Source of the DNA: Patescibacteria group bacterium
GTDB taxonomy: Bacteria > Patescibacteriota > Minisyncoccia > Phycocordibacterales > Phycocordibacteraceae
NCBI GenBank assembly: GCA_038064495.1
Contig: JBBTSZ010000002.1
Span: forward strand, 82,035 to 146,034
Length of the DNA stretch: 64,000 bases
Direction of reading: 5' to 3'
Shown here: piece by piece, positions 1-64,000 of the stretch
Numbering within the stretch: the stretch's first letter is position 1
How the letters are laid out: every line of letters starts with the position of its first letter
Position numbers and translations under genes: made by a program
Notes under the pieces: generated by a model
The model's input: only the letters and a program-made list of their open reading frames with translations
The model's database searches: none
Told to the model about the DNA's origin: nothing

Positions 1-12
1 ATTACTACCCGT

Positions 13-855
13 ATGAAAAGCTACAAGCCAACAACCAAGTCTCGTCGTCACATGACTACCGTCACGTATCGTGGCGTCTTGTCTGGTGACAAGCCAATGA
101 AGAGCTTGATGGCAAGCAAGAGTAATCGTGCAGGCCGCAACAATGCAGGACGCATCACCGTTCGTCACCAGGGTGGGGGTCACAAGCGTCGTCTTCGCGA
201 TGTGGATTTTAAGTACGACAAGAAGAACATTCCTGCACGCGTTGAGACCATTGAGTACGATCCGTATCGCACCGGCTTCATCGCTCGCGTGGTGTTCGCT
301 GATGGAGAGCGTCGCTACGTGCTTGCGCCAAAGACCATGAAAGTGGGCGACACATTCCAAGTTTCTGAGAATGCACCACTTACAGCAGGTAACCGTCTTC
401 CCCTTGGAAAGATTCCGTCTGGAACATTTGTCTACAACATTGAGATTCAAGCTGGAGCTGGAGCACGTCTTGCCCGCTCAGCTGGTAACTATGCTGAAGT
501 GGTGGCACATGACGCAGGCTATGCTCAGCTCAAAATGCCTTCAACAGAAATCCGAAAGATTTCCGAACTCGCTTGGGCCTCTATCGGTTCCGTAAGTAAC
601 GAGGAACAGCGTCTCCAGAACTACGGAAAGGCAGGTAAGAGTCGTTGGAAGGGTATTCGCCCTACGGTTCGTGGTACGGCAATGAACCCAGTAGACCATC
701 CACACGGAGGTGGTGAAGGTAAGCAGGGTCGTGGACTCCGTCGTGCAAAGAGCATGTGGGGTAAGCCAACCGGAAAGGGACAGAAGACCCGCACCCCGAA
801 GAAATACTCAAACAAGTTTATTGTTTCTCGTCGCAAAGTCGGCAAGAAGCGCTAA
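13..855 (+). CDS. rplB: 50S ribosomal protein L2
   Basis: 280 aa; KPTTKSRRH, RNxGRITVRHQGGGHKR and GTAMNPVDHPHGGGEG motifs typical of L2. Confidence 0.95.
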   Translation: MKSYKPTTKSRRHMTTVTYRGVLSGDKPMKSLMASKSNRAGRNNAGRITVRHQGGGHKRRLRDVDFKYDKKNIPARVETIEYDPYRTGFIARVVFADGERRYVLAPKTMKVGDTFQVSENAPLTAGNRLPLGKIPSGTFVYNIEIQAGAGARLARSAGNYAEVVAHDAGYAQLKMPSTEIRKISELAWASIGSVSNEEQRLQNYGKAGKSRWKGIRPTVRGTAMNPVDHPHGGGEGKQGRGLRRAKSMWGKPTGKGQKTRTPKKYSNKFIVSRRKVGKKR

Positions 856-869
856 TAGATTTCTCACTA

Positions 870-897
870 AAACCGCCCCATAAGGGCGGTTTTACAT
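870..897 (+). terminator. rho-independent terminator after rplB
   Basis: hairpin AAACCGCCC-ATAA-GGGCGGTTTT followed by T-run, seen in sequence. Confidence 0.6.
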
Positions 898-958
898 TTG
901 TCATATCAGCCCGTACTCTAATTCAGGATAGTTGTACGAAACACGAAAGGAGGGTGCA

Positions 959-1786
959 ATGTCACCATACACAAGTCGTAAGGCGCATATTGACTATGTG
1001 CCACTCGACGAACTTACTCGTGGATATTTAGAGCAAGCAGAGAAGGCGTGGACGAAAGTCTGTGCGCTTCCTGTTGAAACGTTGGAAACGTTTGGCTATG
1101 AGCCAGATGGACGACGAAGCGGTGTTGGATTTGAGGTGAAAACGTCTGGTACGAGTTTCGACCACAAGTACGATATGCACCTCACTTTGAAAACAATTCC
1201 GGATCAGCTTCTACAAGCGGACAAAGTGGATACAACCGGCACGTTCTTCAGGTTTATCTTGTTGGCTCAGTGTTTGCTTGAGTCCACGAAAGAGATGATT
1301 CATGCTTATGCAAAGTCTCTCGGCGATCCTCTCCTCGTTGAAGAAACGATGTGCTTGAAGGAGCGCTGGATGCTCAGATTTCTTTGGTATCCGCCAGGAC
1401 TGCCAAGTGGAGAGGTTCTGGCCATGCCACACGCAGATAAGGGAGGCTTTACGCTTGATCTTATCAACGGGAACGGCCGGTTTGAGTACCTTGAATCACG
1501 TGAACCGCTCGTGTGGAGAGAAATGGAAAAGCATGAACATATGCTTCCTGTGCTCGCTGGCATCGGACTGCAAGAACTCACGAAGAGCGAAACAACAGCG
1601 GTCGCCCACCGAGTGATTGCAGACACGATTTCATGCAAAGAGGGTAGGGTGGCAGCGGTTATCTTCGTTGATTACCTGACCCGGAAGCATTTCAACAAGG
1701 CGGTCTACGGGTCACAGCAACTTCAGCCCCTTGGTTGGAATTACACCTGCACCCCGCAAGAATTCAGTACCTTCTTTGTTGAGTAA
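959..1786 (+). CDS. 2-oxoglutarate/Fe(II)-dependent oxygenase family protein (isopenicillin N synthase-like fold)
   Basis: ORF 932..1786; likely start ATG 959 preceded by perfect SD AAGGAGG; LRFLWYPP motif, HxD (MPHADKGG) and distal His (AVAHRV), RVAA near C-term; typical 2OG oxygenase facial triad layout. Confidence 0.6.
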   Translation: MSPYTSRKAHIDYVPLDELTRGYLEQAEKAWTKVCALPVETLETFGYEPDGRRSGVGFEVKTSGTSFDHKYDMHLTLKTIPDQLLQADKVDTTGTFFRFILLAQCLLESTKEMIHAYAKSLGDPLLVEETMCLKERWMLRFLWYPPGLPSGEVLAMPHADKGGFTLDLINGNGRFEYLESREPLVWREMEKHEHMLPVLAGIGLQELTKSETTAVAHRVIADTISCKEGRVAAVIFVDYLTRKHFNKAVYGSQQLQPLGWNYTCTPQEFSTFFVE

Positions 1787-1792
1787 CCTTCG

Positions 1793-1820
1793 GTCCGGAC
1801 TTTTGTCCGGGCCATTTTTC
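1793..1820 (+). terminator. hairpin terminator between oxygenase and convergent NUDIX gene
   Basis: GGTCCGGAC-TTTTG-TCCGGGCC then ATTTTT. Confidence 0.5.
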
Positions 1821-2291
1821 TTAGTTCGTTTCAATATGTTTTGAAATAATCGTTTTGCCCGTTGCATCAAATACAAAATCTCCACGGACATTTTTACCCT
1901 TAAGAAAAAGTGGCAACCAGTGCGGGTCATCTATCCACATCTGCTTGTAGGGAATTGAGTCGGTTCGGTACCAAACGGGTTTCATTTCCTCACTTTCACT
2001 CGGTTCGCCCTTCCATATGTATGTTTCAAATATATGTACTTGAATATGGAGACCGCCTTCTCCTTTAAACTGAAACGTAAGTATTCCCCGCGGTGTGAGA
2101 TCTTCAGGGAGCACACTGACTCCGATTTCCTCCTCGGCTTCGCGGATTACCGCTTCCTCAATTGTTTCTTCGCCTTCTACCTTTCCACCAACACCATTCC
2201 ATTTCCCCTCACCAAACCCGCGTTTCTTCATCGCGAGCAGTAGTTCGTCAGGTTTGCTCCGGCGTAGAAAGAGAAGCGTCTGCTTCTTCAT
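1821..2291 (-). CDS. NUDIX hydrolase (MutT-like)
   Basis: Nudix box GGKVEGEETIEEAVIREAEEEIGV (Gx5Ex7REUxEExGU). Confidence 0.85.
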   Translation of the reverse strand: MKKQTLLFLRRSKPDELLLAMKKRGFGEGKWNGVGGKVEGEETIEEAVIREAEEEIGVSVLPEDLTPRGILTFQFKGEGGLHIQVHIFETYIWKGEPSESEEMKPVWYRTDSIPYKQMWIDDPHWLPLFLKGKNVRGDFVFDATGKTIISKHIETN

Positions 2292-2293
2292 GG

Positions 2294-3118
2294 TTAGCGA
2301 TAGCTCGCTCGTACGCTCGTACCGAGTTCTGAAAAGGGTATGGAGACCGTCTGCACACCGGCAGCGTAGGCAGCTACCTGGTAGGGAGGAAAGAGAAGCA
2401 CGAGTGAGGTTCCATCGATGTACCAGTTCTGGAAGTTATCGGCGTCAGGAGTCGTACCTCGGTTCATATAGTCAACATCCACTTCTACACCCTGCATACC
2501 TTCCGTTTTGGCGATAATGGTCGGTAACTTCTTTCGAGAAATTGTTGAAAGCAGTTTCAAGTAGTCGGTTCCAGGAGCAAATACGTCTGTTAAATCAAGA
2601 CCCTCACCCGTTTTTGAGTTGAAGGTGAAACTTCTAAAGTATGCATTTGGGTGAGCGCCAAGCGTGTCTTGATACATTGTGTAGAGGTAGGAAAGAGTAG
2701 TTCCACCACGTTTTAGCACATACGTAATTTCAAGAGATTCTTTCCGTCCTTGGTCAAATCCAAGCATGGATATGTCTTCAGCCGTGAGGTGGTCAAAATT
2801 ACCCTGCTCCTTAAAAGCGGAAATGGTGTTCAGTTCAAATTGCTTCATGACCTCAATGGCTTGTGCGTCTGCACGAGCGGATGCAGAAGCTTTCAGCGGA
2901 GTGACCGAGGGATAGACGGCGGTGATGTCGTAGTAGCGACCATTCTCACTCAAGGTTTTATCGGGAGCTGTGGGTGTGGTCGTTGCGGTTCCCGGAACTG
3001 CGCCGTCTGGGTTCCGTACGTAGGGGGCTGGGTGCTCGCTCATGTACCAGAGCACGAGACCGAGACTGATAACCCCGAGGATGATAACGCCGACAATACT
3101 CGTACTTTTGGTATCCAT
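2294..3118 (-). CDS. membrane-anchored DUF3298/DUF4163-like (RsiV-like) domain protein
   Basis: N-terminal TM helix, T/P-rich linker, then domain resembling DUF4163/DUF3298 family by composition; family assignment by recall only. Confidence 0.45.
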   Translation of the reverse strand: MDTKSTSIVGVIILGVISLGLVLWYMSEHPAPYVRNPDGAVPGTATTTPTAPDKTLSENGRYYDITAVYPSVTPLKASASARADAQAIEVMKQFELNTISAFKEQGNFDHLTAEDISMLGFDQGRKESLEITYVLKRGGTTLSYLYTMYQDTLGAHPNAYFRSFTFNSKTGEGLDLTDVFAPGTDYLKLLSTISRKKLPTIIAKTEGMQGVEVDVDYMNRGTTPDADNFQNWYIDGTSLVLLFPPYQVAAYAAGVQTVSIPFSELGTSVRASYR

Positions 3119-3227
3119 AGATTAGGTACTACTAGTATACGTCCTGCACCTCTAGACGATGGAGTCCAGTGTGTCTTACAAAAAGGGCCCGCCTGAGTGG
3201 GGTCCCTTATTTTCTTTCGTATGCACG

Positions 3228-3383
3228 CTAGAACAGTTTTTCGATCCAGGAGCGAAAGGCTTGAAACCTTTCGTACGAACGCGCACGCCGGCGGAGACGA
3301 TTATAGGCTCTATCTCCGCGTTCCCGTAGATCTTCAAGATCTGCTTGGAGCAAATGACCAGGCATTTTATTGAGTTTACTCAT
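3228..3383 (-). CDS. 51-aa arginine-rich micro-protein with canonical SD ([51 protein letters not shown])
   Basis: hand-translated; GAAGGAGAAAATC-ATG context, TAG stop; below ORF-track length cutoff. Confidence 0.4.
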
Positions 3384-3451
3384 GATTTTCTCCTTCCAGA
3401 ATGACTATACCACCTGTTTTTTGAGTCCCGGAAAGCCCACGTTCGTGTTTT

Positions 3452-3480
3452 CTTGCAAAAAAACACTAAATCATATAGAT
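3452..3480 (+). promoter_or_regulatory. candidate sigma70-like promoter upstream of rpsS (TTGCAA..TATAGA)
   Basis: -35/-10-like hexamers about 40-65 nt upstream of rpsS start; followed by small hairpin CCCGCTTCGCGGG in the 5-prime UTR. Confidence 0.3.
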
Positions 3481-3519
3481 TTTACCTATCCCGCTTCGCG
3501 GGCTTTCCATTGTCTATAC

Positions 3520-3867
3520 ATGTCACGATCACTTAAAAAGGGACCTTTTGTGGACGTAAAGCTCCTCAAGAAGATTTCAGATAAGAAACCAGCTTCTGCT
3601 GGGGTTATTAAGACATGGGCCCGCCGTTCCCAAATTGCTCCTGAATTCGTTGGATTTACCTTCGGAGTTCACAACGGTCAGAAACACGTAGACGTTCTCG
3701 TTACTGAGGATATGGTAGGGCACCGCCTTGGAGAGTTCTCGCCAACTAAGAAATTCGTCCGTCACGGAGGAAAGATGCAGAAGGAGCTTGAGCAGAAGCG
3801 AAAGGAAGCTGAAATCACCGCCGCTAAGGCTGCGAAGGCCGCTCCTGCAGCCGCAAAGAAGAAATAA
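3520..3867 (+). CDS. rpsS: 30S ribosomal protein S19 (with Ala/Lys-rich C-terminal tail)
   Basis: [12 protein letters not shown]...GHRLGEF motif; start chosen inside ORF 3370..3867. Confidence 0.93.
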
Positions 3868-3870
3868 TAT

Positions 3871-4260
3871 ATGGCTTCAATCGGAACACAGAAGAATAGG
3901 ATTGCTTCAGCTCGCAAGGTCACCACTGTTGCGAAGGCTGAGCTTTCTACCTACAACCAGTCACCTCGCAAGGTCCGCCTCGTGACCGATATGGTAAAAG
4001 GAAAGACCGTACAGGAGGCAATCAATGCACTCTCATTCCTCCCAAAGCGTGCCTCGCTCCCTATTTTGAAGCTTTTGAAGAGCGCTATTGCAAACGCAAA
4101 AGCAAAGGGTGAAGACGAGAAAGCCCTTCGTATTGCTGACATTCGTGTTGATTCTGCTGGTATGCTTGTGCGTTTCATGCCACGCGCCATGGGTCGTGCA
4201 GCACCTATACGAAAGCGCCGCAGCAAAGTGGTGCTTGAACTTTCATCTACTGCTTCCTAA
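3871..4260 (+). CDS. rplV: 50S ribosomal protein L22
   Basis: 129 aa; typical L22 N-terminus (KARRVTTVAKAEL style) and order after S19. Confidence 0.9.
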   Translation: MASIGTQKNRIASARKVTTVAKAELSTYNQSPRKVRLVTDMVKGKTVQEAINALSFLPKRASLPILKLLKSAIANAKAKGEDEKALRIADIRVDSAGMLVRFMPRAMGRAAPIRKRRSKVVLELSSTAS

Positions 4261-4266
4261 TTTACT

Positions 4267-4977
4267 ATGACTCATACCGTACACCCTTACGCACACCGCC
4301 TCGGCATCATCCGTGATTGGAAGAGCCGTTGGTTTGCTGGTGACAAGAAATCTTTCCGTGAAAACCTTGCGGTAGACGCTGCTATCCGCTCTTTCTTGAA
4401 GAAGCGTCTGCGTGGCATGCACGCAACTGATGCTGAAATTGAACGTTCACAGAGCGAGATTCGTGTCATCGTGCACACCGCTCGCCCAGGTCTCGTCATT
4501 GGACGCTCAGGAGAAAATGCGACCAAACTCCGCACTGAGCTCACGCGTGTCGTAGAGAAGATTGCACCAAGTCAGGGTCGTCTCTTGAAGCTCGATATTA
4601 TGGAAATCCGTCAGCCGGAGACCAATGCTGCGGTGGTTGCCTATATGGTGGCAGAAGGACTTGAGAAGCGCATGCCATTTCGCCGTGTCCTCAAGTCAAC
4701 CGTTGAAAAGGTGCTTGCGGTGCGTGAAGTCATTGGTGTTCGCATCGTGGTATCTGGACGACTCGGTGGTGCTGACATGAGCCGAACGGAGCAAATCAAG
4801 AAGGGTCGTATTCCGCTCCAGACTTTCCGCGCAAATATTGACTACGCGGTTGAGCGTGCCTACCTTCCGTACGGCGTTATCGGTATCAAGGTATGGATTT
4901 ACCTCGGTGAGACGTTCAATGAAAAGGAGCGCGCGGGCGCAACACGTCAAATGAATCCGTCTGGAGCACGCACCTAA
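4267..4977 (+). CDS. rpsC: 30S ribosomal protein S3
   Basis: 236 aa; HPYAHRLGI..W.SRWFA, KH domain, gene order. Confidence 0.95.
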   Translation: MTHTVHPYAHRLGIIRDWKSRWFAGDKKSFRENLAVDAAIRSFLKKRLRGMHATDAEIERSQSEIRVIVHTARPGLVIGRSGENATKLRTELTRVVEKIAPSQGRLLKLDIMEIRQPETNAAVVAYMVAEGLEKRMPFRRVLKSTVEKVLAVREVIGVRIVVSGRLGGADMSRTEQIKKGRIPLQTFRANIDYAVERAYLPYGVIGIKVWIYLGETFNEKERAGATRQMNPSGART

Positions 4978-4985
4978 ATTTTCAT

Positions 4986-5408
4986 ATGTTGTTTCCTAAA
5001 AAAGTAAAACACCGCAAGTGGCAGACCGGACGAAAGTCTGAAGCCAAGCTCGCACGTCCTGAGACGCGTGGCATTACCGTTGCCTTCGGTTCCTACGGCC
5101 TTAAGGCTACAACCGCTTCACGCGTGACCTCAAACCAAATTGAGGCAGCCCGTAAGGTACTTACCCGCGTAACCGGAAAGGGAGGCAAGCTCTGGATTCG
5201 CATTTTCCCGGACCGTCCTATCACCAACAAGCCGGCTGAAGTAGGCATGGGTAAGGGTAAGGGAGACCCGAAGCACTTTGTATTTGAGGTACGTCCCGGC
5301 CGCGTACTCTTTGAGCTTGATGGTGTACAGGACGCGATTGCACGTGATGCACTTCGCCGCGCTGGCGCAAAGCTTCCACTCAAAAGCAGTGTCGTAACCC
5401 GTGGCTAA
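4986..5408 (+). CDS. rplP: 50S ribosomal protein L16
   Basis: MLFPKKVKHRKWQTGR...GSYGLKA. Confidence 0.95.
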   Translation: MLFPKKVKHRKWQTGRKSEAKLARPETRGITVAFGSYGLKATTASRVTSNQIEAARKVLTRVTGKGGKLWIRIFPDRPITNKPAEVGMGKGKGDPKHFVFEVRPGRVLFELDGVQDAIARDALRRAGAKLPLKSSVVTRG

Positions 5409-5415
5409 TTTTCGT

Positions 5416-5616
5416 ATGGCAACCAAGAAACCACAGTACAAGGATAAGAGCGAAGCTGAGCTCGTAAAGACGCTCAAAGAAAAGCGTGAAGAGCTTCGCA
5501 CGCTTCGCTTTTCAGCTGCGGGTGCTCGCGCAAAGGACAGCAATGCTCCCAAGAAGGCACGTAAGGAAATCGCTCGCGTGTTGACCGAACAGGGTAATCG
5601 TGCGAAGAAGGCATAA
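5416..5616 (+). CDS. rpmC: 50S ribosomal protein L29
   Basis: ATG at 5416 in TAATTTTCGTATG context (ORF track starts at GTG 5401); ELRxLRF-type L29 helix-hairpin. Confidence 0.85.
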   Translation: MATKKPQYKDKSEAELVKTLKEKREELRTLRFSAAGARAKDSNAPKKARKEIARVLTEQGNRAKKA

Positions 5617-5620
5617 CACT

Positions 5621-5872
5621 ATGGAATCTACTACTACCAAACCACAGAGCTTTGAGGGCGTCGTCGTAAAGACGGCGATGAAAGACACGGCCACCGTGGA
5701 GGTGTCTCGCTATGTAAAGCATCCGAAGTACAAGAAGTACCAGACCAAGACCAAAAAGTACTTGGTGCACGACCCAGGCAACACGGTTGAAGTGGGACAG
5801 AAGGTAACCATCGTTGGCTGCCGTCCTATTTCAAAACTGAAGCGCTTCAAGATAGCGGGAGCCGTCTCATAA
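5621..5872 (+). CDS. rpsQ: 30S ribosomal protein S17
   Basis: [18 protein letters not shown]...[21 protein letters not shown]; start ATG 5621 right after rpmC stop. Confidence 0.92.
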
Positions 5873-5879
5873 TTTACGT

Positions 5880-6257
5880 ATGGTACAGCCACAATCAATC
5901 GTCACCGTTGCAGACAACTCAGGAGCTAAAGTAGCTCGTGTCTTCAAGGTGCTTGGGGGGTCTAAGCGTCGCTACGCTGAAATTGGCGACGTCGTGGTGG
6001 TATCTATTCAGACCGCAGAGCCCCGCAAGGCCGTGAAGAAGAAGGATATCTACAAGGCCGTCGTCGTCCGTCAGCGTAAGGCCTTCCGTCGTGCAAGTGG
6101 TATTTATGTGCGTTTTGATGACAACGCGGTCGTGCTTATTGAGAAGCAGGGTAAGGAAATGGGTCCTAAAGGAAACCGCGTATTCGGACCGGTGCCACGT
6201 GATTTGGTCGAAAAGGGATGGCAGAACATTGCGTCACTCGCACCTGAAGTCGTTTAA
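5880..6257 (+). CDS. rplN: 50S ribosomal protein L14
   Basis: [17 protein letters not shown]; 125 aa. Confidence 0.95.
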
Positions 6258-6266
6258 TTTTTTCGT

Positions 6267-6611
6267 ATGAGTAAAGCAACCAGCGGCAAGCAGACCGCAA
6301 AATTCAAAATAAAGAAGGGTGACCAGGTCATGGTGATTTCTGGTAAGGACAAGGGCAAGCAGGGTCCGGTACTTGAGGTGCTTCCTCAGGACGCAATGGT
6401 CGTGGTTGAAGGAGTCGCTATTGTAAAGCGCCATTTGAAGAATCCAGTTCGCGGTCGCGTCGGACGCATCGCTGAGCGTCCTCGCGCCATCCACATTTCA
6501 AACGTCATGGTCGTAGATCCTGAGCAAAAGAAGCCAACCCGTGTGAAGCGTGAACTACGTGAGGGTAAGCTCGTTCGCATTGCCGTTAAGAGCGCTACCA
6601 AACTCGGTTAA
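6267..6611 (+). CDS. rplX: 50S ribosomal protein L24
   Basis: KIKKGDQVMVISGKDKGKQG (KOW motif). Confidence 0.93.
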   Translation: MSKATSGKQTAKFKIKKGDQVMVISGKDKGKQGPVLEVLPQDAMVVVEGVAIVKRHLKNPVRGRVGRIAERPRAIHISNVMVVDPEQKKPTRVKRELREGKLVRIAVKSATKLG

Positions 6612-6622
6612 TTTTCACGACT

Positions 6623-7159
6623 ATGATGCTTTCAAAACAAAAGGTACAAACCAGCTTCGAGGCACTCTCTGAGAAGTTTGGCTACACGAATCGTCTTCGC
6701 GCTCCACGTATTGTTAAGGTCGTGGTGTCTTCTGGTGTTGGTTCTGCAAAAGACAAAAACCGTCTCCAGATTGTAGAGACCCGTCTCGCTCGTATCACGG
6801 GACAGAAGCCTTCTCCCCGCCCGGCAAAGGCTTCCATCGCACAATTCAAGATGCGCGAAGGGGATGTCGTCGGCTATCAGGTCACGCTTCGCGGCGCACG
6901 CATGTACGACTTTATTGATAAGCTCATCAATATCGCCCTTCCTCGTACGCGCGACTTCCGCGGCTTGTCTGCTGGAGCTATTGATGACATGGGCAACCTC
7001 ACCATCGGCATTAAGGAACACACGATTTTCCCTGAAGCAGCTGACGAAGACCTCAAAGACGTCTTTGGTATCGCTATTACTTTCGTCACCACGGCAAAAA
7101 CTAAGGAAGAAGCCGACGCGTTTTTCCGTCATCTCGGCATCCCGTTTAAGAAGCAGTAA
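6623..7159 (+). CDS. rplE: 50S ribosomal protein L5
   Basis: 178 aa; PRTRDFRGLS, GNLTIGIKEHTIFPE. Confidence 0.95.
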   Translation: MMLSKQKVQTSFEALSEKFGYTNRLRAPRIVKVVVSSGVGSAKDKNRLQIVETRLARITGQKPSPRPAKASIAQFKMREGDVVGYQVTLRGARMYDFIDKLINIALPRTRDFRGLSAGAIDDMGNLTIGIKEHTIFPEAADEDLKDVFGIAITFVTTAKTKEEADAFFRHLGIPFKKQ

Positions 7160-7183
7160 GGACCGCTTTTAGGCAGTAGCAAG

Positions 7184-7208
7184 AAACGCCGTAGATACGG
7201 CGTTTTTT
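7184..7208 (+). terminator. rho-independent terminator after rplE
   Basis: AACGCCGTA-GAT-ACGGCGTTTTTT. Confidence 0.6.
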
Positions 7209-7258
7209 GTTTGCCCTACTATAAAAAGCAAACTTCTGAAAAAGACCCTACGCGTATT

Positions 7259-7287
7259 TGACAGCGTAAATGCTAGCTGATAGAGTA
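7259..7287 (+). promoter_or_regulatory. candidate promoter for rpsN-rpsH-rplF... (TTGACA-17 nt-TAGAGT)
   Basis: perfect -35 TTGACA, 17-nt spacer, -10-like TAGAGT, about 30 nt upstream of rpsN. Confidence 0.4.
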
Positions 7288-7316
7288 CCTCCACGCTCTC
7301 CGGAGCTATTTTTCGT

Positions 7317-7586
7317 ATGGCTAAAACATCACAACTCGCCCGTAACCGCAAAAAGGTGGCTCTCACCGCTCGTTTTGCTGTTAAGCGCGCAGCCCTCAAA
7401 GCTGCGGGTGATTCTGATGGCCTACAAAAGCTCCCTCGGAACTCCTCCCCGGTTCGTATCAAGAACCGTTGTGCCGTTACTGGTCGCTCTCGTGGTTACA
7501 TGCGTGATTTCGGCCTTTCCCGCATCGCGTTTCGTGAACTTGCACGTGAAGGAAAGATTCCTGGCGTAAAGAAAGCATCATGGTAA
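7317..7586 (+). CDS. rpsN: 30S ribosomal protein S14
   Basis: 89 aa; ...[28 protein letters not shown]...W C-terminus. Confidence 0.93.
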
Positions 7587-7969
7587 CCGACCGCGTTGGA
7601 GATTTCATCATTCGCTTGAAGAATGCCGGTGCTATCGGTAAGCCAAAGGTGATGGTTCCTGCGTCTAAGCACGTGGAAGAAATTGCACACAAGCTGAAGA
7701 GTCTCGGCTTCGTTGCTGATGTACAGAAGTCAAAAGTCCCGTACCACTTTGAGGTAACGCTTGCGTACGACGAGCGTGGTGACCACAAGATTCATGGAGT
7801 GAAGCGTGTAAGCAAACCGGGCCGTCGTTTGTACGCTCCAACTCACGAAGCTCATTCCGTGAAGAATGGCATTGGTGCTCGCCTCCTTTCAACACCAAAA
7901 GGTGTGCTTTCAGATAGCGAGGCACGTAAGGCTCATGTCGGTGGTGAGAATCTTTTTGAAGTCTGGTAA
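7580..7969 (+). CDS. rpsH: 30S ribosomal protein S8
   Basis: [16 protein letters not shown]; overlaps rpsN stop by 7 nt. Confidence 0.93.
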
Positions 7970-7979
7970 TTGATTTTGT

Positions 7980-8516
7980 ATGCCATCACGCCTAGCAAAA
8001 AAACCGATACCGGTACCCGCTAAAGTCGAAGTCACGGCTGGAAATGGGAGTCTTTCTGTAAAGGGAAGTAAGGCAACGCTCTCACGTGCGGTGCACTCTT
8101 CTATTGATATCAAGGTTACTCCTGAAGGTGTGGTCATTACGCCAAACAACTCTTCACGTCTCGCACACGCCCTCACGGGTACGTTTGCTGCTCACCTCAT
8201 CGCAATGATGCACGGTGTTGAAACTCCTTTTAAGAAGGTGCTTATCTTGAACGGCGTGGGCTACAAGGTAGAACTCAAAGGAAATGACCTCGTGCTTGCC
8301 GTTGGCTTCTCTCACCTCGTCAGCCTTCCGGTCCCGGAGGGCATTACGGTTACCGTCGTAAAGAACACCATCACGATTGAAGGGCCTGACAAGCAGCAGG
8401 TTGGACAGTTTGCTGCTGAGGTTCGTCAGGTGAAGAAGCCAGAGCCGTATCTTGGTAAGGGTATCAAGTACGATACGGAGGTTATTCGTCGTAAGCAGGG
8501 CAAGAAAGCCGCGTAA
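7980..8516 (+). CDS. rplF: 50S ribosomal protein L6
   Basis: 178 aa; SRLAKKPIPVP..V.V, two repeated alpha/beta domains. Confidence 0.93.
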   Translation: MPSRLAKKPIPVPAKVEVTAGNGSLSVKGSKATLSRAVHSSIDIKVTPEGVVITPNNSSRLAHALTGTFAAHLIAMMHGVETPFKKVLILNGVGYKVELKGNDLVLAVGFSHLVSLPVPEGITVTVVKNTITIEGPDKQQVGQFAAEVRQVKKPEPYLGKGIKYDTEVIRRKQGKKAA

Positions 8517-8522
8517 TCTTTT

Positions 8523-8873
8523 ATGGCTACTTCAATTCTCACCAAGCAGGAACAACGTGATCGTCGTCACCGACGTGTGCGTTCTCGCATTTCTGGGACC
8601 GAGGCACGGCCTCGTCTTGCCGTTTTCAAAAGTAATCGGTTTGTATCGGTACAGCTTATTGATGACGAAGCTGGCGTAACTATGTTGAGCGCCCATGGCC
8701 GCTCCTTCCCGGGTTCACTTTCTGTACAGTCCGTTGCCGTCGGCAAAGCTATTGCTGAAGCCGCAAAGAAAAAGGGTATCACCACCGTCGTCTTTGACCG
8801 TGGTGGATACGAATACGGAGGCCAGGTGAAGGCACTAGCTGACGCCGCACGGGACGGCGGCCTTACTTTCTAA
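8523..8873 (+). CDS. rplR: 50S ribosomal protein L18
   Basis: [24 protein letters not shown]. Confidence 0.93.
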
Positions 8874-8877
8874 TACT

Positions 8878-9498
8878 ATGAGCGACACCACCATTATGAA
8901 TGAAACAGAAACAACGGAAGTCGTACCTGAGGTAGAAGTACTTCCGGTTGTTGAAGTTGCTCCAGAAGCAGAGGTTGCAGCTCCAGCACGCACCGCACTT
9001 CGTGGTCGCGGACGTCAGGGTGGGGGTGGTCGTGGTCCTCGTCGTGACCGAGCTCCTCGCGAACGGAGCGAGTTTGAGCAGACGACCATTGATGTTCGTC
9101 GTGTCGCTCGTGTAATGGCTGGAGGTCGTCGTTTCTCCTTCAGCGTTACCGTGGTGATTGGTGACAAGAAGGGACGTGTTGGTGTGGGTATCGGTAAGGG
9201 TGCTGACACCGCGCTTGCTATTGATAAGGCTGTTCGTGATGCGAAGAAGCATCTCATCACCGTGAAGATGACGAACGACAACTCCATCGCACATGATGTT
9301 TCCGTAAAATACGCTTCATCTATTGTTTCCATCATCCCGTCTCCAGGTCGCGGTCTCGTTGCTGGTTCTGCGATGCGTACGGTGCTTGAGTACGCTGGTG
9401 TCACGAACGTCATCGCAAAGATTTTGACTCGTACCAAAAACAAGCTCACGATTGCACGCGCAACGGTAGCTGCGCTTGGCCAAGCAGCCGCAAAATAA
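8878..9498 (+). CDS. rpsE: 30S ribosomal protein S5 (with acidic/Arg-Gly-rich N-terminal extension)
   Basis: VIGDKKGRVGVGIGKG, S5 dsRBD and C-terminal domain. Confidence 0.93.
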   Translation: MSDTTIMNETETTEVVPEVEVLPVVEVAPEAEVAAPARTALRGRGRQGGGGRGPRRDRAPRERSEFEQTTIDVRRVARVMAGGRRFSFSVTVVIGDKKGRVGVGIGKGADTALAIDKAVRDAKKHLITVKMTNDNSIAHDVSVKYASSIVSIIPSPGRGLVAGSAMRTVLEYAGVTNVIAKILTRTKNKLTIARATVAALGQAAAK

Positions 9499-9502
9499 GC
9501 AT

Positions 9503-9976
9503 ATGCAACTCAATACTCTCGCCGCAAAAACTCCCCGCATAACGACTACTCGTGTAGGTCGTGGTGGCAAGCGTGGTAAGACCTCCGGTCGTGGTACCAA
9601 AGGTCAGAACGCACGTGCTGGTCACCGCAAGCGTCCAGAGATGCGTGACCTCATTAAGAAGCTTCCAAAGCTTCGTGGTCACGGAAAAAATCGTTCTCGT
9701 ACAGTACGCATTGACCGCACGAACTATGTTCCGGTAAATCTCGCAACACTTGAGGCAACCTTTAGTGCAGGCGACGCTATCACTCCAGCAATCTTGTTCA
9801 AGAAGGGTATTGTTTCTAAACGTGCTGGACGTGTGCTTCCGGTGAAGCTTCTTGGTACTGGTACACTCACTAAGGCGCTTTCAATTTCAGGTGTGACGGC
9901 TTCAACAGCCGCACGCGCTGCTGTTGAAAAAGCTGGCGGATCTCTTACGACATCCGTTCCTTCCAATGCTCGCTAA
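9503..9976 (+). CDS. rplO: 50S ribosomal protein L15 (no L30 gene precedes it)
   Basis: MQLNTLAAKTPRITTTRVGRGGKRGKTSGRGTKGQ; start ATG 9503 inside ORF 9476..9976. Confidence 0.9.
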   Translation: MQLNTLAAKTPRITTTRVGRGGKRGKTSGRGTKGQNARAGHRKRPEMRDLIKKLPKLRGHGKNRSRTVRIDRTNYVPVNLATLEATFSAGDAITPAILFKKGIVSKRAGRVLPVKLLGTGTLTKALSISGVTASTAARAAVEKAGGSLTTSVPSNAR

Positions 9977-11240
9977 ATTTCTACACAAACTACGACTTGC
10001 TCTAAGCGACAAAGCGCTCCGTAATCGCATACTCTTTCTACTCGCCGCACTCGTACTGTTCCGCGTGCTCGCCGCGATTCCGATTACGGGTATTGACCGT
10101 GTTCGTCTTGAACAGTTTTTCCAAAATAACCAGTTTTTTGGTCTCCTCTCTGTATTCTCGGGAGGTGGATTTTCAACTCTTTCTATCGTGATGCTTGGTG
10201 TTGGTCCGTACATTACTGCAAGCATCATTATGCAGCTTGCAACGGTTGTCTTTCCGCAGGTAAAGGCGATGTATACGGATGAGGGCGAGACAGGTCGTAC
10301 CCGTTTCGTTACCTTGAGTCGTCTCCTTACGGTGCCGCTTGCGGTGCTTCAAGGTGTCGCATATCTCTCACTTCTGACCAACCAGGGCATTTTGGTGGGC
10401 CTTACCCCAACCCTGTTTGTTATTGACGTACTGCTTGTCGCAGCTGGTTCCATGCTCCTTATGTGGATTGGAGAACTCATCACCGAATTCGGTATTGGGA
10501 ATGGTGTATCGCTCATCATCTTTGCGGGCATCATTGCTAGTGTGCCTACGGGCATCTCCCAAGCACTCTTTTCTGCTACCGCGGCAAACATCCCCGCCTA
10601 CGTTGGGTTCTTTTTAATTGCACTAGCTGCAATCTTCTTTGTGGTGATGGTGTCAGAGGCTGAGCGTTCTATTCCTATTGCGTACGCTCGTCAAGTGCGC
10701 GGCGCAGCGATGCAAGGAGGTGCGGCGACCTATCTGCCCATACGTCTTCTTCAGGCGGGAGTAATTCCAATCATTTTTGCTCTTTCTCTCCTCCTACTTC
10801 CACAAATGATTATTAATGGCTTGGCTGCAGTTGGCGTAAAGGGTCTAGCCGGTGCAAGTGCCTGGTACAGTGCCTTTGCCGCAAACCCATTTGAATACGG
10901 TTTGGTCTACTTCATTCTCGTTGTTGCGTTTACCTTCCTCTATACCTCCATCACCTTTGAACCACACCGCGTTGCCGACAACCTTCAGAAGTCTGGCGCC
11001 TTCGTTCCGGGTGTTCGCCCAGGAAAAGAGACCGAGAAATACATTGGGTCTGTGGTAAACCGAGTCACCCTTCCAGGTGCTGCATTCCTTGGATTTATTG
11101 CGGTCGTTCCGTTTATTGTGCAAGGATTGACCGGCATCACCGCTATTCTTATTGGCGGCACCGCGCTTCTCATTGCAGTTACGGTACTGCTCGACCTTAT
11201 CCGAAAGGTTGATGCGCAGATCTCCCTCCGCGAATATTAG
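9966..11240 (+). CDS. secY: preprotein translocase subunit SecY
   Basis: 10 predicted TM helices, SecY-type sequence; probable start MLAKFLH overlapping rplO end (ORF from 9924). Confidence 0.9.
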   Translation: MLAKFLHKLRLALSDKALRNRILFLLAALVLFRVLAAIPITGIDRVRLEQFFQNNQFFGLLSVFSGGGFSTLSIVMLGVGPYITASIIMQLATVVFPQVKAMYTDEGETGRTRFVTLSRLLTVPLAVLQGVAYLSLLTNQGILVGLTPTLFVIDVLLVAAGSMLLMWIGELITEFGIGNGVSLIIFAGIIASVPTGISQALFSATAANIPAYVGFFLIALAAIFFVVMVSEAERSIPIAYARQVRGAAMQGGAATYLPIRLLQAGVIPIIFALSLLLLPQMIINGLAAVGVKGLAGASAWYSAFAANPFEYGLVYFILVVAFTFLYTSITFEPHRVADNLQKSGAFVPGVRPGKETEKYIGSVVNRVTLPGAAFLGFIAVVPFIVQGLTGITAILIGGTALLIAVTVLLDLIRKVDAQISLREY

Positions 11241-11293
11241 AAGCCGGCACAAGCCGGCTTCTCTCGTGATACATTTTAGAAATACTTTCATTT

Positions 11294-11866
11294 ATGACTC
11301 AACCAACAACCGTTTTCTTTATTGGCAAGCCAGGCTGCGGTAAGGGCACGCAGGCAAGACTTCTCGCGGAGAAGACTGGATGGACCATCCTTGCGTCAGG
11401 AGATCAGTTCCGAGCCATTGCTAAGGAAGACAATATTGTTGGCAGCAAAGTAAAGGAGGAAATAGATAACGGCCTTCTTGCGCCACACTGGTTTGCCATG
11501 TATCTCTATCTACGCGCCCTCTTTTCTCTCAAGAGTGACGAAAGCGTTGTGTTTGACGGATTCAATCGTAAACAAGCTGAAGCAGAACTCGTTACGGACT
11601 CTCTTGATTGGGTCGGGCGTCCCTATACCGTACTTGAGATCAACATCTCGGATGAAGAGGTGCATCGTCGTCTCGAAGGTCGCAAGGGTGTTGAGGGCCG
11701 GGCTGACGATCATGCGGTTACGAAGCGTCTAGAAGAATATGACGCATACACTACCAAAGCACTCACACTGTTCCGCGATCGTGGAAACCTGACAGTAATA
11801 AATGGTGAACAGACACCAGAACAAGTGGCGAAAGACATTGCGACAGCGCTTAATCTTCCTGCATAG
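11294..11866 (+). CDS. adk: adenylate kinase (short form, no zinc LID)
   Basis: P-loop FIGKPGCGKGTQA at N-terminus, 190 aa. Confidence 0.85.
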   Translation: MTQPTTVFFIGKPGCGKGTQARLLAEKTGWTILASGDQFRAIAKEDNIVGSKVKEEIDNGLLAPHWFAMYLYLRALFSLKSDESVVFDGFNRKQAEAELVTDSLDWVGRPYTVLEINISDEEVHRRLEGRKGVEGRADDHAVTKRLEEYDAYTTKALTLFRDRGNLTVINGEQTPEQVAKDIATALNLPA

Positions 11867-11869
11867 GCA

Positions 11870-12649
11870 ATGATTGCTAAGTCACCAGAGAGCAGAGAAA
11901 AGATTACTGAGGCGGGACGTCGTCTCGGCGTAATTCTTGAGAAACTCGCGGGTCAGGTTGCCCCGGGTGTCTCTACAAAGGGACTTGAAGACGAAGCGCT
12001 TCGGCTCATCCTTGAGGGAGGTGACAAGCCAGCCTTTCTTGATTACATCCCGGAAGGTGCCCCGCGCCCATATCCAGCAGCACTATGTGTTTCCGTGAAT
12101 GATGAAGTGGTGCATGGTATTCCAAATGAAAACCCACGTACGTTGAAAGTGGGCGATATCGTCGCACTTGATCTCGGTCTCATTCACGAAGGGTATGTCG
12201 TAGACTCAGCACTCACCGTGCCAGTCGGGAAGGTAGACCCAGTGGCATATTCTCTCATGGACGCCACCCGAGCATCCCTTGAACGAGCCATAGAAGCAGC
12301 AAAGGTAGGTAACCGCATTGGTGACATTTCACACGCAACTGGCGAGGCATTCCGCGATACCGGCTTTTCTGTCGTGCGAGTGCTTGGTGGTCATGGTGTT
12401 GGTTCGGCAGTACATGAGGAACCGTTTATTGCGAACTTCGGCCACCCTGGAACGGGTCCTGAGATAGTGGAGGGCATGGTGCTTGCTCTAGAGCCAATCG
12501 CAAACGAAGGCAAAGCATCCGTCATTCTTGCAAGTGACGGCTACACGTATAGAACCAAGGACGGCTCTCGTAGTGCTCACTTTGAGCACACTATTATTGT
12601 TGAGAAAGAAGGCGCTCGCGTGATTACGCGCCGTCCAAGCGAGCAGTAG
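11870..12649 (+). CDS. map: methionine aminopeptidase type I
   Basis: HGIP, D..LD, GHGVG..HE, EP metal-binding motifs. Confidence 0.9.
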   Translation: MIAKSPESREKITEAGRRLGVILEKLAGQVAPGVSTKGLEDEALRLILEGGDKPAFLDYIPEGAPRPYPAALCVSVNDEVVHGIPNENPRTLKVGDIVALDLGLIHEGYVVDSALTVPVGKVDPVAYSLMDATRASLERAIEAAKVGNRIGDISHATGEAFRDTGFSVVRVLGGHGVGSAVHEEPFIANFGHPGTGPEIVEGMVLALEPIANEGKASVILASDGYTYRTKDGSRSAHFEHTIIVEKEGARVITRRPSEQ

Positions 12650-12714
12650 CGCGACCGCTTCTTTTCCTCTATACTCCAGTTATATAAGCGCCACAGGGCG
12701 ATTTTTTACAACGT

Positions 12715-13323
12715 ATGGCAATTCCTCATCCCAAGAAAGAACGCAGTTTTGTGATTATCAAACCGGACGGCGTACAACGCTCTCTTATTGGAGAAGTCAT
12801 TAAACGTTTTGAACGAACTGGTCTCAAACTAGTAGGACTCAAACTCACCGTGCTTGATAGCGACCGTATCTGGAAGCACTACAACAAGGACGACGAATGG
12901 TACACGAAAAAGGGTGCAAAGATTGCAGAGGACCGTGCTGCTGCAGGACTCTCAGCCGAAAAAGAACCGATTGAATACGGAAAAGATATCATTCGTGCAC
13001 TTGAAAAGTACATGACGACCGGACCAGTGGTGATGATGGTATGGGAGGGAACGTCTGCTGTTGGTGTCATCACCAAGCTCGTTGGGGGAACTGAACCAGC
13101 AACATCTGACGTCGGTACGATTCGTGGAGACTTCACCATAGATTCCTACAATATCGCTGCTATTGATGATCGAGCTGTACGTAACCTCATTCACTGCTCT
13201 GATACGCCAGAAAATGCTGAGACCGAAATCAAGCTCTGGTTCCCTGAGAATGAGTTGATTGGCTATAGACTCATTGGCGACGAGATTCTCTATGATATTA
13301 ATCTCGACGGCATCTTGGAATAA
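12715..13323 (+). CDS. ndk: nucleoside diphosphate kinase (with about 50-aa internal insertion)
   Basis: FVIIKPDGVQR, GTIRGDF, NLIHCSD (active His) ; 202 aa vs about 140 typical. Confidence 0.85.
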   Translation: MAIPHPKKERSFVIIKPDGVQRSLIGEVIKRFERTGLKLVGLKLTVLDSDRIWKHYNKDDEWYTKKGAKIAEDRAAAGLSAEKEPIEYGKDIIRALEKYMTTGPVVMMVWEGTSAVGVITKLVGGTEPATSDVGTIRGDFTIDSYNIAAIDDRAVRNLIHCSDTPENAETEIKLWFPENELIGYRLIGDEILYDINLDGILE

Positions 13324-13513
13324 AAAACGTTCGAGACTTGTGACACCAGAAAGCCTGGAGGTATACTAGCGACAGGCCATCTCCAAAAACGCAACTTGCT
13401 CATTTCTCGGGAGCCCAATATTCACGTGTCACTCTGAGCATTCTACGTTCAAACCGATGCGATGAGGGCACCCACGTGGCATCAAAAAGTTGCCACACGG
13501 GGATGGCGTACAG

Positions 13514-13545
13514 AAAAACCAGTCTCGAAAGAGACTGGTTTTTCT
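13514..13545 (+). terminator. rho-independent terminator
   Basis: ACCAGTCTC-GAAA-GAGACTGGTTTTT; followed by second perfect 12-bp hairpin 13548-13581. Confidence 0.55.
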
Positions 13546-13596
13546 CGCGCCACCACACCACCATGTGTTGGTGTGGTGGCGTGATAGCATAGAAAA

Positions 13597-14982
13597 ATGT
13601 TGAAACTCACGTTTGTCGGTGGTGCAAACACCGTCACTGGTTCTAATTTCTTAGTGGAGAATGAGAAAGGAAGAATACTGGTGGATTGCGGACTTGAACA
13701 GGGAAGGGACTTTGTAGAGGAGGAAATGTACGCACCCTTTCCGTACGATGTGCCCTCCATTGACGCACTCGTCATCACGCACGCACATCTGGACCATATC
13801 GGTCGGTGTCCGAAACTCATGCGGGAAGGGTTCAAAGGGAAGGTCTACGCCACACCACCTACAAAAGACCTCATGGACGTCATGCTCTATGACAGTGTGA
13901 ACATTCTGACGCAGGAGGCAAAGAAGCACGGTCTTGCTCCGATGTATGACGAGGACGATATTAGAGCCTTCATGGCCCGCGTGGAGCCACTGGATTACCA
14001 CACCGAAAAAGAAGTCGCTCCTGGTCTCTCCATCTTCCTCCGGCATACCGGCCACATTCTCGGTTCCTGTAGCGTGCGCGTACGTGATGAAGATGGCGCA
14101 TCCGTCGCACTCACGGGAGATATTGGCGCGAAGTCCCCGTACCTTGAGCCGTGGGAACCGATTCCTGACGCAGATGTGCTCGTTATGGAGAGTGTCTATG
14201 GAGACCGACTGCACCCGCATTTAGATAATCGGATTCCACAACTGCGCGACACGCTGAGGCGTGCCATAGCACGTGGGGGAGTCATTCTGATGCCGGCGTT
14301 TTCTCTTGAGCGCTCCCAACTCATGCTCTATGAGATTTCAAACCTCATGAGTGCGGGCGAGATTCCGAAGATTCCCGTATTCCTGGATTCTCCACTCGCG
14401 ATTTCTGCCACGCGTGTGTATGAGAAGTGGGGAGACGAGTATTTTAATAAGGACGCACAGGCAGAGATACAACGTGAGCACAGTATTTTCAAATTCCCGT
14501 TTCTTACCATGACCGAGTCTCGTGATGAGTCTCGTGAAATTGAAAGTACGCAAAATCCAAAGATGATTATGGCAGGCGCCGGCATGAGTCATGGCGGACG
14601 CATCGGGCGCTGGGAGCAGGCATTTCTTCCTGATAGGAACACGACGCTCCTGATTGTGGGCTATCAAGCACCAGGAAGCCCCGGCAGGCGTCTTCAGGAC
14701 GGGTCACCGAGCGTAAAGATTGATGGACGTGACGTCTCAGTTCGCGCGACGGTAGAGACTCTTTCATCCTGGTCAGCGCATGCAGACCGTGATGAACTCC
14801 TCAACTTTGCGCAGAGTGCTCTGCCACACACAAAGACTATCTTCACCGCGCTCGGTGAACCCTCAAGTCAGCGTTTTCTTGCCCAGCGTATCCACGACTA
14901 TCTCGGCGGGAATGCCGTTGTGCCTTCGGCAGGGCAGGTGTGGGAAATTACGAAGGAAGGCGCTCGAAAGCCCAAGTATTGA
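13597..14982 (+). CDS. MBL-fold beta-CASP ribonuclease (CPSF/Ysh1-like)
   Basis: HAHLDHIG motif, beta-CASP middle region, C-terminal SAHADRDEL motif. Confidence 0.8.
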   Translation: MLKLTFVGGANTVTGSNFLVENEKGRILVDCGLEQGRDFVEEEMYAPFPYDVPSIDALVITHAHLDHIGRCPKLMREGFKGKVYATPPTKDLMDVMLYDSVNILTQEAKKHGLAPMYDEDDIRAFMARVEPLDYHTEKEVAPGLSIFLRHTGHILGSCSVRVRDEDGASVALTGDIGAKSPYLEPWEPIPDADVLVMESVYGDRLHPHLDNRIPQLRDTLRRAIARGGVILMPAFSLERSQLMLYEISNLMSAGEIPKIPVFLDSPLAISATRVYEKWGDEYFNKDAQAEIQREHSIFKFPFLTMTESRDESREIESTQNPKMIMAGAGMSHGGRIGRWEQAFLPDRNTTLLIVGYQAPGSPGRRLQDGSPSVKIDGRDVSVRATVETLSSWSAHADRDELLNFAQSALPHTKTIFTALGEPSSQRFLAQRIHDYLGGNAVVPSAGQVWEITKEGARKPKY

Positions 14983-15042
14983 CAGATACTCAGATTTTAA
15001 GTATAAAGCCCTCCAGGTACAACCTGTACATGGGAGGAATGA

Positions 15043-15534
15043 ATGCTCAAACACATCCTTATTACGACAGTGCTTGCTGTCGTAGCGTTTGCAACACCGT
15101 CACACGCAGCTGAAAATCAGCCAGCGGAGACTATTCTGGCACTCGACTACAGCCTTCAGCCGGGCAATGAAAATCAGGTGGGAGAAGCCACAGTGCCAAC
15201 CACGGAAACCCAGCCCTTGAAGGTAAAACACAAGGAGCCGAGCTGGAAGGAAATCAAACGGCTTGAAATCATATATCAGGTTCTGAACGCGATTGATGCG
15301 GTACAGACGGTCCATTGTCTCTCAATGAGCACCTGCCACGAGGCCAACCCGCTTCTCGGTCGGCATCCAAGCACATTCAAGCTCATCGCCATCAAGGCCG
15401 GTGGAGGCGCACTTCACTATCTGGCGATGCGTCGGACGTTCAAGCAAAATCCGCGAACAGCCAGGCTCGCTGAATACATCTCAATTGGGTTTCAAGGGGC
15501 CGTCGTAGGTGCAAACATGCGCATCTTCTTCTGA
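15043..15534 (+). CDS. secreted hypothetical protein (signal peptide, SD-led)
   Basis: N-terminal signal peptide ...AFATPSHAAEN; GGGAGG SD 5 nt upstream. Confidence 0.5.
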   Translation: MLKHILITTVLAVVAFATPSHAAENQPAETILALDYSLQPGNENQVGEATVPTTETQPLKVKHKEPSWKEIKRLEIIYQVLNAIDAVQTVHCLSMSTCHEANPLLGRHPSTFKLIAIKAGGGALHYLAMRRTFKQNPRTARLAEYISIGFQGAVVGANMRIFF

Positions 15535-15560
15535 AGCCGTCATGACAAAACAATCTACTC

Positions 15561-15591
15561 ATCCCGCGCCTATGGCGCGGGATTCTTTTTT
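15561..15591 (+). terminator. rho-independent terminator
   Basis: ATCCCGCGCC-TATG-GCGCGGGAT then TTTTTT. Confidence 0.6.
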
Positions 15592-15610
15592 GTATATAGC
15601 CTTATATAAG

Positions 15611-15638
15611 AAAAGCCCCGCTGATGCGGGGCTTTTCT
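15611..15638 (-). terminator. terminator for rplT operon (bidirectional hairpin)
   Basis: AAAAGCCCCG-CTGAT-GCGGGGCTTTT. Confidence 0.6.
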
Positions 15639-15989
15639 TTACTTTGCGACTTGCTCAGCAATCCGGGTGAAAATCTCAGGGTGCTCACTTGCAAACTCAG
15701 AGAGGACTTTGCGATCAAGCTGGATATCCTTCTTCTTCATGAGAGCGATGAAGGTGCTGTAGGACTTCATGCCACCCTCACGGATAGCTGCGTTCAAGCG
15801 GATAATCCACATTGAGCGGTAGTCATTCTTCTTGTCACGACGATGCGCAAAAGCATTCTTACCAGCGTGGACGAGAGACTCCTTTGCAAGACGGACCTTC
15901 GTGGAGCGTCCATGACGAAAGCCCTTCGCGCGAACCAAAATGTTGCGACGGCGTTTTGCTGATGTGACTCCTCCTTTTACTCGTGACAT
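15639..15989 (-). CDS. rplT: 50S ribosomal protein L20
   Basis: MSRVKGGVTSAKRRRNIL..AKGFRG. Confidence 0.93.
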   Translation of the reverse strand: MSRVKGGVTSAKRRRNILVRAKGFRHGRSTKVRLAKESLVHAGKNAFAHRRDKKNDYRSMWIIRLNAAIREGGMKSYSTFIALMKKKDIQLDRKVLSEFASEHPEIFTRIAEQVAK

Positions 15990-16017
15990 ACCGGTTTAAT
16001 TACGTACTGAAATAAAG

Positions 16018-16224
16018 TTACCCGTTGTGAGGCGCTGCAGGAGAGCCTGGAAGGAAGCGGCGACGTACATCGTTGGTGACGATGAGTGACTGCGCGCGAC
16101 CCTTCACGGTCTTGGTGCGTCCACGCTCTTTCGCATTGAAATGGTCCTGGCCGCTCTTGCGTACGACAAGCTTCCCCGTACGGGTTACACGAATTCTTTT
16201 GCTGAATGATTTATTTGTTTTCAT
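16018..16224 (-). CDS. rpmI: 50S ribosomal protein L35
   Basis: MKTNKSFSKRIRVTRTGKL..; start chosen within ORF 16018..16257. Confidence 0.85.
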   Translation of the reverse strand: MKTNKSFSKRIRVTRTGKLVVRKSGQDHFNAKERGRTKTVKGRAQSLIVTNDVRRRFLPGSPAAPHNG

Positions 16225-16783
16225 CTTGTGTTGGTTCGGAATCGACTTTCTTTGCACCTGGTGCTGCTTTCGGATCGCGCTCGAGGATGCCGGCGAAGCC
16301 CTTTGGAGACCTCGTAACCGGTTCTGCGATGCGATACGCGTACGGTATGAGCATGATGAACTTCTCGAGCCGGGTTTTGAGGAAGGCTTCTTCCATGCCC
16401 TTATACCGGCCTTTGAGGAAGAGTTCGGCGCGTACTCGGTGGCCTTCAGCGAGCCATTCGGCTGCTTTCTTGGCTTTGAGCCGCATATCGTTCTCTCCAG
16501 TACCCACCTTTATCTGGACTTCTTTGGTCTCTGAGACCTTAGCCTTCGATCGGGCGACACTTTCTCTCTTCTTCTGCTCGTACTGAAACTTACCATAATC
16601 CATCACTTTCGCAACCGGCGGGACCGCATTCGGCGAGATCTCAATAAGGTCTAAACCGGCCGTTTCTGCGGCTTTCAAGGCCTCAGATAAGGAAATAACG
16701 CCCAGGTTTCCACCATCGGCGCCTATGACACGGAGTTCGCGTGCAGTTATCTCACGGTTTATGCGGGTTCGTTCAGTACTCAA
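16211..16783 (-). CDS. infC: translation initiation factor IF-3 (apparent TTG start)
   Basis: INREITARELRVIGADG, IF3 N and C domains; first codon of ORF is TTG. Confidence 0.9.
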   Translation of the reverse strand: MSTERTRINREITARELRVIGADGGNLGVISLSEALKAAETAGLDLIEISPNAVPPVAKVMDYGKFQYEQKKRESVARSKAKVSETKEVQIKVGTGENDMRLKAKKAAEWLAEGHRVRAELFLKGRYKGMEEAFLKTRLEKFIMLIPYAYRIAEPVTRSPKGFAGILERDPKAAPGAKKVDSEPTQDENK

Positions 16784-16870
16784 GGGTTTATCAGGTTATT
16801 TTACCAGTAAATCTAGAAAAAGCGAGCAAAAGCTCGCTTTTTCACTACTATCCACTCTGGCTCGGTTTCT

Positions 16871-17494
16871 CTAGAATCCGAGGTCCTCTTCCACAAAGAG
16901 GACGTGCACCTTGCGACCCATGCCAGGGTTCTCCTTATGCAGTATCAGGGTTTTTGCGTGGGTAGTACCGAATCCATACACCTCCTTCATGCGTACCTCT
17001 TCAAGGGGAACGATGTGAGAATCAATCCGGTCAAATGCCTCGGTAAGCGTCGGGACCAGTTTCTTCGTAGAAACAACGAGTACGAGATTAGGTGACGTAA
17101 AGGCAAGATGGGGAAGCTGACTACCTGTGTTTGAAGCAACGACAACTTCACCTTTCTCAGTAATGACGTGTGCACTGCCGATATAAAAATCAGATACGAC
17201 AGAATATTTTCGCAATTCAGCCTGCTTTTCAGTATCGGTCTCTTTCAAAATCTCCTCATGCAGATTCTTCCAGCCATGGTCTCCGGCTTTCAGATACTCA
17301 ATGTAGCCAATTTGTTCAAGCGTCTTTGACGCACCATTCATTACCGAGGAACCAGCGGGAATAAGCTCCTTCACACGAGCAAGCGCAGCTTCCTTGGTGG
17401 CGAGTACCTCAGGAAGGAAATTATTGTTGGTAAGTGCCGTTACAGTGGTAGCCAATTCTTCCTTGGTGGCGAGTGCTGTATGGTCTGTAGTCAT
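16871..17494 (-). CDS. LUD domain (LutC/YkgG-like, DUF162) protein
   Basis: 207 aa with LUD-domain-like pattern; family by recall. Confidence 0.55.
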   Translation of the reverse strand: MTTDHTALATKEELATTVTALTNNNFLPEVLATKEAALARVKELIPAGSSVMNGASKTLEQIGYIEYLKAGDHGWKNLHEEILKETDTEKQAELRKYSVVSDFYIGSAHVITEKGEVVVASNTGSQLPHLAFTSPNLVLVVSTKKLVPTLTEAFDRIDSHIVPLEEVRMKEVYGFGTTHAKTLILHKENPGMGRKVHVLFVEEDLGF

Positions 17495-17530
17495 AGATAT
17501 ATACGGTTAGCGAGATATGACTACAGTATA

Positions 17531-17560
17531 ATGTAAAGTACTTTACTTTGTAAAGTACAC
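17531..17560. promoter_or_regulatory. palindromic operator candidate GTAAAGTACTTTAC plus repeat TGTAAAGTAC
   Basis: perfect 14-nt palindrome and overlapping direct repeats in divergent intergenic region. Confidence 0.4.
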
Positions 17561-17591
17561 AGAAGGCCGAGCGCGGTGTAGAATAGGGGGT

Positions 17592-17885
17592 ATGAAGCCT
17601 GATATGAAATCATGCGACGCCATGGAGCGTACAGCGCAGATTCTCTCTGATACGTGGACGATGCTTATCATGCATGCCTTAAACGAAGGCGAGAAGCGAT
17701 TTTGTGAGCTTGAGCGGGAACTTTCAGGGATTTCCACTCGTACGCTCATCAATAAACTTCGCAAACTTGAAGAGGAAAAGTTAGTTAAGAAGACACTGGA
17801 AGGTCACTATCAAGCAACCGAAAAAGGGAAGGGACTCAAAGTGATAGAGAAGGCGATGCGTACCTACGGAGAAAAGTACTTGTAA
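17592..17885 (+). CDS. HxlR-family winged-helix transcriptional regulator
   Basis: 97 aa; MERTAQILSDTWTMLIMHAL..GEKRFCELEREL..ISTRTL.NKLRKLEEEKLV pattern of HxlR/MarR-like HTH. Confidence 0.7.
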   Translation: MKPDMKSCDAMERTAQILSDTWTMLIMHALNEGEKRFCELERELSGISTRTLINKLRKLEEEKLVKKTLEGHYQATEKGKGLKVIEKAMRTYGEKYL

Positions 17886-17933
17886 CGTTCGTATCGCACA
17901 AAAGTAGAGAAACTAAATGCTAGACTGAAGTGT

Positions 17934-20216
17934 ATGTTCGGAATGTCGTCGCATCGAAAGCCGTTTTCAGTCCGTTCAAAAATCCTTCTCACCATTGGGA
18001 TTACCATTGCGATCCTTTCTGTTGTCGTCTATCTCATATCAACACGTGTGCTCCTGACGAGCTACAAGCAGATTGAAGAAGCAGGCGTAGTGCAAGATCT
18101 TGGTCGTGCACACGACACCTTTGATAACTTTGCTCAGCAGCAGCAGATTAAAGTAAATGACTGGTCACAATGGGATGATGCGTACGATTATGCACAGACG
18201 CATGATGAAGATTGGTTTGAACGCACGGCTTTCCCAGCAGGTATGGCCAATGCGGACATCAGCTACGTCATTTTTTCAGACAATACAGACCATATATACC
18301 GACTGAGAGTCATTGATATTGATGGAAGCGTTGAAATTGCTTCCACCTCAGAAAAGGAATTTTTCGTACAGAATCACGAGTTATTACATAATCCCGATTT
18401 TGAAACTGGACACACGGGGCTCGTGATTATAGATGGAAAACCAAGCATGTTTTCTTCACTTCCCATTGTTCGTGGAGATGGTACCGGTCCTATTCGAGGG
18501 TCACTGTCATTTGGTCGAGCGGTCGATGTAGAGAAAGTAAAGAATTTTGCTGAATTTATTCATCTCAATCTTACGGCCTACGTATATGATGACCCGGAGT
18601 TGCCTGCCGATGTCGTTGACGCAAAACAGCATCTCAGCACCGAACAGGATCACTATGTGCGAGCACTCACAGACCGTACGATTGTCGGGTACGTTGTATA
18701 CAAAGATATTTTCGGTAACCCGGGACTGATTCTTCGTGTAGAGGAACCACGGCCGATTTATACTCAGGGTCTAGGGACTATTTATATTTTCCTTGCAATT
18801 GCAGGGGTATCACTTTGGTTGTTTGGCATTGCAATAATCTGGTTACTTGAGCGGCTCGTCATCGCACGCTTTGTTCGACTGACACGGGATGTGGAGCATA
18901 TAAATAGAGATCAGGATCTAACCGTCCACGTTGAAGGGGGTGTCATGGATGATATCGGTACGCTCGCTGGACGCATCAACCAAATGCTCGCGTGGCTTTC
19001 GAGTGCGCAGGAGGCAGAAGCTAAATCCAAGAAAGAAATTGTGAGTCTCTTGGATACGATTAAACATGGTAAAGAAGAAGCTGAGAAAATGGTGATTCAA
19101 CGCACGCACGAACTGAGTAATGAAAAGGCTCGTCTCCTCGCTTCCATTAACAGTCTCTCCTTCGGCTTCGTCATTGCTTCCGTGGACGACACCATTATCG
19201 TTCGCAATCCAGCACTCACCGCGATTCTAGAGACTGAAATAATTCCAAAGTCCATCAGCGACATATCAGCAGCACTCAAGAATGTAGATACTATAAAAAC
19301 AACCTTTGATCCGGTTACGCTTGCGCATGATGTCGTGAAAGAAAAGCGAACAATGGAAAAAAGCGGCGTTTCATTTGGGAAGAAATTCCTCCGTTTCTTG
19401 TGTGCTCCAATTTTTGCCGACGAAGGAAGTGACACTGCGGTTTCAACAGAGGTCATTGGCTACGTGTTTATCGTTGAGGATATTACTGACTCCAAGAATA
19501 TGGAGCGGAGTCGTGAAGAGTTCTTCTCTATTGCGTCTCATGAACTGCGCACCCCGCTCACGGCCATTCGCTGGAATACCGACATGCTCCTCAATATGAA
19601 GAAGAACGCCTCCACGAAGAAAGACGAGGAAGAAATGCTTCATGATATTCACAATTCCAGTATCCGTCTGATAGATATCGTTGCCGATTTCCTTGAGGTC
19701 TCACGTCTTGAACAAGGAAAAGTACGAGTGGACAAGAAACTCTTTGATGTGGGCGCGCTCGTGGAGAAGACCGTGCACTCCATGCAGGAGATGGCTGACA
19801 AACGCGCACTCACACTTACCTACGAGCAACCAAAAGCTGGAGAATCAACGGAAGTCTATGCCGATGTAAACAATACGGAGCAGGTACTTGAGAATCTGCT
19901 TGGCAACGCACTTAAATTTACCCAGAAGGGAACGATTACGATTCGCACTGAACACAATGGACCCTTCCTCAAGGTTTCGGTAACGGATACCGGTGCCGGT
20001 ATTTCTGAACACAACCAAACGAGGCTCTTTAAGAAATTCCAGCAGGCAGGAGAGGATATGCTTGCGCGTGATGTGAACCAAAGTACCGGTCTCGGGCTCT
20101 ATATCTCAAAACTGCTCGTGACAGCCATGGGAGGAACGATTGGCCTTGAAAAGAGCGTGCTCGGGAAGGGCAGCACCTTTGCTTTCATGCTTCCAACCGA
20201 GGCCCCAAAAGCGTAA
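17934..20216 (+). CDS. sensor histidine kinase (extracytoplasmic sensor domain, HAMP, PAS, HisKA, HATPase)
   Basis: two TM segments flanking about 250-aa domain; H-box FFSIASHELRTPLTAI; G-box GTGLGLYISK. Confidence 0.85.
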   Translation: MFGMSSHRKPFSVRSKILLTIGITIAILSVVVYLISTRVLLTSYKQIEEAGVVQDLGRAHDTFDNFAQQQQIKVNDWSQWDDAYDYAQTHDEDWFERTAFPAGMANADISYVIFSDNTDHIYRLRVIDIDGSVEIASTSEKEFFVQNHELLHNPDFETGHTGLVIIDGKPSMFSSLPIVRGDGTGPIRGSLSFGRAVDVEKVKNFAEFIHLNLTAYVYDDPELPADVVDAKQHLSTEQDHYVRALTDRTIVGYVVYKDIFGNPGLILRVEEPRPIYTQGLGTIYIFLAIAGVSLWLFGIAIIWLLERLVIARFVRLTRDVEHINRDQDLTVHVEGGVMDDIGTLAGRINQMLAWLSSAQEAEAKSKKEIVSLLDTIKHGKEEAEKMVIQRTHELSNEKARLLASINSLSFGFVIASVDDTIIVRNPALTAILETEIIPKSISDISAALKNVDTIKTTFDPVTLAHDVVKEKRTMEKSGVSFGKKFLRFLCAPIFADEGSDTAVSTEVIGYVFIVEDITDSKNMERSREEFFSIASHELRTPLTAIRWNTDMLLNMKKNASTKKDEEEMLHDIHNSSIRLIDIVADFLEVSRLEQGKVRVDKKLFDVGALVEKTVHSMQEMADKRALTLTYEQPKAGESTEVYADVNNTEQVLENLLGNALKFTQKGTITIRTEHNGPFLKVSVTDTGAGISEHNQTRLFKKFQQAGEDMLARDVNQSTGLGLYISKLLVTAMGGTIGLEKSVLGKGSTFAFMLPTEAPKA

Positions 20217-20266
20217 TCCACGGGACTTAGACGACGACTAGGTGGTAGGCTATACTACGTACACGT

Positions 20267-20662
20267 ATGAAAACATTTCTTGCCGTCGAAGACGATGAAC
20301 TAATCCGCCACCTCTATGAACGTTCCTTCCGTGTTGCAGGACACGAGATTGAAGTAGCAAATGATGGAGAAGAGGCCTTAGACAAACTTTCTAAAATGGA
20401 GGTGAAACCCGCAGTTATTCTCCTGGATATCATGATGCCGAAAATGAACGGCTTTGATGTATTGCAAGCAATAAAAGCAGATGAGAAGTTGAAAAATATC
20501 CCGGTCATCATGCTCACGAATTTGGGAAGTGAAGAAGACCGACAGAAAGGCCTTGCGCTTGGTGCACTGGATTATCTCGTGAAGAGTGATTACAACCCCG
20601 GACAGGTAGTAGAGAAAGTCATTGAACTCACTGAGAAAGGCGCACCACCTGCGGCGGCCTGA
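20267..20662 (+). CDS. single-domain response regulator (CheY-like receiver)
   Basis: DD..D57-like LLDIMMP, T, K motifs; no output domain. Confidence 0.8.
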   Translation: MKTFLAVEDDELIRHLYERSFRVAGHEIEVANDGEEALDKLSKMEVKPAVILLDIMMPKMNGFDVLQAIKADEKLKNIPVIMLTNLGSEEDRQKGLALGALDYLVKSDYNPGQVVEKVIELTEKGAPPAAA

Positions 20663-20674
20663 GTAGGGAATACT

Positions 20675-20704
20675 AAAGCCCGGCGCGCATGCGCCGGGCT
20701 TTTC
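20675..20704. terminator. bidirectional terminator hairpin
   Basis: AAAGCCCGGCGC-GCAT-GCGCCGGGCTTT. Confidence 0.6.
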
Positions 20705-20707
20705 ACT

Positions 20708-21100
20708 TCATGATGGTGTGTATGAAAGAACCCGTATAACCCGAAGACCTTTTCCGTTTGGATTTTCTTGAACCTTGGCTTGTACCTTCCAGCCCAGGTC
20801 AATCATGCTCCTTCCCGTGTGCTTACAGAAGAGCTTGTAATTCATTAGGACCTTCTCTCCTTGACTCGACTCGAGAAAGAGAATGCCTTTCCCCACGAAG
20901 AAATTTGTCACGGTGAGGTCCAGAATACGTACTTCAGTAGTATGAACGGGTGCTGCTGGTTCTGGTTTTCTCTCTTCCGTAACCAGCTGCTTGGAAGCCT
21001 TAAATTCAAAGTCCGGAACGATGCCTTGTGCACGTCCCGACACTTTCTGTGCATATTTCGAAACGCGCGGACCGTTCTCAGTACCTACGTGATTTCCCAT
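20708..21100 (-). CDS. hypothetical protein (SD-led; possible PilZ-like beta-barrel, weak)
   Basis: 130 aa; perfect AGGAGG 5 nt upstream of ATG at 21100. Confidence 0.4.
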   Translation of the reverse strand: MGNHVGTENGPRVSKYAQKVSGRAQGIVPDFEFKASKQLVTEERKPEPAAPVHTTEVRILDLTVTNFFVGKGILFLESSQGEKVLMNYKLFCKHTGRSMIDLGWKVQAKVQENPNGKGLRVIRVLSYTPS

Positions 21101-21343
21101 GTGCTCCTCCTTTCTATATCCAGTCTCTTTCTAGCGTTCTACGCCTCTTACGTCAACGGCATTTCCTACATACCAACACCACCCAGAGGATAGCGATCGT
21201 CGGAGACGGCGTGAACGAGGCCCTCTCAAGCAGTATCGGCGCTGGCTGGATTGCTGGATTCGTCTTCGGTTGGATATACAACAAGAAGGTTGCATGGTTC
21301 GAACGCTACTCGCGAAAGGCATACGAATTGACTTCGTCGGTGC

Positions 21344-21730
21344 GTGTTAGATAATAGTTCTATGTCAACACGAATTCTCACTCGTCTCCTCCTCCTTACG
21401 TTCGCGACAGTGACGCTTTTCGGCCTTACATTCACTGCCTCCAGTCCTGCACACCACGACAGTCATTGTCCGCTCATGGGCTCTGAGATGTCTCTCTGTG
21501 CGACAGCACTGGACCATATAGAGCATTGGCAGATTGCGTTTGCCGCAGCGCTACCCGTAATAGTCGTATTTACCGCGCTCTTGCTGGTTACCGTACTGCT
21601 CTATTTCCCATTCCTTCCTCGCGGTAACAGAGTACGGCTCAAATGGAAGTCAGAGATACGATTGGAAAATCACCCCACACTCTACCAAGAGCTCTTCGCG
21701 CAAGGACTGCTAAATCCGAGGATTCCATAA
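21344..21730 (+). CDS. membrane protein with HHDSHCPLMG metal-binding-like motif
   Basis: 2-3 TM helices; His/Cys/Met cluster after first TM. Confidence 0.45.
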   Translation: MLDNSSMSTRILTRLLLLTFATVTLFGLTFTASSPAHHDSHCPLMGSEMSLCATALDHIEHWQIAFAAALPVIVVFTALLLVTVLLYFPFLPRGNRVRLKWKSEIRLENHPTLYQELFAQGLLNPRIP

Positions 21731-21766
21731 CGTACTAACTTCGCCTATTTAACTAACTACAAAACT

Positions 21767-22150
21767 ATGGAAACAAAAACAATCGCAACTATAGCCGTTG
21801 CTCTCATTATCGGGCTGGGTGGCGGATACATACTTGCCGGGAATAGGTCTCCGGACACGGATGAGCACATGATGAGCAACGGCATGATGATGCATAACGA
21901 TTCAATGGGAATGGGTGGGGCTATGGATGAGATGATGCAGGGACTTTCGGGGAAGACTGGCGACGCGTTCGATAAGGCGTTCCTTTCGGAAATGATTATG
22001 CATCATGAAGGAGCGGTGGTTATGGCAGAAGCCGCTCTACAAAACGCCAAACACGAGGAGATAAAGACTATGGCGAACGCTATCATCTCAGCGCAAACTA
22101 TAGAGATACAGCAAATGAAGGATTGGCAGAAGTCCTGGTACGGAAATTAG
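21767..22150 (+). CDS. DUF305 family protein with Met-rich segment (putative copper-binding)
   Basis: FDKAFLSEMIMHHEGAVVMAEA (DUF305 signature by recall); MMSNGMMMHNDSMGMGGAMDEMM Met-rich tract; N-terminal TM. Confidence 0.55.
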   Translation: METKTIATIAVALIIGLGGGYILAGNRSPDTDEHMMSNGMMMHNDSMGMGGAMDEMMQGLSGKTGDAFDKAFLSEMIMHHEGAVVMAEAALQNAKHEEIKTMANAIISAQTIEIQQMKDWQKSWYGN

Positions 22151-22167
22151 AGCGCTCCTTGCAATAG

Positions 22168-22196
22168 AAAAAACCGCCACGCAGGCGGTTTTTTCT
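22168..22196. terminator. bidirectional terminator (DUF305 gene / tmRNA 3-prime end)
   Basis: AAAAAACCGCC-ACGCA-GGCGGTTTTTT. Confidence 0.6.
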
Positions 22197-22209
22197 ATTG
22201 TTCTCTATC

Positions 22210-22618
22210 GGTGGAGGTGCGGGGGATTGAACCCCGGTCCGAATCTCTCTTTGAGAACGAGTCTACGACGCATAGTTAGCATTGAAGTTTCAGCAGAAGC
22301 ATAAGAACGCTAACAAAAACGCTTCTACCTAGTCCTTAGTTTTCAGTCGTTCGTGTAGGAGCACGAGAACCTATTCCGTAGAATATTCCGCCCAGCTCAT
22401 CCGCTACGAAAACCGGAGTGAGTGAACGTCGCTTTGGCGAAAGCGCGGGGCTTTTACGCGAAAGCGAACGCAAAGTCCTTGCTACCGAAGTATGGGGACT
22501 TTACGCTTGCAACAGTTGTGTTGGCAAGTTTAGGTGTATGCCAGATTTAGGTGGTGAGCATACTTCCACCGCGTCGCACGTTTCTCAAAGAACGAGACCG
22601 TCAAAGCCAGTCACCCCC
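22210..22618 (-). ncRNA. ssrA: tmRNA (SsrA)
   Basis: 5-prime GGGGGTGACTGGCTTTGACGG resembles canonical GGGGCUGAUUCUGGAUUCGACGG; 3-prime T-arm GGGGTTCAATCCCCC + acceptor CACCTCC-A-CC; 7-bp acceptor with G3:U70 alanine determinant; candidate tag ORF GSKDFAFAFA-stop (about 22454..22486). Confidence 0.85.
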
Positions 22619-22717
22619 AGTCCCGACTCTATCAGGAGATGGAGTCGGGACGGGGAACGGCTCGCAGAATGAATATCTGAAAGTGTGGGCAACCGAAGTT
22701 GCCCGAGTGGTTGAAGA

Positions 22718-22942
22718 TTAACGGAAAAGCTTGTCGAGTGGAATAGGATCGCCATCATCGGAAGCTTCTTCGTCAGCGAAACGTGCTTCATCATCGTCGA
22801 GCCCGTTATCGGCAGGATCATCATCAAGATCCCGAGATTCAAGTCCGTGTTGACGGACTATCCGCTCCCGTACGCTTACCTGGTCTTCGTCAACGATACG
22901 CAACTCCTCGTTCACTGGCTGACTGTGCTGGTTTCGTCTCAT
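22718..22942 (-). CDS. small highly acidic hypothetical protein between smpB and ssrA
   Basis: 74 aa, D/E-rich; AAGGAG upstream; same strand as smpB. Confidence 0.35.
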   Translation of the reverse strand: MRRNQHSQPVNEELRIVDEDQVSVRERIVRQHGLESRDLDDDPADNGLDDDEARFADEEASDDGDPIPLDKLFR

Positions 22943-22984
22943 TCCTGTTCTCCTTCGTTACCACTTTCAGATATTCATTCTCAA

Positions 22985-23437
22985 TTAACGTTTCTGTTTT
23001 AGCGCACGGTCTATCTCCCGCTTGGCATCTTTCAACTTCAAGTCTTCTCGCTTGTCAGCCTTATTCTTACCTTGCACGATAGCAATACGCGCCTTCAGAT
23101 ATCTCCCAGCATTATACAACTCAAGTGGCACTACAGTCAAGCCCTTCTTAGATTCTGCATCAGCAAGCTGGGCAATTTCTTTTTTATTCAACAAAAGACG
23201 CCGGGTTTTTTCGGGATCATATCCCTTCTCCGTATTTGCCATTTGGTAGGGGGGAATGGTGGCACCGACGAGATAGGCCTCGCCAGCGCGAACCACCACA
23301 CGAGCACCCTCAAGACTCCCAAGTTTTGCTCGGAGTGCCTTTACCTCACCACCAGAAAGCTCAAGGCCAGCAGAAAAGGTTTCCAGTATGGAAAAGCGCA
23401 GCGTCACTTTTTTGTTTTCAATCAATGTCGCAGACAT
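22985..23437 (-). CDS. smpB: SsrA-binding protein SmpB
   Basis: 150 aa; NKKA..Y.ILE..EAGL.L.G.EVKS-like N-term and basic C-tail. Confidence 0.9.
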   Translation of the reverse strand: MSATLIENKKVTLRFSILETFSAGLELSGGEVKALRAKLGSLEGARVVVRAGEAYLVGATIPPYQMANTEKGYDPEKTRRLLLNKKEIAQLADAESKKGLTVVPLELYNAGRYLKARIAIVQGKNKADKREDLKLKDAKREIDRALKQKR

Positions 23438-23506
23438 ATAAAAAGACTAGCAAAGTTTTGCATATTTAGCGCATCAGAACGATATATTGTATAGTCTGAA
23501 CACACT

Positions 23507-25477
23507 ATGGCTCACAATACGACACCACCAAAGAAGGAGCAGAAGACGCCCGTAAAAGGCCCACAGAAGGGAAAACAGGCGAATAAAAGTAAGGGCCTCA
23601 TGCCAGGAGGTCCGGGCTTTATGGGCAATCTCTTGTCCACCATTCTCATGCTTCTCTTGGTAATTAGTCTGTATTCACTCATTACGACTGCGAGCGAAAA
23701 TAAGACGACGATACCACTTTCGCAGATAGCGCAGGACGTCAAAGCAGGAACCATTTCCACCATTACAATTTCCGGAAACGAACTCACGCTTACGTACACG
23801 GACGGTGCAAAGAAAACATCCGTGAAAGATGCGGCAACCGGACTACCAGAAACACTCGCGACCTACGGCGTGACCCCCGAACAGTTAAGCTTCGTAGCCA
23901 TCTCCATAGAAGGAGAGACCGGATTTAAATTCTGGTTCCTTTCACTTGCTCCAATCATTCTTCCGATTATCTTCCTCGCGTTTTTGTTCTGGTTCCTCAC
24001 CCGCCAGGTGCGTGGTGCTGGTATGCAGGCCTTTACCTTTGGCCAGTCCAAAGCACGAATGACGGACCCTGCAGACACTTCACAGCGCGTTACCTTCGGG
24101 GATGTTGCTGGAGCAAAGGAAGCAAAGGAAGAGCTCATGGAGATTGTGGACTTCCTTAAAAATCCGAAGAAGTTTTTGGATATCGGTGCACGCATTCCGA
24201 AGGGCATTCTGCTGATGGGCGCGCCCGGAACGGGAAAGACACTCCTCGCACGTGCGGTTGCAGGAGAGGCAGGCGTTCCGTTCTTCTCTATTAGTGGCTC
24301 CGAGTTTGTGGAAATGTTTGTGGGCGTGGGTGCATCACGTGTACGTGACCTTTTCCAACTCGCGAAGCGTTCCGCTCCGGCCATCATCTTTGTGGACGAG
24401 ATTGACGCGGTGGGACGCGTGCGTGGTACGGGTGTGGGTGGTGGAAATGATGAACGTGAGCAAACGTTGAACCAAATTCTCGTTGAGATGGATGGGTTTG
24501 ACCCAACCGAAAAAGTGATTGTGATGGCAGCAACAAACCGTCCTGACGTGCTTGACCCAGCACTTCTTCGTCCTGGTCGTTTTGACCGCCGCGTGACGAT
24601 TGACCTGCCGGACCGTAAAGACCGTCTTGAGATTCTTGCCGTACATGCTCGTAAGAAGCCGTTTGGACCTGACGTAGACCTTGAGGTGATTGCAGAGCGC
24701 ACCCCAGGATTTTCCGGCGCTGAACTCTACTCACTTATGAACGAAGGAGCGATTCTTGCTGCTCGTGAAAACCGAAAGGAAATTACCCAGTACGACCTCA
24801 TCCGCTCTATTGAGAAAGTGATGCTTGGACCGGAACGTAAGAGTCACCTGTTCTCAAAGAAAGAGAAAGAACTCACCGCGTATCACGAAGGTGGCCACGC
24901 ACTCGTCTCATCCATTCTTCCGGATGCTGACCCCGTGCATAAGATTTCTATCATCAGCCGCGGACGCGCTGGTGGTTATACGCTCAAGCTCCCGTTTGAG
25001 GATAAAAAAATGCACACAAGGAAGTCATTCCTTGATGACATCGCAGCTACGCTCGGTGGTTACGTTGCGGAGGAAATGGTGTATGGCGACATCACCACTG
25101 GTCCAAGTAATGACCTTGCGGTCGTCACCGCACTCGCTCAAGACATGGTGGCTCGTTACGGTATGTCAGACGTGATTGGTCCCGTCGCGTTTTCTGCCGA
25201 CCGTGGACTTGGTCACGAGGCCTATTCTCCAGCCATTGCAGGAAAGATTGATACAGAAGTGACGCGCATCATCGAAGAGGCACGAGTACGAGCCCGTGAA
25301 GTGCTTGAAAAGCATCGCGGTGCCCTTAACGCCATTGCAAAGAAACTCGTAGAAGTGGAGACGCTCGAGCGCGAAGAATTTGAGAAACTCTTGATTGCAA
25401 ACGGCATCACGCCGAAATCAAAAGAAGTGGAAGGAGTTGATATCGTAAACAACCTCATCCCACCTACAGAGGGATAG
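23507..25477 (+). CDS. ftsH: ATP-dependent zinc metalloprotease FtsH
   Basis: two TM, AAA Walker [19 protein letters not shown] zinc site. Confidence 0.95.
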
Positions 25478-25499
25478 TTCCAAAATCTTGAGTGCTAGA

Positions 25500-25531
25500 G
25501 CACGCGCCAGGAGAAATCCTGGCGCGTGCTC
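25500..25531 (+). terminator. terminator after ftsH
   Basis: AGCACGCGCCAGG-AGAAAT-CCTGGCGCGTGCT 13-bp stem. Confidence 0.55.
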
Positions 25532-25560
25532 GTTAGGATAAAAAAGTGTAAATTGTGAGG

Positions 25561-25637
25561 GCATCCATAGCTCAGTTGGTTAGAGCACGGAGCTTATACC
25601 TCCGCGGTCCCTGGTTCGAGTCCAGGTGGATGCACCA
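25561..25637 (+). tRNA. tRNA-Ile (anticodon UAU)
   Basis: cloverleaf by hand: acceptor GCATCCA/TGGATGC, D-arm TAGCTCAGTTGGTTAGAGC, anticodon stem CGGAG/CTCCG loop CTTATAC, T-arm CCTGG-TTCGAGT-CCAGG, CCA encoded. Confidence 0.8.
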
Positions 25638-25670
25638 ATACAAAAATCCCGACGCCGAAGCGCCGGGACG

Positions 25671-26144
25671 TTATGAAAACCTCTGCGTGATATTTCTAAT
25701 GTCTTGAACGAGACGTGCAAAAACTGGTTCAGGGATTTCTCCCAGTTCACTTGCATATGCACGCGCCTGGGCATGCATATGTTTCGTCTCAGCTTCCCGT
25801 TCGGGAGGTACGACGCAGCGTGGGTCCTGTAGGAATCTATCGGCAAGATCCGATACCCATGTTGCCGTACCCTTCTCCGGTACGGGGAACTCCTTTCGAT
25901 ACGTATACGCCAGTGACACTGTTCCAATGAATTGAGCACCGACATACGAACTAACATCATACGGATGACGCATAAGTTCTACAGCAGTGGAAGGACACCA
26001 AACAGCAACACTTAGGTTTGTGAACAATTCATTGCCCTTACTGGCTACACTTACCGTCAATGCTTGAACTGAAGAATTGTATCCAACACCATGTTCGAAT
26101 AATTCTTCACGGTCTCGGAAGAAATCAGGACCTATGCCTAGCAT
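25671..26144 (-). CDS. hypothetical protein (SD-led)
   Basis: 157 aa; AGGAGG 6 nt upstream of ATG at 26144; no confident family. Confidence 0.4.
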   Translation of the reverse strand: MLGIGPDFFRDREELFEHGVGYNSSVQALTVSVASKGNELFTNLSVAVWCPSTAVELMRHPYDVSSYVGAQFIGTVSLAYTYRKEFPVPEKGTATWVSDLADRFLQDPRCVVPPEREAETKHMHAQARAYASELGEIPEPVFARLVQDIRNITQRFS

Positions 26145-26233
26145 CTGAACCTCCTTATGGTTGCTTCTGGCCGGACTGTAGCACGCTCACGAAGTAAAAG
26201 AAAACGGACGGCCCTAGGGCCGCCCGCGTCGCT

Positions 26234-27091
26234 TCAATTGGTGAGATTGACTGCTTCCTCAAGTACTCTGGTAAAAATACCTGCATCGGATTCACCGTAC
26301 GCCGTGCCAATCTGTACGCCACATGCGCCAGCTTTGTGCATGGCAGCGAGTCGGTACCCAGAATCAATACCACCTACGCCTGTAACTTTGATACCGGTAC
26401 TCGCAAGCGCATCAACGAACTGAGAGACTTGACCAAGTGCGATGTGATGAAGCGCATTTCCGCCCACGCCCCCGTATCCGTGCGGCGTATCAATAGTGCC
26501 AACACCATTTGGAAATGTATTTGAAGTCACGATTGCATGGGGGTTGTAGCGCTTTATGACTTCAGCTACCTCTTTAAGGAAGTTGGGATCACTATAGGGC
26601 GATACCTTTAGCGTAATCGTTGTTCCTCGAACGACCGAATCCATGACATACCTTAAAATTGCCTCCATGGTTTGAATCTTGAAACCTGCAATAGGTTTTT
26701 GCTCTCCATCACCCCAGACGTTTGGACAGCCGAGATTCACTTCAACGTCTCCAAACGGCGAGAGCGCATGGGCGAGGGCTGCGTAGTGGGGTGGAATTTG
26801 TCCTGCGATAGACCAACTAATCCGCTTACCCAGAGCTCCAGCGCGTCGTCCCATTTCTTGGGCGTGGGTCAGTATTTCATCTAACCCTGGATTTGGAAGA
26901 CCGAGCGCATTGATACTCGTTCCGTCGGGATACCTTTCGTAGGTTGTTCCAGGATTACCCTCTCCCCGGTGTCTCGTGATTGAACCAATAACAATATGTG
27001 TTGCAGCTGAGCGAAGCATATCGTCAAAGAGCTTGCCGGGCCCCTTAATGAACCCGGCAGCGTTGCCAATTGAAAAGGAACTCAAATCCAT
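26234..27091 (-). CDS. pyrD: dihydroorotate dehydrogenase-like FMN oxidoreductase (DHOD/DHPD family, class 1-like)
   Basis: SFSIGNAAGF, NALGLPNPG, VNLGCPN, GGVGG, IGTA motifs of DHOD TIM barrel; SD AGGAGG upstream. Confidence 0.6.
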   Translation of the reverse strand: MDLSSFSIGNAAGFIKGPGKLFDDMLRSAATHIVIGSITRHRGEGNPGTTYERYPDGTSINALGLPNPGLDEILTHAQEMGRRAGALGKRISWSIAGQIPPHYAALAHALSPFGDVEVNLGCPNVWGDGEQKPIAGFKIQTMEAILRYVMDSVVRGTTITLKVSPYSDPNFLKEVAEVIKRYNPHAIVTSNTFPNGVGTIDTPHGYGGVGGNALHHIALGQVSQFVDALASTGIKVTGVGGIDSGYRLAAMHKAGACGVQIGTAYGESDAGIFTRVLEEAVNLTN

Positions 27092-27136
27092 CTTTTCCTC
27101 CTTTGGATTCTAATCTTGGCGCACTCTATCAGCCTT

Positions 27137-29356
27137 CTACTCTGGATGCACGCTCTCCTCAGCCCGCGCCGCAGCCATCTTCAGAAGTGGACACGAAGAA
27201 AGGGAAGGGTCTTTTTGAATGAGATTCTTTGCTTCCGTGCGCGCCGCTTCTACCATGCGGATATTTTGAATCGCTTCCATCGCGATGTCTGAAATACCCC
27301 ACTGGCGTGCTCCGGTGAGTTCGCCGGCACCACGGAGTGCAAGGTCATACTCCGCGAGTTCAAACCCGTCTTTTGCGGTCATCAGTGCTTTCAGGCGGTC
27401 ACGGGTGGCTGGACCGTAGGATTCCGGAAGGGCGAAGCAATACGCCTGGTGCGTGGAGCGAATCACACGACCACGAAGCTGATGAAGTTGGGAGAGACCA
27501 AAACGCTCGGCGCCTTCAATCAGAATCACGGTTGCGTTCGGCACATTCACGCCCACCTCAACCACGGAAGTCGCAACAAGAATATCCACGGAACCATTTT
27601 CAAACTTGGCCATAGATTCTTCTTTCTCCTTCGGTGTCATCTTGCTGTGAAGAATACCGATGGTGGCGTCAGGAAAGACTTCTCGCCTTAGTCGCTCAGC
27701 TTCTGCTTTTACAGAGCGGGCCTGTACTGCAAGTTCCTTCGTCGGGTCGGGTTCATCAATACGCGGACAAATCACATAGGCCTGACGACCGATCGCAAGT
27801 TCACTACGTACGCGCGTGTACGCCTGCTCACGTTTTTCTGGTCCGAGTACTTCCGTAATAACCGGTTTACGACCAAGTGGCATCTGGTCAAGGAGCGACA
27901 AGTCTAAATCACCGTAGATGGTAAGCGCGAGCGTGCGTGGAATGGGAGTTGCCGTCATGGAAAGTAAATGAGGTGACACGGTATCTTTGCGAACCAATTT
28001 TTGGCGGTGCACTTTTCCAAATCGATGTTGTTCGTCAATGATGGCGTAGGCAAGATTCTGAAATTGAAGGGATTTGTATACCAGCGCGTGGGTTCCAATG
28101 ACAATCGGAATCTCTCCATTAGCCACCCATTTAGAAAATTGTGCGCGAGATATTTTCGTTGATTCCTCACGACGTATCTTGGAAGGGAACTTTCGGCATT
28201 CACTTCCCGTGATGAGGCCAATCGGAATGGGATGATCTTTAAAATACGAAACAAACGTAGAGAAGTGTTGCTTCGCGAGGATTTCCGTTGGACACATGTA
28301 GGCCACTTGAAGTGTTCCGCTTTTTCTGCCGGGCGGTCGTGAGACCGCTACCATATAGCTCGTTGCCGCAGCCACTGCAGTTTTCCCACTACCCACGTCG
28401 CCCTCAAGCAAGCGACGCATAGGATGGCCCTGCTCAAAGTCGAGAATGATACTTTCAATCGCACGGTGCTGGGCTTCGGTGGGTGGAAACGGAAACGATG
28501 CGACGAATTCATTTAGTGTTCCTCGGTCCACTTCCACGGGAAGCGCTTTCTCAGAAAGCGCTGCTGCACGTTGCATCTGACTTGCGAGCTGTATCGCAAA
28601 GACTTCTTCAAACGCGAAGCGTTTACGCGCGACCTGTGCATCAGGCAGTGCGCGGGGTGCGTGCATCCACACGAGTGCAGTGGAAAGACTCGGGAGGTTA
28701 TACCGCTCGAGAATCTCATTCGGGAGCGGGTCAGCAATTGTTTCATGCACCTTTGCTTCAAAGACTTTTCGTACCGCATGGAGCAGCCACAAGGACGAGA
28801 CCCCCTTACTTTCAGGATAAATAGCAAAGAGCTCTTTGCTCTCGGGCATATCTCCCTCTTTAAATAAATTGTCGTGCACGTCTTCGGGAGTAACCGGTGT
28901 ACGGTCTATCTCCGGGTTTGCGATATACACCGAGGAATCGGTTCCGGTTACTTTTCCGGTAGCACGTACGACCATGCCGTCGGCGAGCATCTTTGCAATG
29001 TAGGGCTGACTAAACCACCTCAACTTTATTTTTCCGGAAGCGTCCTCAAGCCATGCTTCGGCCATTGGGCGTCTGGTTTTCCACGACTTCTTCGCTTCGG
29101 GTTTGCGAATCGTTCCATAGAGCGTTACCTCAGTACCAAACTTCGCGCCACTGATGGTCCCGGTTGGCCCTTGTGCTTCGTAGCGGGCAGGGAAGTGATA
29201 CAGGAGGTCGCGAATCGTATGAATGCCAAGCTTCCCAAGCGCTTTTTTCTGGTCGGGTTTGAGGCGGGTGAAATGCTGTGAAAGGAGGTCGCTTGGCTGC
29301 ATGTACTGAGTATAGCGAAGGAATAGCCATGGGCTATACTGGCACGACAATGACAC
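27137..29356 (-). CDS. recG: ATP-dependent DNA helicase RecG
   Basis: 739 aa; wedge domain, Walker A GDVGSGKT, DEQHRFG, helicase C. Confidence 0.9.
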   Translation of the reverse strand: MSLSCQYSPWLFLRYTQYMQPSDLLSQHFTRLKPDQKKALGKLGIHTIRDLLYHFPARYEAQGPTGTISGAKFGTEVTLYGTIRKPEAKKSWKTRRPMAEAWLEDASGKIKLRWFSQPYIAKMLADGMVVRATGKVTGTDSSVYIANPEIDRTPVTPEDVHDNLFKEGDMPESKELFAIYPESKGVSSLWLLHAVRKVFEAKVHETIADPLPNEILERYNLPSLSTALVWMHAPRALPDAQVARKRFAFEEVFAIQLASQMQRAAALSEKALPVEVDRGTLNEFVASFPFPPTEAQHRAIESIILDFEQGHPMRRLLEGDVGSGKTAVAAATSYMVAVSRPPGRKSGTLQVAYMCPTEILAKQHFSTFVSYFKDHPIPIGLITGSECRKFPSKIRREESTKISRAQFSKWVANGEIPIVIGTHALVYKSLQFQNLAYAIIDEQHRFGKVHRQKLVRKDTVSPHLLSMTATPIPRTLALTIYGDLDLSLLDQMPLGRKPVITEVLGPEKREQAYTRVRSELAIGRQAYVICPRIDEPDPTKELAVQARSVKAEAERLRREVFPDATIGILHSKMTPKEKEESMAKFENGSVDILVATSVVEVGVNVPNATVILIEGAERFGLSQLHQLRGRVIRSTHQAYCFALPESYGPATRDRLKALMTAKDGFELAEYDLALRGAGELTGARQWGISDIAMEAIQNIRMVEAARTEAKNLIQKDPSLSSCPLLKMAAARAEESVHPE

Positions 29357-30489
29357 CCAAAGACGAGAAAATACTCAAAGCCTTTAAGAAAACAGGTGCA
29401 CGTGTTGCAACTACTGCTCGAGTTCATCTGAGGAACAAGCAGGATCTTGCTCTCTACTACACCCCTGGTGTAGGTGTCGCTTCACTTCATCTTTCAAAAC
29501 ATCCAAAAGATGCACGCGACCTTTCCGTGAAGAAAAATAGCGTGGCGGTTATCTCGGATGGGTCTGCAGTACTCGGTCTTGGAAACATCGGACCCTATGG
29601 GGCACTTCCCGTGATGGAAGGGAAGGCACTTATCTTTAAAGAACTCGCAGGGATAGACGCGTGGCCGATTGTGCTTGATACGCAGGACCCCGACGAAATC
29701 GTGAAGACTATTATGGCAATTGCTCCGGCGTGGGGAGGCATCAATCTTGAAGATATCGCCGCTCCGCAGTGTTTTGAAATAGAACAAAAACTCATCAAAG
29801 CACTTTCTATTCCGGTCATGCATGACGACCAACACGGCACGGCTATCGTGGTACTTGCAGGCCTCATTAACGCATCGAAGGTGGTGAAGAAGAAATTAAC
29901 CTCACTCAAGATTGTCATTTCAGGAGCAGGAGCTGCTGGCTCGGGAACCACCGAACTACTTTTATCCGCTGGCATCACTGACATCATTCTGACCGACCGT
30001 ACCGGTACGCTCTATGTCGGACGAAAGGAAGGAATGACGAAACATAAGAAGGAGCTCGCGCGACGTACGAACCCTCGCAACGTGAAAGGTGACCTCGCGA
30101 GCGCAATGCGAGGAGCAGATGTGTTCATCGGTCTGTCCGGAAAAGGACTGCTTCACAGCGCCGAGATTAAAAGCATGGCTCCACGCTCCATCGTCTTTGC
30201 ACTTGCTAATCCAAACCCGGAGATTATGCCAGACGAAGCAAAAAAAGCGGGAGCAGTCGTTATTGCAACGGGTCGTTCAGATTTTCCAAACCAAATTAAC
30301 AACGCTCTGGTGTTTCCGGGCGTATTTCGAGGTGCGCTTGATAACCGAGTGGAAGCCATCACGACGACTATGCAGTTGAAAGCTGCAAAGGCACTCGCGA
30401 GTCTCGTTACCAAGCCCCATGCGACGCATATTGTTCCTGAAACACTTGATAAACGAGTTGTCCCCGCTATAGCGAAATCCATCCGGTAA
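29329..30489 (+). CDS. NAD(P)-dependent malic enzyme (small type)
   Basis: YTPGVG, DGSAVLGLGNIGP, NAD-binding GAGAAG; ORF from 29278, start chosen after recG start overlap. Confidence 0.8.
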   Translation: MGYTGTTMTPKDEKILKAFKKTGARVATTARVHLRNKQDLALYYTPGVGVASLHLSKHPKDARDLSVKKNSVAVISDGSAVLGLGNIGPYGALPVMEGKALIFKELAGIDAWPIVLDTQDPDEIVKTIMAIAPAWGGINLEDIAAPQCFEIEQKLIKALSIPVMHDDQHGTAIVVLAGLINASKVVKKKLTSLKIVISGAGAAGSGTTELLLSAGITDIILTDRTGTLYVGRKEGMTKHKKELARRTNPRNVKGDLASAMRGADVFIGLSGKGLLHSAEIKSMAPRSIVFALANPNPEIMPDEAKKAGAVVIATGRSDFPNQINNALVFPGVFRGALDNRVEAITTTMQLKAAKALASLVTKPHATHIVPETLDKRVVPAIAKSIR

Positions 30490-30511
30490 TCCGCTATACT
30501 GTCTCTATCGT

Positions 30512-30940
30512 ATGAACGTACCTTCTTGGTGCCTCCGTTTCTATAACTTTTGCGTTACCATTCCCGACCGTCTCTATCCCTTTAGCGAGGAGATTGAAGG
30601 CCAAAAGGTGCGGTTTCGTGCTGCCTATGACCAGGCGCTTTCTCGCTATCAGGAAGAGAAGGGTTATGGGAGATACGGTGCATGGCTCATCACCTACCGA
30701 GGTGCCTGTCACGTCGTCGGGGCTACCTTGTTTATTGGTTTCTCTGCTCTCGTATCAAAAGACCTCTTTGGGAGTGAGACTGCCATCTATGTCATCCTCG
30801 TGATGGCAACGATCGCACTCGTGTTTCAGGAGTTTTACCTACAACCCCGCACGCACGGACAAATGAAGATGCATAGCCTCATAGACCTGCTTTCATGGGT
30901 GGTGCCGTTTGGTGTGTACATCATGCGTCACCTTCCTTAG
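30512..30940 (+). CDS. hypothetical membrane protein
   Basis: 142 aa, 2-3 hydrophobic helices. Confidence 0.4.
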   Translation: MNVPSWCLRFYNFCVTIPDRLYPFSEEIEGQKVRFRAAYDQALSRYQEEKGYGRYGAWLITYRGACHVVGATLFIGFSALVSKDLFGSETAIYVILVMATIALVFQEFYLQPRTHGQMKMHSLIDLLSWVVPFGVYIMRHLP

Positions 30941-31020
30941 TGGGTACTTTAGTACTTGCAATACTGTATAGGTGACGTACCCTCTGGCAAGAGGTTCACT
31001 ATTCAGTAGGAGGTGGGACA

Positions 31021-31497
31021 ATGAAGTTCAATCAGATTTCTCAGCGATTCAGTCGAGCTGAGGTAAATCGGCTTTTACGCCTGTATTTCTATGACGGCAT
31101 GTTCTACGGAGACGTCCGGTCTGCCGCGCTCAAGTTTCTTTCAGAGTATTATCCAGATCTTCCAGAGGATACCTGGATAGTTATTCAGACTATGCATAAC
31201 GGTAATGGAGGTCAGTGGGGAATCCTACTTATCCGAATACCACGCGAGTCTGGCTGGCATATGGTGGGCGAGTTTGGACACGCTCTCCCAGATGCTCAAA
31301 AAGAACGCCTAGTTCTGGCAGGCTTTCTTCCGCAAAAAGATTGTCCAGACAGCGATAGACTGATGGGCATTTGTAAACGGGATGTCCAACAACTTGTTGA
31401 GTGCTTCGCTGAATTCGATCCAATGAAGGAATTCTTTGGTCGAGCCAGGATTCAACTTGCTGATCTTCAGTACAAATACATTCCTGAAACAGTATAG
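31021..31497 (+). CDS. hypothetical protein (SD-led)
   Basis: 158 aa; AGGAGGTG 6 nt upstream; terminator hairpin 31509-31543 downstream. Confidence 0.45.
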   Translation: MKFNQISQRFSRAEVNRLLRLYFYDGMFYGDVRSAALKFLSEYYPDLPEDTWIVIQTMHNGNGGQWGILLIRIPRESGWHMVGEFGHALPDAQKERLVLAGFLPQKDCPDSDRLMGICKRDVQQLVECFAEFDPMKEFFGRARIQLADLQYKYIPETV

Positions 31498-31589
31498 AAG
31501 ATAACCTATATCCGCTCGGTCATGACCGAGCGGATTCTTTTATTCCGATCAGGACAACACTTCAGACCTTGCGACTGCTGTGTGAAATT

Positions 31590-32033
31590 CTAGTCTCGTT
31601 GGACCGCGTGTCGCACCCTCTCAAAGACCGTCGCAAACCATGCACGGTCTTTTGCATCTTCTAGTTTCTCGGCGAGGTGCGAGAGTGAGACCCATGAAGC
31701 GTCCGTTATTTCATGCGCAGGATGTAGCTCCGCGTGAGGTTCTGCTGCAAAGAGAAACATATGAATCTCTTTCATTTCGTTTTCATCATACGAGCCATCT
31801 ACGAGAATCTTTGGGCGCGCATACGAACCAAGTGTATCGAGAAGTTCAAGATTTGTAAGTCCGGTTTCTTCTGATATCTCACGACGAGCACCGTCCTCAT
31901 GGGTTTCTCCACCCTCAAGATGTCCTTTCGGAAAAAACCATAGTGTGTCAGGACGTCTGCGCACAAGCGCAACGGTACCTGAATCTCCGAGCACAATACC
32001 TCCTCCACACGGCCTGTTGCTCGTACTCATCAC
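31590..32033 (-). CDS. NUDIX hydrolase
   Basis: GHLEGGETHEDGARREISEETGL Nudix box. Confidence 0.8.
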   Translation of the reverse strand: MMSTSNRPCGGGIVLGDSGTVALVRRRPDTLWFFPKGHLEGGETHEDGARREISEETGLTNLELLDTLGSYARPKILVDGSYDENEMKEIHMFLFAAEPHAELHPAHEITDASWVSLSHLAEKLEDAKDRAWFATVFERVRHAVQRD

Positions 32034-32034
32034 C

Positions 32035-32427
32035 CTAGGAGTGTTCTGGCCTCAAAAGACCAAGCGCGAGTGCTGCACACGCGATAGAGATATCCCGAAA
32101 GAGTACCGAGAAATTTGAAGCATCAAGATTCAAGAGCACAATCGCAAACAGAATACCGCCCATCACAAAGGCAGGGAGGCGAACTCGTTTTCCAAACAGA
32201 ATCCAGAGCGCAAGAACTATCTCAAGAATCCCGAACGAGTGAAGGAGAACTACGTCACTTAACTTGAGCGGAATAGCAATGACGTCAAACGCACGCGTTA
32301 CAAACTGAGGGAAGTACCCGAGCCAGGTTGTTGGGTCAAAGAATGCGTTGACTGCTGGGTAGAGAAACGCAAACGCAAGACCGGCGCGCAGTAGTGCTTC
32401 AGGAGGAGTAACGCGTGGGAATCTCAT
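32035..32427 (-). CDS. DoxX-family membrane protein
   Basis: probable start MRFPRV.. within ORF 32035..32490; 4 TM, DoxX-like pattern. Confidence 0.55.
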   Translation of the reverse strand: MRFPRVTPPEALLRAGLAFAFLYPAVNAFFDPTTWLGYFPQFVTRAFDVIAIPLKLSDVVLLHSFGILEIVLALWILFGKRVRLPAFVMGGILFAIVLLNLDASNFSVLFRDISIACAALALGLLRPEHS

Positions 32428-32429
32428 AC

Positions 32430-32930
32430 TTATTGACTCACGGAAACGGTTCCGACGGCGCTCGCACTTGCGTGGTTGTGATATTTCCATGAACCAGTTT
32501 TTCCGAAGGTGAAGGTATAGGAGCTACCAACGCTACATTGGTCAAATGCGGTGCCGGTCGTATCAGGACAGTGCTGACTCTTTGAGGTTCCGCTATACCC
32601 GGTGTGTGCAGGGTGTACATCTGAAGCGACCCACATTGGCTGATTAGAACTGTTCACAAAAGTAACTGTATCTCCAACTTTGATAGATACAGAAGTTGGA
32701 GAGAAGTTGGTTCCGTCATAGGTGACGGTCACTGGTTTTCCCGCTGCTGGTGTTGTAGCTTCTCCTGAAACATCACTCCCCGTAGCCGGGCTCGTTGTTT
32801 CAAGGGGTGCGGAGGTTGTTTCACCTCCGAGTGCAGGGTTGGTCACGGGAGCTTCTGTCTTTTGAGCAAAGAGAAAGTATCCTCCTGCAACAACCAGAAC
32901 GACCACGATGACGGAGATAGCAGTTTTCAT
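32430..32930 (-). CDS. membrane-anchored cupredoxin-like domain protein
   Basis: N-term TM, T/P-rich linker, beta-rich domain with H..C..H..YHNH; fold call tentative. Confidence 0.4.
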   Translation of the reverse strand: MKTAISVIVVVLVVAGGYFLFAQKTEAPVTNPALGGETTSAPLETTSPATGSDVSGEATTPAAGKPVTVTYDGTNFSPTSVSIKVGDTVTFVNSSNQPMWVASDVHPAHTGYSGTSKSQHCPDTTGTAFDQCSVGSSYTFTFGKTGSWKYHNHASASAVGTVSVSQ

Positions 32931-33011
32931 AGCGTGTATATCTTAGGCTTATAAAGCTCAGTATATACCTGGTAGAAAAGTAACCAAGAGTGCTAGGCTA
33001 GGTGTATGGAT

Positions 33012-33182
33012 ATGAAAACGTTTATCTGGGGAGGAATGTTCGTCGGTTCTGGTATCGGGAGCTTTCTGCCCGTTCTGTGGGGTGAAGATGTTTTATCACT
33101 TTCCTCCGTATTCCTGACCTTCCTCGGCGGCGTCCTCGGTATCTGGGCCGGTCACCACATTGGCAAATACCTCGGTGCGTAG
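33012..33182 (+). CDS. small Gly-rich two-TM membrane protein (GlsB/YeaQ/YmgE-like, 56 aa)
   Basis: hand-found ORF MKTFIWGGMFVGSGIGSFLPVLWGEDVL...GGVLGIWAGHHIGKYLGA; below ORF-track cutoff. Confidence 0.4.
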   Translation: MKTFIWGGMFVGSGIGSFLPVLWGEDVLSLSSVFLTFLGGVLGIWAGHHIGKYLGA

Positions 33183-33312
33183 AGGCGCGACTTCAAGGAA
33201 TACGCGAGGCGTGCTAGGTTATCGTAGTGCTTTATATATGGAGACGTGGCTATGAATTGAGATGGGGTCTCAATTCATCCGCAGGGGTGGGTGTTGAACA
33301 ACGTGAAAATAT

Positions 33313-33402
33313 GGAGACGTGGCTGAGTGGTCGAAAGTACCTCACTGCTAACGAGGCGAGCTGTAAAAGGCTCCGAGGGTTCGAATCCCTCCGTCTCCGC
33401 CA
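33313..33402 (+). tRNA. tRNA-Ser (anticodon GCU)
   Basis: acceptor GGAGACG/CGTCTCC, loop CTGCTAA, long variable arm, T-arm GAGGG-TTCGAAT-CCCTC, G73, CCA encoded. Confidence 0.85.
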
Positions 33403-33448
33403 GATTACCAAGTTTGAACCGAAGCAAAATAACAACATTTTGAAATAT

Positions 33449-33946
33449 ATGGAAAAGAAAAATCTCATTATTGGCATACTCATACTCTCACTGGGTATTT
33501 CTCTGTATTTAGCTTTTCAAAATAGAGGAGAGGTTCAAACGACAACTGAAATCATCCCGCCCAGCGAATCATTGAGACTTGCCTATGAAGAATCTTCACA
33601 ACATTCCGCAATGGCAGATATCGCGGAGCTTTCTTGTTTCCCGACAAGTCGGTTTGATTGTGGTGGAGGAAGTTGTACCGCTTCTGCGCCAGCAACTTAC
33701 TATTTCGTAGATTATGGAACAGAGAAAGGAACCTATTTTAGGTGTGATGCTAAAGGATGCTATCCATACCCAGTTGAAGTAACCACTTCTGGAGAATTTA
33801 CGCAATTTACTCCATCGCAAGGTCAAGCAATGATGTTCAAAGTCGCCACCGGAGATATTTTAGACAACAAAGGAGAGTTTATTGATGTCGCGACACTCGG
33901 AACGGGGGCGATAGTATCTTCTGGTAAATGCGAGTTTAGGAAATAA
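33449..33946 (+). CDS. Cys-rich secreted/membrane-anchored hypothetical protein
   Basis: start MEKKNLIIGILIL.. downstream of tRNA (ORF track extends through tRNA); 8 Cys in C-terminal half. Confidence 0.5.
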   Translation: MEKKNLIIGILILSLGISLYLAFQNRGEVQTTTEIIPPSESLRLAYEESSQHSAMADIAELSCFPTSRFDCGGGSCTASAPATYYFVDYGTEKGTYFRCDAKGCYPYPVEVTTSGEFTQFTPSQGQAMMFKVATGDILDNKGEFIDVATLGTGAIVSSGKCEFRK

Positions 33947-33982
33947 TCATGGCAATAAAAATTACTTATTTCGTACACGGCA

Positions 33983-34741
33983 CTAATAACTGAGGGCAAG
34001 CAGGTGCACGTCTTTCGCTCCCGTATCGCGAAGTGCCTGTTCAGCTGCTCGTAGCGTCGCTCCCGTCGTTACGACATCGTCAATAAGGATATACGTAACA
34101 TGCGCATCAAGCGGACCGTTCGCTCGGAAGGCACCTTCCATGTTCACTAACCGCTCTGCTCGGTTGAGGCGCGTCTGGGGTTTAGTGTCCCGGACTCGCT
34201 CAAGCACGCCATACTTGATAGGTACCGGAAGGCTATTCTGTTTTTCAAATAACCGCTCTACTTGGTTGTATCCACGCTCTCGCTCTCGCAGGGCGGAAAG
34301 CGGAATTGGTAATAGAACATAGGAGTTTGTTTCAAAACCACTCTCGTCCTCAACCAACCCTTCAAGATAATCGTGAAGGACTTGAGCGAGTAACACTCGT
34401 GCTCGCTCACTATCCTTAAATTTCAGCTCAGTAATCAGTGCACGCACAAGACTATGACGGTAGGGGAGGAGTGCAGTTATGTGAGAAGAATCTACTGAAA
34501 CGATGCGTGGCGAGACCAATTGAGAAAGTTGCTCCAAGGTTGCTTTCTCAACCAAAGCCTCATGGCTCTTTGGTGGGAACACCAGACGAATAAGCTGTGT
34601 GAGTAGGAATCGGAGGACATCCATACCATTCATACTATCGCGTCGTCCCTGCGCCCGTACTTCTTGAGATGTGGGGTGATACAATGACGCTATGAGTTTA
34701 TTCGAGACACTCTTCGGCAAGAAGAAGAGCAAGAGCGTCAT
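33983..34741 (-). CDS. comFC: ComF family protein (ComFC, phosphoribosyltransferase domain)
   Basis: C-terminal PRTase motif LIDDVVTTGATL. Confidence 0.7.
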   Translation of the reverse strand: MTLLLFFLPKSVSNKLIASLYHPTSQEVRAQGRRDSMNGMDVLRFLLTQLIRLVFPPKSHEALVEKATLEQLSQLVSPRIVSVDSSHITALLPYRHSLVRALITELKFKDSERARVLLAQVLHDYLEGLVEDESGFETNSYVLLPIPLSALRERERGYNQVERLFEKQNSLPVPIKYGVLERVRDTKPQTRLNRAERLVNMEGAFRANGPLDAHVTYILIDDVVTTGATLRAAEQALRDTGAKDVHLLALSY

Positions 34742-35780
34742 CGGTGTTGATGTCGGTTCGTCATCACTGAAAGTCGTTCAAATTCGGGAGGAGGACGGTA
34801 CTGCGGTGCTTGAAACATATGGAGAACTTGCCCTCGGACCCTATGCAGGTGCAGAAGTGGGGCAGGCAACAAATCTTCCAGCTGCAAAGATTGCAGAAAC
34901 CCTCACTGACCTACTTCGTGAAGCTTCCGTCACTACCACAGAGGCAGGGGTCTCTATTCCGTTCTCTCGCTCCCTCCTCACTCTGGTAGAACTTCCGCGC
35001 AGAGACGATGCGAATGAACAAAAAACCGTTATTGAACTAGAAGCTCGCAAGTATATTCCCGTGCCGGTCTCTGAGGTCCAACTAGACTGGTTCATTTTGC
35101 CGGAGGCTTTACCTGAGAATGCCGAACCACCTCAAAAAGTGAAGGTACTTCTTGTTGCGGTGCATAATGACGAACTCGCACTTCTTGAAAACGTGGTGAA
35201 AGGAGCCGGTCTTGCTGCAAGTTTTTATGAAATAGAGATATTTAGCACGATTCGTTCCGTCGTGGATGAGCCCGTGAAGCCAGTACTCGTACTTGATATC
35301 GGAGCTTCTGCCACAAAAGTGTATGTTGTAGAACGAGGTGTGGTTGCACTTTCTCACAATATTCCCGAGGGAGGACAAGACGTTACACGCACCATTTCAA
35401 CCGCGCATAATCTTTCGATAAAGAAGGCTGAATCCCTCAAGAAAGAGCACGGGTTTCAGAATCAACCTGCTAATGGCTACACACTTGCAACTATTGAACT
35501 CGTTTTCTCACGTATTTTTCAAGAAGCGAAACGAGCTATTACTCAGTACGAAACCGCGCACCAAAAGACTATCTCTGAGATTATTCTCACCGGAGGTGGG
35601 GGAGTCACGAAAGAGCTGGTGACCTATGCACAGTCCTTCTTCTCCATTGACGTAAAAGTTGCCGATCCATTTGGTAAGACACAAGCACCTGAATTCATGC
35701 GCCCAGTACTTGCAGAAATTGGCCCGGAATTTGCGGTTGCGGTAGGACTTGCACTCCGCAAGCTCCAAGAGCTTGAGTAG
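34692..35780 (+). CDS. pilM: type IV pilus assembly protein PilM
   Basis: actin-like ATPase fold pattern, VIGVDVGSSSLKVV N-term. Confidence 0.8.
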   Translation: MSLFETLFGKKKSKSVIGVDVGSSSLKVVQIREEDGTAVLETYGELALGPYAGAEVGQATNLPAAKIAETLTDLLREASVTTTEAGVSIPFSRSLLTLVELPRRDDANEQKTVIELEARKYIPVPVSEVQLDWFILPEALPENAEPPQKVKVLLVAVHNDELALLENVVKGAGLAASFYEIEIFSTIRSVVDEPVKPVLVLDIGASATKVYVVERGVVALSHNIPEGGQDVTRTISTAHNLSIKKAESLKKEHGFQNQPANGYTLATIELVFSRIFQEAKRAITQYETAHQKTISEIILTGGGGVTKELVTYAQSFFSIDVKVADPFGKTQAPEFMRPVLAEIGPEFAVAVGLALRKLQELE

Positions 35781-35841
35781 CACACTCATCTCATGTGTAT
35801 AAACCTCATGTTTCTCTAAAGTCTTTCGGTATACTTCATTT

Positions 35842-36495
35842 GTGGCACTTCCTCCTACTATTCCGACATCGTTTGTACCAAAGATGCCTGTTTCGCCAAC
35901 TGCGCGCAGGAAATCTTCGGGTCCAAACCCATTTCTTACACTTGCTTCCGTTGTGCTTGCTATTTCCCTTCTCGGCGCTGCCGGCATGTTCGCCTACCAG
36001 TATTACCTTGAAGGCGTCGCAAAGAGCAAGGGAGCACAGTTAGTAAAGGCACAAAACGATATTGACCAAGCAACGGTAACCGGGTTCATTCGTTTGCGCG
36101 ATCGCTTTACCGTCTCACAACAAATATTAAGTAATCACGTGACTTTGTCAGCTTTTTTTGATGTTCTTGAATCACTCACCCTTGCAACGGTTAAGTTCTC
36201 TTCACTCAAAGTCACCCTATCTGAAAGTCATGTGGCAACCATAGAAATGAACGGTGTCGCAAGAAGTTTTAATGCACTCGCTGCACAGTCAAACGCTTTT
36301 TCAGATGAAAAACGCATTAAGCGTGCTATTTTCTCAGGGATCACGCTTGATCAAAAATCTGGGAACGTATCCTTCAGTTTGAAGGCAGAACTTGATCCTG
36401 CACTTATCGTCAATAATGCCAACCCTGTTGCGGGCACGGTACTGGTACCGCAAACACAACCACAAATCCCCCTTGCTACCTCCACCACACCATGA
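35842..36495 (+). CDS. pilN: PilN-like pilus assembly protein
   Basis: single TM then coiled coil; position after pilM. Confidence 0.6.
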   Translation: MALPPTIPTSFVPKMPVSPTARRKSSGPNPFLTLASVVLAISLLGAAGMFAYQYYLEGVAKSKGAQLVKAQNDIDQATVTGFIRLRDRFTVSQQILSNHVTLSAFFDVLESLTLATVKFSSLKVTLSESHVATIEMNGVARSFNALAAQSNAFSDEKRIKRAIFSGITLDQKSGNVSFSLKAELDPALIVNNANPVAGTVLVPQTQPQIPLATSTTP

Positions 36496-37055
36496 TTAAT
36501 CGACTCTTACCGGTTATAGTACTCATTATCGCGATTGCCATCTTCGTTGGATATACGAATCCGTTGTATACGCGAGAGATTCTCCCGCTCCAAGCGCAAG
36601 TTCGAGAGTATGATGGTGCACTTGCGGCAGCAGCTGACTTCAATAGAAAGGAGGCACAACTCGCGACCGAGCGAGCCGCTATTCCAGCAGAAAGCATTCA
36701 GAAGATTGAAACCTTCCTACCGGATGGCGTGGACAATGTGCAGTTGATTCTTGACTTGAATGCACTGGCGGCACGCTCAGGAGTACAGCTCTCAAACTTT
36801 GATGTTAAAGAAAATGGTGTTGTAGCTCAAAATGAGCCACAAAGTGGAGGCATTGCCCTTGAGCAGGGAGGTAAGCAAACAGACTCACTAGATCTTTCTG
36901 TAAAAGCAACGGCTTCGTATTCAGCATTTCGGACCTTCCTTGCGGGAGCCGAACAAAGCCTGCGTATTCTTGACGTGACTCAGCTTGATGTGAGCGATTC
37001 ACCGACCGGTGTTTACAGCTATGCTATTACTTTTAGAATCTATTGGCTCCACTAA
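36492..37055 (+). CDS. pilO: PilO-like pilus assembly protein
   Basis: N-term TM + coiled coil + alpha/beta domain; synteny. Confidence 0.55.
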   Translation: MINRLLPVIVLIIAIAIFVGYTNPLYTREILPLQAQVREYDGALAAAADFNRKEAQLATERAAIPAESIQKIETFLPDGVDNVQLILDLNALAARSGVQLSNFDVKENGVVAQNEPQSGGIALEQGGKQTDSLDLSVKATASYSAFRTFLAGAEQSLRILDVTQLDVSDSPTGVYSYAITFRIYWLH

Positions 37056-37059
37056 TTGT

Positions 37060-37344
37060 ATGAGTAAAAACACCATCATCTCCATCATCATCGGCGTCGC
37101 CATTTTGCTTGTCGCTGGCTACATGCTTTTTTTTCAGCAGCCAGCCTCCTCAGCTGTAACAGCAACCGAAGCTTCAAGTGAAGCCGAAGTGACGTTTGTT
37201 AACCTCGCCGCACAACTTGAACCCCTTGGATTTGATACGAGCATTCTTGCTATCCCTCGTTTCCTAGAACTTGTGGACATCCATACCATCGTTCTTCCTG
37301 AGGTAAGTGGTCGTAAAGACCCCTTTGCTCCACTTCCAAAATAA
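37060..37344 (+). CDS. small membrane-anchored protein (PilP-like position)
   Basis: MSKNTIISIIIGVAILLVAGY TM; synteny only. Confidence 0.4.
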   Translation: MSKNTIISIIIGVAILLVAGYMLFFQQPASSAVTATEASSEAEVTFVNLAAQLEPLGFDTSILAIPRFLELVDIHTIVLPEVSGRKDPFAPLPK

Positions 37345-37437
37345 ATAATTTATCCCGTGCAAACTATCGCACGAATACGCACTGAGGGAGTATCATACAT
37401 ACATGATGCCTGCGGTTAGAAATCGCACCACGAGTCT

Positions 37438-39216
37438 ATGAATATACTTTCTCTCCTTATTGAGAAGGGTCTCATTAAAGCTGAGGATGTAGCAGCAATT
37501 CAGGCTGAGGCTGAACAAAAGAAGCTTCCACTCGAAAGCGTACTTGAAAGTAAGGGTGTTACACGCGACGTACAACTCTCAACTGCAAGTGAGCACTATG
37601 GGATTCCATCTCGAGTGCTTCCGCAAAACAAAGATATTGAACAAGCGGCACTTGAGTTTATTCCTCAGGAATCAGCTGAACACTATCGGTTTGTGCCACT
37701 TGGCATTGTAGACGGGGCACTTGAAGTGGGTATTACTGACCCCGATAACATAGAGGCGCGTGACGCACTTCAATTTATCTCAACACGTGCGGGCATGCCC
37801 TATAAGTTGTTCCTTATTAGTGAAAATGACTTCTCACACGTGATTGAAGAGTATCAAAACCTCTCGGGAGTTGTGGGTGAAGCACTTTCAGAATTTGAAG
37901 GTTCAGCCGCTGAGTCTGAAGAGTCTAAGAAGATGGAGGCTGAGGTTGAGTCAGCAGCCATAGGTGCGCCAGCAGCGGTAGGTGCTGATGGAAAGATTAA
38001 AGCCGACTCGCCGGTAACAAAGATTGTCGCAACCGCCTTGCGATATGCGGTAGAGGGTGGTGCATCCGACATCCACATAGAACCATCTCCTGGAAAGACG
38101 CGCGTACGTTTCCGCATGGATGGTGAGTTACACACCTCACTCGAACTTCCGGCTAAAGTACATGCTGCCGTTGTGGCTCGTATTAAAATCATGGCGCAGC
38201 TTAGGCTTGATGAAAAACGTAAGCCACAGGACGGACGGTTCTCTTCAAAAGTAGATAATCGGCTCATAGACTTCCGTGTCTCCACATTTCCAACGCAACA
38301 CGGCGAGAAAGTGGTAATGCGTATTCTGGACCGCACCCGCTCGGTAGCAAATATTGAAGCCATTGGTTTTACCGAAGACCAGCTTGCCATGGTGAAAGAA
38401 ATATTGAAGGTACCGTACGGTATTGTGCTCATCTGTGGTCCAACTGGTTCAGGTAAGTCAACCACTCTCTTCGGTATGTTGTCGGAGATTGATAGTGAAA
38501 AACAAAACGTAGTTTCCATTGAAGACCCCGTTGAGTACGAGATTCCAGGTATCGCACAGTCGCAAGTACACCCAGAGATTGGTTATGACTTCGCAAACGG
38601 GCTCCGTTCCATTTTGCGTCAGGACCCCGACGTCATCATGGTTGGCGAGATTCGTGATAAAGAAACAGCCCAGCTTGCAATTCAGGCTGCGCTCACGGGT
38701 CACCTCGTGTTCTCTACGATTCACACCAACAACACCGCGGGCGTCATTCCACGCCTCATTGATATGGGCGTGGACCCGTATTTGATTGCACCAACTCTCG
38801 TGGCCGCCATCGGCCAGCGTCTGGTGCGTAAGCTCTGTCCAGGCGCTGGGCAGAAAATCGCGGTCACCGACAGTATCAAGGGTCTTCTTGAGCGAGAATT
38901 TGCGGACCTTCCTCCTGACGCAATGAAAAGGATACCTGCATTTGAGTCAATGTATCGTGCTCAGGCGACTCCAGACTGTCCAAATGGTACTCGTGGACGT
39001 ATTGGCGTGTTTGAGTTCATGCGCATGGATAAGGACCTAGAACACACGGTACTAACGAATCCCGTGGAAGAGGCGGTATACGCGGTTGCTCGTAAAAAGG
39101 GTATGTTTACGATGCGCGAGGATGCTATCATGAAAGCGCTGGCGGGGGAGATTCCGTTTGAAGAAGTGAATACGCTTGGCGGTGAATTGTTCCCCGAGGA
39201 AGAAGAATCAATCTAA
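37438..39216 (+). CDS. pilB: type IV pilus assembly ATPase PilB (GspE family)
   Basis: GSPII_E N domain, Walker A GPTGSGKST, Asp/His boxes, CxxC...CPxC-like zinc motif. Confidence 0.9.
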   Translation: MNILSLLIEKGLIKAEDVAAIQAEAEQKKLPLESVLESKGVTRDVQLSTASEHYGIPSRVLPQNKDIEQAALEFIPQESAEHYRFVPLGIVDGALEVGITDPDNIEARDALQFISTRAGMPYKLFLISENDFSHVIEEYQNLSGVVGEALSEFEGSAAESEESKKMEAEVESAAIGAPAAVGADGKIKADSPVTKIVATALRYAVEGGASDIHIEPSPGKTRVRFRMDGELHTSLELPAKVHAAVVARIKIMAQLRLDEKRKPQDGRFSSKVDNRLIDFRVSTFPTQHGEKVVMRILDRTRSVANIEAIGFTEDQLAMVKEILKVPYGIVLICGPTGSGKSTTLFGMLSEIDSEKQNVVSIEDPVEYEIPGIAQSQVHPEIGYDFANGLRSILRQDPDVIMVGEIRDKETAQLAIQAALTGHLVFSTIHTNNTAGVIPRLIDMGVDPYLIAPTLVAAIGQRLVRKLCPGAGQKIAVTDSIKGLLEREFADLPPDAMKRIPAFESMYRAQATPDCPNGTRGRIGVFEFMRMDKDLEHTVLTNPVEEAVYAVARKKGMFTMREDAIMKALAGEIPFEEVNTLGGELFPEEEESI

Positions 39217-39222
39217 CACTTT

Positions 39223-39606
39223 ATGGCTACGTACCGCTTATACCTTGTCGACGATGACCGCTTCTTACTGGATATGTATGCTGTTAAATTCAAGACAGCA
39301 GGTCATGAAGTAACTGCATTTCAAAATGGCGAAGAGTTACTGGAGTCTCTCAAGAAAGATCCAGCTCCTGACGCACTTCTTCTGGATATCGTTATGCCAA
39401 ATCTCGACGGATTTGAGATTCTTGAGCGTATCCGGAAAGACGCTCTTGCCCAAACGACAAAAGTTATCGTGCTCTCAAACCAAGGTCAACAATCAGATAT
39501 CGAGCGCGCACAAAAGCTTGGTGCTGCAGGGTATATTATTAAAGCATCCGCAATTCCAAGTGAAGTATTTGCAGAGACTATTCGCATTATTGAAGCAAAA
39601 GCATGA
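39223..39606 (+). CDS. single-domain response regulator (PilH-like position)
   Basis: receiver domain DD..D..T..K pattern. Confidence 0.75.
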   Translation: MATYRLYLVDDDRFLLDMYAVKFKTAGHEVTAFQNGEELLESLKKDPAPDALLLDIVMPNLDGFEILERIRKDALAQTTKVIVLSNQGQQSDIERAQKLGAAGYIIKASAIPSEVFAETIRIIEAKA

Positions 39607-40667
39607 GCACCTCTTCCAAAAGCGTAAAACCACTTCTCTCAACTGTTGTTGCAGAGGGTGGGTCTGACCTCCACCTGTCGGTAGGGAGCCACCCCATTAT
39701 TCGCGTGTCTGGTTCGCTCGTGCCTTTGGTGCAGGAGCCTATTTTGACACTGGCTGACACGGAAGCAATGCTGAAAGAAATCCTTCCTGAAGGGAGGTGG
39801 GAAGTGTTTGTGCGTGACCAGGCAGTGGACTTTTCGTATGCTCACGACGACAATAACCGTTTTCGTATCAACGGGTACATTGTGCAGGGAGCAGTCACTG
39901 TTGCCATGCGTCTCATCCCACACGCAATTCGTACCTTTACTGATTTGAATCTTCCGCCGGTACTTGAAATCTTTACTCAGAAGACCCAGGGCTTCTTCCT
40001 CGTGGTAGGTCCTGTGGGACAAGGAAAGTCAACGACGCTTGCTACCATCATTGACCGTATTAACGAGACGCGCGCCGAGCATATCGTCACGATTGAAGAT
40101 CCGGTTGAGTACCTCTTTGAACAAAAGAAGTCCCTCATTCATCAGCGTGAAGTACACATTGATACCCCTGACTTCCATGCGGCTCTCCAGTCAGCCTTTC
40201 GTGAGGATGTGAACGTCATTATGGTGGGTGAAATGCGTGATCAAGAGACCATTTCAAGTGCGGTGACTGCTGCTGAGACAGGACACCTTGTGCTCTCTAC
40301 CCTGCACACGAACAATGCGGCCCAGACCATTGACCGTATTATTGATATGTTCCCACCGAATCAACAGAGCCAGGTACGCGTACAGCTTGCCGGTTCTCTT
40401 GCGGGAATCTTCTCTCAACGACTTGTGCCACGAATTGCCGGTGGTCTCATCCCTGCATACGAATTGTTAATCAACAACAGCGCCATCGCAAACCTTATTC
40501 GTGAAGGACGCACGCATGAAATTTCCACAGTCGTACAAACGAGTTCTCAAGAAGGCATGATTGACATGGACCGTTCTCTCGCAGAGCTCGTTCGTCGCGG
40601 TGAAGTCACGATTGAACATGCATACGAACGTTCGGTAGACCCCAAGACCTTTGAGCGTTACCTCTAA
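39603..40667 (+). CDS. pilT: twitching motility ATPase PilT
   Basis: Walker A GPVGQGKST, 354 aa, AIRNLIRE motif. Confidence 0.9.
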   Translation: MSTSSKSVKPLLSTVVAEGGSDLHLSVGSHPIIRVSGSLVPLVQEPILTLADTEAMLKEILPEGRWEVFVRDQAVDFSYAHDDNNRFRINGYIVQGAVTVAMRLIPHAIRTFTDLNLPPVLEIFTQKTQGFFLVVGPVGQGKSTTLATIIDRINETRAEHIVTIEDPVEYLFEQKKSLIHQREVHIDTPDFHAALQSAFREDVNVIMVGEMRDQETISSAVTAAETGHLVLSTLHTNNAAQTIDRIIDMFPPNQQSQVRVQLAGSLAGIFSQRLVPRIAGGLIPAYELLINNSAIANLIREGRTHEISTVVQTSSQEGMIDMDRSLAELVRRGEVTIEHAYERSVDPKTFERYL

Positions 40668-40670
40668 CCC

Positions 40671-41879
40671 ATGCTATTCAAATACAACGCACTGGATACA
40701 GACGGACACGAGCGGCAAGGAAGTGTCGAGGCACTCTCTATGGATGTTGCAGTTTCAACCCTGCAACGACGGAACCTCATCGTTTCCTCCATAGAGCCCA
40801 TGGAGAAGAAGTCAAAACTGGAAATAGAGTTTAGTTTTCTTAAAGGAGTCTCAAACAAGGAAATCGTTATTCTTTCACGCCAGATTGCAACGCTGTTTGA
40901 AGCCCAAGTCTCGGCACTTCGTGTATTTCGTCTCCTTTCTGCAGAAGTTGAGAACAAGTATTTAAGTGAGATATTGACGCAAGTCTCAGACGATCTCCAG
41001 GGAGGTAGCCCTATCTCAAAAGCGCTCTCACGCCACCCGAAAGCTTTTCAAGCCTTTTACGTAAATATGGTAAAGGCAGGTGAGGAGTCAGGAAAACTCT
41101 CTGAAACCTTCGGCTATCTTGCCGACTATCTTGACCGTAACTACGAGGTAGCAAGCAAAGCCCAGAGTGCCCTTATTTATCCAGCGTTCGTTATTGGCGT
41201 CTTTATTACGGTCATGAGCTTGATGCTCACGCTCGTTATCCCGAAGATTAGTGCTATTCTCATCGACTCAGGCCAAAAGATTCCGCTCTATACTCAAATT
41301 GTAGTGAGTCTCTCTGACTTCATAGTCCATTATGGTGGATTTATCCTTATTGCTTTTGTTATCTTTGGCTTCTACTGCTATCGAGCAATGCAAACAGAGT
41401 CAGGTCGTCTCATGTTCGACAGTATCAAACTAGATACACCCTACATTGGAGACCTGTATCAAAAACTCTATCTTTCTCGTATTTCGGATAACTTTGCCAC
41501 GATGCTTGTATCTGGCGTGCCGGTAGTTGAAGCAGTAGAAATTACCGCAGCCGTTGTTGACAGCCCTATTTATGAAGGAATTTTGCGACAGGTGGGAGAA
41601 GACGTGAAAGGAGGAGCATCTATCTCTGACGCGCTTGCTCGGCACAAGGAGATTCCCGGTATTATGAGTGCCATGGTTCGTGTGGGGGAGGAAACGGGAG
41701 AGCTTGGTAAAATCCTTGCAACACTCGCTCACTTCTACCAGCGTGAAGTAACAAACGCCGTGGACACACTCGTGGACTTGATTGAACCACTCATGATTGT
41801 CATTCTCGGACTTGGTGTTGGTATCTTGCTTGCGGCAGTTCTCGTGCCTATCTATAATCTCGCCGGTTCTATCTCCTAA
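40671..41879 (+). CDS. pilC: type IV pilus platform protein PilC (GspF family)
   Basis: two T2SSF repeats, 3 TM. Confidence 0.9.
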   Translation: MLFKYNALDTDGHERQGSVEALSMDVAVSTLQRRNLIVSSIEPMEKKSKLEIEFSFLKGVSNKEIVILSRQIATLFEAQVSALRVFRLLSAEVENKYLSEILTQVSDDLQGGSPISKALSRHPKAFQAFYVNMVKAGEESGKLSETFGYLADYLDRNYEVASKAQSALIYPAFVIGVFITVMSLMLTLVIPKISAILIDSGQKIPLYTQIVVSLSDFIVHYGGFILIAFVIFGFYCYRAMQTESGRLMFDSIKLDTPYIGDLYQKLYLSRISDNFATMLVSGVPVVEAVEITAAVVDSPIYEGILRQVGEDVKGGASISDALARHKEIPGIMSAMVRVGEETGELGKILATLAHFYQREVTNAVDTLVDLIEPLMIVILGLGVGILLAAVLVPIYNLAGSIS

Positions 41880-41889
41880 CGAAGGCGCG

Positions 41890-41936
41890 CTGGGTATTTT
41901 TCTGCGTGTTATCCACACGCAGAAAAATACCCAGCA
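41890..41936 (+). terminator. long 19-bp hairpin (terminator/attenuator) between pilC and pilins
   Basis: CTGGGTATTTTTCTGCGTG-TTATCCAC-ACGCAGAAAAATACCCAG. Confidence 0.5.
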
Positions 41937-42001
41937 GTTTCTCTCGTACAATGAGACATAGCGGATATTTACTCGTAACCCGCATCCATACAATCGATTA
42001 T

Positions 42002-42424
42002 ATGAATTTCGTATCTACAAGCGCGCGACAGGGCCAGAAGGGTTTCACCCTCATTGAACTCCTCGTCGTTATCGCTATCATCGGCATTCTCTCGTCGGTC
42101 GTGCTTGCCTCTCTCAACACAGCTCGAAACAAGGGTGCTGATGCGGCAATCAAGGCAGACATTGACAGTGCACGTGCTCAAGCAGAACTGTTCTACGATA
42201 CTGCACAGACCTACTTGAACGTTTGTACCACAGCGAACACCGGTATTCTAAACATGAAGACGGGTGCATCATCAGCTGGCTCTGCAACGGTTACGTGTCT
42301 CGACAGTGCAACAGCATGGGCTATGTCAGCTCAGCTTAAAGCTAATACGGCACAGTACTGGTGCGCAGACTCAACGGGTACTACCACCATTCGTTCTGCA
42401 GTCATCTCAACGACAAACTGCTAA
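42002..42424 (+). CDS. type IV major pilin 1
   Basis: leader MNFVSTSARQGQKG then FTLIELLVVIAIIGIL (class III signal / N-methylation motif). Confidence 0.85.
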   Translation: MNFVSTSARQGQKGFTLIELLVVIAIIGILSSVVLASLNTARNKGADAAIKADIDSARAQAELFYDTAQTYLNVCTTANTGILNMKTGASSAGSATVTCLDSATAWAMSAQLKANTAQYWCADSTGTTTIRSAVISTTNC

Positions 42425-42445
42425 TACCGTAGTCTAAGGTTCAAT

Positions 42446-42471
42446 CAAAAACCGCCTTCGGGCGGTTTTTG
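42446..42471 (+). terminator. terminator after pilin 1
   Basis: AAAACCGCC-TTCG-GGCGGTTTTT. Confidence 0.6.
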
Positions 42472-42551
42472 TATCCACGGGGATACCTTTATTGTGAGCG
42501 AGGTGCAAGTATACTGAAAGCATGCGTTATTTCATCACTGCTACTACTTGT

Positions 42552-43091
42552 ATGAATCCTCTTGTATCTCAGAAAACTAGACGTGGTTTCACCCTCATTG
42601 AACTCCTCGTCGTTATCGCTATCATCGGCATACTTTCAGCCGTTGTTCTTGGCTCACTCGCCCTTGGTCGTCAAAAAGCCTACGATGCGGCTATAAAGTC
42701 AGATGTACACACCATCCAGTCACAAATGGAAATCTATTTCTCAAATAACAACACCTACGGCACCACGCTTGCCGCAAACGCAAACCCGACGAACAGCGTT
42801 CCTGGTCTCGGAACCTCTGCGTATATCGTAGACGCTAGCATTAATGGTGCACTCAAAGCAGCTCTCGCTCAAACAGCTCCCGTCGTACTGAACAATGCTT
42901 CTTGTGGTGGCGCCACGTCAGGAGGCGGTACCTGGGCAACAGGCGTAAATGGTGCCACCTGGGCCGTGAATATATCTCTCAAAGCGAACAAGTGTCAGTA
43001 TTGGTGTGTTGACTCCACCGGCTCCTCTAAAACCTACACCAATAGTTTCCCGGCAATCGGTGGTGGTGGCGCCGCAGCTACTTGCCCGTAA
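42552..43091 (+). CDS. type IV major pilin 2
   Basis: leader MNPLVSQKTRRG then FTLIELLVVIAIIGIL. Confidence 0.85.
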   Translation: MNPLVSQKTRRGFTLIELLVVIAIIGILSAVVLGSLALGRQKAYDAAIKSDVHTIQSQMEIYFSNNNTYGTTLAANANPTNSVPGLGTSAYIVDASINGALKAALAQTAPVVLNNASCGGATSGGGTWATGVNGATWAVNISLKANKCQYWCVDSTGSSKTYTNSFPAIGGGGAAATCP

Positions 43092-43101
43092 TCTTTTAAG
43101 C

Positions 43102-43581
43102 ATGCCCGATTATTTTAGTCGCCGTATGAGTAGAACAGGTAAGGGTTTCACCCTCATTGAACTCCTCGTCGTTATCGCTATCATCGGCATTCTCTCGTCG
43201 GTCGTGCTTGCTTCACTTAATTCTGCTCGTACCAAGGCGCGAGATTCAGCTATTCTTGCAAACATGGACGCCGTCTCCCCCCAAGCAGTTCTCTTTGAAG
43301 ACAGTAACAATACCTACGGAACGAGTGTGAATGACTGTACGGCTGGGGTATTTAGCGATACTAAGATTCAGTCAGTCTTTACCGCTATTGACGCAGCGAA
43401 TAACAACGCGCCAAGGGAATGTTATGCGAATGATACAAGCTACGCACTTGCCGTAACGCGCGCAAGTTCTGCCGACTACACACCCGCAACCGTATATTGG
43501 TGCGCAGACTCTACCGGAAAGAAGTGCGGTATTGATGATATTTCAGGCCTTGCAACTTCAGGACTTTGCGGATGTCCATAA
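43102..43581 (+). CDS. type IV major pilin 3
   Basis: leader ...MSRTGKG then FTLIELLVVIAIIGIL; alternative start 43126. Confidence 0.85.
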   Translation: MPDYFSRRMSRTGKGFTLIELLVVIAIIGILSSVVLASLNSARTKARDSAILANMDAVSPQAVLFEDSNNTYGTSVNDCTAGVFSDTKIQSVFTAIDAANNNAPRECYANDTSYALAVTRASSADYTPATVYWCADSTGKKCGIDDISGLATSGLCGCP

Positions 43582-43582
43582 C

Positions 43583-44344
43583 ATGACGAGTCTGTCTGCT
43601 GTGCTCGCCATACTCTCCTTTATTGTTGGAGGTTTGTTTGCAAGCTTTGCGGGAGTAATCAGTGAACGACTGAATACAGGTGAGTCATGGAGCCGAGGGC
43701 GCTCACGCTGTAACTCCTGCAGTGAAGTCTTGTCAGTTGTTGACCTCATCCCCGTTCTTTCTTGGATTACGACACGTGGGGCTTGCAGAAGATGTCGTGC
43801 CCGCGTACCGTACCTCTATCCACTCACGGAACTTGTTGTTGGGACACTCTTCTTCGCAACCTCCACAGTGTACGGACTTTCCTACGAATCAATCACCCTC
43901 GCAGCTTTTTATTTTGTGCTTACCATTATCGTTTTGTATGACCTCCGACACACTGTGGTGCCATTTCCACTCTCCTTGCTCCTTATCGGCCTCGCGCTCT
44001 TGTTTACCATCGTGAATTCACCAGACCTCCATACACTTGGAGTCAGCTGCGTTACCGCTGGAATTATAGCTCTTGGATTCTTTCTCATGCACGTGCTGTC
44101 CGGTGGCCGTCTTATGGGACTCGGCGACGCACCCATTGCACTCGCACTTTCGCTTGTGGCGGGCTCTGTTGCCTTCACTGGTCTCCTCTTTTCGTTTTGG
44201 ATTGGTGCAGCTATCGGCATAGGCATCTTGGCGACTGCGGAAAGAGGGCATAGAATGGGAATTGAGGTACCGTTCGTACCTTTCCTTGCGGCAGGATATT
44301 TGCTTGCTTTTTTTACCCAATGGAACCTTTTCAGTTTGCTGTAG
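43583..44344 (+). CDS. pilD: prepilin peptidase PilD (A24 family)
   Basis: CNSC...CRRC zinc finger, multiple TM, catalytic Asp-containing loops. Confidence 0.85.
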   Translation: MTSLSAVLAILSFIVGGLFASFAGVISERLNTGESWSRGRSRCNSCSEVLSVVDLIPVLSWITTRGACRRCRARVPYLYPLTELVVGTLFFATSTVYGLSYESITLAAFYFVLTIIVLYDLRHTVVPFPLSLLLIGLALLFTIVNSPDLHTLGVSCVTAGIIALGFFLMHVLSGGRLMGLGDAPIALALSLVAGSVAFTGLLFSFWIGAAIGIGILATAERGHRMGIEVPFVPFLAAGYLLAFFTQWNLFSLL

Positions 44345-45021
44345 CTCACGAGCGTTCGGTACACGTACGTGGCTTCACTCTTGTTGAGATGATTGTCGTC
44401 CTCGGCATCATTGGCATAATCACCGCTGTTGTACTCAATAATCAGCAAGATTTTAATAAATCATTGGTCATCACCGATACTGGGTACACGATTGCTCTCT
44501 CACTAAGGCAGGTACAGACATTTGGGCTTTCAAGTAGAACATTTACCGGACAAACAACCGCTAACTATGGTTACGGTGCTCATTTTGAAGCTGCAAAACC
44601 AATATCCTATACAACTTTTGCCGATGTAAATAAGAGCACCTACAGCGTCCCGTCCTACTGTCCAGTCGGAACTGCTGGTAGCCCTGATGCAAAGCCAGGG
44701 AACTGCAGGTTTGATACATCGGCAGAGACACTTCAAAATTATAAGATTGGACGTGGTCTTAAGGTCGCTGCACTCTGTGGTCGCGACACGGGAGGTGTAC
44801 TCAGGTGTTCAACGGACCAAACAAACCCAATCACCAGTATTGATATTGTGTTTCTTCGTCCGAATACCGACACCGTAGTGACTGCGAGCAGGTCAGGAGC
44901 GGGCGATATCCAGCTCAAGGATTTAAGTATTACACTTTCTACTCCTGATAATGCAGCTCAACGCCTCGTTTGTGTTTCATATGCAGGACAGATTTCCGTG
45001 ACCCCTACCGCTTGCCCATGA
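44320..45021 (+). CDS. minor pilin / pseudopilin
   Basis: leader ..HVRG then FTLVEMIVVLGIIGII. Confidence 0.75.
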   Translation: MEPFQFAVAHERSVHVRGFTLVEMIVVLGIIGIITAVVLNNQQDFNKSLVITDTGYTIALSLRQVQTFGLSSRTFTGQTTANYGYGAHFEAAKPISYTTFADVNKSTYSVPSYCPVGTAGSPDAKPGNCRFDTSAETLQNYKIGRGLKVAALCGRDTGGVLRCSTDQTNPITSIDIVFLRPNTDTVVTASRSGAGDIQLKDLSITLSTPDNAAQRLVCVSYAGQISVTPTACP

Positions 45022-45029
45022 TTTACCGT

Positions 45030-45623
45030 ATGAAATATCTTTCTCATCCAGAGTCTAAAACGCTTCGAGCGTTTACGCTCGTGGAAATGATAGTGTCTCT
45101 GGGACTTTTCTCAGTGGTTATGTTGGTTGCGACAAGTGCCTACCTCACACTCATCAGTCTTGATAGACAGGCTCACGCAACGAATCAAATCGTCGATAAC
45201 CTCTCGTTTGCAGTAGATACCATGGTTCGTGGTATTCGCACGGGAACTAACTTCCAATGTTTGAACGGTAGTCCAGATGCAGACGGTAATTCAACTTCTG
45301 GAGCCTGTACTTCATTCAAATATACGGATACGAACCTCACCACTCCCGTTACCTATATTCTAAAAAGTAATGGCACTATCGGTAGATGCGAAGGAAACGG
45401 AGTGTGTATCGACAGCACGGCGTCATCACTTACCGATCCACAAATAACCATTCAAACACTCGCGTTTTACGTACGAGGAGCAGGTACCGTTACGGCAGGA
45501 GTGCGAGACCAACAACCCCAAGTATTGTTTGTAGTGAAGGGGACGATGCCAAGCGATTCTAAAGGAGGGACGGTTCCATTTGCTATCCAGGAAGGAGCAA
45601 CCCAACGACTCATCGACTTATAA
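45030..45623 (+). CDS. minor pilin / pseudopilin
   Basis: ..KTLRA then FTLVEMIVSLGLFSVV. Confidence 0.75.
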   Translation: MKYLSHPESKTLRAFTLVEMIVSLGLFSVVMLVATSAYLTLISLDRQAHATNQIVDNLSFAVDTMVRGIRTGTNFQCLNGSPDADGNSTSGACTSFKYTDTNLTTPVTYILKSNGTIGRCEGNGVCIDSTASSLTDPQITIQTLAFYVRGAGTVTAGVRDQQPQVLFVVKGTMPSDSKGGTVPFAIQEGATQRLIDL

Positions 45624-45626
45624 CCT

Positions 45627-46204
45627 ATGAAAAGACTTGATTTACTTGTAAAAGGAACGCCAACCGTTACGGCTTTTACTTTGGTTGAAACATTGGTGGC
45701 TATCATGGTCCTTACTATTTGTGTGGTGGGGCCGTTTCAAGTCGCCCAGGGTGTACTTGCGACTGCTTACGTCTCTCGTGATAAACTCATCGCCTCTGCT
45801 ATTGCTCAGGAAGGTATGGAATATCTCCGTGCTATTCGTGATAGTAACTATTTGTACAATATACATACTAGCTCGACGCTCAGCTGGCTCTCTGGATTTG
45901 ACGGAAATAATGGACCAAATTGTTATTCAAACACGTGCGTTATCGATACCTCCCAATACCCAGCAGCGGTACCATTTCAAGCAGGAAACTCTATTATCGC
46001 CTGTAGTGACTCAACGTGTTCAACACGACCACTCTATCTTTCATCAAGCAATATATATAATCAGCAGACGAGTGGGGTGAGAACCAGATTCACGCGAACC
46101 ATAAAATTGGTTCAAATAAGTGCGACCGAGACACAGGTAACCGTAACGGTATCGTGGGTCGGTCACGCAAACTACAGCGTGACCTTGGTTGAGAATATCC
46201 AAAA

Positions 46205-46214
<10 letters not shown>
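45627..46214 (+). CDS. minor pilin / pseudopilin
   Basis: ..PTVTA then FTLVETLVAIMVLTI. Confidence 0.75.
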
Positions 46215-48683
<2,469 letters not shown>

Positions 48684-48702
48684 GTGTGATAGATTCCTAT
48701 AT

Positions 48703-48996
48703 ATGGCATCAGCCGAAGACGTACAGAAGCTTGCGGCCCTCTCAAGACTTTCCATACCTGAAGCAGACCTCGCTCATACCGCGAAGGAGTTTGATGCAAT
48801 TCTTGCCTATGTGGGTAAACTTGAGCAACTAACGCTTCCCGCAAAGTACGCCGGGACGGCTGGAGCTGTCCGAAATGTCTTTCGCATTGACGGCGAGCCT
48901 CATGCAAAAGGGAAACACACCAAAGCTCTCGTAGCACAATTTCCAGATAAGGAAGGGAATTATCTCAAAGTGAAGCAAATATTGTCTCATGACTAA
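48703..48996 (+). CDS. gatC: Asp/Glu-tRNA amidotransferase subunit C
   Basis: 97 aa; KLA.LSRL...E..L..IL.YV..L. Confidence 0.8.
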   Translation: MASAEDVQKLAALSRLSIPEADLAHTAKEFDAILAYVGKLEQLTLPAKYAGTAGAVRNVFRIDGEPHAKGKHTKALVAQFPDKEGNYLKVKQILSHD

Positions 48997-50428
48997 ACCA
49001 GCTAACGAGCTCAGCATGGTCGAAGCAGGAAAGATGCTTCGCGACCACACTCTTACGGTCCAAGAATTATGGGACGCCTGTAGTAGTAGAGCGCATGCAC
49101 GGAACCCCGAACTCAATGCCTACCTTGAGCTCTTCCCGGCTGATGGGCCCGCGATACAGGCAGCTCAAAAGAGAATAGACACTGAGCGAGACACCGCTCC
49201 CGCACTCTGTGGGATTCCGCTTGCGATAAAAGACAATATCTTGATAGAGGGACATCTTGCGAGTGCTGCAAGCCAGATTCTTTCAAATTACACGGCGACG
49301 TACGACGCCACCGTTATTACTAAACTCAAGGCTGATGGCGCGCTCTTTCTTGGGAGAGCGAATATGGATGAGTTTGCTATGGGTTCATCAACTGAAAACT
49401 CGGCATTCGGTCCTTCAAAAAATCCACACGATACCTCGAGAGTCCCGGGAGGTTCGTCCGGTGGTTCCGCGAGCGCAGTTGCAGGACACCTTGCGCTCGC
49501 CGCTCTTGGTACGGACACGGGAGGCTCCATTCGTCAGCCAGCAGCTCACTGCGGACTCGTAGGGCTGAAACCGACCTACGGGCGTGTGTCGCGTAGCGGC
49601 GCAATTGCACTCGGTTCTTCACTTGATCAAATTGGCCCACTTACAAAGTCGGTTGCGGACGCGCAACTACTCTATGATGTACTCAAAGGGCACGATCCTC
49701 TAGATGCAACGACGATAACGGATGCTACCTACCCAGCACCAAAGATAAAAGAAAAGCTCATCATTGGTGTTCCCTATGACCTTCTTTCAGATGGTATTGA
49801 TGAAGATGTGCGAGCAACCTTTGATGCTACGCTTGCACGTCTTGCAGAAGCGGGACATACCCTTGTTTCGGTATCTCTTCCAACCAGTGAGTACGCACTC
49901 CCGACGTACTACGTCATTATGCCGGCAGAAGCCTCAACCAATCTTGCTCGGTATGACGGTATGCGTTACGGAAAAAGCACAACCGGAAAGAATTTGCTCG
50001 ACGAATATCTTGGTGCGCGTACCGAAGGGTTTGGTCCCGAGACAATCAGGCGTATTCTACTTGGCACCTTTGTTCTTTCTTCAGGTTACATTGATGCGTA
50101 CTATCGAAAAGCAGACGCAGCACGTGAAGTACTTACAAACGAGTATGACGAAGCATTCAAGACCTGTGACGTGATTGCATTTCCAACAACTCCAGCACCA
50201 GCATTTGCCTTTGGTGAAAAAACAGGAAACCCTGTTTCCATGTACCTTGAGGACGTGTTCACCGTGACCGCATGCTTAACCGGCATGCCTGCCATTTCAG
50301 TCCCGATGGGTATGGTTGAACGTGGTGGAAAACAGTTACCTATTGGTATGCATTTCACCGCACCAAAAGGGGCGGAGTCTATTCTCTTTACGGCAGGCGC
50401 ACTCATTACAGGCGAGGCGTTATACTAG
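48989..50428 (+). CDS. gatA: Asp/Glu-tRNA amidotransferase subunit A
   Basis: amidase signature GGSSGGSASAVA, Ser-cisSer-Lys triad region. Confidence 0.9.
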   Translation: MTKPANELSMVEAGKMLRDHTLTVQELWDACSSRAHARNPELNAYLELFPADGPAIQAAQKRIDTERDTAPALCGIPLAIKDNILIEGHLASAASQILSNYTATYDATVITKLKADGALFLGRANMDEFAMGSSTENSAFGPSKNPHDTSRVPGGSSGGSASAVAGHLALAALGTDTGGSIRQPAAHCGLVGLKPTYGRVSRSGAIALGSSLDQIGPLTKSVADAQLLYDVLKGHDPLDATTITDATYPAPKIKEKLIIGVPYDLLSDGIDEDVRATFDATLARLAEAGHTLVSVSLPTSEYALPTYYVIMPAEASTNLARYDGMRYGKSTTGKNLLDEYLGARTEGFGPETIRRILLGTFVLSSGYIDAYYRKADAAREVLTNEYDEAFKTCDVIAFPTTPAPAFAFGEKTGNPVSMYLEDVFTVTACLTGMPAISVPMGMVERGGKQLPIGMHFTAPKGAESILFTAGALITGEALY

Positions 50429-50434
50429 AGCGTA

Positions 50435-51073
50435 ATGGATCCGACTATCGTAGCAAGCGCCCCGGCGACTCAGGGAGGTGTTCACTTTTTGAATATTGAA
50501 TACCTCTTCTATCAACTGTACCTACTTTTTCATGGGGGAGGTGGTGTCGTTGGTGTGAGTCAGCAAGGGTTTACGGTTGCCTCACTTGCACCGTTATTTA
50601 CTACACTCTGGATTATCATCACAATTGTTGCATACCTGTTCTGCGTAGGGTTTTTCGCACTCTTTCTCTATTCGAGAACCCGCATTCATCAGGTTGAATC
50701 TGAAGAAGCCCTACGATATACGACCTTTACTGATGTACACGCAGCAGAACTAGAGACTGAACATCATCGGTGGAATCATATACGAACCCTCATCGAAAGC
50801 ACCTCATCAAATGACTGGCGTCAGGCGATTCTGGAGGCAGATATCATACTTGATGACATGTTGACCAGCCTTGGGTATCCGGGAGCGTCGGTAGGAGAGA
50901 AGCTTAAGGTAGTAGACCCGGCGAAGTTCCGTACACTGCAAGAGGCATGGGAAGCGCACAAAGTCAGGAACGAAATAGCTCACCAGGGTTCAGAATATCC
51001 GCTCACCGATCACATCGCGTATCGAACCATCCTGCATTACGAAAACGTCTTCAGGGAACACGGCGAGATATAG
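50435..51073 (+). CDS. membrane-anchored hypothetical protein with HEPN-like Rx4H motif
   Basis: two N-terminal TM helices; C-terminal helical domain ending ...KVRNEIAHQGSEY. Confidence 0.4.
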   Translation: MDPTIVASAPATQGGVHFLNIEYLFYQLYLLFHGGGGVVGVSQQGFTVASLAPLFTTLWIIITIVAYLFCVGFFALFLYSRTRIHQVESEEALRYTTFTDVHAAELETEHHRWNHIRTLIESTSSNDWRQAILEADIILDDMLTSLGYPGASVGEKLKVVDPAKFRTLQEAWEAHKVRNEIAHQGSEYPLTDHIAYRTILHYENVFREHGEI

Positions 51074-51081
51074 CTCAGCCG

Positions 51082-51109
51082 TTGCTTTTTCAAGAAAAGA
51101 GCCTATTAT
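51082..51109 (+). promoter_or_regulatory. candidate promoter TTGCTT-16-TATTAT upstream of tRNA
   Basis: hexamers and spacing seen directly. Confidence 0.35.
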
Positions 51110-51206
51110 ATAGGTTCCGCTCATACGGAGCGGGGTAGAGGATTGAGGTCATTCCCATGACGGGAGGGCAAATGCGAAGCCAGGCTTGGTTCAGTAGAAT
51201 ATACAT

Positions 51207-51277
51207 AGCGGGGTAGAGGAGAGGTACCTCGAGAGGCTCATAACCTCTAGACGCCGGTTCGATTCCGGCCCCCGCAA
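51207..51277 (+). tRNA. tRNA-Met (anticodon CAU), initiator-like
   Basis: loop CTCATAA; A1:A72 mismatch at acceptor end and A11:U24 in D-stem (initiator hallmarks); T-arm GCCGG-TTCGATT-CCGGC; CCA not encoded. Confidence 0.7.
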
Positions 51278-51287
51278 CAAGCAAAGA

Positions 51288-51318
51288 AAAACACTCGTCT
51301 CGTACGAGTGTTTTTCTT
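51288..51318 (+). terminator. terminator after tRNA
   Basis: AAACACTCGT-CTCGT-ACGAGTGTTTTTC. Confidence 0.55.
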
Positions 51319-51385
51319 TACGATGCGAGGAAGTAAGAAATTTTTCATACACTTCGTTTTGAGAAAAACAAAACGCATCCAAGTG

Positions 51386-51889
51386 TTACGTAGCCGGATT
51401 CGGATAAATTGGAGAAAGTATTTCGTTAGTAGTATGACCCTGTGTAAAGTTACCCCAACGAATCCACTTTGGAATAAGTCTATAGAATCTGAGTGTGCTT
51501 GAATCAAAACGAGTGAGTGGCGCCCCGTATGTCGCATTGGACATGAGAGTATCTACTAACTTGACGAGTGTAGGCTCTATCGTTGCTGTTTCAGTAAGAT
51601 CAGTGATATCACCTTCAATCTGAAGGGTACGAGGTACGTCACTCTCAGCTATAACGAACGAAGCACTCGAATTATTTGCAAGATCAGATACTTTACGAGT
51701 ATTCGCCAACGTTATGAAGTAAAGAGAGAATGTATCATCGGAGGCGTAGTAAACAAAACGAGAACGAGACTTATGTTCTGTAGATACGGTGGATAATACA
51801 CCGGTTGTGTGGGACATAAGAAATGAAAGAGCCTCTTCGCGCTTGTCTGTGGGTGGCATTTCCATAATCTCAATTCTATCACCCCCCAA
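51386..51889 (-). CDS. pyridoxamine 5-phosphate oxidase-like FMN-binding protein
   Basis: split-barrel family pattern (LSTVS..G.P....VYY); family by recall. Confidence 0.5.
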   Translation of the reverse strand: MGGDRIEIMEMPPTDKREEALSFLMSHTTGVLSTVSTEHKSRSRFVYYASDDTFSLYFITLANTRKVSDLANNSSASFVIAESDVPRTLQIEGDITDLTETATIEPTLVKLVDTLMSNATYGAPLTRFDSSTLRFYRLIPKWIRWGNFTQGHTTNEILSPIYPNPAT

Positions 51890-51943
51890 AAACGATAAAG
51901 ACCTGGCTCCTAGCCAGGTCTTTATCGTTAGTGATTGGAATTC

Positions 51944-52168
51944 CTACATCACACTGCACATTCTGCAGTCTTTCTTGTGACCAAGAACGAGATACACCGC
52001 TGAAACACCGACAAGTACATAGACCAACCACTCAACGGTAGGCCAACTGCCGAGAACCATATGCACCACGTTCCAGTCTGAGCCCATGAATCCTCCAAGA
52101 CCGATAAGACCCCAGTTAAGAGCTCCTATGATTGCGAGAAGGAAGGTGACTATGTGAAGTCCTTTCAT
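51944..52168 (-). CDS. DUF378 family small membrane protein
   Basis: ALNWGLIGL motif; start MKGLHIV.. within ORF 51944..52204. Confidence 0.55.
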   Translation of the reverse strand: MKGLHIVTFLLAIIGALNWGLIGLGGFMGSDWNVVHMVLGSWPTVEWLVYVLVGVSAVYLVLGHKKDCRMCSVM

Positions 52169-52257
52169 GAAAGTTCGTTTAGTTACTAAAAAGCCCTCTA
52201 CCACCTATAAGTATGAGGTCTTTTTGAAGTAAGAAAGTACGTGAAGGGGATAATGTA

Positions 52258-52779
52258 TTATGCAATGTTCGTGCCTTGGTGACGTAGTACAATACGCCAC
52301 TCGCGATAGATGAAGTACATAACAATCAAGTCAAAGATTGTAATCCCAACAATAATGACAGAACTATCTTTCACAATCTGAACAAGCTGATAGAGCACAA
52401 ACAAACTTAAGATTCCGAGCGAAAGTGGGTACGACCACATCTTATTGTGTAAGAGACCCCATATCATACCGACCTTAATCAGACCGCGAGATAGTAGATA
52501 TAGTGCTAGGAAGGTGACGGCACCAGTGGTGTATGCCGATACCTCACCCATGAGTGCATTTTGAAGTGCGGGTATTGGGATAAACTGAAGAAAAAACGTC
52601 CCAAACATAACAATGACTGTGGGCGGAATAAAAAATACCACGCACCCCGCAATCACTTCAGCGAGAGAAATTGCGCCTTTCAACATAACGCTCCATTTAA
52701 AAAACTGATATATTTCTCGCTCCTCTTTCCGGGATTCCATGTCCGTAGGGTAGCACAGTGAGTTAGACGTAGCTGACAC
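52258..52779 (-). CDS. hypothetical integral membrane protein
   Basis: 4-5 TM helices. Confidence 0.4.
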   Translation of the reverse strand: MSATSNSLCYPTDMESRKEEREIYQFFKWSVMLKGAISLAEVIAGCVVFFIPPTVIVMFGTFFLQFIPIPALQNALMGEVSAYTTGAVTFLALYLLSRGLIKVGMIWGLLHNKMWSYPLSLGILSLFVLYQLVQIVKDSSVIIVGITIFDLIVMYFIYREWRIVLRHQGTNIA

Positions 52780-52790
52780 TTTTATATAGT

Positions 52791-53495
52791 ATGCAGTGCA
52801 TGCAAGCAGTCATACTCGCAGCAGGTGTAGGCAAGCGTATGCTTCCACTAACGCTCGACCTTCCAAAGCCCTTGGTGAGGGTCGCGGGGAGAACTATTAT
52901 TGAGTACGTTCTTACTGCACTCCCCTCTGAGATTGATGAGATCATACTTATCGTCGGCTATAAGGCGGAAATGATTAAGGATTTTCTTGGTGAGGTATAC
53001 AAAGGGCGCGTGATTCGCTACGTGCATCAGGAGAAACCAGAGGGAACTGCTCGAGCACTCGCTCTCGCTCAACCGTATATTTCAGGAAGGTTCATCCTTA
53101 TGAATGCAGACGATATTCATGGTGCTGAAGCACTCAAAGAAGCACTACAGTATCCGCTTGCCGTCCTCGTTGCTCCCTACCGTGACCCTTCACGCATGGG
53201 AGTCGTGAGTTGTCGGGAAGATGGAACACTTGAGTCAATTATTGAAAAACCCGAACATCCGGAAAGTAACGTGGTATCAACTGGAGCCATGATTCTTGAT
53301 GAGCAAATCTTCATGTACGAGACACCTCAAAATGAAAATGGGGAGTACTATATCAACGAACCGCTCAAAATGCTTGCAGCGGACAAACCTATAACCGTTG
53401 TTACTCAACCACTATGGATTCCAGTAGGTTGTCCGGAGGACATATCTCTTGCTGAGGAGAGACTCAAAGACATTGAAGAGAGAGGCGATACATAG
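52791..53495 (+). CDS. sugar-phosphate nucleotidyltransferase
   Basis: AVILAAGVGKRMLPLT...KPLV..AG glycine-rich NTP_transferase motif. Confidence 0.75.
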   Translation: MQCMQAVILAAGVGKRMLPLTLDLPKPLVRVAGRTIIEYVLTALPSEIDEIILIVGYKAEMIKDFLGEVYKGRVIRYVHQEKPEGTARALALAQPYISGRFILMNADDIHGAEALKEALQYPLAVLVAPYRDPSRMGVVSCREDGTLESIIEKPEHPESNVVSTGAMILDEQIFMYETPQNENGEYYINEPLKMLAADKPITVVTQPLWIPVGCPEDISLAEERLKDIEERGDT

Positions 53496-53541
53496 TAAGC
53501 TCGCTCATATATACGGTCTACACCTTATATACCCAACACCT

Positions 53542-53617
53542 GCTGGTGTAGCTCAGGTAGTTAGAGCATGGGACTCATAAACCCAAGGTCGAAGGTGCAA
53601 GTCCTTCCACCAGCACC
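53542..53617 (+). tRNA. tRNA-Met (anticodon CAU), elongator-type
   Basis: acceptor GCTGGTG/CACCAGC, D-arm TAGCTCAGGTAGTTAGAGC, loop CTCATAA, unusual T-loop TGCAAGT. Confidence 0.7.
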
Positions 53618-53677
53618 CGAAGACACCGGTTATTGAACATAGCGCCTAAAAAAGCTATATTCGGTAAGTTCGCTATT

Positions 53678-53753
53678 GCGGCCATAGCTCAACTGGTTAG
53701 AGCACCCGCCTGTCACGCGGGAGGTTGCCGGTTCAAGTCCGGTTGGCCGCGCC
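53678..53753 (+). tRNA. tRNA-Asp (anticodon GUC)
   Basis: acceptor GCGGCCA/TGGCCGC, loop CTGTCAC, G73. Confidence 0.85.
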
Positions 53754-53801
53754 GAGATAATTGTAGATTGGTTTAGTGCAAGTTTGATAGAATCATAGTG
53801 T

Positions 53802-54410
53802 ATGAGGAAAATCATTACCACCACATTCATTACGCTCGACGGTGTGATGCAGGCGCCGGGTGGACCTGAGGAAGATACCTCAGGCGGATTTGCGTATGGC
53901 GGCTGGCAAAGGTCTTTTCCCCAGGACGAGGAACTGATTTCGATTTTGAGTGGGTTCTTTAGCATCTCATTTGAGCTGCTCCTCGGAAAAACTACCTACG
54001 AAATCTTTGCAACATATTGGCCGAGCGCAACGACCGATCTCGAGGTAGCGAGTCCCTTTAATAGAACAAAGAAATACGTCGTATCACATGAATCATTCGA
54101 GCCTTCGTGGGAGAACTCAGTTTGTATTACCGGGGATGTCGTGGCGCAACTGGAGGAACTGAAGAAACAAGACGGTCCAGATTTGTGGGTCTGGGGCAGC
54201 GGGAATCTCATCCAAACACTGCTCAACGAGCATTTGATTGATCAGATGCATTTGTGGATACATCCTATTACCCTGGGCACTGGCAAGCGGCTGTTCGCAA
54301 AAGGAACACAAGCAGAAGGCTTTACACTTGTTGATTCTAAAATCGGAACAACTGGCCTTATTTTCGCCACCTACGAGCCAGCAGGAGAGATTAAGACCGG
54401 CTCTAGTTGA
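53802..54410 (+). CDS. dihydrofolate reductase-like (RibD C-terminal domain) family protein
   Basis: MRKIITTTFITLDGV..., WVWGSGNL motif. Confidence 0.6.
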   Translation: MRKIITTTFITLDGVMQAPGGPEEDTSGGFAYGGWQRSFPQDEELISILSGFFSISFELLLGKTTYEIFATYWPSATTDLEVASPFNRTKKYVVSHESFEPSWENSVCITGDVVAQLEELKKQDGPDLWVWGSGNLIQTLLNEHLIDQMHLWIHPITLGTGKRLFAKGTQAEGFTLVDSKIGTTGLIFATYEPAGEIKTGSS

Positions 54411-54441
54411 GGTCTTTCTCTGACCATATATACTGACGCAT

Positions 54442-54930
54442 ATGAATACGAATGTTGCACTTGGGATTGTGGGAGGGATTATCCTTGCCGTTGTCGGATT
54501 TTTTATTGCTAACCATCCACAGTCGCCCGAGATTGTGAATACTGCGCCTGCAATGACTGGAACTTCAAGCCAATCTGGGGTTATTGGAGCTCCAGCAGAA
54601 CTTGGAGCCATGGTGCCCGAGCCTACAAAACGCTACACGAGCAGGCCGGCGATTACCGTTACCTCCCAAGCCAAGACTACAAGTTTTGACAACCCGGACT
54701 CAACAACAACCGAATCACATCCAACACTCACTGGAAAAGCAAATATAAAGAGCATTTCCGTCATTATTGTGAACAGCGACCGGGTCGGTATCTGTGCCGG
54801 ATGGGATATCGCGGTCGAGAATGGCGTTTGGAATTACACCGCACCGATTGAACTCAAACCAGGAGCATATACACTTCAACTTCTTGGCGGAGATACCGTT
54901 ATTGAGACTTCGCTTACGGTAAAGTCCTAA
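54442..54930 (+). CDS. membrane-anchored extracytoplasmic hypothetical protein
   Basis: N-terminal TM, T/S-rich linker. Confidence 0.4.
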   Translation: MNTNVALGIVGGIILAVVGFFIANHPQSPEIVNTAPAMTGTSSQSGVIGAPAELGAMVPEPTKRYTSRPAITVTSQAKTTSFDNPDSTTTESHPTLTGKANIKSISVIIVNSDRVGICAGWDIAVENGVWNYTAPIELKPGAYTLQLLGGDTVIETSLTVKS

Positions 54931-54950
54931 CATACATACGCCTTTCTACT

Positions 54951-55550
54951 ATGAAAAACCACCTTACCGTCCTGCTCGGTACCGTTCTCATTCTCGGCGG
55001 AGTCGTTTTCGTATTTTTTAGTCAAAAGACAGCAAATACGGGAAGTCTTGAAAGCATCAGTACGAGCGAAGCACCGTGGCCAGCTGAGGTCGCTCACTTG
55101 CGTGAACGTTTGAACGCTATACATCTACCTGCACTCACAAGCGAGGGACAGGCGCTCCACACTCACCAACACCTGGATATTTTCATTCACGGACAGTCCG
55201 TTCCGGTACCTGCAGATATTGGAGTTAACGAGGGCCCAGGAGGTTTTATCTCAAGCATCCACACCCACGATACAACGGCCATGATTCATGTTGAATCTCC
55301 GACCATAGAAAAGTTCTATGTAGGTCAGTTTTTCGATATTTGGGGTGTGAGACTTTCACAAACCTGCATCGGCGGATATTGCGCTGACGATAAGAATACA
55401 CTGACTCTGTATGTGAATGGAACAAAGTATGAAGGAGACCCACGTACTTTGGAACTTACGGCGCACGAGCAGATTACGATTGTGTATGGAACTCTCGAAG
55501 AAGCACCAACAACACTTCCTAGTAGCTACATCTTCCCAGAAGGTTCGTAA
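54951..55550 (+). CDS. membrane-anchored extracytoplasmic hypothetical protein
   Basis: N-terminal TM; His-rich HTHQHLDIFIHGQ and HTHDTTAMIH segments. Confidence 0.4.
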   Translation: MKNHLTVLLGTVLILGGVVFVFFSQKTANTGSLESISTSEAPWPAEVAHLRERLNAIHLPALTSEGQALHTHQHLDIFIHGQSVPVPADIGVNEGPGGFISSIHTHDTTAMIHVESPTIEKFYVGQFFDIWGVRLSQTCIGGYCADDKNTLTLYVNGTKYEGDPRTLELTAHEQITIVYGTLEEAPTTLPSSYIFPEGS

Positions 55551-55647
55551 TTTCAGAATCTACGAAACGACTTATTAAAACTCGACGCAAGTCTCAGTAG
55601 AATTGAGAAATTACAGCCTTCACGGTAGGATACGATAGTTCTGCCCA

Positions 55648-55922
55648 GCCGTTGTAGCTCAGGGGTAGAGCAACTCCATGGTGGGTCGTCTGATTCCTGC
55701 CCACCGTTTTCGTGAGAAAACGGTGAATCCCGAATAACGGTTAATAGCTCCACAAGCCAAGACCGTGGCACGAGATTTCTCGGGCCCGAACGACTGACAA
55801 GGGCCCCTCTTCCAGCATATAAGCTGGAAGAGGGGAAGATACAGTCTAGTCCTTCTCCAAGTGGTTTGGAGAGAAGGTGTAAACGAAGGAGTAGGTCGGC
55901 AGTTCAATTCTGCCCAACGGCT
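55648..55922 (+). tRNA. tRNA-Thr (anticodon GGU) interrupted by a 203-nt group I-like intron between positions 36 and 37
   Basis: exon 1 55648-55682: GCCGTTG-TA-GCTC-AGGGGTA-GAGC-A-ACTCC-ATGGT; exon 2 55886-55922: AA-GGAGT-AGGTC-GGCAG-TTCAATT-CTGCC-CAACGGC-T; exons join into a perfect cloverleaf; intron 55683-55885 ends with G and contains 10-13 bp perfect helices. Confidence 0.7.
55683..55885 (+). other. putative group I self-splicing intron in tRNA-Thr anticodon loop
   Basis: preceded by U, ends with G; helices CACCGTTTTC/GAAAACGGTG, CCCCTCTTCCAGC/GCTGGAAGAGGGG, CCTTCTCCAA/TTGGAGAGAAGG. Confidence 0.55.
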
Positions 55923-55988
55923 CACACATACACATCTATCGGACGAAGGCTTGATAGAGAGCCCTCTTGTAGGGTAGATTAGCAACAC

Positions 55989-56064
55989 GCCACCTTAGCT
56001 CAGTTGGTAGAGCATTTCACTCGTAACGAAAAGGTCCGCAGTTCGATCCTGCGAGGTGGCTCCA
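55989..56064 (+). tRNA. tRNA-Thr (anticodon CGU)
   Basis: acceptor GCCACCT/AGGTGGC, loop CTCGTAA, T-arm CGCAG-TTCGATC-CTGCG, CCA encoded. Confidence 0.8.
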
Positions 56065-56100
56065 AAAAGTGAACGCCCGGGATTTTGCTATACTCGCTCC

Positions 56101-56988
56101 ATGACTGATACGCCTCCCTCACGGCTCGAAGAAATAGAGGCGCTCATGGCGAGTCCAGATTTCTGGGCTGATAAAGACACTGCGCAAGCGGTGGTACGTG
56201 AGTATCAATCCCTCAAGGATGGGGGAGAGGTAGGAGATGATCCGCATGACGCAGGCGGTTCCACTCTTGCGGTCTTAGCAGGTGCAGGCGGAGACGATGC
56301 TGAAGATTTTGCTCGCATGCTCCGTCGTATGTATGAAGGATATGCGGGAAAGAAAGGATGGGGCGTTCGTGAACTCCACGCAAACGAAAACGACCATGGA
56401 GGATTTAGAAATGTACTACTTGAAATTACCGGGAGGGGTGTCTACGGAACACTCAAGCGAGAGTCCGGTGTGCACCGCCTAGTACGCATCTCACCCTTTA
56501 ATGCAAACGCGAAGCGCCAGACTTCCTTTGCGCTCGTGGAAGTGCTCCCCATGCTCGTGCCTGGAGAGAAAATAGTTCTCAAAGACGACGAGCTTGATAT
56601 GCAGTTTGCAAAATCGGGTGGGGCTGGTGGACAAAACGTAAATAAGCGAGAAACAGCAGTGCGAATTGTGCATACGCCCACCGGCACCTCCGTCCATGTT
56701 TCAAGCGAGCGGTCTCAGCAAGCGAACCGTGAAAAGGCGCTAGAACTCCTCCAAGCCAAGCTCTACACCAAACAAAAAGAGCGCGAGGAATTAGAGGCAA
56801 AGGGACGCTCTATTGCGGCTAATTCTTCAAATGAATGGGGCAGCCAAATGCGTTCCTATGTACTGCATCCCTACAAAATGGTGAAAGATCACGAGACAGG
56901 ACATGAGTCACATGATCCGGAATCAGTGCTCGAAGGAGATCTGGATGGCTTTATAGAAGCAGCTCGAACGTTCGTCCCGGAAAACTAA
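56101..56988 (+). CDS. prfB: peptide chain release factor 2 (short, no programmed frameshift)
   Basis: SPF and GGQ motifs (RISPFNANAKRQTSF; SGGAGGQNVNK); starts right after tRNA, about 295 aa. Confidence 0.8.
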   Translation: MTDTPPSRLEEIEALMASPDFWADKDTAQAVVREYQSLKDGGEVGDDPHDAGGSTLAVLAGAGGDDAEDFARMLRRMYEGYAGKKGWGVRELHANENDHGGFRNVLLEITGRGVYGTLKRESGVHRLVRISPFNANAKRQTSFALVEVLPMLVPGEKIVLKDDELDMQFAKSGGAGGQNVNKRETAVRIVHTPTGTSVHVSSERSQQANREKALELLQAKLYTKQKEREELEAKGRSIAANSSNEWGSQMRSYVLHPYKMVKDHETGHESHDPESVLEGDLDGFIEAARTFVPEN

Positions 56989-57074
56989 CTTATCCCCAGC
57001 AAACGCCCTGAAAGTAAGGAAAAGGTAGCTGTTCATAGACGAGTAACTTTGAAGTAGGGTACAATGGCTCCGTC

Positions 57075-57755
57075 ATGATCTATTTTGATAAAGTTACGAA
57101 AACCTACCGAGACGGAACACCAGCACTAGAAGACGTCACCATCTCCATCGCCCCGAAAGAATTTGTTTCCATCGTCGGTCACTCCGGTGCTGGAAAAACG
57201 ACCTTATTAAAAATGCTTCTCGCAGAAGAGAGACCGACCACCGGTTCGGTCTTTTTTGAGTCAGTTGACGTGCATGCGCTTCCAACAAACACCTTGCATC
57301 ACTACCGCAGGAAGCTCGGCATGGTCTTCCAAGACTTCCGTCTCATCCCGAACAAAACCGCCTACGAAAACATAGCCTTTGCGATGGAGGCAGCAGGGAG
57401 GCCCGATGATGAGATTGCGAGCGACGTACCGCATATCTTGGATCTCGTTGACCTCACGGGGAAGTCACACCATTTTCCGAGCCAGCTCTCAGGCGGGGAG
57501 CAGCAGCGTGTTGCGATTGGTCGGGCTATTGTGAACCAGCCCGATGTTATTGTTGCGGACGAGCCAACGGGGAATCTTGATCCTATTAATACCTATGAAG
57601 TTATTGAAATCCTGAAGAAGATTAATCAGCTCGGTACCACGGTACTCATCACCACACACAACAAAGGAGTCGTGGACGCACTTGGTAAGCGAGTAGTCAC
57701 GATGGACCGTGGTCGGGTCGTACGTGACGATCAGCGTGGTCAGTACGTACTGTAG
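57075..57755 (+). CDS. ftsE: cell division ATP-binding protein FtsE
   Basis: ABC ATPase Walker [10 protein letters not shown], signature LSGGEQQR. Confidence 0.85.
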
Positions 57756-57765
57756 TATCTAATTC

Positions 57766-58683
57766 ATGTCACTTACTTTTCTAAAACGAGTCATACGAGC
57801 TGGAGCAACAAATTTTGCTCGTAGTGGCCTGGTCTCCTTTGCTACCGTGCTCATCATGACCGTGACCCTTTTCATCATTGGTTGTTTGATATTTCTTTCA
57901 GCTGTTCTCACGAATACCCTCACGACGATTGAGGACAAGGTTGATGTAAATGTATATTTCGTTGTTACTGCTCCAGAAAATGAGATTCTTGCTTTGAAGT
58001 CAAAACTTGAAGAACTTCCGTCAGTTGCACAAGTTTCCTATACTACGCGTGAACAAGCTTTGGTAAGTTTCAAAGAGCGTCATGCAAATGATCAACTCAC
58101 ACTCCAGGCACTTGAGGAACTCGGAGATAATCCGCTCGAGGCATCGCTTTCCGTAAAAGCTCAGAATCCCTCTCTATACGCCGGGATTGTTGATTTTCTG
58201 AGCGGGAGCTCGGCTACCAGCGCCGGCATTATTGATCGGGTGAATTACTTCCAAAACAAGACGGTGATTGATCGCCTATCTGCCGCCATCACAGCGACCC
58301 AGCAAGTGGGGCTTGCCATCGTTATTCTATTTGCTGCAGCTTCTACGATTATCGCGCTTGCAACCATCCGACTCGCTATTTATACGTCGCGTGACGAAAT
58401 AGCTGTTATGCGCCTTGTGGGAGCTTCGGACATGTATATTCGGGGGCCATTCATTGTTGCTGGCATTATTGCGGGCGGACTTGCGGCACTTATCGCTCTT
58501 ATTTTGTTCTATCCAATAAGCTGGTATGCGGGTGGCGCGCTTTCCTCGTGGCTCGGTGGTTTCAATCTCTTTTCCTATTATATTGGTCACTTTGCAAAAA
58601 TCTTCGGAATTCTTGTTGGTTCGGGTGTGTTCCTTGGAGCATTTGCCTCATGGATTGCGGTACGAAGGTATCTAACAGTATAA
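57766..58683 (+). CDS. ftsX: cell division permease FtsX
   Basis: 4 TM with large first periplasmic loop; follows ftsE. Confidence 0.8.
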   Translation: MSLTFLKRVIRAGATNFARSGLVSFATVLIMTVTLFIIGCLIFLSAVLTNTLTTIEDKVDVNVYFVVTAPENEILALKSKLEELPSVAQVSYTTREQALVSFKERHANDQLTLQALEELGDNPLEASLSVKAQNPSLYAGIVDFLSGSSATSAGIIDRVNYFQNKTVIDRLSAAITATQQVGLAIVILFAAASTIIALATIRLAIYTSRDEIAVMRLVGASDMYIRGPFIVAGIIAGGLAALIALILFYPISWYAGGALSSWLGGFNLFSYYIGHFAKIFGILVGSGVFLGAFASWIAVRRYLTV

Positions 58684-58689
58684 GAGTGT

Positions 58690-60351
58690 ATGGCAACTGA
58701 AGGACACAAGTACATCTTTGTATTAGGAGGAGTTATGTCCGGAGTAGGAAAGGGTGTTGCTACCTCTTCTATGGGTCTGATTTTGAACCAACGTGGATAC
58801 AAGGTGAACTTGGTGAAAATAGACCCCTACCTCAATGTGGATGCCGGTACGATGAATCCAACCGAGCATGGGGAGGTTTTTGTCTTGAGGAGTGGTCTTG
58901 AGACCGATCAGGATATGGGTAACTACGAGCGTTTCCTCGGACGTGATCTTGGTCCCGAGGACTACATGACGTCCGGTATGGTGTATCAAACCGTGATTGA
59001 ACGTGAACGCGCACTTGAGTACGGTGGTAAGTGCATTGAAGCTATCCCGCACGTGCGCGACGAGATTCTCCGGAGGATTGAGAAAGCTGCCGCTAACAAC
59101 GGTAGTCGAGTGAGTGTTATTGAGATTGGTGGCACAGTTGGAGATTTTCAGAATGCACTTTTTATTGAAGCGGCTCGTGTGATGCGCTTGAAACATCCAG
59201 ACGATGTCTTGTTCGTGATTGTTTCGTACCTCCCGGTTCCCGGCACCCTCGGCGAGATGAAAACAAAGCCAACCCAGACAGCAGTTCGTGAACTTAACTC
59301 GTATGGTGTTCAGCCGGACTTCATCATAGCAAGGAGCAAGGGCCCGATGGATGAGAAAAGAAAGGAAAAGCTCGCAATCTGGTGCAATGTTCGTCCTGAT
59401 CACATCATTTCTGCACCGGACGTAGAAAGTATTTATGACGTTCCGCTTAACCTTGAGAAAGACCATATTGGTGATCTCATCCTTGATGCACTCAAATTAG
59501 AGAAGAAAACGGCTGAAGCGGACCTCGATGAGTGGAGAGACTTTGTGGAACGAACACGCTCAGAAGGAAAGCAAGAAGTAGTTATTGGAATTGTCGGAAA
59601 ATACTTTGATACGGGAGACTTCGTACTTTCCGATGCCTATCTTTCCGTAATTGAGGCACTCAAATTCTCTGCAGCAGCGGTTGGGGTCAAGGCAAAGATA
59701 GAGTGGGTGAACGCCAAAGACTTTGAGAAAGGAACACCAGTAACGATGCTTGAAAAGTATGACGGTGTGATTGTCCCGGGCGGATTTGGTGAAACAGGTA
59801 TTGAAGGGAAGATTCTTGCGGCGAATTTTTGTCGCACACACAAGATCCCGTATTTCGGACTTTGCTACGGCATGCACATGCTCGTCATTGAGTACGCACG
59901 AAACATGCTCAAACTTGAAGACGCACACACGGTTGAGATTGATGCACAGACGCCCCATCCGGTAATTGACGTTATGCCGGACCAAAAGCAACTTATTGCT
60001 GACGGAAAATACGGTGGCACTATGCGCCTGGGCTCATATCCAGCGCAACTTAAAAAAGGAACGATTGCACACACCGCGTACGGAACAGATGTGGTTGAGG
60101 AACGTCATCGCCATCGCTACGAAGTGAATCCGGACTACATAGAGCGTCTTGAGAAGGCTGGTATCGTATTTTCCGGTACGAGCCCAGATGGTGTGTTGAT
60201 GGAGATTGCAGAACTCCCAACTAAAGAGCACCCGTTTTACCTTGGCTGTCAGTTTCACCCAGAGCTTCAGGCTCGTCCACTTACTCCGCATCCTTTGTTT
60301 ACCAAGTTTCTAGAAGCTGTTCAGGAGCGAGCGCTCTACAAAGAGGGATAA
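58690..60351 (+). CDS. pyrG: CTP synthase
   Basis: KYIFVLGGVMSGVGKG N-term, GATase C-terminal domain with Cys in GLCYGMH. Confidence 0.93.
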   Translation: MATEGHKYIFVLGGVMSGVGKGVATSSMGLILNQRGYKVNLVKIDPYLNVDAGTMNPTEHGEVFVLRSGLETDQDMGNYERFLGRDLGPEDYMTSGMVYQTVIERERALEYGGKCIEAIPHVRDEILRRIEKAAANNGSRVSVIEIGGTVGDFQNALFIEAARVMRLKHPDDVLFVIVSYLPVPGTLGEMKTKPTQTAVRELNSYGVQPDFIIARSKGPMDEKRKEKLAIWCNVRPDHIISAPDVESIYDVPLNLEKDHIGDLILDALKLEKKTAEADLDEWRDFVERTRSEGKQEVVIGIVGKYFDTGDFVLSDAYLSVIEALKFSAAAVGVKAKIEWVNAKDFEKGTPVTMLEKYDGVIVPGGFGETGIEGKILAANFCRTHKIPYFGLCYGMHMLVIEYARNMLKLEDAHTVEIDAQTPHPVIDVMPDQKQLIADGKYGGTMRLGSYPAQLKKGTIAHTAYGTDVVEERHRHRYEVNPDYIERLEKAGIVFSGTSPDGVLMEIAELPTKEHPFYLGCQFHPELQARPLTPHPLFTKFLEAVQERALYKEG

Positions 60352-60457
60352 AATCGGGTTCTTGTAATTTACACACCCCCGGTTTTCCGGCCGGTAAGAG
60401 CGGTATACTTAGAACGTCTTAGATATTTAGTAGCTGATCTTTCCTTATCATTACCCT

Positions 60458-60715
60458 ATGTCAAAAAATACAAAAATAGTGCTTGGAATTCTGGCAGCCG
60501 TCGTCATTCTTGGTGGTTGCTACGCTTACTGGCAGTACCGTGAGAGTACACGAAGTGGAGCTGAACAGACTGAAGTGACAACACTTCCGTCTGGAACCGA
60601 CCAGTCTGATACTGCACTTGAAAGTGACCTCGGCTCCATTGATGCTCAAATTAATGCCGTCGGAAGCGACAATGCCGACGCGAAGGCGAGCATTCAAGAT
60701 GTCGTTGCCCAGTAG
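60458..60715 (+). CDS. small membrane-anchored hypothetical protein
   Basis: 85 aa, N-terminal TM. Confidence 0.4.
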   Translation: MSKNTKIVLGILAAVVILGGCYAYWQYRESTRSGAEQTEVTTLPSGTDQSDTALESDLGSIDAQINAVGSDNADAKASIQDVVAQ

Positions 60716-60738
60716 TATTCCAACACCGTAACTTTCCT

Positions 60739-61674
60739 ATGAAATATTCACCACTTATTACCGCTACACTCAGTCTCGTACTTATTCTTGGAATAGCAGT
60801 ACCTGCATTTGCCGAAGACAGAGGCGGAGACGATGCAACAAGCATCAATACCACTAACACCATTCAGATTAAGGTTGACGACGACAATACAGATTCAGAT
60901 CTTCACGATAAGCGCGAACGTCGAGATGGATTGCTAGCCTCTACCACTCTCCGTATTCGCAGTGAGCGCGAAGAGGAACGCGAGCGCGAACACGCAAGCT
61001 CAACGGAAGAGCGTATCCAAAAGAGAGTTGAAAAGGTTCAGGAACACGCCGGAGATGCTATTGATAAGCGCATTGAGAGTCTACGAAAGCTCTCTGAGCG
61101 CCTAGCGCATATGAAACTCCTTTCAGCCGATACCCTCGCAAGCATCAAGGCTTCTCTTGACGCTGAGATTAAAAGCTTGATTGAGCTCAAGGCAAAGATT
61201 GGAAGCGATACTTCAACTTCAACCGTGAAAGCTGATGCTTCTGAAATCACGAAGGCACACCGCGTGTACCTCCTCGTTGAACCAAAGGCACGTATTGCAG
61301 CCTCTGCATCACGCATCAATGCGGTGGTAACACAGATGCAACTTCTCGTTACGAAGCTCGAGGCACGCATTGCTGCGGCACAGACTGCTGGCGCGGACGT
61401 TATCGAAGCACAAGCTGCTCTTACTGACCTCAAGGCAAAGATTGCTGACGCCAAGGTACAGGCTGATGCAGCCGTAGCGCTTACCGTTAACCTCCAGCCT
61501 GACAACGGTGACGCAACCGTTAAAGCTTCTAACCTTGCAGCCCTCAAGGATGCGCGTACGAAGCTAGAGCTCGCACACAAGGATCTTGCAGCGGCTCGGG
61601 AAGACGCTGGAAAAATCTTCGGTGTCGTAAAGGGTAAGGAAGGAAAGGGCGAGGGAGTAGAACACTCTAACTAA
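60739..61674 (+). CDS. secreted alpha-helical coiled-coil hypothetical protein
   Basis: signal peptide ..AVPAFAEDR; Ala/Lys/Glu-rich heptad-like repeats. Confidence 0.5.
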   Translation: MKYSPLITATLSLVLILGIAVPAFAEDRGGDDATSINTTNTIQIKVDDDNTDSDLHDKRERRDGLLASTTLRIRSEREEEREREHASSTEERIQKRVEKVQEHAGDAIDKRIESLRKLSERLAHMKLLSADTLASIKASLDAEIKSLIELKAKIGSDTSTSTVKADASEITKAHRVYLLVEPKARIAASASRINAVVTQMQLLVTKLEARIAAAQTAGADVIEAQAALTDLKAKIADAKVQADAAVALTVNLQPDNGDATVKASNLAALKDARTKLELAHKDLAAAREDAGKIFGVVKGKEGKGEGVEHSN

Positions 61675-61973
61675 TCGTTATCCACACCCGTGGTTGGAGC
61701 CACTCCAACCACATCCCTCCGGGTGTATAGTATTCGGACTAGCTCCTGACTTTGTCAGGAGCTAGTACTTTATATAGGGAGCTAGTTGCAAAGTCCCCAC
61801 ATGCTTCGTTACGGTTCGGTTTCGCTTCCTCACCGTACTTCAAGTACGCCTGCATTCGGAACCTTCCCACGCCTTGCCTCTGGAGCCTTTTCAACCAGCT
61901 CACAATCCAGTTGAACCCGCGGGCTTTTTCGAGTATTGTGCCTACATCAAGCGGCTGTTAGCCGCTTCGATAT

Positions 61974-62047
61974 TGCGGGATCGTCTAATGGTAGGACAAC
62001 GGAATCTGGATCCGTTTATCTAGGTTCGAGTCCTAGTCCCGCAGCCA
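61974..62047 (+). tRNA. tRNA-Gln (anticodon CUG)
   Basis: acceptor TGCGGGA/TCCCGCA, loop ATCTGGA, T-arm CTAGG-TTCGAGT-CCTAG, G73, CCA encoded. Confidence 0.8.
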
Positions 62048-62076
62048 ATACTTTTGGTGAGGTAAGATGGTAGTAA

Positions 62077-62631
62077 GTGAAAAAATCCCGAAGAAAAAGA
62101 TGGGCATATAAAAATACAACCCTCCTTATGCTGAGTGTCATAGTATTCGCATTGCTGGCTGATACTTCAATTGTTCATTCTCTTATTGCACATATAGGGT
62201 CGTATGGATATCTGGGCTCTTTTATTACCGGTATCTTTTTTGTATCTACCTTTACTATTGCTCCCGCATCACTCGTATTGTTCCACCTCGCGCAAGATTA
62301 CAATGCACTTGAGATAGCACTTACTGCTGGGTTTGGTGCTGTCATAGGAGACCTATTGATTTTCCGATTCTTCAAAGATCAGATATTTACAGAATTTGCT
62401 CCGCTTGCAAAGAAACTAAGAAAAAGTCATATCTTTGAACTCTTCAAAAGTCCCTACTTCGGATGGCTCACCCCTGTAGTTGGTGCGGTTATTATCGCAT
62501 CACCATTTCCCGACGAAGTAGGTATTGGAATGATGGGCTTAAGTAAAATTAAAGAATGGCAATTTATTATTCTGACGTTCATTTTGAATACGACCGGAAT
62601 ATTAATTATCGTTCTGCTGGCTCAATCATAG
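62077..62631 (+). CDS. hypothetical integral membrane protein (GTG start in ORF track)
   Basis: 5-6 TM helices. Confidence 0.4.
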   Translation: MKKSRRKRWAYKNTTLLMLSVIVFALLADTSIVHSLIAHIGSYGYLGSFITGIFFVSTFTIAPASLVLFHLAQDYNALEIALTAGFGAVIGDLLIFRFFKDQIFTEFAPLAKKLRKSHIFELFKSPYFGWLTPVVGAVIIASPFPDEVGIGMMGLSKIKEWQFIILTFILNTTGILIIVLLAQS

Positions 62632-62735
62632 AGGTTCCCACGTCGTACCACACTGCCAGCCATCATAAAAGCTCCTAGGTAGTAGGTTTTGTGGGGGGAG
62701 GATGTTTGAGGTTAGAACTTTGCTAGACTGAAGGC

Positions 62736-63479
62736 ATGGAAAAGGCTTTAAACTTCAAAACGAAAGACGGACATATCATATACGGAACACTCAATACTCC
62801 ATCAAAAGAGAACAGTTCAGTTATTGTGTTTGTACATGGACTGACTGGTCATCAGAATGAGCATTATTATTACAATGCCGCTCGGTTTTTTCCGAAGAAG
62901 GGATTTACAACCTATCGATTCGATCTATACAGTGGAGAGAAAAAAGGAAGGGCTCTATCCAACTGCACTGTCCGAACTCATGCCTCGGACCTGTCCACAG
63001 TTTTGAATCAGCTCAAAAAGAAATATAAAAGCATTCATATTGTGGGGCATAGTCTTGGTGGGCCGACTATTGTGCTTGCCGACATATCTACTGTCTCATC
63101 AGTCGTGCTTTGGGATCCCTCAGACATGCAAGGTCTTGCTGACATCACTGAAGGCCAAGAACGTTCATTGAAGGAGAATAAAATATCCGGAAGCTACATC
63201 GTGGATTGGGGCACTGAGTACATTCTTGGTAAAGAGATGGCTCAGGAGTTTAAGATTCTTCGACCCGCAACACTTACAGGTAGAATCAATAAACCGATCA
63301 AGATACTCGCAGCCGAAAAAGGAAATCCGCGGGGGAGTAAGGAGTATTTAAAGTATGCAAATGAACCCAAGCAACTGGTCATCATTAAGAAAGCAGGACA
63401 TACATTTAATGAGGAGAGTACAGAAGAGGAGTTATTTAATGAGACCCTGATATGGGTAAGGAAGTGGAATAAGAAATAA
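62736..63479 (+). CDS. alpha/beta hydrolase
   Basis: nucleophile elbow VGHSLGG. Confidence 0.75.
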   Translation: MEKALNFKTKDGHIIYGTLNTPSKENSSVIVFVHGLTGHQNEHYYYNAARFFPKKGFTTYRFDLYSGEKKGRALSNCTVRTHASDLSTVLNQLKKKYKSIHIVGHSLGGPTIVLADISTVSSVVLWDPSDMQGLADITEGQERSLKENKISGSYIVDWGTEYILGKEMAQEFKILRPATLTGRINKPIKILAAEKGNPRGSKEYLKYANEPKQLVIIKKAGHTFNEESTEEELFNETLIWVRKWNKK

Positions 63480-63481
63480 GT

Positions 63482-64000
63482 ATGACAAAGTACATACTTC
63501 ACGGTGGGTTTGAACGTCAAAATAACGAACCTAATAACTCATTTTACCGAGAACTAGTGAGAGATCTTCCGACCGGCGCAACATTGTTGCTGGTATATTT
63601 CGCCTCTGAATACGAAGAAGTAAGAGAAGCCTTCACTGAACAGACTAATAGAGTCCACGAGATTACAGGAAAAGACCTGCGTTTTGTCCTCGCAACAGAA
63701 GAAGACTTTATGAGTCAGGTCAGACAAGCAGACGGGGTCCACTTCAGAGGAGGGAACACGACAAAACTCCTTTCAATACTTAGAGGATATCCTGAACTAG
63801 TAACTGTATTGAAAGAGAAAAAGGTCATATCCGGCTCCTCTGCAGGTGCATACGCACTTGCTAAGTACGGCACTGCTCATACGGAACAGCATGTCCGAGA
63901 AGGACTGGGACTCGTGCCTGTCCGAGTAGTTTGTCACTATGGAAGCAGTGAGTTGCCTCCGAGCCAGCAGTCACATGAGGAGCTCTTAGCTATGGCTCCA
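63482..64000 (+). CDS. peptidase S51-like (dipeptidase E / cyanophycinase family), partial at window end
   Basis: ATG 63482, open to end of window; GGN..L, ISGSSAG motifs. Confidence 0.55.
   Translation, partial: MTKYILHGGFERQNNEPNNSFYRELVRDLPTGATLLLVYFASEYEEVREAFTEQTNRVHEITGKDLRFVLATEEDFMSQVRQADGVHFRGGNTTKLLSILRGYPELVTVLKEKKVISGSSAGAYALAKYGTAHTEQHVREGLGLVPVRVVCHYGSSELPPSQQSHEELLAMAP

Follow-up and report, generated by a model that had tools for sequence, protein, structure and literature searches.

A credible unannotated small gene with a strong Shine-Dalgarno sequence, divergent from rpsS, in a Paceibacteria genome

Closest described systems

Lineage-specific bacterial microproteins encoded by unannotated sORFs have been catalogued, for example in GMSC (PMC11364881). 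The small ORF examined here, which lies beside rpsS in a CPR bacterium, resembles these in its size of about 50 amino acids (aa), in having been missed by annotation, in carrying its own ribosome-binding site, and in having no homologs; it differs in that it belongs to no assigned family and is known here from sequence alone. Leader peptides and attenuators offer another likeness, with their short ORF followed by an intrinsic terminator and genes downstream in the same orientation, but the ORF is much longer than these, the DUF3298 gene downstream has its own putative promoter past the terminator, and no antiterminator is seen. Arg-rich RNA-binding peptides and small basic ribosome-associated proteins, such as Sra/bS22, form a further class for comparison. 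The size of the encoded peptide, its high arginine content, its predicted helices, and the r-protein genes in its neighborhood are all reminiscent of this class, but there is no match in sequence or fold.

What, then, is this ORF? From its sequence it is credible as an unannotated small gene, though one of an ordinary kind, an orphan sORF specific to its lineage. If it is translated, it would be one more lineage-restricted microprotein in a CPR genome, where a large share of the genes lack a known function and small ones are systematically overlooked. It has no bearing on any long-standing open question. The locus is more useful than the peptide, in that a conserved frame of promoter, Shine-Dalgarno (SD) sequence, and terminator holds unrelated small ORFs in close relatives, a natural setting in which to study the divergence, shrinkage, or replacement of small genes.

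The split rplB-rpsS junction

The window, as we call the whole stretch of DNA analyzed, is 64,000 nucleotides long and comes from a groundwater MAG; judged by the relatives of its S19 and DUF3298 proteins, the host is a member of the Paceibacteria/Parcubacteria (Patescibacteria, CPR). Contig names of assemblies that contain the same sequence suggest Hainich groundwater. The small ORF and its neighbors are arranged as follows.

13-855: rplB
932-1786, plus strand: a weak 2OG-Fe(II)-oxygenase-like gene, on the strand opposite to the small ORF
1821-2291, minus strand: Nudix hydrolase gene, downstream of the small ORF and on the same strand
2294-3118, minus strand: gene for a DUF3298 ("RsiV family," the NCBI name) protein of 274 aa (Pfam PF11738, E=1e-16)
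3228-3383, minus strand: the small ORF, 51 codons (ATG at 3381-3383, TAG at 3228-3230)
3520-3867, plus strand: rpsS (Pfam S19, E=7e-33)

A 4-gene, 2.66-kb insert thus separates rplB from rpsS in what is an S10-type cluster, and the small ORF lies inside it, in a 401-bp spacer and divergent from rpsS, with 137 bp from ATG to ATG. The original prediction placed the ORF upstream of the r-protein operon. It does adjoin rpsS, but because it sits in the insert within a split cluster, and points away from rpsS, that description needs correction. The prediction was right to call the ORF unannotated, as it is absent from the NCBI (PGAP) annotation and from two other gene calls; one gene caller did report it on the Logan assembly. 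The adjacent DUF3298 protein appears from its translation to be membrane anchored by a single N-terminal hydrophobic segment and is without a cytoplasmic anti-sigma domain. For the oxygenase-like gene, the mechanical start is TTG 932, while the likely one is ATG 959, which is preceded by GAAAGGAGG and gives a 275-aa protein in agreement with the gene call on the Logan assembly.

How do other genomes arrange this junction? Across loci L003-L049, the distance between L2 and S19 is 365-5100 bp in about 27 related Paceibacteria genomes, where it is occupied largely by unrelated cargo ORFs; in most Saccharibacteria loci and all non-CPR loci of the same set it is below 150 bp. The pattern suggests that gene insertion has a hotspot at the rplB-rpsS junction in this clade.

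Signals for expression

The following elements surround the small ORF.

3390-3395, minus strand: SD sequence AAGGAG, 6 nt from the ATG, in the upstream context tctGGAAGGAGaaaatcATG
3404-3412, minus strand: extended -10-like element TGgTATAGT, 20 nt 5' of the ATG (read from the sequence)
3180-3208, minus strand: intrinsic-terminator-like hairpin AAGGGACCCCACUCAGGCGGGCCC followed by T5, beginning 21 nt past the stop codon (-10.9 kcal/mol)
3134-3139, minus strand: TATACT -10 box of the DUF3298 gene, 15 nt 5' of its ATG and past the terminator
3453-3481, plus strand: candidate rpsS promoter TTGCAA-17 nt-TAGATT (read from the sequence)
3490-3502, plus strand: conserved rpsS-leader hairpin CCCGC-TTC-GCGGG, about 18 nt before the rpsS ATG (3520)

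The SD sequence was described at the outset as perfect. If a canonical anti-SD is assumed (the 16S rRNA lies outside the window), this SD and the GG beside it could pair over 8 uninterrupted positions, one of them G-U. TGgTATAGT is the putative promoter of the small ORF, and the predicted 5' untranslated region is about 13 nt. A consensus promoter and terminator scan found no -35/-10 pair for the ORF and missed the hairpin terminator as well, since only promoters with a -35 box and hairpins with a short loop pass it; the promoter is thus called from our own reading of the sequence. Read on the plus strand, 3180-3208 is a hairpin followed by TTATTTTCTTT, and on the minus strand its tail is TTTTT. 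Since a hairpin and U-tract can be read on both strands, the terminator may be bidirectional, and it could also stop antisense transcription heading for the rpsS promoter. The TATACT box lies downstream of the terminator, and the DUF3298 gene thus has a near-leaderless putative promoter of its own. The divergent rpsS promoter candidate lies about 40 bp from the -10 element of the small ORF, in a region that is near-identical in relatives.

Might the region encode a structured RNA instead? Rfam has nothing over the ORF, with just sub-threshold snoRNA/lncRNA noise elsewhere in 2800-3900, and the putative transcript shows no unusual folding (z=-1.17); a structured RNA, riboswitch, or leader RNA was set aside on these results. 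No alternative antiterminator pairing appears in the MFE or centroid folds, where the terminator forms independently, and no promoter-like signal for an antisense transcript is seen at the small ORF.

On the rpsS side, CCCGC-N3-5-GCGGG recurs about 18-30 nt 5' of the rpsS ATG in L007, L008, L012, L026, L046, and L084-L095, with an invariant stem and a variable loop (TTC, ACA, ATC, TTG, and others). The roughly 45 nt around it are nearly identical though the DUF3298 proteins of the relatives are each 57-65% identical to that of the window. The hairpin has no Rfam match and may be a 5'-end stabilizer or a regulatory leader of the detached rpsS operon.

The peptide and its database searches

The computed 51-aa peptide is identical to the hand translation in the original prediction. 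It was also said to be basic and helical, and so it appears: the pI is 10.8, the net charge is +5.6, the GRAVY is -1.10, and an AlphaFold2 (AF2) single-sequence model places helices at residues 13-21, 23-34, and 37-50, with a mean pLDDT of 74.5. No segment is hydrophobic; over 19 aa the highest Kyte-Doolittle score is -0.35. The suggestion of a toxin-like or type I toxin peptide fails on this count, since the peptide is not hydrophobic. All four available population contigs with the ORF are 100% identical, with no variation among them by which dN/dS or frame conservation could be judged.

Does the peptide resemble anything known? A search of 5.8 billion proteins returned only the peptide itself, from one assembly of the same population. 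An exhaustive HMMER search of 1.84 billion representatives returned the peptide and P0002, and the latter match was set aside as an artefact of a short "PIPGHTLQADLD" motif of which a 634-aa repeat protein has six copies. When the back-translated peptide was scanned against contigs from genomes, metagenomes, and viruses, no real homolog emerged; the single metagenome match, L002, was rejected as a chance "ARAYNRLRR" in the N terminus of an unrelated 354-aa protein. Nothing in Pfam, NCBIfam, PHROGs, PADLOC, or PDB sequences matches the peptide, nor does anything in phage genomes (tblastn). Foldseek with the AF2 model found nothing significant, the best PDB match having E=6 and a probability of 0.2. 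Similarity to small ribosome-associated peptides, for which a search had been suggested, accordingly finds no support in Pfam, NCBIfam, PDB, or Foldseek (E>=6). The 51-aa peptide is an ORFan.

A small-gene slot in relatives

Peptide searches being empty, what stands at the same position in related genomes? Related contigs were fetched via the neighboring DUF3298 protein. L085, L087, and partial contigs likewise have the cassette of oxygenase-like, Nudix, and DUF3298 genes between rplB and rpsS. Every locus with enough spacer has an ORF between rpsS and the DUF3298 gene, in the orientation of the latter; L012 has no spacer. The ORFs in this slot, in the window and in seven relatives, are these.

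Window: 51 aa
L094: 48 aa, type A
L085: 50 aa, type A
L084: 65 aa, a basic singleton
L090, L091, and L092: 83 aa, type B (cluster P0123)
L095: 86 aa, type B
L087, L088, and L089: 99 aa, type B (P0124-P0133), the true start being the SD-led ATG 2642
L026: 143-162 aa, with a weaker SD

The slot flanks are, from their sequence, clearly the same ancestral DNA in the window and its relatives. The 5' flank of the window scores z=27-33 against every relative, the rpsS leader/promoter region is nearly identical in all loci, and the 3' flank, from terminator to TATACT, scores z=13 against L095. The signals are likewise retained. An SD lies 5-9 nt 5' of the ATG at all loci and is weak only in L026; TGnTAnnnT stands 27-41 nt 5' of the ATG in L084, L085, L087, L090, L094, and L095, and 20 nt in the window. 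The ORFs of the relatives are followed by a GC-rich hairpin and a T-rich tail (-20 to -25 kcal/mol, with differing stem sequences), compared to which the window terminator is weaker at -10.9 kcal/mol. From stop codon to hairpin is 8-23 nt at all loci, and TATACT is kept 8-15 nt 5' of the DUF3298 ATG in L084, L085, L087, L090, L095, and L026.

The encoded peptides are another matter. The acidic type A proteins of L085 and L094 are related to each other (shuffle p<=5e-4), as are the type B proteins, which share an N-terminal core (L090 versus L087, p<=5e-4; L095 versus L087, p=0.002). L084 and the window peptide match neither type. Type A, type B, the L084 singleton, and the Arg-rich peptide of the window make at least four mutually unrecognizable peptides, all encoded between near-identical flanks. 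The pI of type A is 4.1-4.6, and those of L090 and L095 are basic; the acidic occupants argue against a conserved ribosome- or RNA-binding role of the locus. As to conservation of the reading frame in relatives, which had been raised along with the ORF, the outcome is mixed, in that the peptide sequence is conserved in none of them while an SD-led ORF stands at the same position.

With type A the window ORF has in common the slot, size class, SD, and terminator, but type A differs in pI (4.1-4.6 versus 10.8) and shows no sequence similarity. With type B it has in common the position, orientation, flanks, SD-led ATG, extended -10-like element, and hairpin terminator, but type B proteins have the N-terminal core and are 83-99 rather than 51 aa long. 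By flanking DNA the window groups with the type B loci, sharing gtttttttgcaagaaaac with them and having a 3' flank match to L095. Between the window peptide and the 83-aa protein of L090, a Smith-Waterman comparison gives a shuffle p of 0.0076, a borderline value of about 0.05 after 7 comparisons. The likeness falls in the C-terminal part of the L090 protein (GDRAY/GDRAF and SYERFQA/SYFERFCA), the DNA has an in-frame 13/15-nt match (GGwGATAGAGCCT), and in phmmer the ORF ranks 2nd of 1887 six-frame window segments against L090 (E=3.5). The window peptide has no similarity to L095 or L087, and tblastn of the type B family did not match the ORF. Nor does a type B HMM (L087, L090, L095, and P0123) lift it above noise in the six-frame translation of the window, a failure explained by the missing N-terminal core, RPPxIxxA..ALVxAxxxGLTxxDV. 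The simplest reading is that the window gene is the positional counterpart of the type B gene, which has probably lost an internal or N-terminal part here and has diverged so far that the likeness is barely recognizable.

How tightly are the slot genes constrained? In the L090 lineage the small ORF has 2 nonsynonymous changes and 1 synonymous change in 84 codons, compared with 0 and 4 in the 269 codons of the DUF3298 gene, and in one member of the cluster the C terminus is altered and shorter. These counts, tiny as they are, suggest that slot genes in general are under weak constraint.

Some further observations concern the slot occupants. The 5' flanks of L084 (963-1388) and L085 (3616-4000) are almost identical up to the SD (z=81) and their terminators are similar, whereas the ORF bodies, encoding a basic 65-aa and an acidic 50-aa peptide, have no similarity in DNA (z=-0.4) or protein; such alike flanks around unlike bodies suggest cassette-like replacement or very rapid rewriting of the ORF. 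Type B proteins have no Pfam match, and their AF2 model (pLDDT 57) is of too low a quality for a fold search; the core may resemble a helix-turn-helix. A double-glycine leader reading of type A was dropped as it has no supporting neighbors, and so was the idea that type A and the basic ORFs are related by frameshift, since tblastn finds no similarity in any frame. A short GAGATAGA string common to the window and L085 (DNA z=2.8) loses its significance once multiple testing is allowed for.

Chance and coding statistics

Could an ORF of this kind arise by chance? In a Markov-1 simulation of the 401-nt spacer, the probability of AGGAG or GGAGG, 4-10 nt, ATG, and at least 51 codons on one strand is 0.002-0.004; the chance of the same pattern across all intergenic space of the window is estimated at about 0.1-0.2. 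At 49% GC, 50-codon ORFs come cheaply in this genome, and the window has at least two clear cases of spurious antisense ORFs with AGGAG and ATG (starts at 8696 and 38078, minus strand). Viewed window-wide, the small ORF is therefore unremarkable. The lower probability becomes relevant because relatives hold an SD-led small gene at the same position.

Codon usage does not decide the matter. The ORF scores -0.05 to -0.06 bits/codon. Just 1.5% of real 51-codon windows score as low, and 17% of spurious ORFs score as high; nor does the ORF outscore three others that overlap it in different frames. With the same codon model, the conserved type B ORFs of relatives score -0.055 to +0.07. Because these conserved members can score equally low, the statistic is nondiscriminating and the low score is no argument against coding. 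The three overlapping ORFs, all without an SD or a plausible promoter, are the following.

3197-3373, plus strand: begins inside or just after the terminator hairpin
3159-3329, plus strand: begins inside or just after the terminator hairpin
3176-3337, minus strand: reads through the terminator

The notion that four overlapping ORFs mark odd DNA was discarded, as 45% of real-gene windows have at least 4 frames with 50-codon stop-free runs.

Weighing the explanations

The reading that we prefer, and to which we would give an even chance, is that the small ORF is a gene, presumably transcribed separately and translated, for a fast-evolving, shortened orphan microprotein, and that it fills locally a slot for small genes that is conserved in one Paceibacteria (CPR) clade. 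Transcription would begin from the TGgTATAGT extended -10 promoter, back-to-back with the rpsS promoter, and produce a short mRNA of about 215 nt with its 5' end almost at the SD AAGGAG. From this mRNA a cytoplasmic 51-aa peptide, very basic, Arg-rich, and helical, would be made, and transcription would stop at the hairpin and T5, before the independently promoted DUF3298 gene. What might such a peptide do? Given that it is predicted to be cytoplasmic and basic, binding to RNA, DNA, or an acidic partner would, judging by composition, be the most plausible role. An ordinary fast-evolving orphan is most likely because the peptide matches nothing known, and a shortened one because the type B core is lost and the likeness to L090 is at most a faint C-terminal one. 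In favor of a gene we count the ORF's own signals, the low chance probability for its spacer, the SD-led ORFs and shared flanks of relatives, and the one gene caller that reports it. Counted against a gene are the lack of a detectable homolog in any frame, the commonness of stop-free runs of at least 50 codons, the silence of the type B HMM, the weaker terminator, and the omission of the ORF by PGAP and two other gene calls.

It is possible, though we think it doubtful, that the ORF is instead a decaying relic of a type B gene, its conserved N-terminal core deleted and its peptide without selected function; as the ancestral promoter, SD, and terminator persist, such a relic may still be transcribed and even translated. 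The missing core, to which the type B HMM's silence corresponds, the length of 51 rather than 83-99 aa with just a faint C-terminal likeness to L090, the poor codon score, and the degraded terminator hairpin (-10.9 versus -20 to -25 kcal/mol) all fit decay, and the nonsynonymous changes and altered C terminus in the L090 lineage suggest weak constraint. Against decay, the ORF has kept its strong SD and its ATG, and the 51 codons stay open until just short of the terminator; the probability of at least 51 open codons after a given start is about 0.1-0.25 (an estimate, partly from simulation ratios). In addition, the 401-bp spacer is maintained though CPR genomes are compact, and an open ORF is kept in every relative with enough spacer. 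A different account, tentative and somewhat unlikely in our judgment, makes the promoter-SD-terminator unit a conserved "expression slot" in which the ORF body is repeatedly rewritten or replaced. The slot would then be a site of microprotein turnover or birth, and the window peptide a recently remodeled occupant, translated and selected to stay open. The same conservation of promoter, SD, and terminator around unrelated ORF bodies, even between L084 and L085, could be explained by a cis-acting leader ORF, whose translation up to the terminator tunes read-through into the DUF3298 and Nudix genes or insulates them from the rpsS promoter region, leaving the peptide free to drift. Stops 8-23 nt from the hairpin at all loci and an orientation shared with the downstream genes are as a leader would have them. 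We nevertheless hold this to be improbable, as a leader peptide of 48-99 codons would be a long one, the DUF3298 gene has its own conserved TATACT promoter past the terminator, the folds (transcript z=-1.17) offer no antiterminator alternative, and types A and B are conserved as proteins, which is unexpected if their sequence is indifferent.

Quite improbable, too, is a chance ORF in a divergent promoter spacer that is untranscribed, gives a noncoding small RNA, or has its real product in another frame. Cheap 50-codon ORFs, the spurious AGGAG-led antisense ORFs at 8696 and 38078 (minus strand), and a codon score without preference for this frame speak for it, as does an internal ATG (3221) of a plus-strand ORF that has the "tttcgtATG" context of some r-protein genes. 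Set against these are the probability of 0.002-0.004 at a prespecified slot, the absence of SD and plausible promoter from the three other ORFs, which start in or read through the terminator, and the lack of an Rfam match or unusual folding. A type I toxin-like or membrane-active peptide, for which small size and absence from annotation are the only arguments, is effectively refuted by composition: no stretch is hydrophobic (-0.35; GRAVY, -1.10), no promoter-like signal for an antisense RNA is seen, and PADLOC has no match.

Translation initiation in the window

Only 48% of Parcubacteria are reported to show the anti-SD motif (PMC9297842). Is the SD of the small ORF at home in this genome? A strong SD precedes 6 of the 58 well-defined ATG genes surveyed in the window, those with starts at 959, 15043, and 31021 and, on the minus strand, at 21100, 26144, and 27091; five of these SDs are of the AGGAGG type and one is GGGAGG. 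The original prediction, in which strong SD sites were very few, is borne out by this survey. As to its remark that r-protein genes use another start context, the literal "ttttcgtATG" occurs at 6267 and 7317, and r-protein genes restart a few T-rich bases past the preceding stop codon. The SD mechanism is nonetheless in use, since the SD genes carry long AGGAGG-type motifs far above chance for 6-7-mers. In at least 13 of the 58 genes the ATG has a TATACT/TATAGT-like -10 box no more than 24 nt away, a sign that their mRNAs may be leaderless or nearly so. With about 90% of the genes here lacking an SD, the slot is a compact natural case for the coexistence of SD-dependent and SD-independent initiation in Paceibacteria.

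Some other ORFs of the window bear mention. Those at 29595-29987 (minus strand, 130 aa) and 30153-30482 (minus strand, 109 aa), treated as genes in the analysis, have codon scores of -0.16 and -0.13, unlike all others of similar size, and may be recent acquisitions or nongenes. The tmRNA gene (22209-22618, minus strand) has a second SD-led small ORF a short way upstream, at 22718-22942 (minus strand, 74 aa, CGAAGGAGAACAGGAATG). This ORF has no Pfam match, and with a gene-like codon score of +0.20 bits/codon it may be a small protein gene.

Follow-up and report, generated by a model that had tools for sequence, protein, structure and literature searches.

The Paceibacteria (Patescibacteria/CPR) genome considered here carries a trans-translation operon in which a small gene for a strongly acidic protein lies between the genes for tmRNA and its protein partner SmpB. 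How does a protein-coding gene come to sit in the leader of a stable RNA, and how might the operon accommodate it? A preliminary description of the locus had listed smpB, then a 74-aa acidic ORF, then ssrA, all on the minus strand, and had called the acidic protein unusual; the order is upheld by the Pfam identification of SmpB and the ORF list, and the gene proves to belong to a rare module bounded by inverted repeats and absent in most relatives. The bacterium that carries the locus is a tiny inhabitant of groundwater.

The tmRNA gene, its leader and its neighbors

The tmRNA at positions 22209–22618 (minus strand) is genuine and an ordinary member of a known family. Scanned against the window, by which we mean the whole 64-kb stretch of DNA analyzed, the Rfam RF00023 covariance model recognized the gene over its full length (model positions 1–374 of 374, not truncated; 105.3 bits, gathering score 47; E = 4e-40). 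This was the check that the preliminary description had proposed for its tmRNA with a G3:U70 acceptor and canonical ends, and the call stands. By sequence inspection, the one-piece gene of 410 nt begins with GGGGGUGACUGGCUUUGACGG and ends with GGGGUUCAAUCCCCCGCACCUCCACC, in agreement with the ends quoted there. The acceptor stem pairs GGGGGUG with CACCUCC (G1-C, G2-C, G3·U, G4-C, G5-C, U6-A, G7-C), placing a U opposite G3 as in the alanine identity pair G3·U70, and the T-arm is present as GGGGUUCAAUCCCC. The encoded 3′ end reads CACCUCCACC and then G, the terminal A of CCA being absent from the gene. For the pseudoknot region (PK1–PK4), the Rfam structure line holds nested helices only, and several of the aligned helices include non-standard pairs. 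A bidirectional terminator-like hairpin (22162–22200), found by inverted repeat search (I2) and visible in the sequence as a 17-bp perfect stem between A and T runs, follows 9 nt past the tmRNA 3′ end. The 84-aa ORF listed on the plus strand (22418–22672) is spurious because it runs antisense to the tmRNA and its leader hairpin; its overlap with the Rfam match confirms the earlier suspicion of a mis-call.

ARAGORN reported no tmRNA in the window, either as run or with lowered thresholds, a CCG-to-CCA change or an ACTGG-to-ACCGG change. Chimeras with the L003 tmRNA mapped the failure to about 30 nt around the resume codon and not to the tRNA-like domain, and the cause therefore lies in how ARAGORN locates the tag start, not in a defect of the gene. 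The practical lesson is that a tmRNA overlooked by ARAGORN, here and in several relatives, is yet found by the Rfam model.

Directly upstream of ssrA on the same strand lies smpB (22985–23437, minus strand), which encodes 150 aa with a PF01668 match at E = 5.6e-42; an identical protein is named SsrA-binding protein SmpB by NCBI. A promoter scan found a promoter-like site inside smpB, TTGACT-N18-TATAAT (23111–23140, minus strand; 11 of 12 matches), and each of the 16 loci examined for the pattern TTGAC(A/T)-N18-TA(T/C)A(A/C)T has it, with intervening codons that vary at synonymous sites. We regard this site as a candidate promoter for a transcript comprising the leader and the tmRNA. Divergent from smpB is ftsH (23507–25477, plus strand; precomputed Pfam domains on an identical contig), the only AAA+ protease gene among 26 window proteins scanned against Pfam (25 scanned, with FtsH precomputed). 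The neighborhood is conserved: ftsH adjoins smpB also in L102, L109, L110, L111, L112 and the contig of P0025, and L109 is further syntenic with the window in having a response regulator and a CHASE4 kinase downstream.

The normal pre-tmRNA leader is 47 nt long. In relatives with nothing inserted, it opens directly after the smpB stop codon with a conserved spacer box, identified by spacer comparison (GCGAGCCGUUCCCC in the window, 22652–22665, minus strand; in L109, TAG is followed at once by CGAGCCGTTCCC). Next comes a predicted hairpin, P3 (22620–22651, minus strand; RNAfold, 14 taxa), whose 10-bp stem carries an apical loop with UCUCCUGA and ends one base ahead of tmRNA G1. RNAfold gives this hairpin in ten loci from nine lineages (the window and L107 counting as one), with perfect stems of 10–15 bp that differ in sequence around a conserved loop, and inspection of the sequences shows the same hairpin in L109–L112. 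On this comparative evidence P3 is a covarying leader hairpin that abuts G1. Together with the clade-wide promoter-like site in smpB and a spacer of little-varying length in most relatives, it suggests how Paceibacteria ssrA may be expressed and matured.

The inserted module and its predicted terminal helix

In the window, this leader is separated from the smpB stop codon by a module of about 320 nt that is missing in most relatives. It consists, in order, of a 20-nt arm, a Shine-Dalgarno sequence, a 74-codon gene, a small hairpin and a complementary 20-nt arm, and its junctions read TAATTG/AGAATG...CATTCT/GCGAGCC. The resulting gap between smpB and ssrA is 366 nt; it is 43–56 nt in L001, L003, L008, L102–L105 and L109–L112, 21 nt in L006, and 88–154 nt in L002, L004 and L007, which lack the module arm and the ORF. 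When 22666–22981 is deleted in silico, a 50-nt spacer is left. At least 15 related loci, which amount to about 14 lineages as L103 and L104 share one SmpB protein, have a clean empty site with no arm remnants, and in L109 the sequence after the stop codon is that found 3′ of the window's 3′ arm, giving an exact empty site in a syntenic relative. The module occurs in three lineages: A, comprising the window and L107; B, comprising L093, L106, L085 and L108; and C, represented by L005. In all of them it occupies the identical site in the same orientation, between the smpB stop and the conserved hairpin abutting G1.

Inverted-repeat search and folding define the two arms. The 5′ arm, AGAAUGAAUAUCUGAAAGUG (22962–22981, minus strand), begins 3 nt past the smpB stop codon and is 100% complementary over its 20 nt to the 3′ arm, CACUUUCAGAUAUUCAUUCU (22666–22685, minus strand), 276 nt away; two copies were found where 0.01 would be expected by chance, and they are the only copies in the window even when up to 3 mismatches are allowed. 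Their predicted pairing, helix P1, is part of both the MFE and the centroid folds of the window and of L093 (z-scores −5.1 and −7.0). Its length of 20 bp in the window compares with 23 bp in L093 and 18 bp in L005, so that the flanks of the insert could in each case form a long-range helix of some two turns. The fold also contains a small hairpin, P2 (GGGCAAC-UUCG-GUUGCCC; 22687–22704, minus strand), one base upstream of the 3′ arm, and a hairpin occupies the same place in L005, with a UUCG-containing loop, and in L093, with 22-nt arms that are 86% complementary. An Rfam search of the module at E ≤ 5 gave only sub-threshold miRNA and C/D-box matches, which arise from the hairpin and from GAUGAUGA Asp codons.

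The few differences between lineages suggest that P1 acts at the RNA level. Only two P1 mismatches occur in lineages B and C. Read on the sense strand they give one G·U and one U·G pair, and read on the antisense strand they would give A·C mismatches, an argument that covers two positions and has an estimated chance probability of ~0.03–0.1. Between L093 and L085, the arms show 0 changes in 46 nt, whereas the segment from the stop codon to P2, taken as neutral, differs by 30%; conservation of both arms is thus far above that of neutral sites. The 5′ arm 20-mer is identical after the smpB stop in L085, L093, L106, L108 and L107, with one base missing in L005, and is thus shared by lineages whose ORFs have ~35% identity. 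This is more than pairing demands and points to an additional, sequence-specific constraint beyond the helix model. Pairing of the arms with the tmRNA body, an idea raised by an 11-nt match in L005, was rejected, as RNAduplex energies equal those of shuffled arms.

We favor, with a probability of roughly 70%, the reading that the smpB/pre-tmRNA transcript contains, as an insertion, an accessory micro-gene that a long-range RNA helix insulates. The module would be transcribed within the smpB read-through transcript, and possibly also in a pre-tmRNA transcript begun at the conserved promoter-like site inside smpB. In either RNA the arms would pair as P1 and loop out the insert, so that stop codon, spacer box, leader hairpin and tmRNA would regain their native arrangement. 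Duplexes of 20 bp are, moreover, of the kind that RNase III cuts, and a cut at P1 would free a short mRNA whose ends are paired, making the pre-tmRNA available for 5′ maturation. Co-transcription, formation of P1 in vivo and any cleavage by RNase III are what we infer from this arrangement; a partial scan of the window ORFs found no rnc among those scanned.

Origin of the module and nature of its product

The distribution of the module could reflect at least two gains at one site or many precise losses, and both directions are possible. In the SmpB tree the window is nested among non-carriers, and we infer from this comparison that its lineage gained the module laterally at a fixed site. An ancestral module, already present in the family's smpB-ssrA operon and precisely lost many times, is a less likely but still credible history: the 33–36% identity among the three ORF versions implies a long past, the SmpB tree joins lineages B and C as sisters, and the 43–56 nt spacer of most loci may be selected and could filter out imprecise deletions. 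It must nevertheless explain the clean empty sites of so many lineages, including syntenic L109, and no direct repeats flank the module to drive precise excision. Homologous recombination with a lineage-B donor was considered as a route of gain on the basis of four B-like residues clustered in the last 35 of SmpB, and was dismissed once the same C-terminal tail was seen in P0020/L109 and other module-less proteins.

A further alternative is that the module is a MITE-like DNA transposon, its arms being terminal inverted repeats for a transposase supplied in trans and its ORF a passenger or an accident. Like MITEs, it is short, is patchily distributed, with the window nested among non-carriers, and ends in perfect inverted repeats, which here coincide with the insertion boundaries; its arms have stayed conserved while the internal sequence diverged, as expected of transposase binding sites. 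L004 has, as an independent parallel, another insert at the same spot, bounded by an unrelated perfect 19-bp inverted repeat that begins at the smpB stop codon, with a spacer of 44 nt remaining. Unlike MITEs, the module has no target-site duplication at its junctions in the window (flanks TAATTG and GCGAGCC), L093 or L005, and instead of dispersed copies there is a single one in the 64 kb, at a fixed site and in a fixed orientation. Related matches to the 20-mer in scans of metagenome and viral contigs lie only beside smpB, where site and orientation are again those of the window; most exact 20-mer matches in these contigs are unrelated chance occurrences, several of them in one phage-like gene family. 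There is no transposase among the window ORFs scanned and no match to the module in plasmid and phage collections, the arm mismatches read as G·U on just one of the strands, and the ORF is under purifying selection. We consider a transposon origin rather improbable, and by these comparisons the module does not behave as a proliferating element.

To return to the micro-gene itself, its ORF (22718–22942, minus strand) encodes 74 aa with 23 D+E, a net charge of −13, a pI of 4.2 and the C-terminus PLDKLFR, and is preceded by a Shine-Dalgarno sequence, AAGGAG (22950–22955, minus strand), 7 nt upstream of the ATG. Homologues stand at the same site in L093, L085, L106, L108, L107 and L005, and in L093 an AAGGAGG lies 5 nt before a GTG start. 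Conservation of the acidic ORF next to smpB, the second check proposed in the preliminary description, thus extends to three lineages. The three versions carry net charges of −9 to −13 and share a C-terminal motif, PLDK(L/Q)FR in lineages A and C and LD(K/Q)LF(R/K) in lineage B. Within lineage B we counted 13 synonymous against 9 non-synonymous codon differences (dN/dS 0.13), and dN/dS is 0.21 in lineage A, that of the window.

These comparisons indicate a real gene under purifying selection. If the insert were instead a structured leader or small RNA with an accidental, untranslated frame, its strong structure (z-scores −5 to −7) would be accounted for, as would a product that is predicted to be disordered and has no homologue of known function among those found. 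Such an RNA would, however, have to show by accident a synonymous excess well past the neutral expectation, a frame of 64–74 codons with its Shine-Dalgarno sequence in three lineages whose nucleotides can no longer be aligned, and a related C-terminal motif and net acidity in every version, and we judge it very unlikely.

The protein itself resembles little in the collections searched. A word-indexed search of 5.8 billion proteins returned only the micro-protein itself and lineage B, and an exhaustive HMMER search of 1.84 billion representatives gave only P0001, P0002 and one weak low-complexity match. The family is probably under-sampled by the HMMER profile, because the profile missed the L005 protein although this is present in the collection. 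No match was found in Pfam, PHROGs, NCBIfam, PADLOC or PDB sequences. The AlphaFold2 model (pLDDT 62.7, pTM 0.16) is too poor for a fold search, and the protein is predicted to be largely disordered.

The link of the micro-protein to trans-translation is positional, and we speculate that it may use the conserved C-terminal peptide to engage a partner in ribosome rescue or tag-directed proteolysis, for example SmpB or FtsH, whose gene is adjacent. In a fuller scenario, which we think improbable as a whole, it would be an accessory trans-translation component of some CPR bacteria, encoded in the pre-tmRNA leader and freed by processing at the long-range helix. Its acidic disordered chain would dock by PLDKxFR on SmpB, tmRNA-SmpB or the tag protease (FtsH/Lon) and tune rescue or the fate of tagged proteins, and the module would spread laterally to its fixed site after the smpB stop. 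Should SmpB, tmRNA or tag-directed proteolysis prove to be its target, the micro-protein would represent a new ribosome-rescue regulator in organisms whose proteostasis machinery is minimal.

Known factors suggest another role. The short arfA ORF of E. coli gives an mRNA that RNase III cuts and a product under tmRNA control, and the known Arf and Brf factors are basic, with a positively charged C-terminal tail that sits in the mRNA channel. A rescue factor of this ArfA/BrfA type, made in amounts that trans-translation controls by way of RNase III acting on its mRNA, would fit a small ORF beside ssrA with a predicted duplex of RNase III size. The micro-protein is acidic rather than basic, however, and resembles no NCBIfam or Pfam model, and P1 encloses the whole ORF including the stop codon, so that cleavage would not truncate the message within the ORF or yield a non-stop message; such a function is highly improbable.

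The tag reading frame and comparison with known systems

In the covariance-model alignment, translation resumes on GCC (22525–22523), position 94 of the ssrA gene, and the tag frame (22454–22525, minus strand) runs through 23 codons, ANTTVASVKSPYFGSKDFAFAFA, to TAA at 22456–22454. ARAGORN puts the resume codon of L001–L003 at a homologous GCN, gene position 93–94, with similar tags (ANTTVASAKS...DFAFA, ANKTASVKSPYFGTADLAFAFA), and further relatives agree. Across relatives the frame is conserved, the first 13 codons are kept as the peptide AN(K/T)T.AS.KSPYF, and tag length is 21–24 aa. ARAGORN run on a chimera reads this frame as well (...GSKDFAFAFA*). The preliminary description had proposed the tag GSKDFAFAFA and had named, as grounds for its refutation, a covariance model that assigns a different resume codon and tag, which is the outcome here; the proposed frame and C-terminus are correct, and the proposed start yields 10 of the 23 residues. 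Resumption at GGU to give this 10-residue tag shares the frame and stop codon of the full tag, but it is effectively refuted by the GCC 13 codons upstream, the ARAGORN starts in L001–L003, the conservation of those 13 codons as peptide, and the alanine codon that the large majority of known tmRNAs use for resumption.

The tag of the window ends in ...FAFAFA-TAA. Its FAFA-stop ending had been set against the common ALAA, but it is not peculiar to this gene, as tags of relatives end in ...FAFA, ...FAFAFA, ...FAYA, ...FSYA or ...FATA; the aromatic-Ala ending and the long form are typical of this Paceibacteria clade. In mycoplasmas, too, tags end in ...YAFA or FAFA. PMC8403727, citing Gur & Sauer 2008, describes long ssrA tags in these bacteria, the M. 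pneumoniae tag having 27 aa and being recognized by Lon. Both groups are genome-reduced and have tags of more than 20 residues with a hydrophobic aromatic/Ala end, but the rest of the tag sequence is unrelated, and the AAA+ protease gene seen among the window proteins scanned is ftsH alone, beside smpB.

Compared with one-piece bacterial tmRNAs that work with SmpB, the window gene has the expected features, namely a full-length RF00023 match, G3·U, a T-arm, an alanine resume codon that opens an in-frame tag closed by a stop codon, and an adjacent smpB on the same strand. It differs in its length of 410 nt against a consensus of 374 positions, its long 23-aa tag, the absence of an encoded terminal A of CCA, and its escape from ARAGORN. 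The part of the locus that merits attention, unlike this ordinary tmRNA, is the module, a protein-coding gene in the leader of a stable-RNA precursor that recurs at one exact site in unrelated sub-lineages and is bracketed by a helix that appears to neutralize the insertion. A structural counterpart is the processing stalk of rRNA operons, in which the flanks of 16S and 23S rRNA likewise pair over ~20 bp around a functional unit within a stable-RNA precursor and are cut by RNase III. What the arms of the module enclose, by contrast, is a micro-gene for a protein, situated in a pre-tmRNA leader; the arm sequence is conserved rather than covarying, and cleavage is putative.

The tmRNA gene and the insert beside it

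The tmRNA gene lies at 22209-22618 on the minus strand, where Rfam RF00023 matches over all 374 model positions with a score of 105.3 bits (gathering score 47), and its acceptor stem pairs GGGGGUG with CACCUCC, placing a G·U pair at position 3. The full-length match and the stem pairing bear out the tmRNA with a G3:U acceptor proposed in the preliminary description, whose quoted 5′ and 3′ ends are present in the sequence, and the RNA simply adds one more ordinary gene to an established family. ORF, Pfam and Rfam positions likewise agree with the proposed order of smpB (22985-23437; Pfam, E = 5.6e-42), a 74-codon acidic ORF (22718-22942) and ssrA, all on the minus strand, and the 84-codon plus-strand ORF suspected of being mis-called over the RNA (22418-22672) is indeed spurious because it is antisense to the tmRNA. 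At its 3′ end (22209-22211) the gene reads ...CCACC and then G, which leaves the terminal A of CCA to be added post-transcriptionally; the equivalent position in L093, a related smpB-ssrA locus, encodes ...CCACUA.

In the window, 366 nt separate the smpB stop codon from tmRNA G1, as compared with 43–56 nt in the related loci L001, L003, L008, L102-L105 and L109-L112 and 21 nt in L006; gaps in L002, L004 and L007 span 88–154 nt without any ORF or arm sequence. The acidic ORF is bracketed by a perfect 20-bp inverted repeat (22666-22685 and 22962-22981; chance expectation 0.01), and once the bracketed 316 nt are removed, 50 nt remain and GCGAGCCGTTCCC... stands right after the stop codon, in the same layout as the relatives. 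In L109, where a response regulator and a CHASE4 kinase lie downstream as in the window, the empty site reads TAG followed by CGAGCCGTTCCC. Judged by sequence comparison, the acidic ORF sits within an insertion. L004 has a perfect inverted repeat of 19 bp, unrelated to the window's, that begins at the smpB stop codon (GCGCGGAGAGGGCCGTCCC with its complement; 4438-4548). The 73 nt within it contain no ORF, and 44 nt remain between it and the tmRNA, making this a second, independent case of a helix-closed insert at this site.

Several features of the neighborhood were also observed. The divergent neighbor of smpB, in the window and in relatives, is ftsH, which adjoins a tRNA-Ile with anticodon TAT (25561-25637, plus strand); the order tRNA-Ile(TAT), ftsH, smpB, ssrA is kept in L001-L004 and L008, with tRNA orientation relative to smpB varying. 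Such UAU-anticodon tRNAs are uncommon in bacteria, where AUA is usually read by a lysidine-modified CAU tRNA. On the other side, a perfect 17-bp hairpin with flanking A and T runs (22162-22200), 9 nt past the tmRNA 3′ end and 12 nt past a convergent DUF305 protein gene (21767-22150, plus strand; Met/His-rich N-terminal segment MMSNGMMMHNDSMGMGGAMDEMM), probably acts as a bidirectional terminator. In the window, the DUF305 gene and two small genes of unknown function separate ssrA from the response-regulator/CHASE4-kinase pair, and no gene is called there in the syntenic L109.

Carriers, conservation and history of the module

An exact 20-mer search of metagenome contigs returned mostly chance matches, together with two, L085 and L093, located directly after an smpB stop codon. 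Both have the order 5′ arm, AAGGAGG, GTG start, 64-codon acidic ORF, hairpin, 3′ arm, leader hairpin and tmRNA. They belong to lineage B, for which cluster look-ups and contig retrieval brought in two more loci, L106 and L108, along with L107 as a variant of the window's lineage (A); L005 represents a third (C), with a 65-codon ORF ending PLDKQFR and 18-bp arms. The acidic ORF beside smpB, whose product the preliminary description had called unusual, is therefore conserved in lineages A, B and C, with most relatives lacking the module. The micro-proteins of lineage A (window, MRRNQHSQPVNEELRIVDEDQVSVRERIVRQHGLESRDLDDDPADNGLDDDEARFADEEASDDGDPIPLDKLFR), lineage B (L093, MAEYEEDLDEEFPNPDAMGNGCYIIRTTRRPGRDDDPADYYMDDRDHDFAPQGSEIMALDKLFR) and lineage C (L005, MKKSKVTGIPEHEKSPADLQGEGIIQFEPSTGSWSAPHIESSSDDETDDLYADEDGPQPLDKQFR) are all acidic, with net charges of -9 to -13, and all end in a related motif, which is PLDK(L/Q)FR for lineages A and C and LD(K/Q)LF(R/K) for lineage B. 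The L085 and L093 ORFs differ by 13 synonymous and 9 non-synonymous codons (dN 0.065, dS 0.495, ratio 0.13), and dN/dS between the window and L107 is 0.21. The acidic ORF is a real gene, and a rare one.

The micro-protein had no match in Pfam, PHROGs, NCBIfam, PADLOC or PDB sequences. An exhaustive HMMER search of 1.84 billion representatives recovered only lineages A and B, plus one weak match (E = 6.7e-4) covering 23 residues of an 869-aa protein, which looks like low-complexity noise; the lineage C protein was missed though within the collection, so further, more divergent family members may exist. The AlphaFold2 model is mostly coil and of low confidence (pLDDT 62.7, pTM 0.16), with confidence peaking at the C-terminus, a picture that fits, and is not evidence for, a disordered protein with a short docking motif. 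Identical micro-protein and SmpB sequences are on record from a Patescibacteria MAG and Hainich groundwater assemblies, and related loci are labeled Paceibacteria or Parcubacteria. A targeted full-text literature search turned up no publication describing an ORF between smpB and ssrA, and we did not find an earlier description of a structured, gene-bearing insert there.

The arms are predicted to form a long-range helix, P1, present in the MFE and centroid folds of both the window and L093 (z-scores -5.1 and -7.0), in which a hairpin, P2, adjoins the 3′ arm and the leader hairpin, P3, adjoins the tmRNA. Two positions of the 3′ arm differ between the window and lineages B and C; on the sense RNA each change results in a G·U or U·G pair, where the antisense strand would have A·C mismatches. 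We estimate the chance that two random substitutions both keep pairing at ~0.03–0.1, which lends modest support to an RNA-level helix. Within lineage B, divergence is 0 changes in 46 nt for the arms and 0 in 22 for the Shine-Dalgarno region, 30% for the segment from the stop codon to P2, 12% for the ORF and 3.4% for the tmRNA. The 5′ arm is identical between lineages A and B despite ORFs only about 35% identical, which implies sequence-specific constraint in addition to pairing. Pairing of the arms with the tmRNA was also considered and rejected, as complementarity was no greater than for shuffled arms.

In a neighbor-joining tree of SmpB, lineages B and C are sisters and the window nests among non-carriers; the module is also missing from all of four further relatives, picked for SmpB C-termini resembling that of the window. 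The alternatives are two or more gains of the module at a single exact site, or many precise losses. A proliferating MITE is argued against by the lack of any visible target-site duplication or flanking direct repeat, by an arm pair that is single-copy within the window, by related metagenome matches that all adjoin smpB, and by the lack of module matches in plasmids or phages. The window also carries a type IV pilus cluster typical of CPR genomes (34692-41879, plus strand; PilM, PilB-like ATPase and PilC-like platform protein), relevant here only because it might allow DNA uptake, by which the module could have been acquired laterally.

Leader hairpin, promoter-like site and a possible mechanism

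The leader hairpin, at 22620-22651 (minus strand) in the window and also present in L001, L002, L003, L005, L093, L102, L103, L105, L107 and L109-L112, ends 0–1 nt before the mature tmRNA 5′ end. Stems in ten loci, representing nine lineages, are perfect 10–15 bp helices whose sequences differ completely, equivalent to many compensatory changes. Conserved among them is the apical loop, UCUCCUGA, whose CUCCU resembles the anti-Shine-Dalgarno sequence. The spacer from smpB stop codon to tmRNA is 43–56 nt in most of these loci, and the hairpins of L004 and L006-L008 are weaker or different. The hairpin might serve as a processing signal, provide context for RNase P or be bound by a protein.

Inside smpB, overlapping the SmpB motif GLTVVPLELYN, lies a near-consensus sigma-70 promoter-like site, TTGACT-N18-TATAAT (23140-23111, minus strand), which in L093 is a perfect TTGACA-N18-TATAAT. 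Both hexamers are kept in 16/16 loci where they were sought (the window and 15 others), with the intervening codons varying synonymously, and in module-less relatives the site is ~170 nt upstream of the tmRNA. It may be the ssrA promoter.

Having shown the anatomy of the module, selection on its ORF and arms, and its insertion site, we propose that it is transcribed together with smpB, and perhaps also from the promoter-like site. P1 would loop the insert out and so preserve the native arrangement of stop codon, spacer box, P3 and tmRNA. The 20-bp duplex is also of RNase III-substrate size, and a cut there would release a small, end-paired mRNA, with the pre-tmRNA remaining as a substrate for RNase P. 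More speculatively, the micro-protein might act on SmpB, tmRNA or tag-directed proteolysis.

tmRNA detection and the tag peptide

ARAGORN reported no tmRNA in the window, even at lowered thresholds. Segment swaps with the tmRNA of L003, which ARAGORN detects, mapped the failure to ~30 nt around the resume codon, indicating that the miss is due to the way the program locates the tag start. The tmRNA genes it missed, those of the window, L004, L006, L007 and L008, are found by Rfam at 75–105 bits, and annotation by ARAGORN only will under-call tmRNA in this clade.

Covariance-model alignment places the resume codon, by consensus position, at GCC 22525-22523, giving a 23-residue tag, ANTTVASVKSPYFGSKDFAFAFA, that ends at TAA 22456-22454. 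The preliminary tag, GSKDFAFAFA, had the correct frame and C-terminus, corresponding to the last 10 of these 23 residues, and its start required correction. Homologous tags start at position 93-94 in three relatives according to ARAGORN (L001, ANTTVASAKSIVSRYFTPSDFAFA; L002, ADKTVAGAKVSPYFTAKNFAFAYV; L003, ANKTASVKSPYFGTADLAFAFA), and we extracted those of L107 (ANKTVASVKSPYFGGRDFAFAFA), L093 (AKNSLASVKSPYFGKSDFAFATA), L102 (ANKTASTKSPYFAVNDFVFAYA), L103 (ANKTVASVKSPYMGNLAFAFA), L105 (ANKNVASIPSPYASKLGMFAFA) and L112 (AKNTLASVKSPYFGMKDFAFSYA). The tags of these relatives indicate that a long tag with an aromatic/Ala ending is the norm for this clade. Pfam results for 26 window proteins (25 scanned against Pfam, and FtsH itself from precomputed hits on the identical contig) include FtsH as the sole AAA+ protease. 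A comparable long tag, of 27 residues, is found in Mycoplasma pneumoniae, where ClpXP is absent and tagged proteins are degraded mainly via Lon (PMC8403727).

Follow-up and report, generated by a model that had tools for sequence, protein, structure and literature searches.

A tRNA-Ile gene with an encoded UAU anticodon beside ftsH in Patescibacteria, a probable lysidine-free reader of AUA codons

Only at AUA and AUG does the genetic code rely on a single wobble base to tell two amino acids apart. The archaeal exceptions Nanoarchaeum and Korarchaeum are said to read AUA with a UAU anticodon instead of agmatidine. In bacteria, TilS and the lysidine of tRNA-Ile2(CAU) are thought to be the near-universal solution (about 98% of genomes), and tilS is studied as an essential gene. 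A survey found TilS in 98.2% of genomes and called it evolutionarily stable (PMC6063277). Mycoplasma mobile has no tilS and decodes AUA with a tRNA-Ile2 whose UAU anticodon is unmodified (Taniguchi et al. 2013, PMC3575796). IleRS of the E. coli type rejects the UAU anticodon, and the M. mobile enzyme accepts it via Arg865 (PMC3575796). Bifidobacterium and Neorickettsia, both without tilS, possess an IleRS of the eukaryote type, and in Lactobacillus casei, Cyanothece PCC 7424 and Ferrimonas balearica tilS and tRNA-Ile(TAT) occur together (PMC3575796). By 2014, TAT genes had been recorded in 19 species in tRNADB-CE (PMC4013482). A bacterial tRNA-Ile with an encoded UAU anticodon is, in other words, an already known kind of AUA decoder.

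Seven tRNA genes were found by ARAGORN in the 64-kb stretch of DNA that we analysed (the window). One of them is a tRNA-Ile(tat):

25561 to 25637, forward strand: tRNA-Ile(UAU) gene of 77 nt, its CCA end encoded, recognized by ARAGORN, Rfam, direct reading and family covariation
25595 to 25597, forward strand: anticodon TAT (U34 A35 U36), read from the sequence and placed by ARAGORN at position 35 of the gene

The original prediction, which was made from the letters of the window, had placed a tRNA with a UAU anticodon at 25561-25637, and ARAGORN returned identical coordinates and the same anticodon. The Rfam tRNA model RF00005 matched positions 25561-25634 with 70.4 bits (E = 2.4e-13). The full gene reads GCATCCA-TA-GCTC-AGTTGGTTA-GAGC-A-CGGAG-CTTATAC-CTCCG-CGGTC-CCTGG-TTCGAGT-CCAGG-TGGATGC-A-CCA. 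All 21 of its 21 stem pairs are Watson-Crick pairs, in the acceptor stem (GCATCCA/TGGATGC), the D stem (GCTC/GAGC), the anticodon stem (CGGAG/CTCCG) and the T stem (CCTGG/CCAGG). The anticodon loop has 7 nt (C32-U33-U34-A35-U36-A37-C38, positions 25593-25599) and the T loop is TTCGAGT. The discriminator A73 is located at 25634, and the CCA end is genomically encoded at 25635-25637. Both the sequence and ARAGORN indicate an uninterrupted gene of 77 nt without an intron. Folded as a single sequence, the tRNA reached -29.1 kcal/mol (z = -2.49), in a structure that is related to the cloverleaf and is not a complete cloverleaf.

The gene had also been described as a canonical, Ile-like cloverleaf. 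The complete pairing bears out the cloverleaf, but 'Ile-like' does not distinguish this tRNA, as Val(UAC) genes score almost as high against the family model. We rejected an assignment of the isotype from the tRNA body, in which a covariance model of 33 UAU genes gave 80-84 bits to Val(UAC) and 69-80 bits to Ile2-like CAU genes. A blastn comparison with E. coli yielded weak Val and Arg matches only, and the body did not cluster specifically with Ile2(CAU) genes. Since the body is generic, its similarity to other tRNAs proves neither Ile identity nor descent from tRNA-Ile2, and the argument for descent in situ from tRNA-Ile2 is one of genomic position only.

The features that surround the gene are as follows:

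22209 to 22618, reverse strand: tmRNA gene (Rfam RF00023, 105.3 bits)
22985 to 23437, reverse strand: smpB (Pfam SmpB), on the side of ftsH where other CPR lineages have tilS
23507 to 25477, forward strand: ftsH (Pfam AAA and Peptidase_M41), the upstream neighbour; tRNA(UAU) starts 84 nt past its stop codon
25498 to 25531, forward strand: perfect hairpin (15 bp, GAAA loop) that separates ftsH from tRNA(UAU), without a T tail (sequence)
25646 to 25669, reverse strand: terminator-like hairpin with a T run, 9 nt past the 3' end of tRNA(UAU), ending the convergent 157-aa gene at 25671-26144
25671 to 26144 and 26234 to 27091: two genes between tRNA(UAU) and recG, specific to this genome
27137 to 29302, reverse strand: recG (Pfam RecG_wedge, DEAD and Helicase_C), the downstream neighbour

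The hairpin at 25498-25531 may be the terminator of ftsH. A promoter scan found no sigma-70-like promoter ahead of tRNA(UAU). The 157-aa ORF and a DHO_dh-like gene were considered as functional partners of the tRNA; tblastn found no homologues of either at any related locus, and they were therefore rejected as linked factors.

We scanned the 80 most similar ftsH loci of GTDB species genomes for tRNA genes. The closest FtsH proteins belonged to a 'Patescibacteria group bacterium' (78% identity) and a Kaiserbacteria MAG (77%), followed by MAGs of Taylor-, Nomura- and other Paceibacteria/Parcubacteria. In 33 of the 80 loci, a tRNA with a TAT anticodon follows ftsH within 5 kb. At FtsH identities of at least 62%, it was present in 25 of 26 loci. 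The contig of the 26th locus (L031) ends 68 nt after ftsH, and the family covariance model partly matched the first 24 nt of a tRNA there. Hence, tRNA(UAU) was found in all loci with at least 62% FtsH identity whose contig runs past ftsH. Thirteen loci showed the same arrangement as the window, with tRNA(UAU) on the same strand as ftsH and starting 41-139 nt after the FtsH match ends. The claim that a genomic UAU anticodon is rare thus holds for cultured bacteria, as the 19 species (PMC4013482) and the 98.2% of genomes with TilS (PMC6063277) attest, but not for this lineage. Here the UAU gene is the norm, and hence a trait of the clade instead of a peculiarity of one genome.

The neighbouring genes were conserved as well, in a block of tmRNA-smpB, ftsH, tRNA-Ile(UAU) and recG. 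Matches to smpB were obtained by tblastn in 22 UAU-bearing loci, recG was a conserved downstream neighbour in 17 UAU-bearing relatives (tblastn), and in relatives ARAGORN detected a tmRNA in the corresponding position. The conserved smpB-ftsH-tRNA-recG block speaks against a mobile element.

An alignment of the 33 homologous tRNA(UAU) genes showed strong structural constraint. Positions C32, U33, U34, A35, U36 and A37 were invariant, and C38 occurred in 26 of the 33 genes; canonical Ile2 genes have A38, in contrast to the C38 of most tRNA(UAU) genes. Standard pairs filled 99.4% of the pair cells, versus 69% in shuffled alignments and 29-47% when the partners were slid. Compensatory changes on both sides were seen in 17 of the 21 stem pairs. 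None of 500 shuffles reached the observed percentage of pairing or the observed covariation score, and two of the 500 reached the number of pairs changed on both sides. The tRNA(UAU) family is functional and its anticodon is under strong purifying selection, so neither a pseudogene nor a sporadic mutation accounts for it. We consider it very likely that the gene in the window is a functional tRNA-Ile that reads AUA.

The codon AUA was in regular use in the window, with 174 ATA codons (9.2 per 1000 codons and 14% of the Ile codons) spread over 64 of 84 genes. Alignment columns with ATA in the ftsH genes of 26 UAU-bearing lineages contained Ile (0.47), Val (0.16), Leu (0.15) and Met (0.03) in the other sequences. 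The figures for ATT and ATC columns were indistinguishable from these, and ATG columns contained Met at 0.46. Because ATA aligns like ATT and ATC and is regularly used, AUA is an ordinary Ile codon that needs a decoder of its own. When the ftsH genes were pooled, ATA made up 20% of the Ile codons in UAU lineages versus 14% in tilS lineages at equal GC3, and its highest share was 59%, in one Taylorbacteria ftsH; both figures come from a small sample. The alternative strategy for AUA that had been read from the anticodon is thereby supported: the normal use of AUA as Ile, together with a genuine and maintained UAU tRNA, indicates a decoding route without lysidine. On the whole, the original interpretation is largely right, and the absence of tilS that it considered possible is probable.

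Our preferred reading, to which we assign a probability of roughly 65%, is that tRNA(UAU) is a dedicated minor tRNA-Ile that reads AUA and replaces tRNA-Ile2(CAU) and TilS/lysidine in a TilS-free genome. AUA would be read directly by the encoded U34-A35-U36 in Watson-Crick geometry. A37 presumably carries t6A, as in M. mobile and other ANN-reading tRNAs, and U34 would be either unmodified, as in M. mobile, or equipped with an unknown modification. [quoted passage not shown]

Charging would be carried out by a type-2 (archaeal/eukaryote-like) IleRS that tolerates U34, as proposed for Bifidobacterium and Neorickettsia. Pfam detected no IleRS in the window, the ~6 kb upstream and the ~10 kb downstream, and a search with the KMSKS and HIGH motifs detected none in the fetched related loci. 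The published annotation tables of two cultured Paceibacteria relatives, which may or may not carry tRNA(UAU), list an IleRS with PF19302 and without a zinc-finger domain. We take PF19302 to be the C-terminus of type-2 IleRS. The combination of PF19302 and a missing zinc finger in these relatives favours a solution similar to that of Bifidobacterium.

A variant of this mechanism leaves the decoder role unchanged and holds that an enzyme, known or unknown, modifies U34 and that the modification confines reading to AUA. It deserves consideration, since a bare U34 normally wobbles to G. Comparable cases are the pseudouridine-34 of eukaryotic tRNA-Ile(UAU) and the cnm5U of mutant haloarchaea, and both eukaryotes and a haloarchaeal mutant use a modified U34 in this tRNA (PMC3895270). 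Moreover, a gene for a TrhO-like U34 hydroxylase lies just beyond the end of the window, so that U34 chemistry exists in this genome. However, M. mobile, the sole bacterial case that has been analysed, has an unmodified U34 (PMC3575796), and modifications of the xo5U type widen the reading to G and U instead of narrowing it. Furthermore, no gene for U34 modification was linked to tRNA(UAU) in the window locus or in the related loci. A modified U34 is therefore a possible but doubtful addition to the direct reading of AUA by tRNA(UAU).

The replacement of tRNA-Ile2(CAU) is suggested by a comparison with more distant relatives. Ten ftsH loci with FtsH identities of 51-57% have an ORF that contains the PP-loop motif SGGxDS and stops immediately ahead of ftsH. 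Pfam was run on five of the ORFs, which matched PF01171 at 1e-54 to 1e-60; the ORF of locus L039 also matched PF09179, the substrate-binding domain of TilS. The tilS-ftsH loci include Moranbacteria, a 'Parcubacteria group' MAG, Doudnabacteria, Kazan, Peregrinibacteria and one Thermomicrobiaceae, and thus CPR as well as Chloroflexi. Two further tilS-ftsH pairs are present on long JGI contigs (L089 and L090). In a search for TilS homologues with a Moranbacteria-like query, all named sequences among the best 120 of 5949 matches were Moranbacteria or 'Parcubacteria group'.

None of the 10 tilS-ftsH loci contained tRNA(UAU). Conversely, tblastn with CPR TilS queries found no TilS homologue in the 33 UAU loci or in the window. 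Across the 80 loci, tilS and tRNA(UAU) did not overlap (Fisher p = 0.008, with related loci counted as independent). In three tilS loci, ftsH is followed by a tRNA(CAU), at +142 nt in L054, +1070 in L051 and +2115 in L039. The tRNA(CAU) of L054 shares 85.9% identity with an E. coli gene that is annotated as tRNA-Ile and has a CAT anticodon. Since those of L054 and L039 possess the entire anticodon arm of E. coli Ile2, GCGACTCATAATCGC, both are, judged by their sequence, bona fide TilS substrates. Hence, tilS-bearing CPR have tilS-ftsH, sometimes followed by tRNA-Ile2(CAU), whereas the clade of the window has ftsH-tRNA-Ile(UAU).

We also searched for a conventional AUA decoder closer to the gene. 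PF01171 was not found in any of the ~100 called genes of the window, the ~6 kb upstream and the ~10 kb downstream (~84 kb together). The place directly upstream of ftsH lacks tilS, unlike that of the tilS-bearing CPR relatives. This absence is weak evidence, because many non-UAU loci, such as those of Chloroflexi, also lack tilS beside ftsH and surely have it elsewhere. The window contains two tRNA genes with a CAU anticodon:

51207 to 51278, forward strand: tRNA(CAU) of the initiator type, with an A1.A72 mismatch and A11-U24 (ARAGORN, sequence), no candidate for Ile2
53542 to 53615, forward strand: tRNA(CAU) of the elongator type (ARAGORN, Rfam), the sole candidate for tRNA-Ile2(CAU) in the window

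In an alignment, the elongator-type tRNA differed from the Ile2 genes of E. coli, L039 and L054 in the acceptor pairs G4-C69 and G5-C68 and in the anticodon arm. We rejected it as tRNA-Ile2 from this alignment alone. It had no match in E. coli that could classify it, and its sequence makes an elongator tRNA-Met most likely. No Ile2-like tRNA(CAU) was therefore found in the ~84 kb inspected. The published bin of a cultured Paceibacteria relative has an arrangement of tRNA(cat) and, further on, tRNA(cat)-tRNA-Asp that matches the window, and the rows listed for this bin contained neither a third CAU tRNA nor K04075. The same bin has a gene labelled 'tRNA(Ile)-lysidine synthase', which is an amidotransferase according to UniRef and Pfam; the label is spurious.

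These data bear on a second alternative, in which tilS and tRNA-Ile2(CAU) reside elsewhere on the chromosome and tRNA(UAU) is an auxiliary or transitional decoder. The two systems do coexist in Lactobacillus casei, Cyanothece and Ferrimonas (PMC3575796), many bacteria keep tilS away from ftsH, and the ~84 kb cover a portion of the genome, within a contig of 321 kb. We nevertheless regard redundant decoders as unlikely. Besides the complete separation of tilS-linked and UAU-linked ftsH loci, tRNA(UAU) occupies the place where tilS-bearing relatives have tRNA-Ile2(CAU), and an anticodon that stays UAU across a deep clade fits an essential, sole decoder. The un-Ile2-like character of the only elongator-type CAU tRNA in the window, and the two tRNA(cat) without K04075 among the rows listed for the related bin, point in the same direction.

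The remaining alternative, a tRNA without a core role that is borne by a phage or mobile element, decaying or mis-called (e.g. a mutated Val or Met tRNA), is effectively refuted by the conservation data: although rare-codon tRNAs are common on phages and genomic islands, the body is as similar to Val(UAC) as to Ile2 and the two genes directly downstream are specific to this genome, the core synteny with smpB, ftsH and recG is kept across the clade down to ~50% FtsH identity, compensatory covariation is pervasive around an invariant anticodon loop, the annotation of the window contains no integrase or repeat near tRNA(UAU), and AUA codons are spread over most of the genes.

A dedicated tRNA-Ile(UAU) that replaces tRNA-Ile2(CAU) also accords with the phylogeny of FtsH. 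In a neighbour-joining tree, the 34 UAU tips and L031 formed one clade, beside three tilS-bearing loci (L038, L039 and L045). As the UAU loci form one clade, although the bootstrap for exactly this clade was low (6 of 30), a single origin is the simplest reading of the switch. An ancestor of the clade would have converted the ftsH-linked tRNA-Ile2(CAU) into a UAU version, or replaced it by one, and tilS would have been lost. Extending this to the whole group, we lean slightly towards the view that a deep branch of the Patescibacteria (Paceibacteria/Parcubacteria: Kaiser-, Taylor-, Nomura- and Jorgensenbacteria; not the Moranbacteria-like lineages), probably comprising thousands of species, gave up TilS/lysidine for good, in one switch at the ftsH locus from tilS-ftsH-tRNA-Ile2(CAU) to ftsH-tRNA-Ile(UAU).

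Among the described systems, the original prediction had pointed to the Mollicutes. This comparison is apt for the mechanism. M. mobile likewise decodes AUA with an encoded bacterial UAU anticodon, has a reduced genome, has A37 after the anticodon (with t6A in M. mobile) and lacks tilS, which is probably absent here too. The differences are that M. mobile represents a single-species event within the Mollicutes whereas here a whole deep clade is concerned, and that its IleRS is of type 1 with a Trp-to-Arg change (R865) whereas the enzyme here is probably of type 2. In addition, ribosomal proofreading was demonstrated in M. mobile while tRNA(UAU) is known here from genes alone, and position 38 is C in most of the Patescibacteria tRNA(UAU) family.

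Bifidobacterium and Neorickettsia, which lack tilS and have a eukaryote-type IleRS, may offer a closer parallel. Shared with them would be a loss of tilS at the level of lineages, a tRNA with a UAU anticodon and an archaeal/eukaryotic kind of IleRS, a combination that the annotation tables of relatives suggest for the present clade. Bifidobacterium and Neorickettsia belong to other, unrelated phyla, however, and the linkage to ftsH and the contrast with tilS-ftsH-tRNA-Ile2(CAU) are specific to CPR. A bacterial TAT gene also occurs in Lactobacillus casei, Cyanothece PCC 7424 and F. balearica, which may represent a transitional state on the same path. In those species both systems coexist, whereas they never co-occur in the CPR loci examined.

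With the canonical tRNA-Ile2(CAU)/TilS system and its ava2C variant (PMC11938285), tRNA(UAU) would share the reading of AUA as Ile without the reading of AUG, and it shares its neighbourhood with the canonical CPR relatives (tilS-ftsH-tRNA-Ile2). In contrast to the canonical system, TAT is encoded in the gene, so that a modification of C34 is not needed, and the neighbourhood yielded no TilS gene. In its anticodon arm the window gene has CGGAG/CTCCG, whereas E. coli, L039 and L054 share the conserved Ile2 arm GCGACUCAUAAUCGC. The eukaryotic cytoplasmic tRNA-Ile(UAU) resembles the tRNA in the window in that UAU reads AUA and in being charged by a type-2 IleRS, which is the probable type here. 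The eukaryotic tRNA has an intron and pseudouridines at positions 34 and 36, whereas the window gene is intronless and no such modifying enzyme was identified.

Our literature search found no mention of lysidine together with Patescibacteria or the Candidate Phyla Radiation. Combined with Patescibacteria or Parcubacteria, 'TilS' returned only unrelated uses of the word, such as TILs for tumour-infiltrating lymphocytes. The lineage-wide distribution of the UAU gene and its syntenic contrast with tilS-ftsH-tRNA-Ile2(CAU) thus appear to be undescribed, though they may be visible in marker-gene tables. If a large radiation indeed lives without TilS, the lysidine solution would be dispensable on a grand scale, and no other natural group of bacteria that reads AUA with a U34 tRNA would come near the clade in size. 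Its members might discriminate AUA from AUG through the clade-specific C32/C38 design of the loop, through IleRS or through an undiscovered modification of U34. Sister lineages with tilS and with UAU would then offer a natural series for studying the switch, and a relative that can be cultivated, Minisyncoccus archaeiphilus, would allow U34 chemistry and the fidelity of AUG reading to be studied. In practice, the results bear on genome-completeness markers that include TilS, and on annotation.

The gene content of the window and its flanks also fits an ultra-small bacterium of the Patescibacteria (CPR): the ribosomal-protein operon lacks L30, type IV pilus genes form a cluster, and many genes are small and unannotated. 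An FtsH that is residue-for-residue identical to that of the window is encoded on the 321-kb ENA contig Hain_H41_01um_R3_16, in which the window corresponds to about 132,419-196,418 and which was obtained from groundwater of the Hainich (well H41, 0.1-um fraction).

The tRNA-Ile(UAU) genes located near ftsH in relatives (n = 33) varied in the first acceptor-stem pair, in whether CCA is encoded and at position 38. A C1-G72 first pair, which is unusual among bacterial tRNAs, was present in 12 of the 32 distinct family members (loci L008, L009, L011-L013, L018, L020 and L022-L026), and the CCA end was unencoded in the same 12. The copy in the window differs from these members by its G1-C72 pair and encoded CCA. 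Position 38 was a C in 26 of the 33 genes, an A in five and a U in two.

We compared the share of ATA among the isoleucine codons of ftsH between loci with the linked tRNA-Ile(UAU) gene (L019, L012, L014 and L026) and loci with tilS directly upstream of ftsH (L039, L054 and L084), a small sample. In a Taylorbacteria MAG, ATA made up as much as 59% of the ftsH isoleucine codons. In three UAU lineages with GC3 > 0.6 (L012, L014 and L026) the share was still 25-27%, whereas other high-GC3 UAU lineages used ATA for only 2-11%. The ftsH genes of the three tilS lineages with GC3 > 0.55, likewise a small sample, contained no ATA codons at all.

A gene relevant to the wobble position lies about 5.6 kb past the 3' end of the window, on a record of the same genome (L004):

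L004 20946-21662: TrhO-like gene with UPF0176_N, Rhodanese and Rhodanese_C domains

This gene is homologous to the tRNA U34 hydroxylase, and its presence indicates, by homology, that the genome has U34 modification chemistry.

Counts of TilS presence or absence by gene name can mislead in CPR genomes, as follows from one mislabelled gene. PMX_810_sub_00091 of a Paceibacteria bin carries the automatic label 'tRNA(Ile)-lysidine synthase' (PMC10936435, Supplementary Table S2). According to its UniRef90 and Pfam assignments it is an N-acetyl sugar amidotransferase, and it lacks a K04075 call (PMC10936435). Separately, the Kazan-group locus L053 contains three tRNA(CAU) genes of initiator, Ile2-like and Met-like type, clustered within about 1.3 kb (3451-4756). 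A tilS gene starts about 100 nt downstream of this cluster and is followed by ftsH. This is a further arrangement in which tilS is linked to the gene for its substrate tRNA.

The window tRNA-Ile(UAU) is flanked by the following features:

25498-25531: hairpin with a perfectly paired 15-bp stem and a GAAA tetraloop, downstream of the ftsH stop codon and upstream of tRNA-Ile(UAU)
25671-27091, minus strand: two genes in the gap between tRNA-Ile(UAU) and recG

The hairpin lacks a T tail, and no sigma-70-like promoter was detected upstream of the tRNA gene. The first gene of the pair is a 157-aa ORF without a Pfam match, and the second encodes a DHO_dh-family protein (PF01180). Neither had homologues in the 80 related loci; the pair therefore appears to be an insertion peculiar to this genome.

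Two tRNA(CAU) genes of the window depart from the usual forms:

51207-51278, plus strand: initiator-like tRNA(CAU)
53542-53615, plus strand: elongator-type tRNA(CAU) (Rfam tRNA model, 64.5 bits)

The initiator-like tRNA has an A1.A72 mismatch rather than C1.A72 as its first pair, an anticodon stem with just two G-C pairs at its foot (A29-U41), and a 3' end of ACA instead of CCA. U55 is near-universal in tRNA T-loops; the T-loop of the elongator-type tRNA reads UGCAAGU, with a G in place of U55, and its D-loop (AGGUAGUUA) has an A at the expected G18 position. Judged from these two loops, the G18:U55 tertiary contact looks to have co-varied. The foot of its anticodon stem contains an A31.A39 mismatch, and blastn against E. 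coli gave no match.

Upstream of ftsH, two further genes adjoin each other:

22209-22618, minus strand: tmRNA gene (Rfam, 105 bits, with long unaligned insertions)
22985-23437, minus strand: smpB

ARAGORN missed this tmRNA in the window, although it called tmRNAs in relatives at the corresponding place. The L30 gene is absent between S5 and L15 in the window, which is usual for CPR. Within 52-3867, the S10 ribosomal-protein operon is split between rplB (52-855) and rpsS (3520-3867) by three genes, which encode a 275-aa unknown protein and, on the opposite strand, a NUDIX and a DUF3298 protein.

Follow-up and report, generated by a model that had tools for sequence, protein, structure and literature searches.

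The type IV pilus locus of an uncultured groundwater (Hainich) member of the Paceibacteria (Parcubacteria/CPR) holds a tandem array of three prepilin genes, here called pil1, pil2 and pil3, which are identical in nucleotide sequence at their 5′ ends and widely diverged over the remainder of their length. The reading that accounts best for this array, and which we consider very probable, is that the three genes are old paralogs whose 5′ ends have been homogenized by gene conversion, that they are expressed from two transcription units, and that a lineage-specific hairpin has formed around a conserved box in front of the first of them.

CPR/Patescibacteria are predicted to rely mainly on type IV pili for host attachment and DNA uptake and, to our knowledge, the regulation and diversification of these pili are almost unexplored. 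A clean and repeated case of short-tract gene conversion among their genes would imply active homologous recombination in these tiny genomes. It would also mean for annotators that identical 5′ ends in a pilin array are, on their own, no sign of pilin switching. In the following, we describe the locus, compare its pilins with those of related genomes, and discuss how the array may have evolved and how it may be expressed.

The pilus locus and its three pilins

The window, i.e. the whole stretch of DNA analyzed, comprises 64,000 nucleotides, and the region described here is the pilin section of its type IV pilus locus. Gene assignments with Pfam and NCBIfam identify pilM, pilB, a response regulator, pilT, pilC, three prepilins, pilD and minor pilins:

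34692-35780, + strand: pilM (Pfam PilM_2, E = 3e-42)
35842-36495, + strand: second ORF, maybe pilN/pilO-like, without a Pfam match
36492-37055, + strand: third ORF, maybe pilN/pilO-like (PilO, E = 0.009, a weak match under the cutoff)
37438-39216, + strand: pilB ATPase (Pfam T2SSE and MshEN)
39223-39606, + strand: receiver-only response regulator (Pfam Response_reg)
39603-40667, + strand: pilT ATPase (Pfam T2SSE)
40671-41879, + strand: pilC platform protein (Pfam T2SSF)
42002-42424, + strand: pil1 prepilin, 140 aa, with a 14-aa leader
42552-43091, + strand: pil2 prepilin, 179 aa (alternative ATG at 42522)
43126-43581, + strand: pil3 prepilin, 151 aa; pilD abuts or overlaps its end
43535-44344 (public gene call) or from the ATG at 43583, + strand: pilD prepilin peptidase (Pfam A24_N_bact, Peptidase_A24)
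44320-46660, + strand: four ORFs 3′ of pilD, likely minor pilins, three of the four with prepilin-like N-termini

The best matches of the PilC protein come from metagenome-assembled Parcubacteria/Paceibacteria genomes, and the prepilin-like N-termini 3′ of pilD read GFTLVEM (at 44371), AFTLVEM (45069) and AFTLVET (45672). An Rfam scan of the window finds a tmRNA and tRNAs elsewhere and no match inside the pilus locus. The large ORFs of the window are assigned by Pfam to SecY, an RNase J-like beta-CASP protein, a GatA amidase, a CHASE4 histidine kinase, FtsH, RecG, malic enzyme and CTP synthase.

Tandem genes with pilin signal peptides have been reported previously in Paceibacteria clusters (PMC9763046). 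The three described here are complete and lie on the + strand between pilC and pilD, with pilM, pilB, pilT and pilC upstream and pilD immediately downstream. Each encodes a class III signal peptide of the major-pilin type (a short basic leader with Gly(-1), then Phe(+1), Glu(+5) and about 20 hydrophobic residues), in which cleavage after the G of a K/R-G motif leaves a mature N-terminus starting with FTLIELLVVIAIIGILS, and each matches both Pfam N_methyl (E = 4e-10 to 3e-8) and TIGR02532 above the cutoff; a first reading of the sequence on its own (the sequence-only reading) had rightly described the mature N-termini as shared. The mature proteins measure 126-167 residues and are related to known pilins, all copies carrying a C-terminal patch of the form YWC(A/V)DSTG...C, and residues 15-136 of pil1, nearly its full length, match Thermus PilA4 (6xxd) in a phmmer sequence search. 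The public gene call uses the upstream of the possible pilin start codons.

Identical 5′ blocks in divergent genes

The identical segments fall into two classes:

42038-42108 (pil1) and 43141-43211 (pil3), + strand: exact 71-nt block, encoding K-2 to A+22
42041-42087 (pil1), 42585-42631 (pil2) and 43144-43190 (pil3), + strand: exact 47-nt core common to all three genes

These replace the repeat of about 68 nt, with a close copy in pil2, that had been noticed before. Upon alignment, divergence along the three genes is not uniform, the identical 5′ blocks standing beside divergent gene bodies. Uninterrupted runs in which shared residues also share their codon reach a maximum of 23 codons for pil1/pil3, 16 for pil1/pil2 and 15 for pil2/pil3 (permutation p < 1e-5, 2e-4 and 5e-4, respectively). 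Beyond the block, shared residues have the same codon in 40-44% of cases, synonymous sites are at chance level, and the difference between the inside and the outside of the block is significant (Fisher p = 3e-5). The edge of the tract is sharp: the four identical residues that follow the 23-codon run are each encoded by different codons. A boundary of this kind against saturated synonymous divergence is what gene conversion is expected to leave. Each copy of the block also includes a promoter-like sequence, TTGAAC-16-TATCAT. An exact search of a metagenome collection with the 47-mer, for strain variants or recombinants, yielded no matches.

Concerted evolution across genomes

The C-terminal domains are as divergent as the sequence-only reading had stated, with 25-32% amino acid identity among the three (20-32% between paralogs in the comparison with L001). 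They are, however, 1:1 orthologous to those of pilins 1, 2 and 3 in the closest relative, L001 (57, 39 and 54% identity, respectively), whereas the 5′ blocks cluster by genome. Over the first 69 nt, pil1 and pil3 of the window show one difference, while either shows 8-10 to its own ortholog. Likewise, at the synonymous sites of I4, V8, V9 and A11, one codon is used in all three window copies and another in all three L001 copies. In this comparison, which rests on two close relatives (PilC 81% and 78% identical) and, like all comparisons made here, on short-read metagenome assemblies, paralogs are thus closer to each other inside the tract and orthologs in the rest of the gene, the pattern of concerted evolution. 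Codon bias common to one genome inflates within-genome similarity somewhat, but the four-site pattern is beyond its reach. The relative L002 has no orthologs of pil2 and pil3.

The same pattern recurs in a set of 115 non-redundant relatives, where an exact identity over 51 nt is found in 13 of 73 within-genome paralog pairs, compared with just one of the 14,292 between-genome pairs encoding the same 17 residues, which differ on average at 10.7 of the 51 nt. At least 11 other Paceibacteria genomes combine exact runs of 51-113 nt with C-terminal domains that are only 24-40% identical. The loci of the relatives carry one (74 loci), two (31), three (6) or four (4) tandem pilin copies. Many of these copies are not homogenized, 52 of the 73 within-genome pairs differing at three or more of the 51 sites, and conversion therefore appears to be episodic.

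Taken as sequence evidence, these comparisons support a recombination process that would homogenize the conserved part of the pilins and leave the variable part unshuffled. The suggestion that recombination acts on these genes is thereby upheld for the 5′ block, which shows concerted evolution inside each genome next to bodies that remain orthologous, and it finds no support where it extends to switching. We read the 5′ identity as a product of ordinary gene-family evolution, presumably a by-product rather than a dedicated device, though an adaptive role of conversion is conceivable. As a result of the proposed 5′ gene conversion, pilin trees built from N-terminal nucleotides would group by genome instead of by orthology.

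A possible history of the array

We propose that the three major-type pilin paralogs arose before the split from the nearest sequenced relative and that their surface-exposed C-terminal domains were quick to diverge. In the segment that includes the cleavage site and the hydrophobic helix at the N-terminus, the protein would have stayed almost invariant, because every pilin has to pass through one and the same PilD/PilC/PilB machinery. This constraint on the protein would in turn keep the DNA similar enough for homologous recombination, and short-tract gene conversion among the tandem copies would repeatedly erase the residual synonymous differences. As a plausible side effect, the direct repeats may permit occasional unequal crossing-over, through which pilin copies are gained or lost; this would explain why relatives have between one and four of them. 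On the level of expression, pil1 would constitute a separate transcription unit with a conserved intrinsic terminator at its end, and pil2, pil3, pilD and the minor pilins a second one with a weaker promoter.

Alternative explanations

The identical ends might instead serve programmed pilin switching, an alternative that we consider improbable. Here, the 5′ blocks would be dedicated recombination sites that bring alternative bodies behind the pil1 promoter, either because direct repeats recombine to delete or duplicate the DNA between them or because cassettes are exchanged following DNA uptake, and the outcome would be phase or antigenic variation. Several features of the array fit this idea: direct repeats of 47-71 nt suffice for RecA-type recombination, the pilin bodies are each bounded by 5′ blocks, a strong conserved promoter is found only at pil1, copy number varies between one and four among relatives, and pilin bodies turn over rapidly, as exemplified by the missing orthologs in L002. 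However, every copy is a complete, translatable gene with a start codon and a leader, the copies are oriented alike on a single strand, and recombination across such direct repeats removes DNA irreversibly. Searches with the pilins (tblastn, blastn) reveal no silent or truncated cassettes and no further copies in the 64-kb window, the G4 motif (G3+N1-7 x4) is absent from both of its strands, and no recombinase or invertase domain is found by Pfam among the proteins of the locus. Furthermore, the window and L001 have kept gene order and orthology, and the four assemblies of this organism that hold all three pilin proteins reveal no place with different neighbors; these four collapse to a single place with mostly the same neighbors, and the one of them that was read is 100% identical to the window. 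Given that the window yields no silent cassettes or G4 motifs and the locus no invertase, and that none of the four assemblies shows a different neighborhood, programmed switching is unsupported.

It is far less probable still that the blocks were preserved without any recombination, by selection on the DNA or RNA itself, be it for membrane-targeting codons, mRNA structure or an internal promoter. While the block does code for the most conserved part of the pilins and has the promoter-like sequence in each copy, genomes that encode the same 17 residues hardly ever do so with the same 51 nt (the single pair mentioned above), and L001 uses other codons at the four diagnostic sites in all of its copies.

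That the window array goes back to a recent tandem duplication, after which all but the 5′ end diverged very rapidly, is equally implausible. Recent pairs do exist among the relatives, with C-terminal identities of 100% in L017 and 68% in L100, but each window pilin has a separate ortholog in L001, so that the duplications are older than the split between the two, and synonymous sites beyond the block are saturated. Finally, the chance that a short-read assembler fused similar k-mers of the three genes is close to negligible: the source is indeed a metagenome assembly with about 9x coverage, but the same three proteins occur in four assemblies, the same pattern recurs in the aforementioned genomes from unrelated studies, and copies with different flanks are not bubbles that an assembler could pop.

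Comparison with known pilin systems

In Thermus thermophilus, DNA uptake on the one hand and adhesion and motility on the other are split between different pili. A single machinery there handles two major pilins, PilA4 and PilA5, which form wide and narrow pili (6xxd, 6xxe, 8qqj), and the present locus resembles it in having several major-type pilins for one set of PilB, PilT, PilC and PilD. Among solved structures, PilA4 also has the sequence closest to pil3 (E = 2e-8), and for pil1 (E = 1e-6) and pil2 it gives the top match once the N-terminal helix is set aside. This division of labor is, by analogy, a plausible functional model for the three pilins described here. Unlike in the window, the Thermus pilin genes are not known to form a tandem array with nucleotide-identical 5′ ends.

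Tandem major pilin genes are found in the monoderm type IV pilus locus of Streptococcus sanguinis as pilE1 and pilE2. As in the window, these are adjacent, complete paralogs within the pilus cluster, with near-identical N-terminal parts, in a bacterium without an outer-membrane secretin. PilE1 and PilE2 are, however, recent duplicates that are alike over their whole length, whereas identity among the window pilins is confined to 47-71 nt and drops to 25-32% of amino acids in the rest of the protein.

With the antigenic variation of pilE/pilS in Neisseria, the array shares a family of pilins and non-reciprocal recombination between its members. There, silent cassettes that lack a promoter and are truncated at the 5′ end act as donors, conversion affects the variable region, and the process depends on a G4-forming sequence upstream of pilE. 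In the window, by contrast, the copies are complete, it is the conserved region that is converted, and neither a G4 nor a silent copy is present. The tfpQ-tfpI system of Moraxella bovis and M. lacunata relies on an invertible segment and a site-specific invertase, Piv. It likewise combines alternative C-terminal bodies with a common N-terminal coding segment, but the window has direct copies on the + strand and no recombinase in the locus.

A conserved promoter element in front of the first pilin

The elements that may govern pilin expression are the following:

41889-41935, + strand: perfect hairpin of 21 bp with a 5-nt loop, 9 nt past the pilC stop
41909-41917, + strand: TTATCCACA box at the hairpin center, conserved as an upstream element in the promoter of the first pilin
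41947-41952, + strand: TACAAT, putative -10 box of pil1, 29 nt past the TTATCCACA box
42446-42469, + strand: intrinsic terminator after pil1, AAAAACCGCC-TTCG-GGCGGTTTTT (A5-CCGCC-TTCG-GGCGG-T5)
42470-42514, + strand: possible weak pil2 promoter, with a degenerate box, GTATCCACG (42470-42478), in a 6-bp hairpin, a spacing of 30 nt and TATACT (42509-42514)

The window, L001 and L002 all carry the segment CGTACAAT unchanged. In front of the first pilin, an exact TTATCCACA is present in 58 of 122 non-redundant relatives, as opposed to 0.17 expected; with at most one mismatch, the box is found in 115 of the 122, and in 97 of them together with a correctly spaced -10 box. The distance between the two has its mode at 29 nt and lies within 28-32 nt in 48 of 59 cases, with a second group at 38-40 nt. 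In the fetched loci, correctly spaced copies of the box nearly all precede pilin genes. About eight matches to a variant, TTATCCCCA, were discounted, as they lie within the coding end of PilC (LIPIY). The possibility that TTATCCACA is a general promoter element or part of an origin cluster was discarded as well, its sites with at most one mismatch being at chance level in the window (12 vs 11.9 expected). At the level of sequence conservation, a pilin-specific promoter element is thus shown to exist across the relatives. The layout of TTATCCACA, about 29 nt and a TATAAT-like box, found in approximately 100 genomes, offers a testable handle on regulation in a group that has been little cultured.

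TTATCCACA matches the DnaA-box consensus, TTWTNCACA, in nine of nine positions, and one common variant, TTGTCCACA, equals the actinobacterial form of this box. It is conceivable, if rather unlikely, that it is a genuine DnaA box and that DnaA, placed about 29 or 40 nt upstream of the -10 box in helical phase with it, directly controls transcription of the principal pilin across the Paceibacteria. DnaA would on this view be among the few DNA-binding regulators remaining in such reduced genomes. Elsewhere, DnaA boxes cluster at the origin or in the dnaA promoter, whereas here a single box stands at a fixed, helically phased distance from the pilin -10 box; moreover, position 5 of the box is invariant in the pilin loci and free in the classical consensus. 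Neither an origin of replication nor dnaA (RDHTTV signature) is present in the window or the fetched loci, Pfam likewise detects no DnaA among the large ORFs of the window, and literature searches turned up no relevant link of TTATCCACA to pilins and none to CPR bacteria. If DnaA did act at this site, the output of pili, and hence attachment to hosts or uptake of DNA, would be coupled to replication or nucleotide status, and the surrounding palindrome would add supercoiling- or transcription-dependent control in the window genome.

The hairpin between pilC and pil1

A hairpin upstream of pil1 had been noted in the initial reading as a stem of 19 bp at 41890-41936; it is present, with its size and position corrected to the values listed above. 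The 141-nt region around it has a predicted fold energy of -50.6 kcal/mol (z = -7.5). Its tail, AGTTTCTCTC, passes a simple terminator scan, although a clean U-tract is missing and the A/T runs lie within the stem. In this respect it is unlike the usual terminators of this genome, which consist of an A-tract, a GC stem and a T-tract. The hairpin arm occurs nowhere else in the window, by which a repeated element was dismissed. Among the relatives, a 5-bp stem is left in L001 and none in L002, and in about 10 of 68 the corresponding intergenic region holds a long but unrelated hairpin.

The hairpin most likely is a terminator or a 3′-end stabilizer of the upstream operon. It would form where the pilC transcript ends, straddling the promoter box of pil1, and we suggest that it is a recent, lineage-specific palindrome that formed around the conserved TTATCCACA box.

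Two proposed transcription units

Downstream of pil1, the terminator proposed in the sequence-only reading is found at 42446-42469, and it is conserved: 27 of 27 nt are the same in L001, while its flanks have diverged. With its own promoter and this terminator, pil1 looks monocistronic. Judging from its size, its position between pilC and pilD and these two signals, it is probably the principal major pilin and the main subunit of the pilus. In front of pil2 there is at best a degenerate copy of the pil1 promoter, and the status of this candidate is uncertain, because A9 of the box is near-invariant in the relatives. The 34 nt between the pil2 stop and pil3 leave no room for a further promoter, and pil2 and pil3 appear to be co-transcribed with pilD and the minor pilins. 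With such an arrangement, differential expression of the pilins is plausible.

The type IV pilus locus and its pilins

The region of interest belongs to a type IV pilus locus, complete and on the forward strand, in which three tandem prepilin genes lie between pilC and pilD.

Genes of the type IV pilus locus (window positions)
34692-35780, +, pilM, followed by two small ORFs
37438-39216, +, pilB
39223-39606, +, receiver-only response regulator
39603-40667, +, pilT
40671-41879, +, pilC
42002-42424, +, pil1, prepilin of 140 aa
42552-43091, +, pil2, prepilin of 179 aa
43126-43581, +, pil3, prepilin of 151 aa
43535 or 43583 to 44344, +, pilD, prepilin peptidase
after pilD, +, four more ORFs (prepilin-like N-termini in three), then ligA

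Each of the three prepilins starts with a short basic leader, followed by G-FTLIELLVVIAIIGILS with Glu+5, and passes the thresholds of Pfam N_methyl and TIGR02532. The nearest solved structures by sequence are geopilin fragments, whose match is restricted to the N-terminal helix, and Thermus thermophilus PilA4, whose alignment covers nearly the whole of pil1; PilA5 is a further match of pil1. Several major-type pilins on one machinery are known from Thermus (PilA4/PilA5), and tandem major pilins from Streptococcus sanguinis (PilE1/PilE2). Paceibacteria clusters with several genes whose products carry pilin signal peptides have already been reported (PMC9763046).

The nearest relatives of PilC all come from Parcubacteria/Paceibacteria metagenome-assembled genomes. 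A 397-kb Hainich groundwater contig (0.1-µm filter; ENA ERZ1292619, contig Hain_H41_01um_R2_2_length_397175_cov_9) matches positions 36552-49091 of the window at 100% identity. By coordinate arithmetic from the record range, the end of this contig would fall at about window position 33346, so that the window would stem from another, longer assembly of this organism.

Probable gene conversion of the shared 5′ block

The sequence-only reading had described three tandem pilins with identical 5′ ends and divergent C-termini, a hairpin and a terminator, all of which are present, with slight corrections to the lengths. The repeat, estimated at about 68 nt, holds for pil1 (42038-42108) and pil3 (43141-43211) and measures 71 nt, while a 47-nt core is identical across all three genes. 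Alignment revealed identical blocks instead of uniform divergence; past the block the genes diverge, and their C-terminal domains are 25-32% identical.

The nucleotide identity of the 5′ ends exceeds the conservation of the protein. Where pil1 and pil3 have the same residue, an uninterrupted run of 23 codons is identical, after which the next four such residues all differ in codon; outside the block, only 16 of 40 identical residues have their codon in common, approximately what is expected by chance from this genome's codon usage. Shuffling the order of same and different codons yielded permutation p values for the observed runs of <1e-5 (pil1/pil3), 2e-4 (pil1/pil2) and 5e-4 (pil2/pil3). A patch encoding YWC(A/V)DSTG constitutes a second, shorter conservation among the pilins, without homogenisation.

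The comparison was based on 160 loci surrounding PilC homologues, which were taken from collections of genomes and metagenomes. The closest relative (locus L001, PilC 81% identical) also carries the three pilins, arranged in the same order, and since their C-terminal domains pair 1:1 with those of the window (57, 39 and 54% identity for pil1, pil2 and pil3), the triplication is older than the split between the two. Over the first 69 nt, however, pil1 and pil3 differ from each other at one site, but from their own L001 orthologues at 8 and 10 sites. Four synonymous sites separate all three window genes from all three L001 genes (window/L001: Ile4 ATT/ATC, Val8 GTC/GTG, Val9 GTT/GTC, Ala11 GCT/GCC), and pilins 1 and 2 of L001 have an exact 53-nt block of their own in common. 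Concerted evolution is defined by just such a discordance, with 5′ ends clustering by genome and gene bodies by orthologue, and we consider it likely that gene conversion explains the identical blocks.

An origin of the identity in misassembly is unlikely, given that all three copies have unique flanks, that the same pilin proteins were assembled four times and that the pattern recurs in data of unrelated studies. Selection for a particular nucleotide sequence is ruled out: where genomes encode the same 17 residues, the 51 nt differ at a mean of 10.7 positions and are identical in only 1 of 14,292 pairs between genomes, as against 13 of 73 pairs within genomes. Recent duplication is ruled out by the existence of separate orthologues and the saturation of synonymous sites outside the block.

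Conversion of this kind is limited to the invariant N-terminal coding segment and is seen again in many Paceibacteria genomes; in at least 11 others, exact 5′ runs of 51-113 nt are joined to C-terminal domains that are 24-40% identical. Most tandem pilin pairs in other genomes are not homogenised, and conversion is therefore episodic. In Neisseria, the best-known case of gene conversion among pilin copies, it is by contrast the variable region that is converted, from silent cassettes.

Orthologous pilins of the window and L001 are only 39-57% identical in their C-terminal domains, as against 81% for PilC; the exposed pilin part thus evolves very fast, in keeping with diversifying pressure by hosts or phages.

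Copy number and the question of switching

The proposal of recombinational switching is supported with respect to recombination within the block, in the form of the conversion pattern, but not with respect to a programmed switch. In the 64-kb window, we found neither extra or shortened pilin copies nor a G-quadruplex motif, and among the locus genes no recombinase; all pilin copies are direct repeats. An exact 47-mer search of the JGI metagenome collection gave no match, and the four public contigs encoding these pilins, one of which was read and is identical to the window, do not separate into places with different neighbours. None of the hallmarks of known pilin-variation systems was thus found here, although consensus assemblies may miss rare variants.

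Among relatives, the tandem pilins number one in 74 loci, two in 31, three in 6 and four in 4. Recombination between such direct repeats would cause the loss or duplication of pilin genes, and the variable copy number fits birth-and-death turnover on evolutionary time scales, unlike a reversible programmed switch. The ingredients of the pilin array are those of an ordinary multigene family.

A conserved promoter element

The conserved feature at the centre of the hairpin upstream of pil1 is the 9-mer TTATCCACA (41909-41917), which equals the classical DnaA-box consensus; neither a dnaA gene nor an origin was found in the window or the fetched loci. In the first 80 loci and the window (1.1 Mb), the pilin strand has 64 occurrences of TTATCC[AC]CA (8.6 expected), of which 46 lie no more than 300 nt upstream of the first pilin. 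About eight TTATCCCCA matches were discounted because of their positions within the PilC coding end. The exact 9-mer lies upstream of the first pilin in 58 of 122 non-redundant loci (0.17 expected) and before later pilins in only 2 of 84 cases. With at most one mismatch, and together with a correctly placed -10-like hexamer, the box is found at the first pilin in 97 of 122 non-redundant Paceibacteria loci.

The resulting architecture, gTTATCCACA, about 29 (or about 40) nt and TATAAT/TACAAT, almost never precedes later pilins. Box positions T4, C5, C6, C8 and A9 are essentially invariant, and in 48 of 59 cases the distance to the hexamer (TATAAT/TACAAT/TATACT) amounts to 28-32 nt (mode 29), while 8 more have 38-40 nt, one helical turn further. 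There is no conserved -35 element between box and hexamer, and we read the box as a putative activator-type binding site on a fixed helix face. Elsewhere in the fetched loci, nearly all correctly spaced copies precede another pilin gene or lie just past pilC where a contig is truncated. In the searchable literature, we found no paper linking this motif to CPR bacteria or pilin promoters, and we deem the element the most useful by-product of this analysis.

Predicted pil1 promoter (window positions)
41909-41917, +, box TTATCCACA, followed by 29 nt
41947-41952, +, hexamer TACAAT
near 41959, +, predicted start site

A second exact TTATCCACA is located in the intergenic region 61678-61766, with TATAGT (61726-61731) 39 nt on and a 13-bp perfect hairpin (61738-61766) thereafter. 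From this region to tRNA-Gln at 61974, there is no convincing ORF and no Rfam family; the stretch is a candidate for either another promoter of this type or a small RNA without annotation.

Expression layout

A canonical intrinsic terminator follows pil1 (42446-42469), and its 27 nt CAAAAACCGCCTTCGGGCGGTTTTTGT (42445-42471) recur identically in L001 between pilins 1 and 2, where the surrounding intergenic DNA has diverged. The predicted pil1 leader of about 43 nt is in part conserved in L001 and in L002, the other close relative (PilC 78% identical). Its conserved TAGCGGATAnTTACTCGTAACCCGCA (41960-41985) is common to L001 (~7690-7715) and partly to L002, and could form a small GCGG/CCGC stem; another subgroup of relatives has a different conserved leader, ACGTTTTTGGTCTGTCGAAG. 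Owing to its conserved promoter, leader and terminator, pil1 is probably monocistronic and expressed strongly and on its own.

Directly past the terminator, a degenerate box GTATCCACG (42470-42478) is followed after 30 nt by TATACT (42509-42514). Together they could form a weaker pil2 promoter, which is uncertain because the last base of GTATCCACG departs from a near-invariant position. The gap of 34 nt between pil2 and pil3, and pilD abutting or overlapping pil3, suggest a pil2-pil3-pilD-minor-pilin operon. Differential expression of pil1 and pil2/pil3, as envisaged in the sequence-only reading, is hence plausible from the promoter and terminator layout, but not as a product of the 5′ block.

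The hairpin upstream of pil1

The hairpin itself (41889-41935), described as 19 bp, has 21 perfect pairs and a 5-nt loop and begins 9 nt past the pilC stop. With a pil1 start site near 41959, the pil1 mRNA would not include it, and any pilC transcript would carry it at its 3′ end. The structure is not kept among relatives: L001 retains only CGTGT/ACACG around the same loop, L002 nothing, and long but unrelated hairpins occupy this intergenic region in about ten relatives. The usual gene-end hairpins of this genome (22162-22200, 51283-51319, 13512-13545, 15608-15639, 20675-20702) consist of A-tract, GC stem and T-tract and are therefore bidirectional terminators; the pilC hairpin is atypical, since its A/T runs sit within the stem.

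Palindromes occur at the pilin promoter in other relatives too. In L051 (~8320-8390), a 31-bp perfect palindrome holds TTATCCACA in its 3′ arm and therefore an inverted second copy; in L023 (~2960-3010), a 16-bp hairpin lies between box and -10 element, in the 39-nt spacing class.

Other features of the window

A 311-aa secreted-looking protein (60739-61674) has no Pfam match and combines an N-terminal signal-like helix with a long Glu/Arg/Ala-rich, probably coiled-coil region. A tmRNA gene is found on the reverse strand at 22209-22618 (Rfam RF00023, 105 bits). Lastly, the presence of a tRNA-Ile with anticodon TAT (UAU) at 25561-25637 suggests that AUA codons are read directly, not via a lysidine-modified CAU tRNA.
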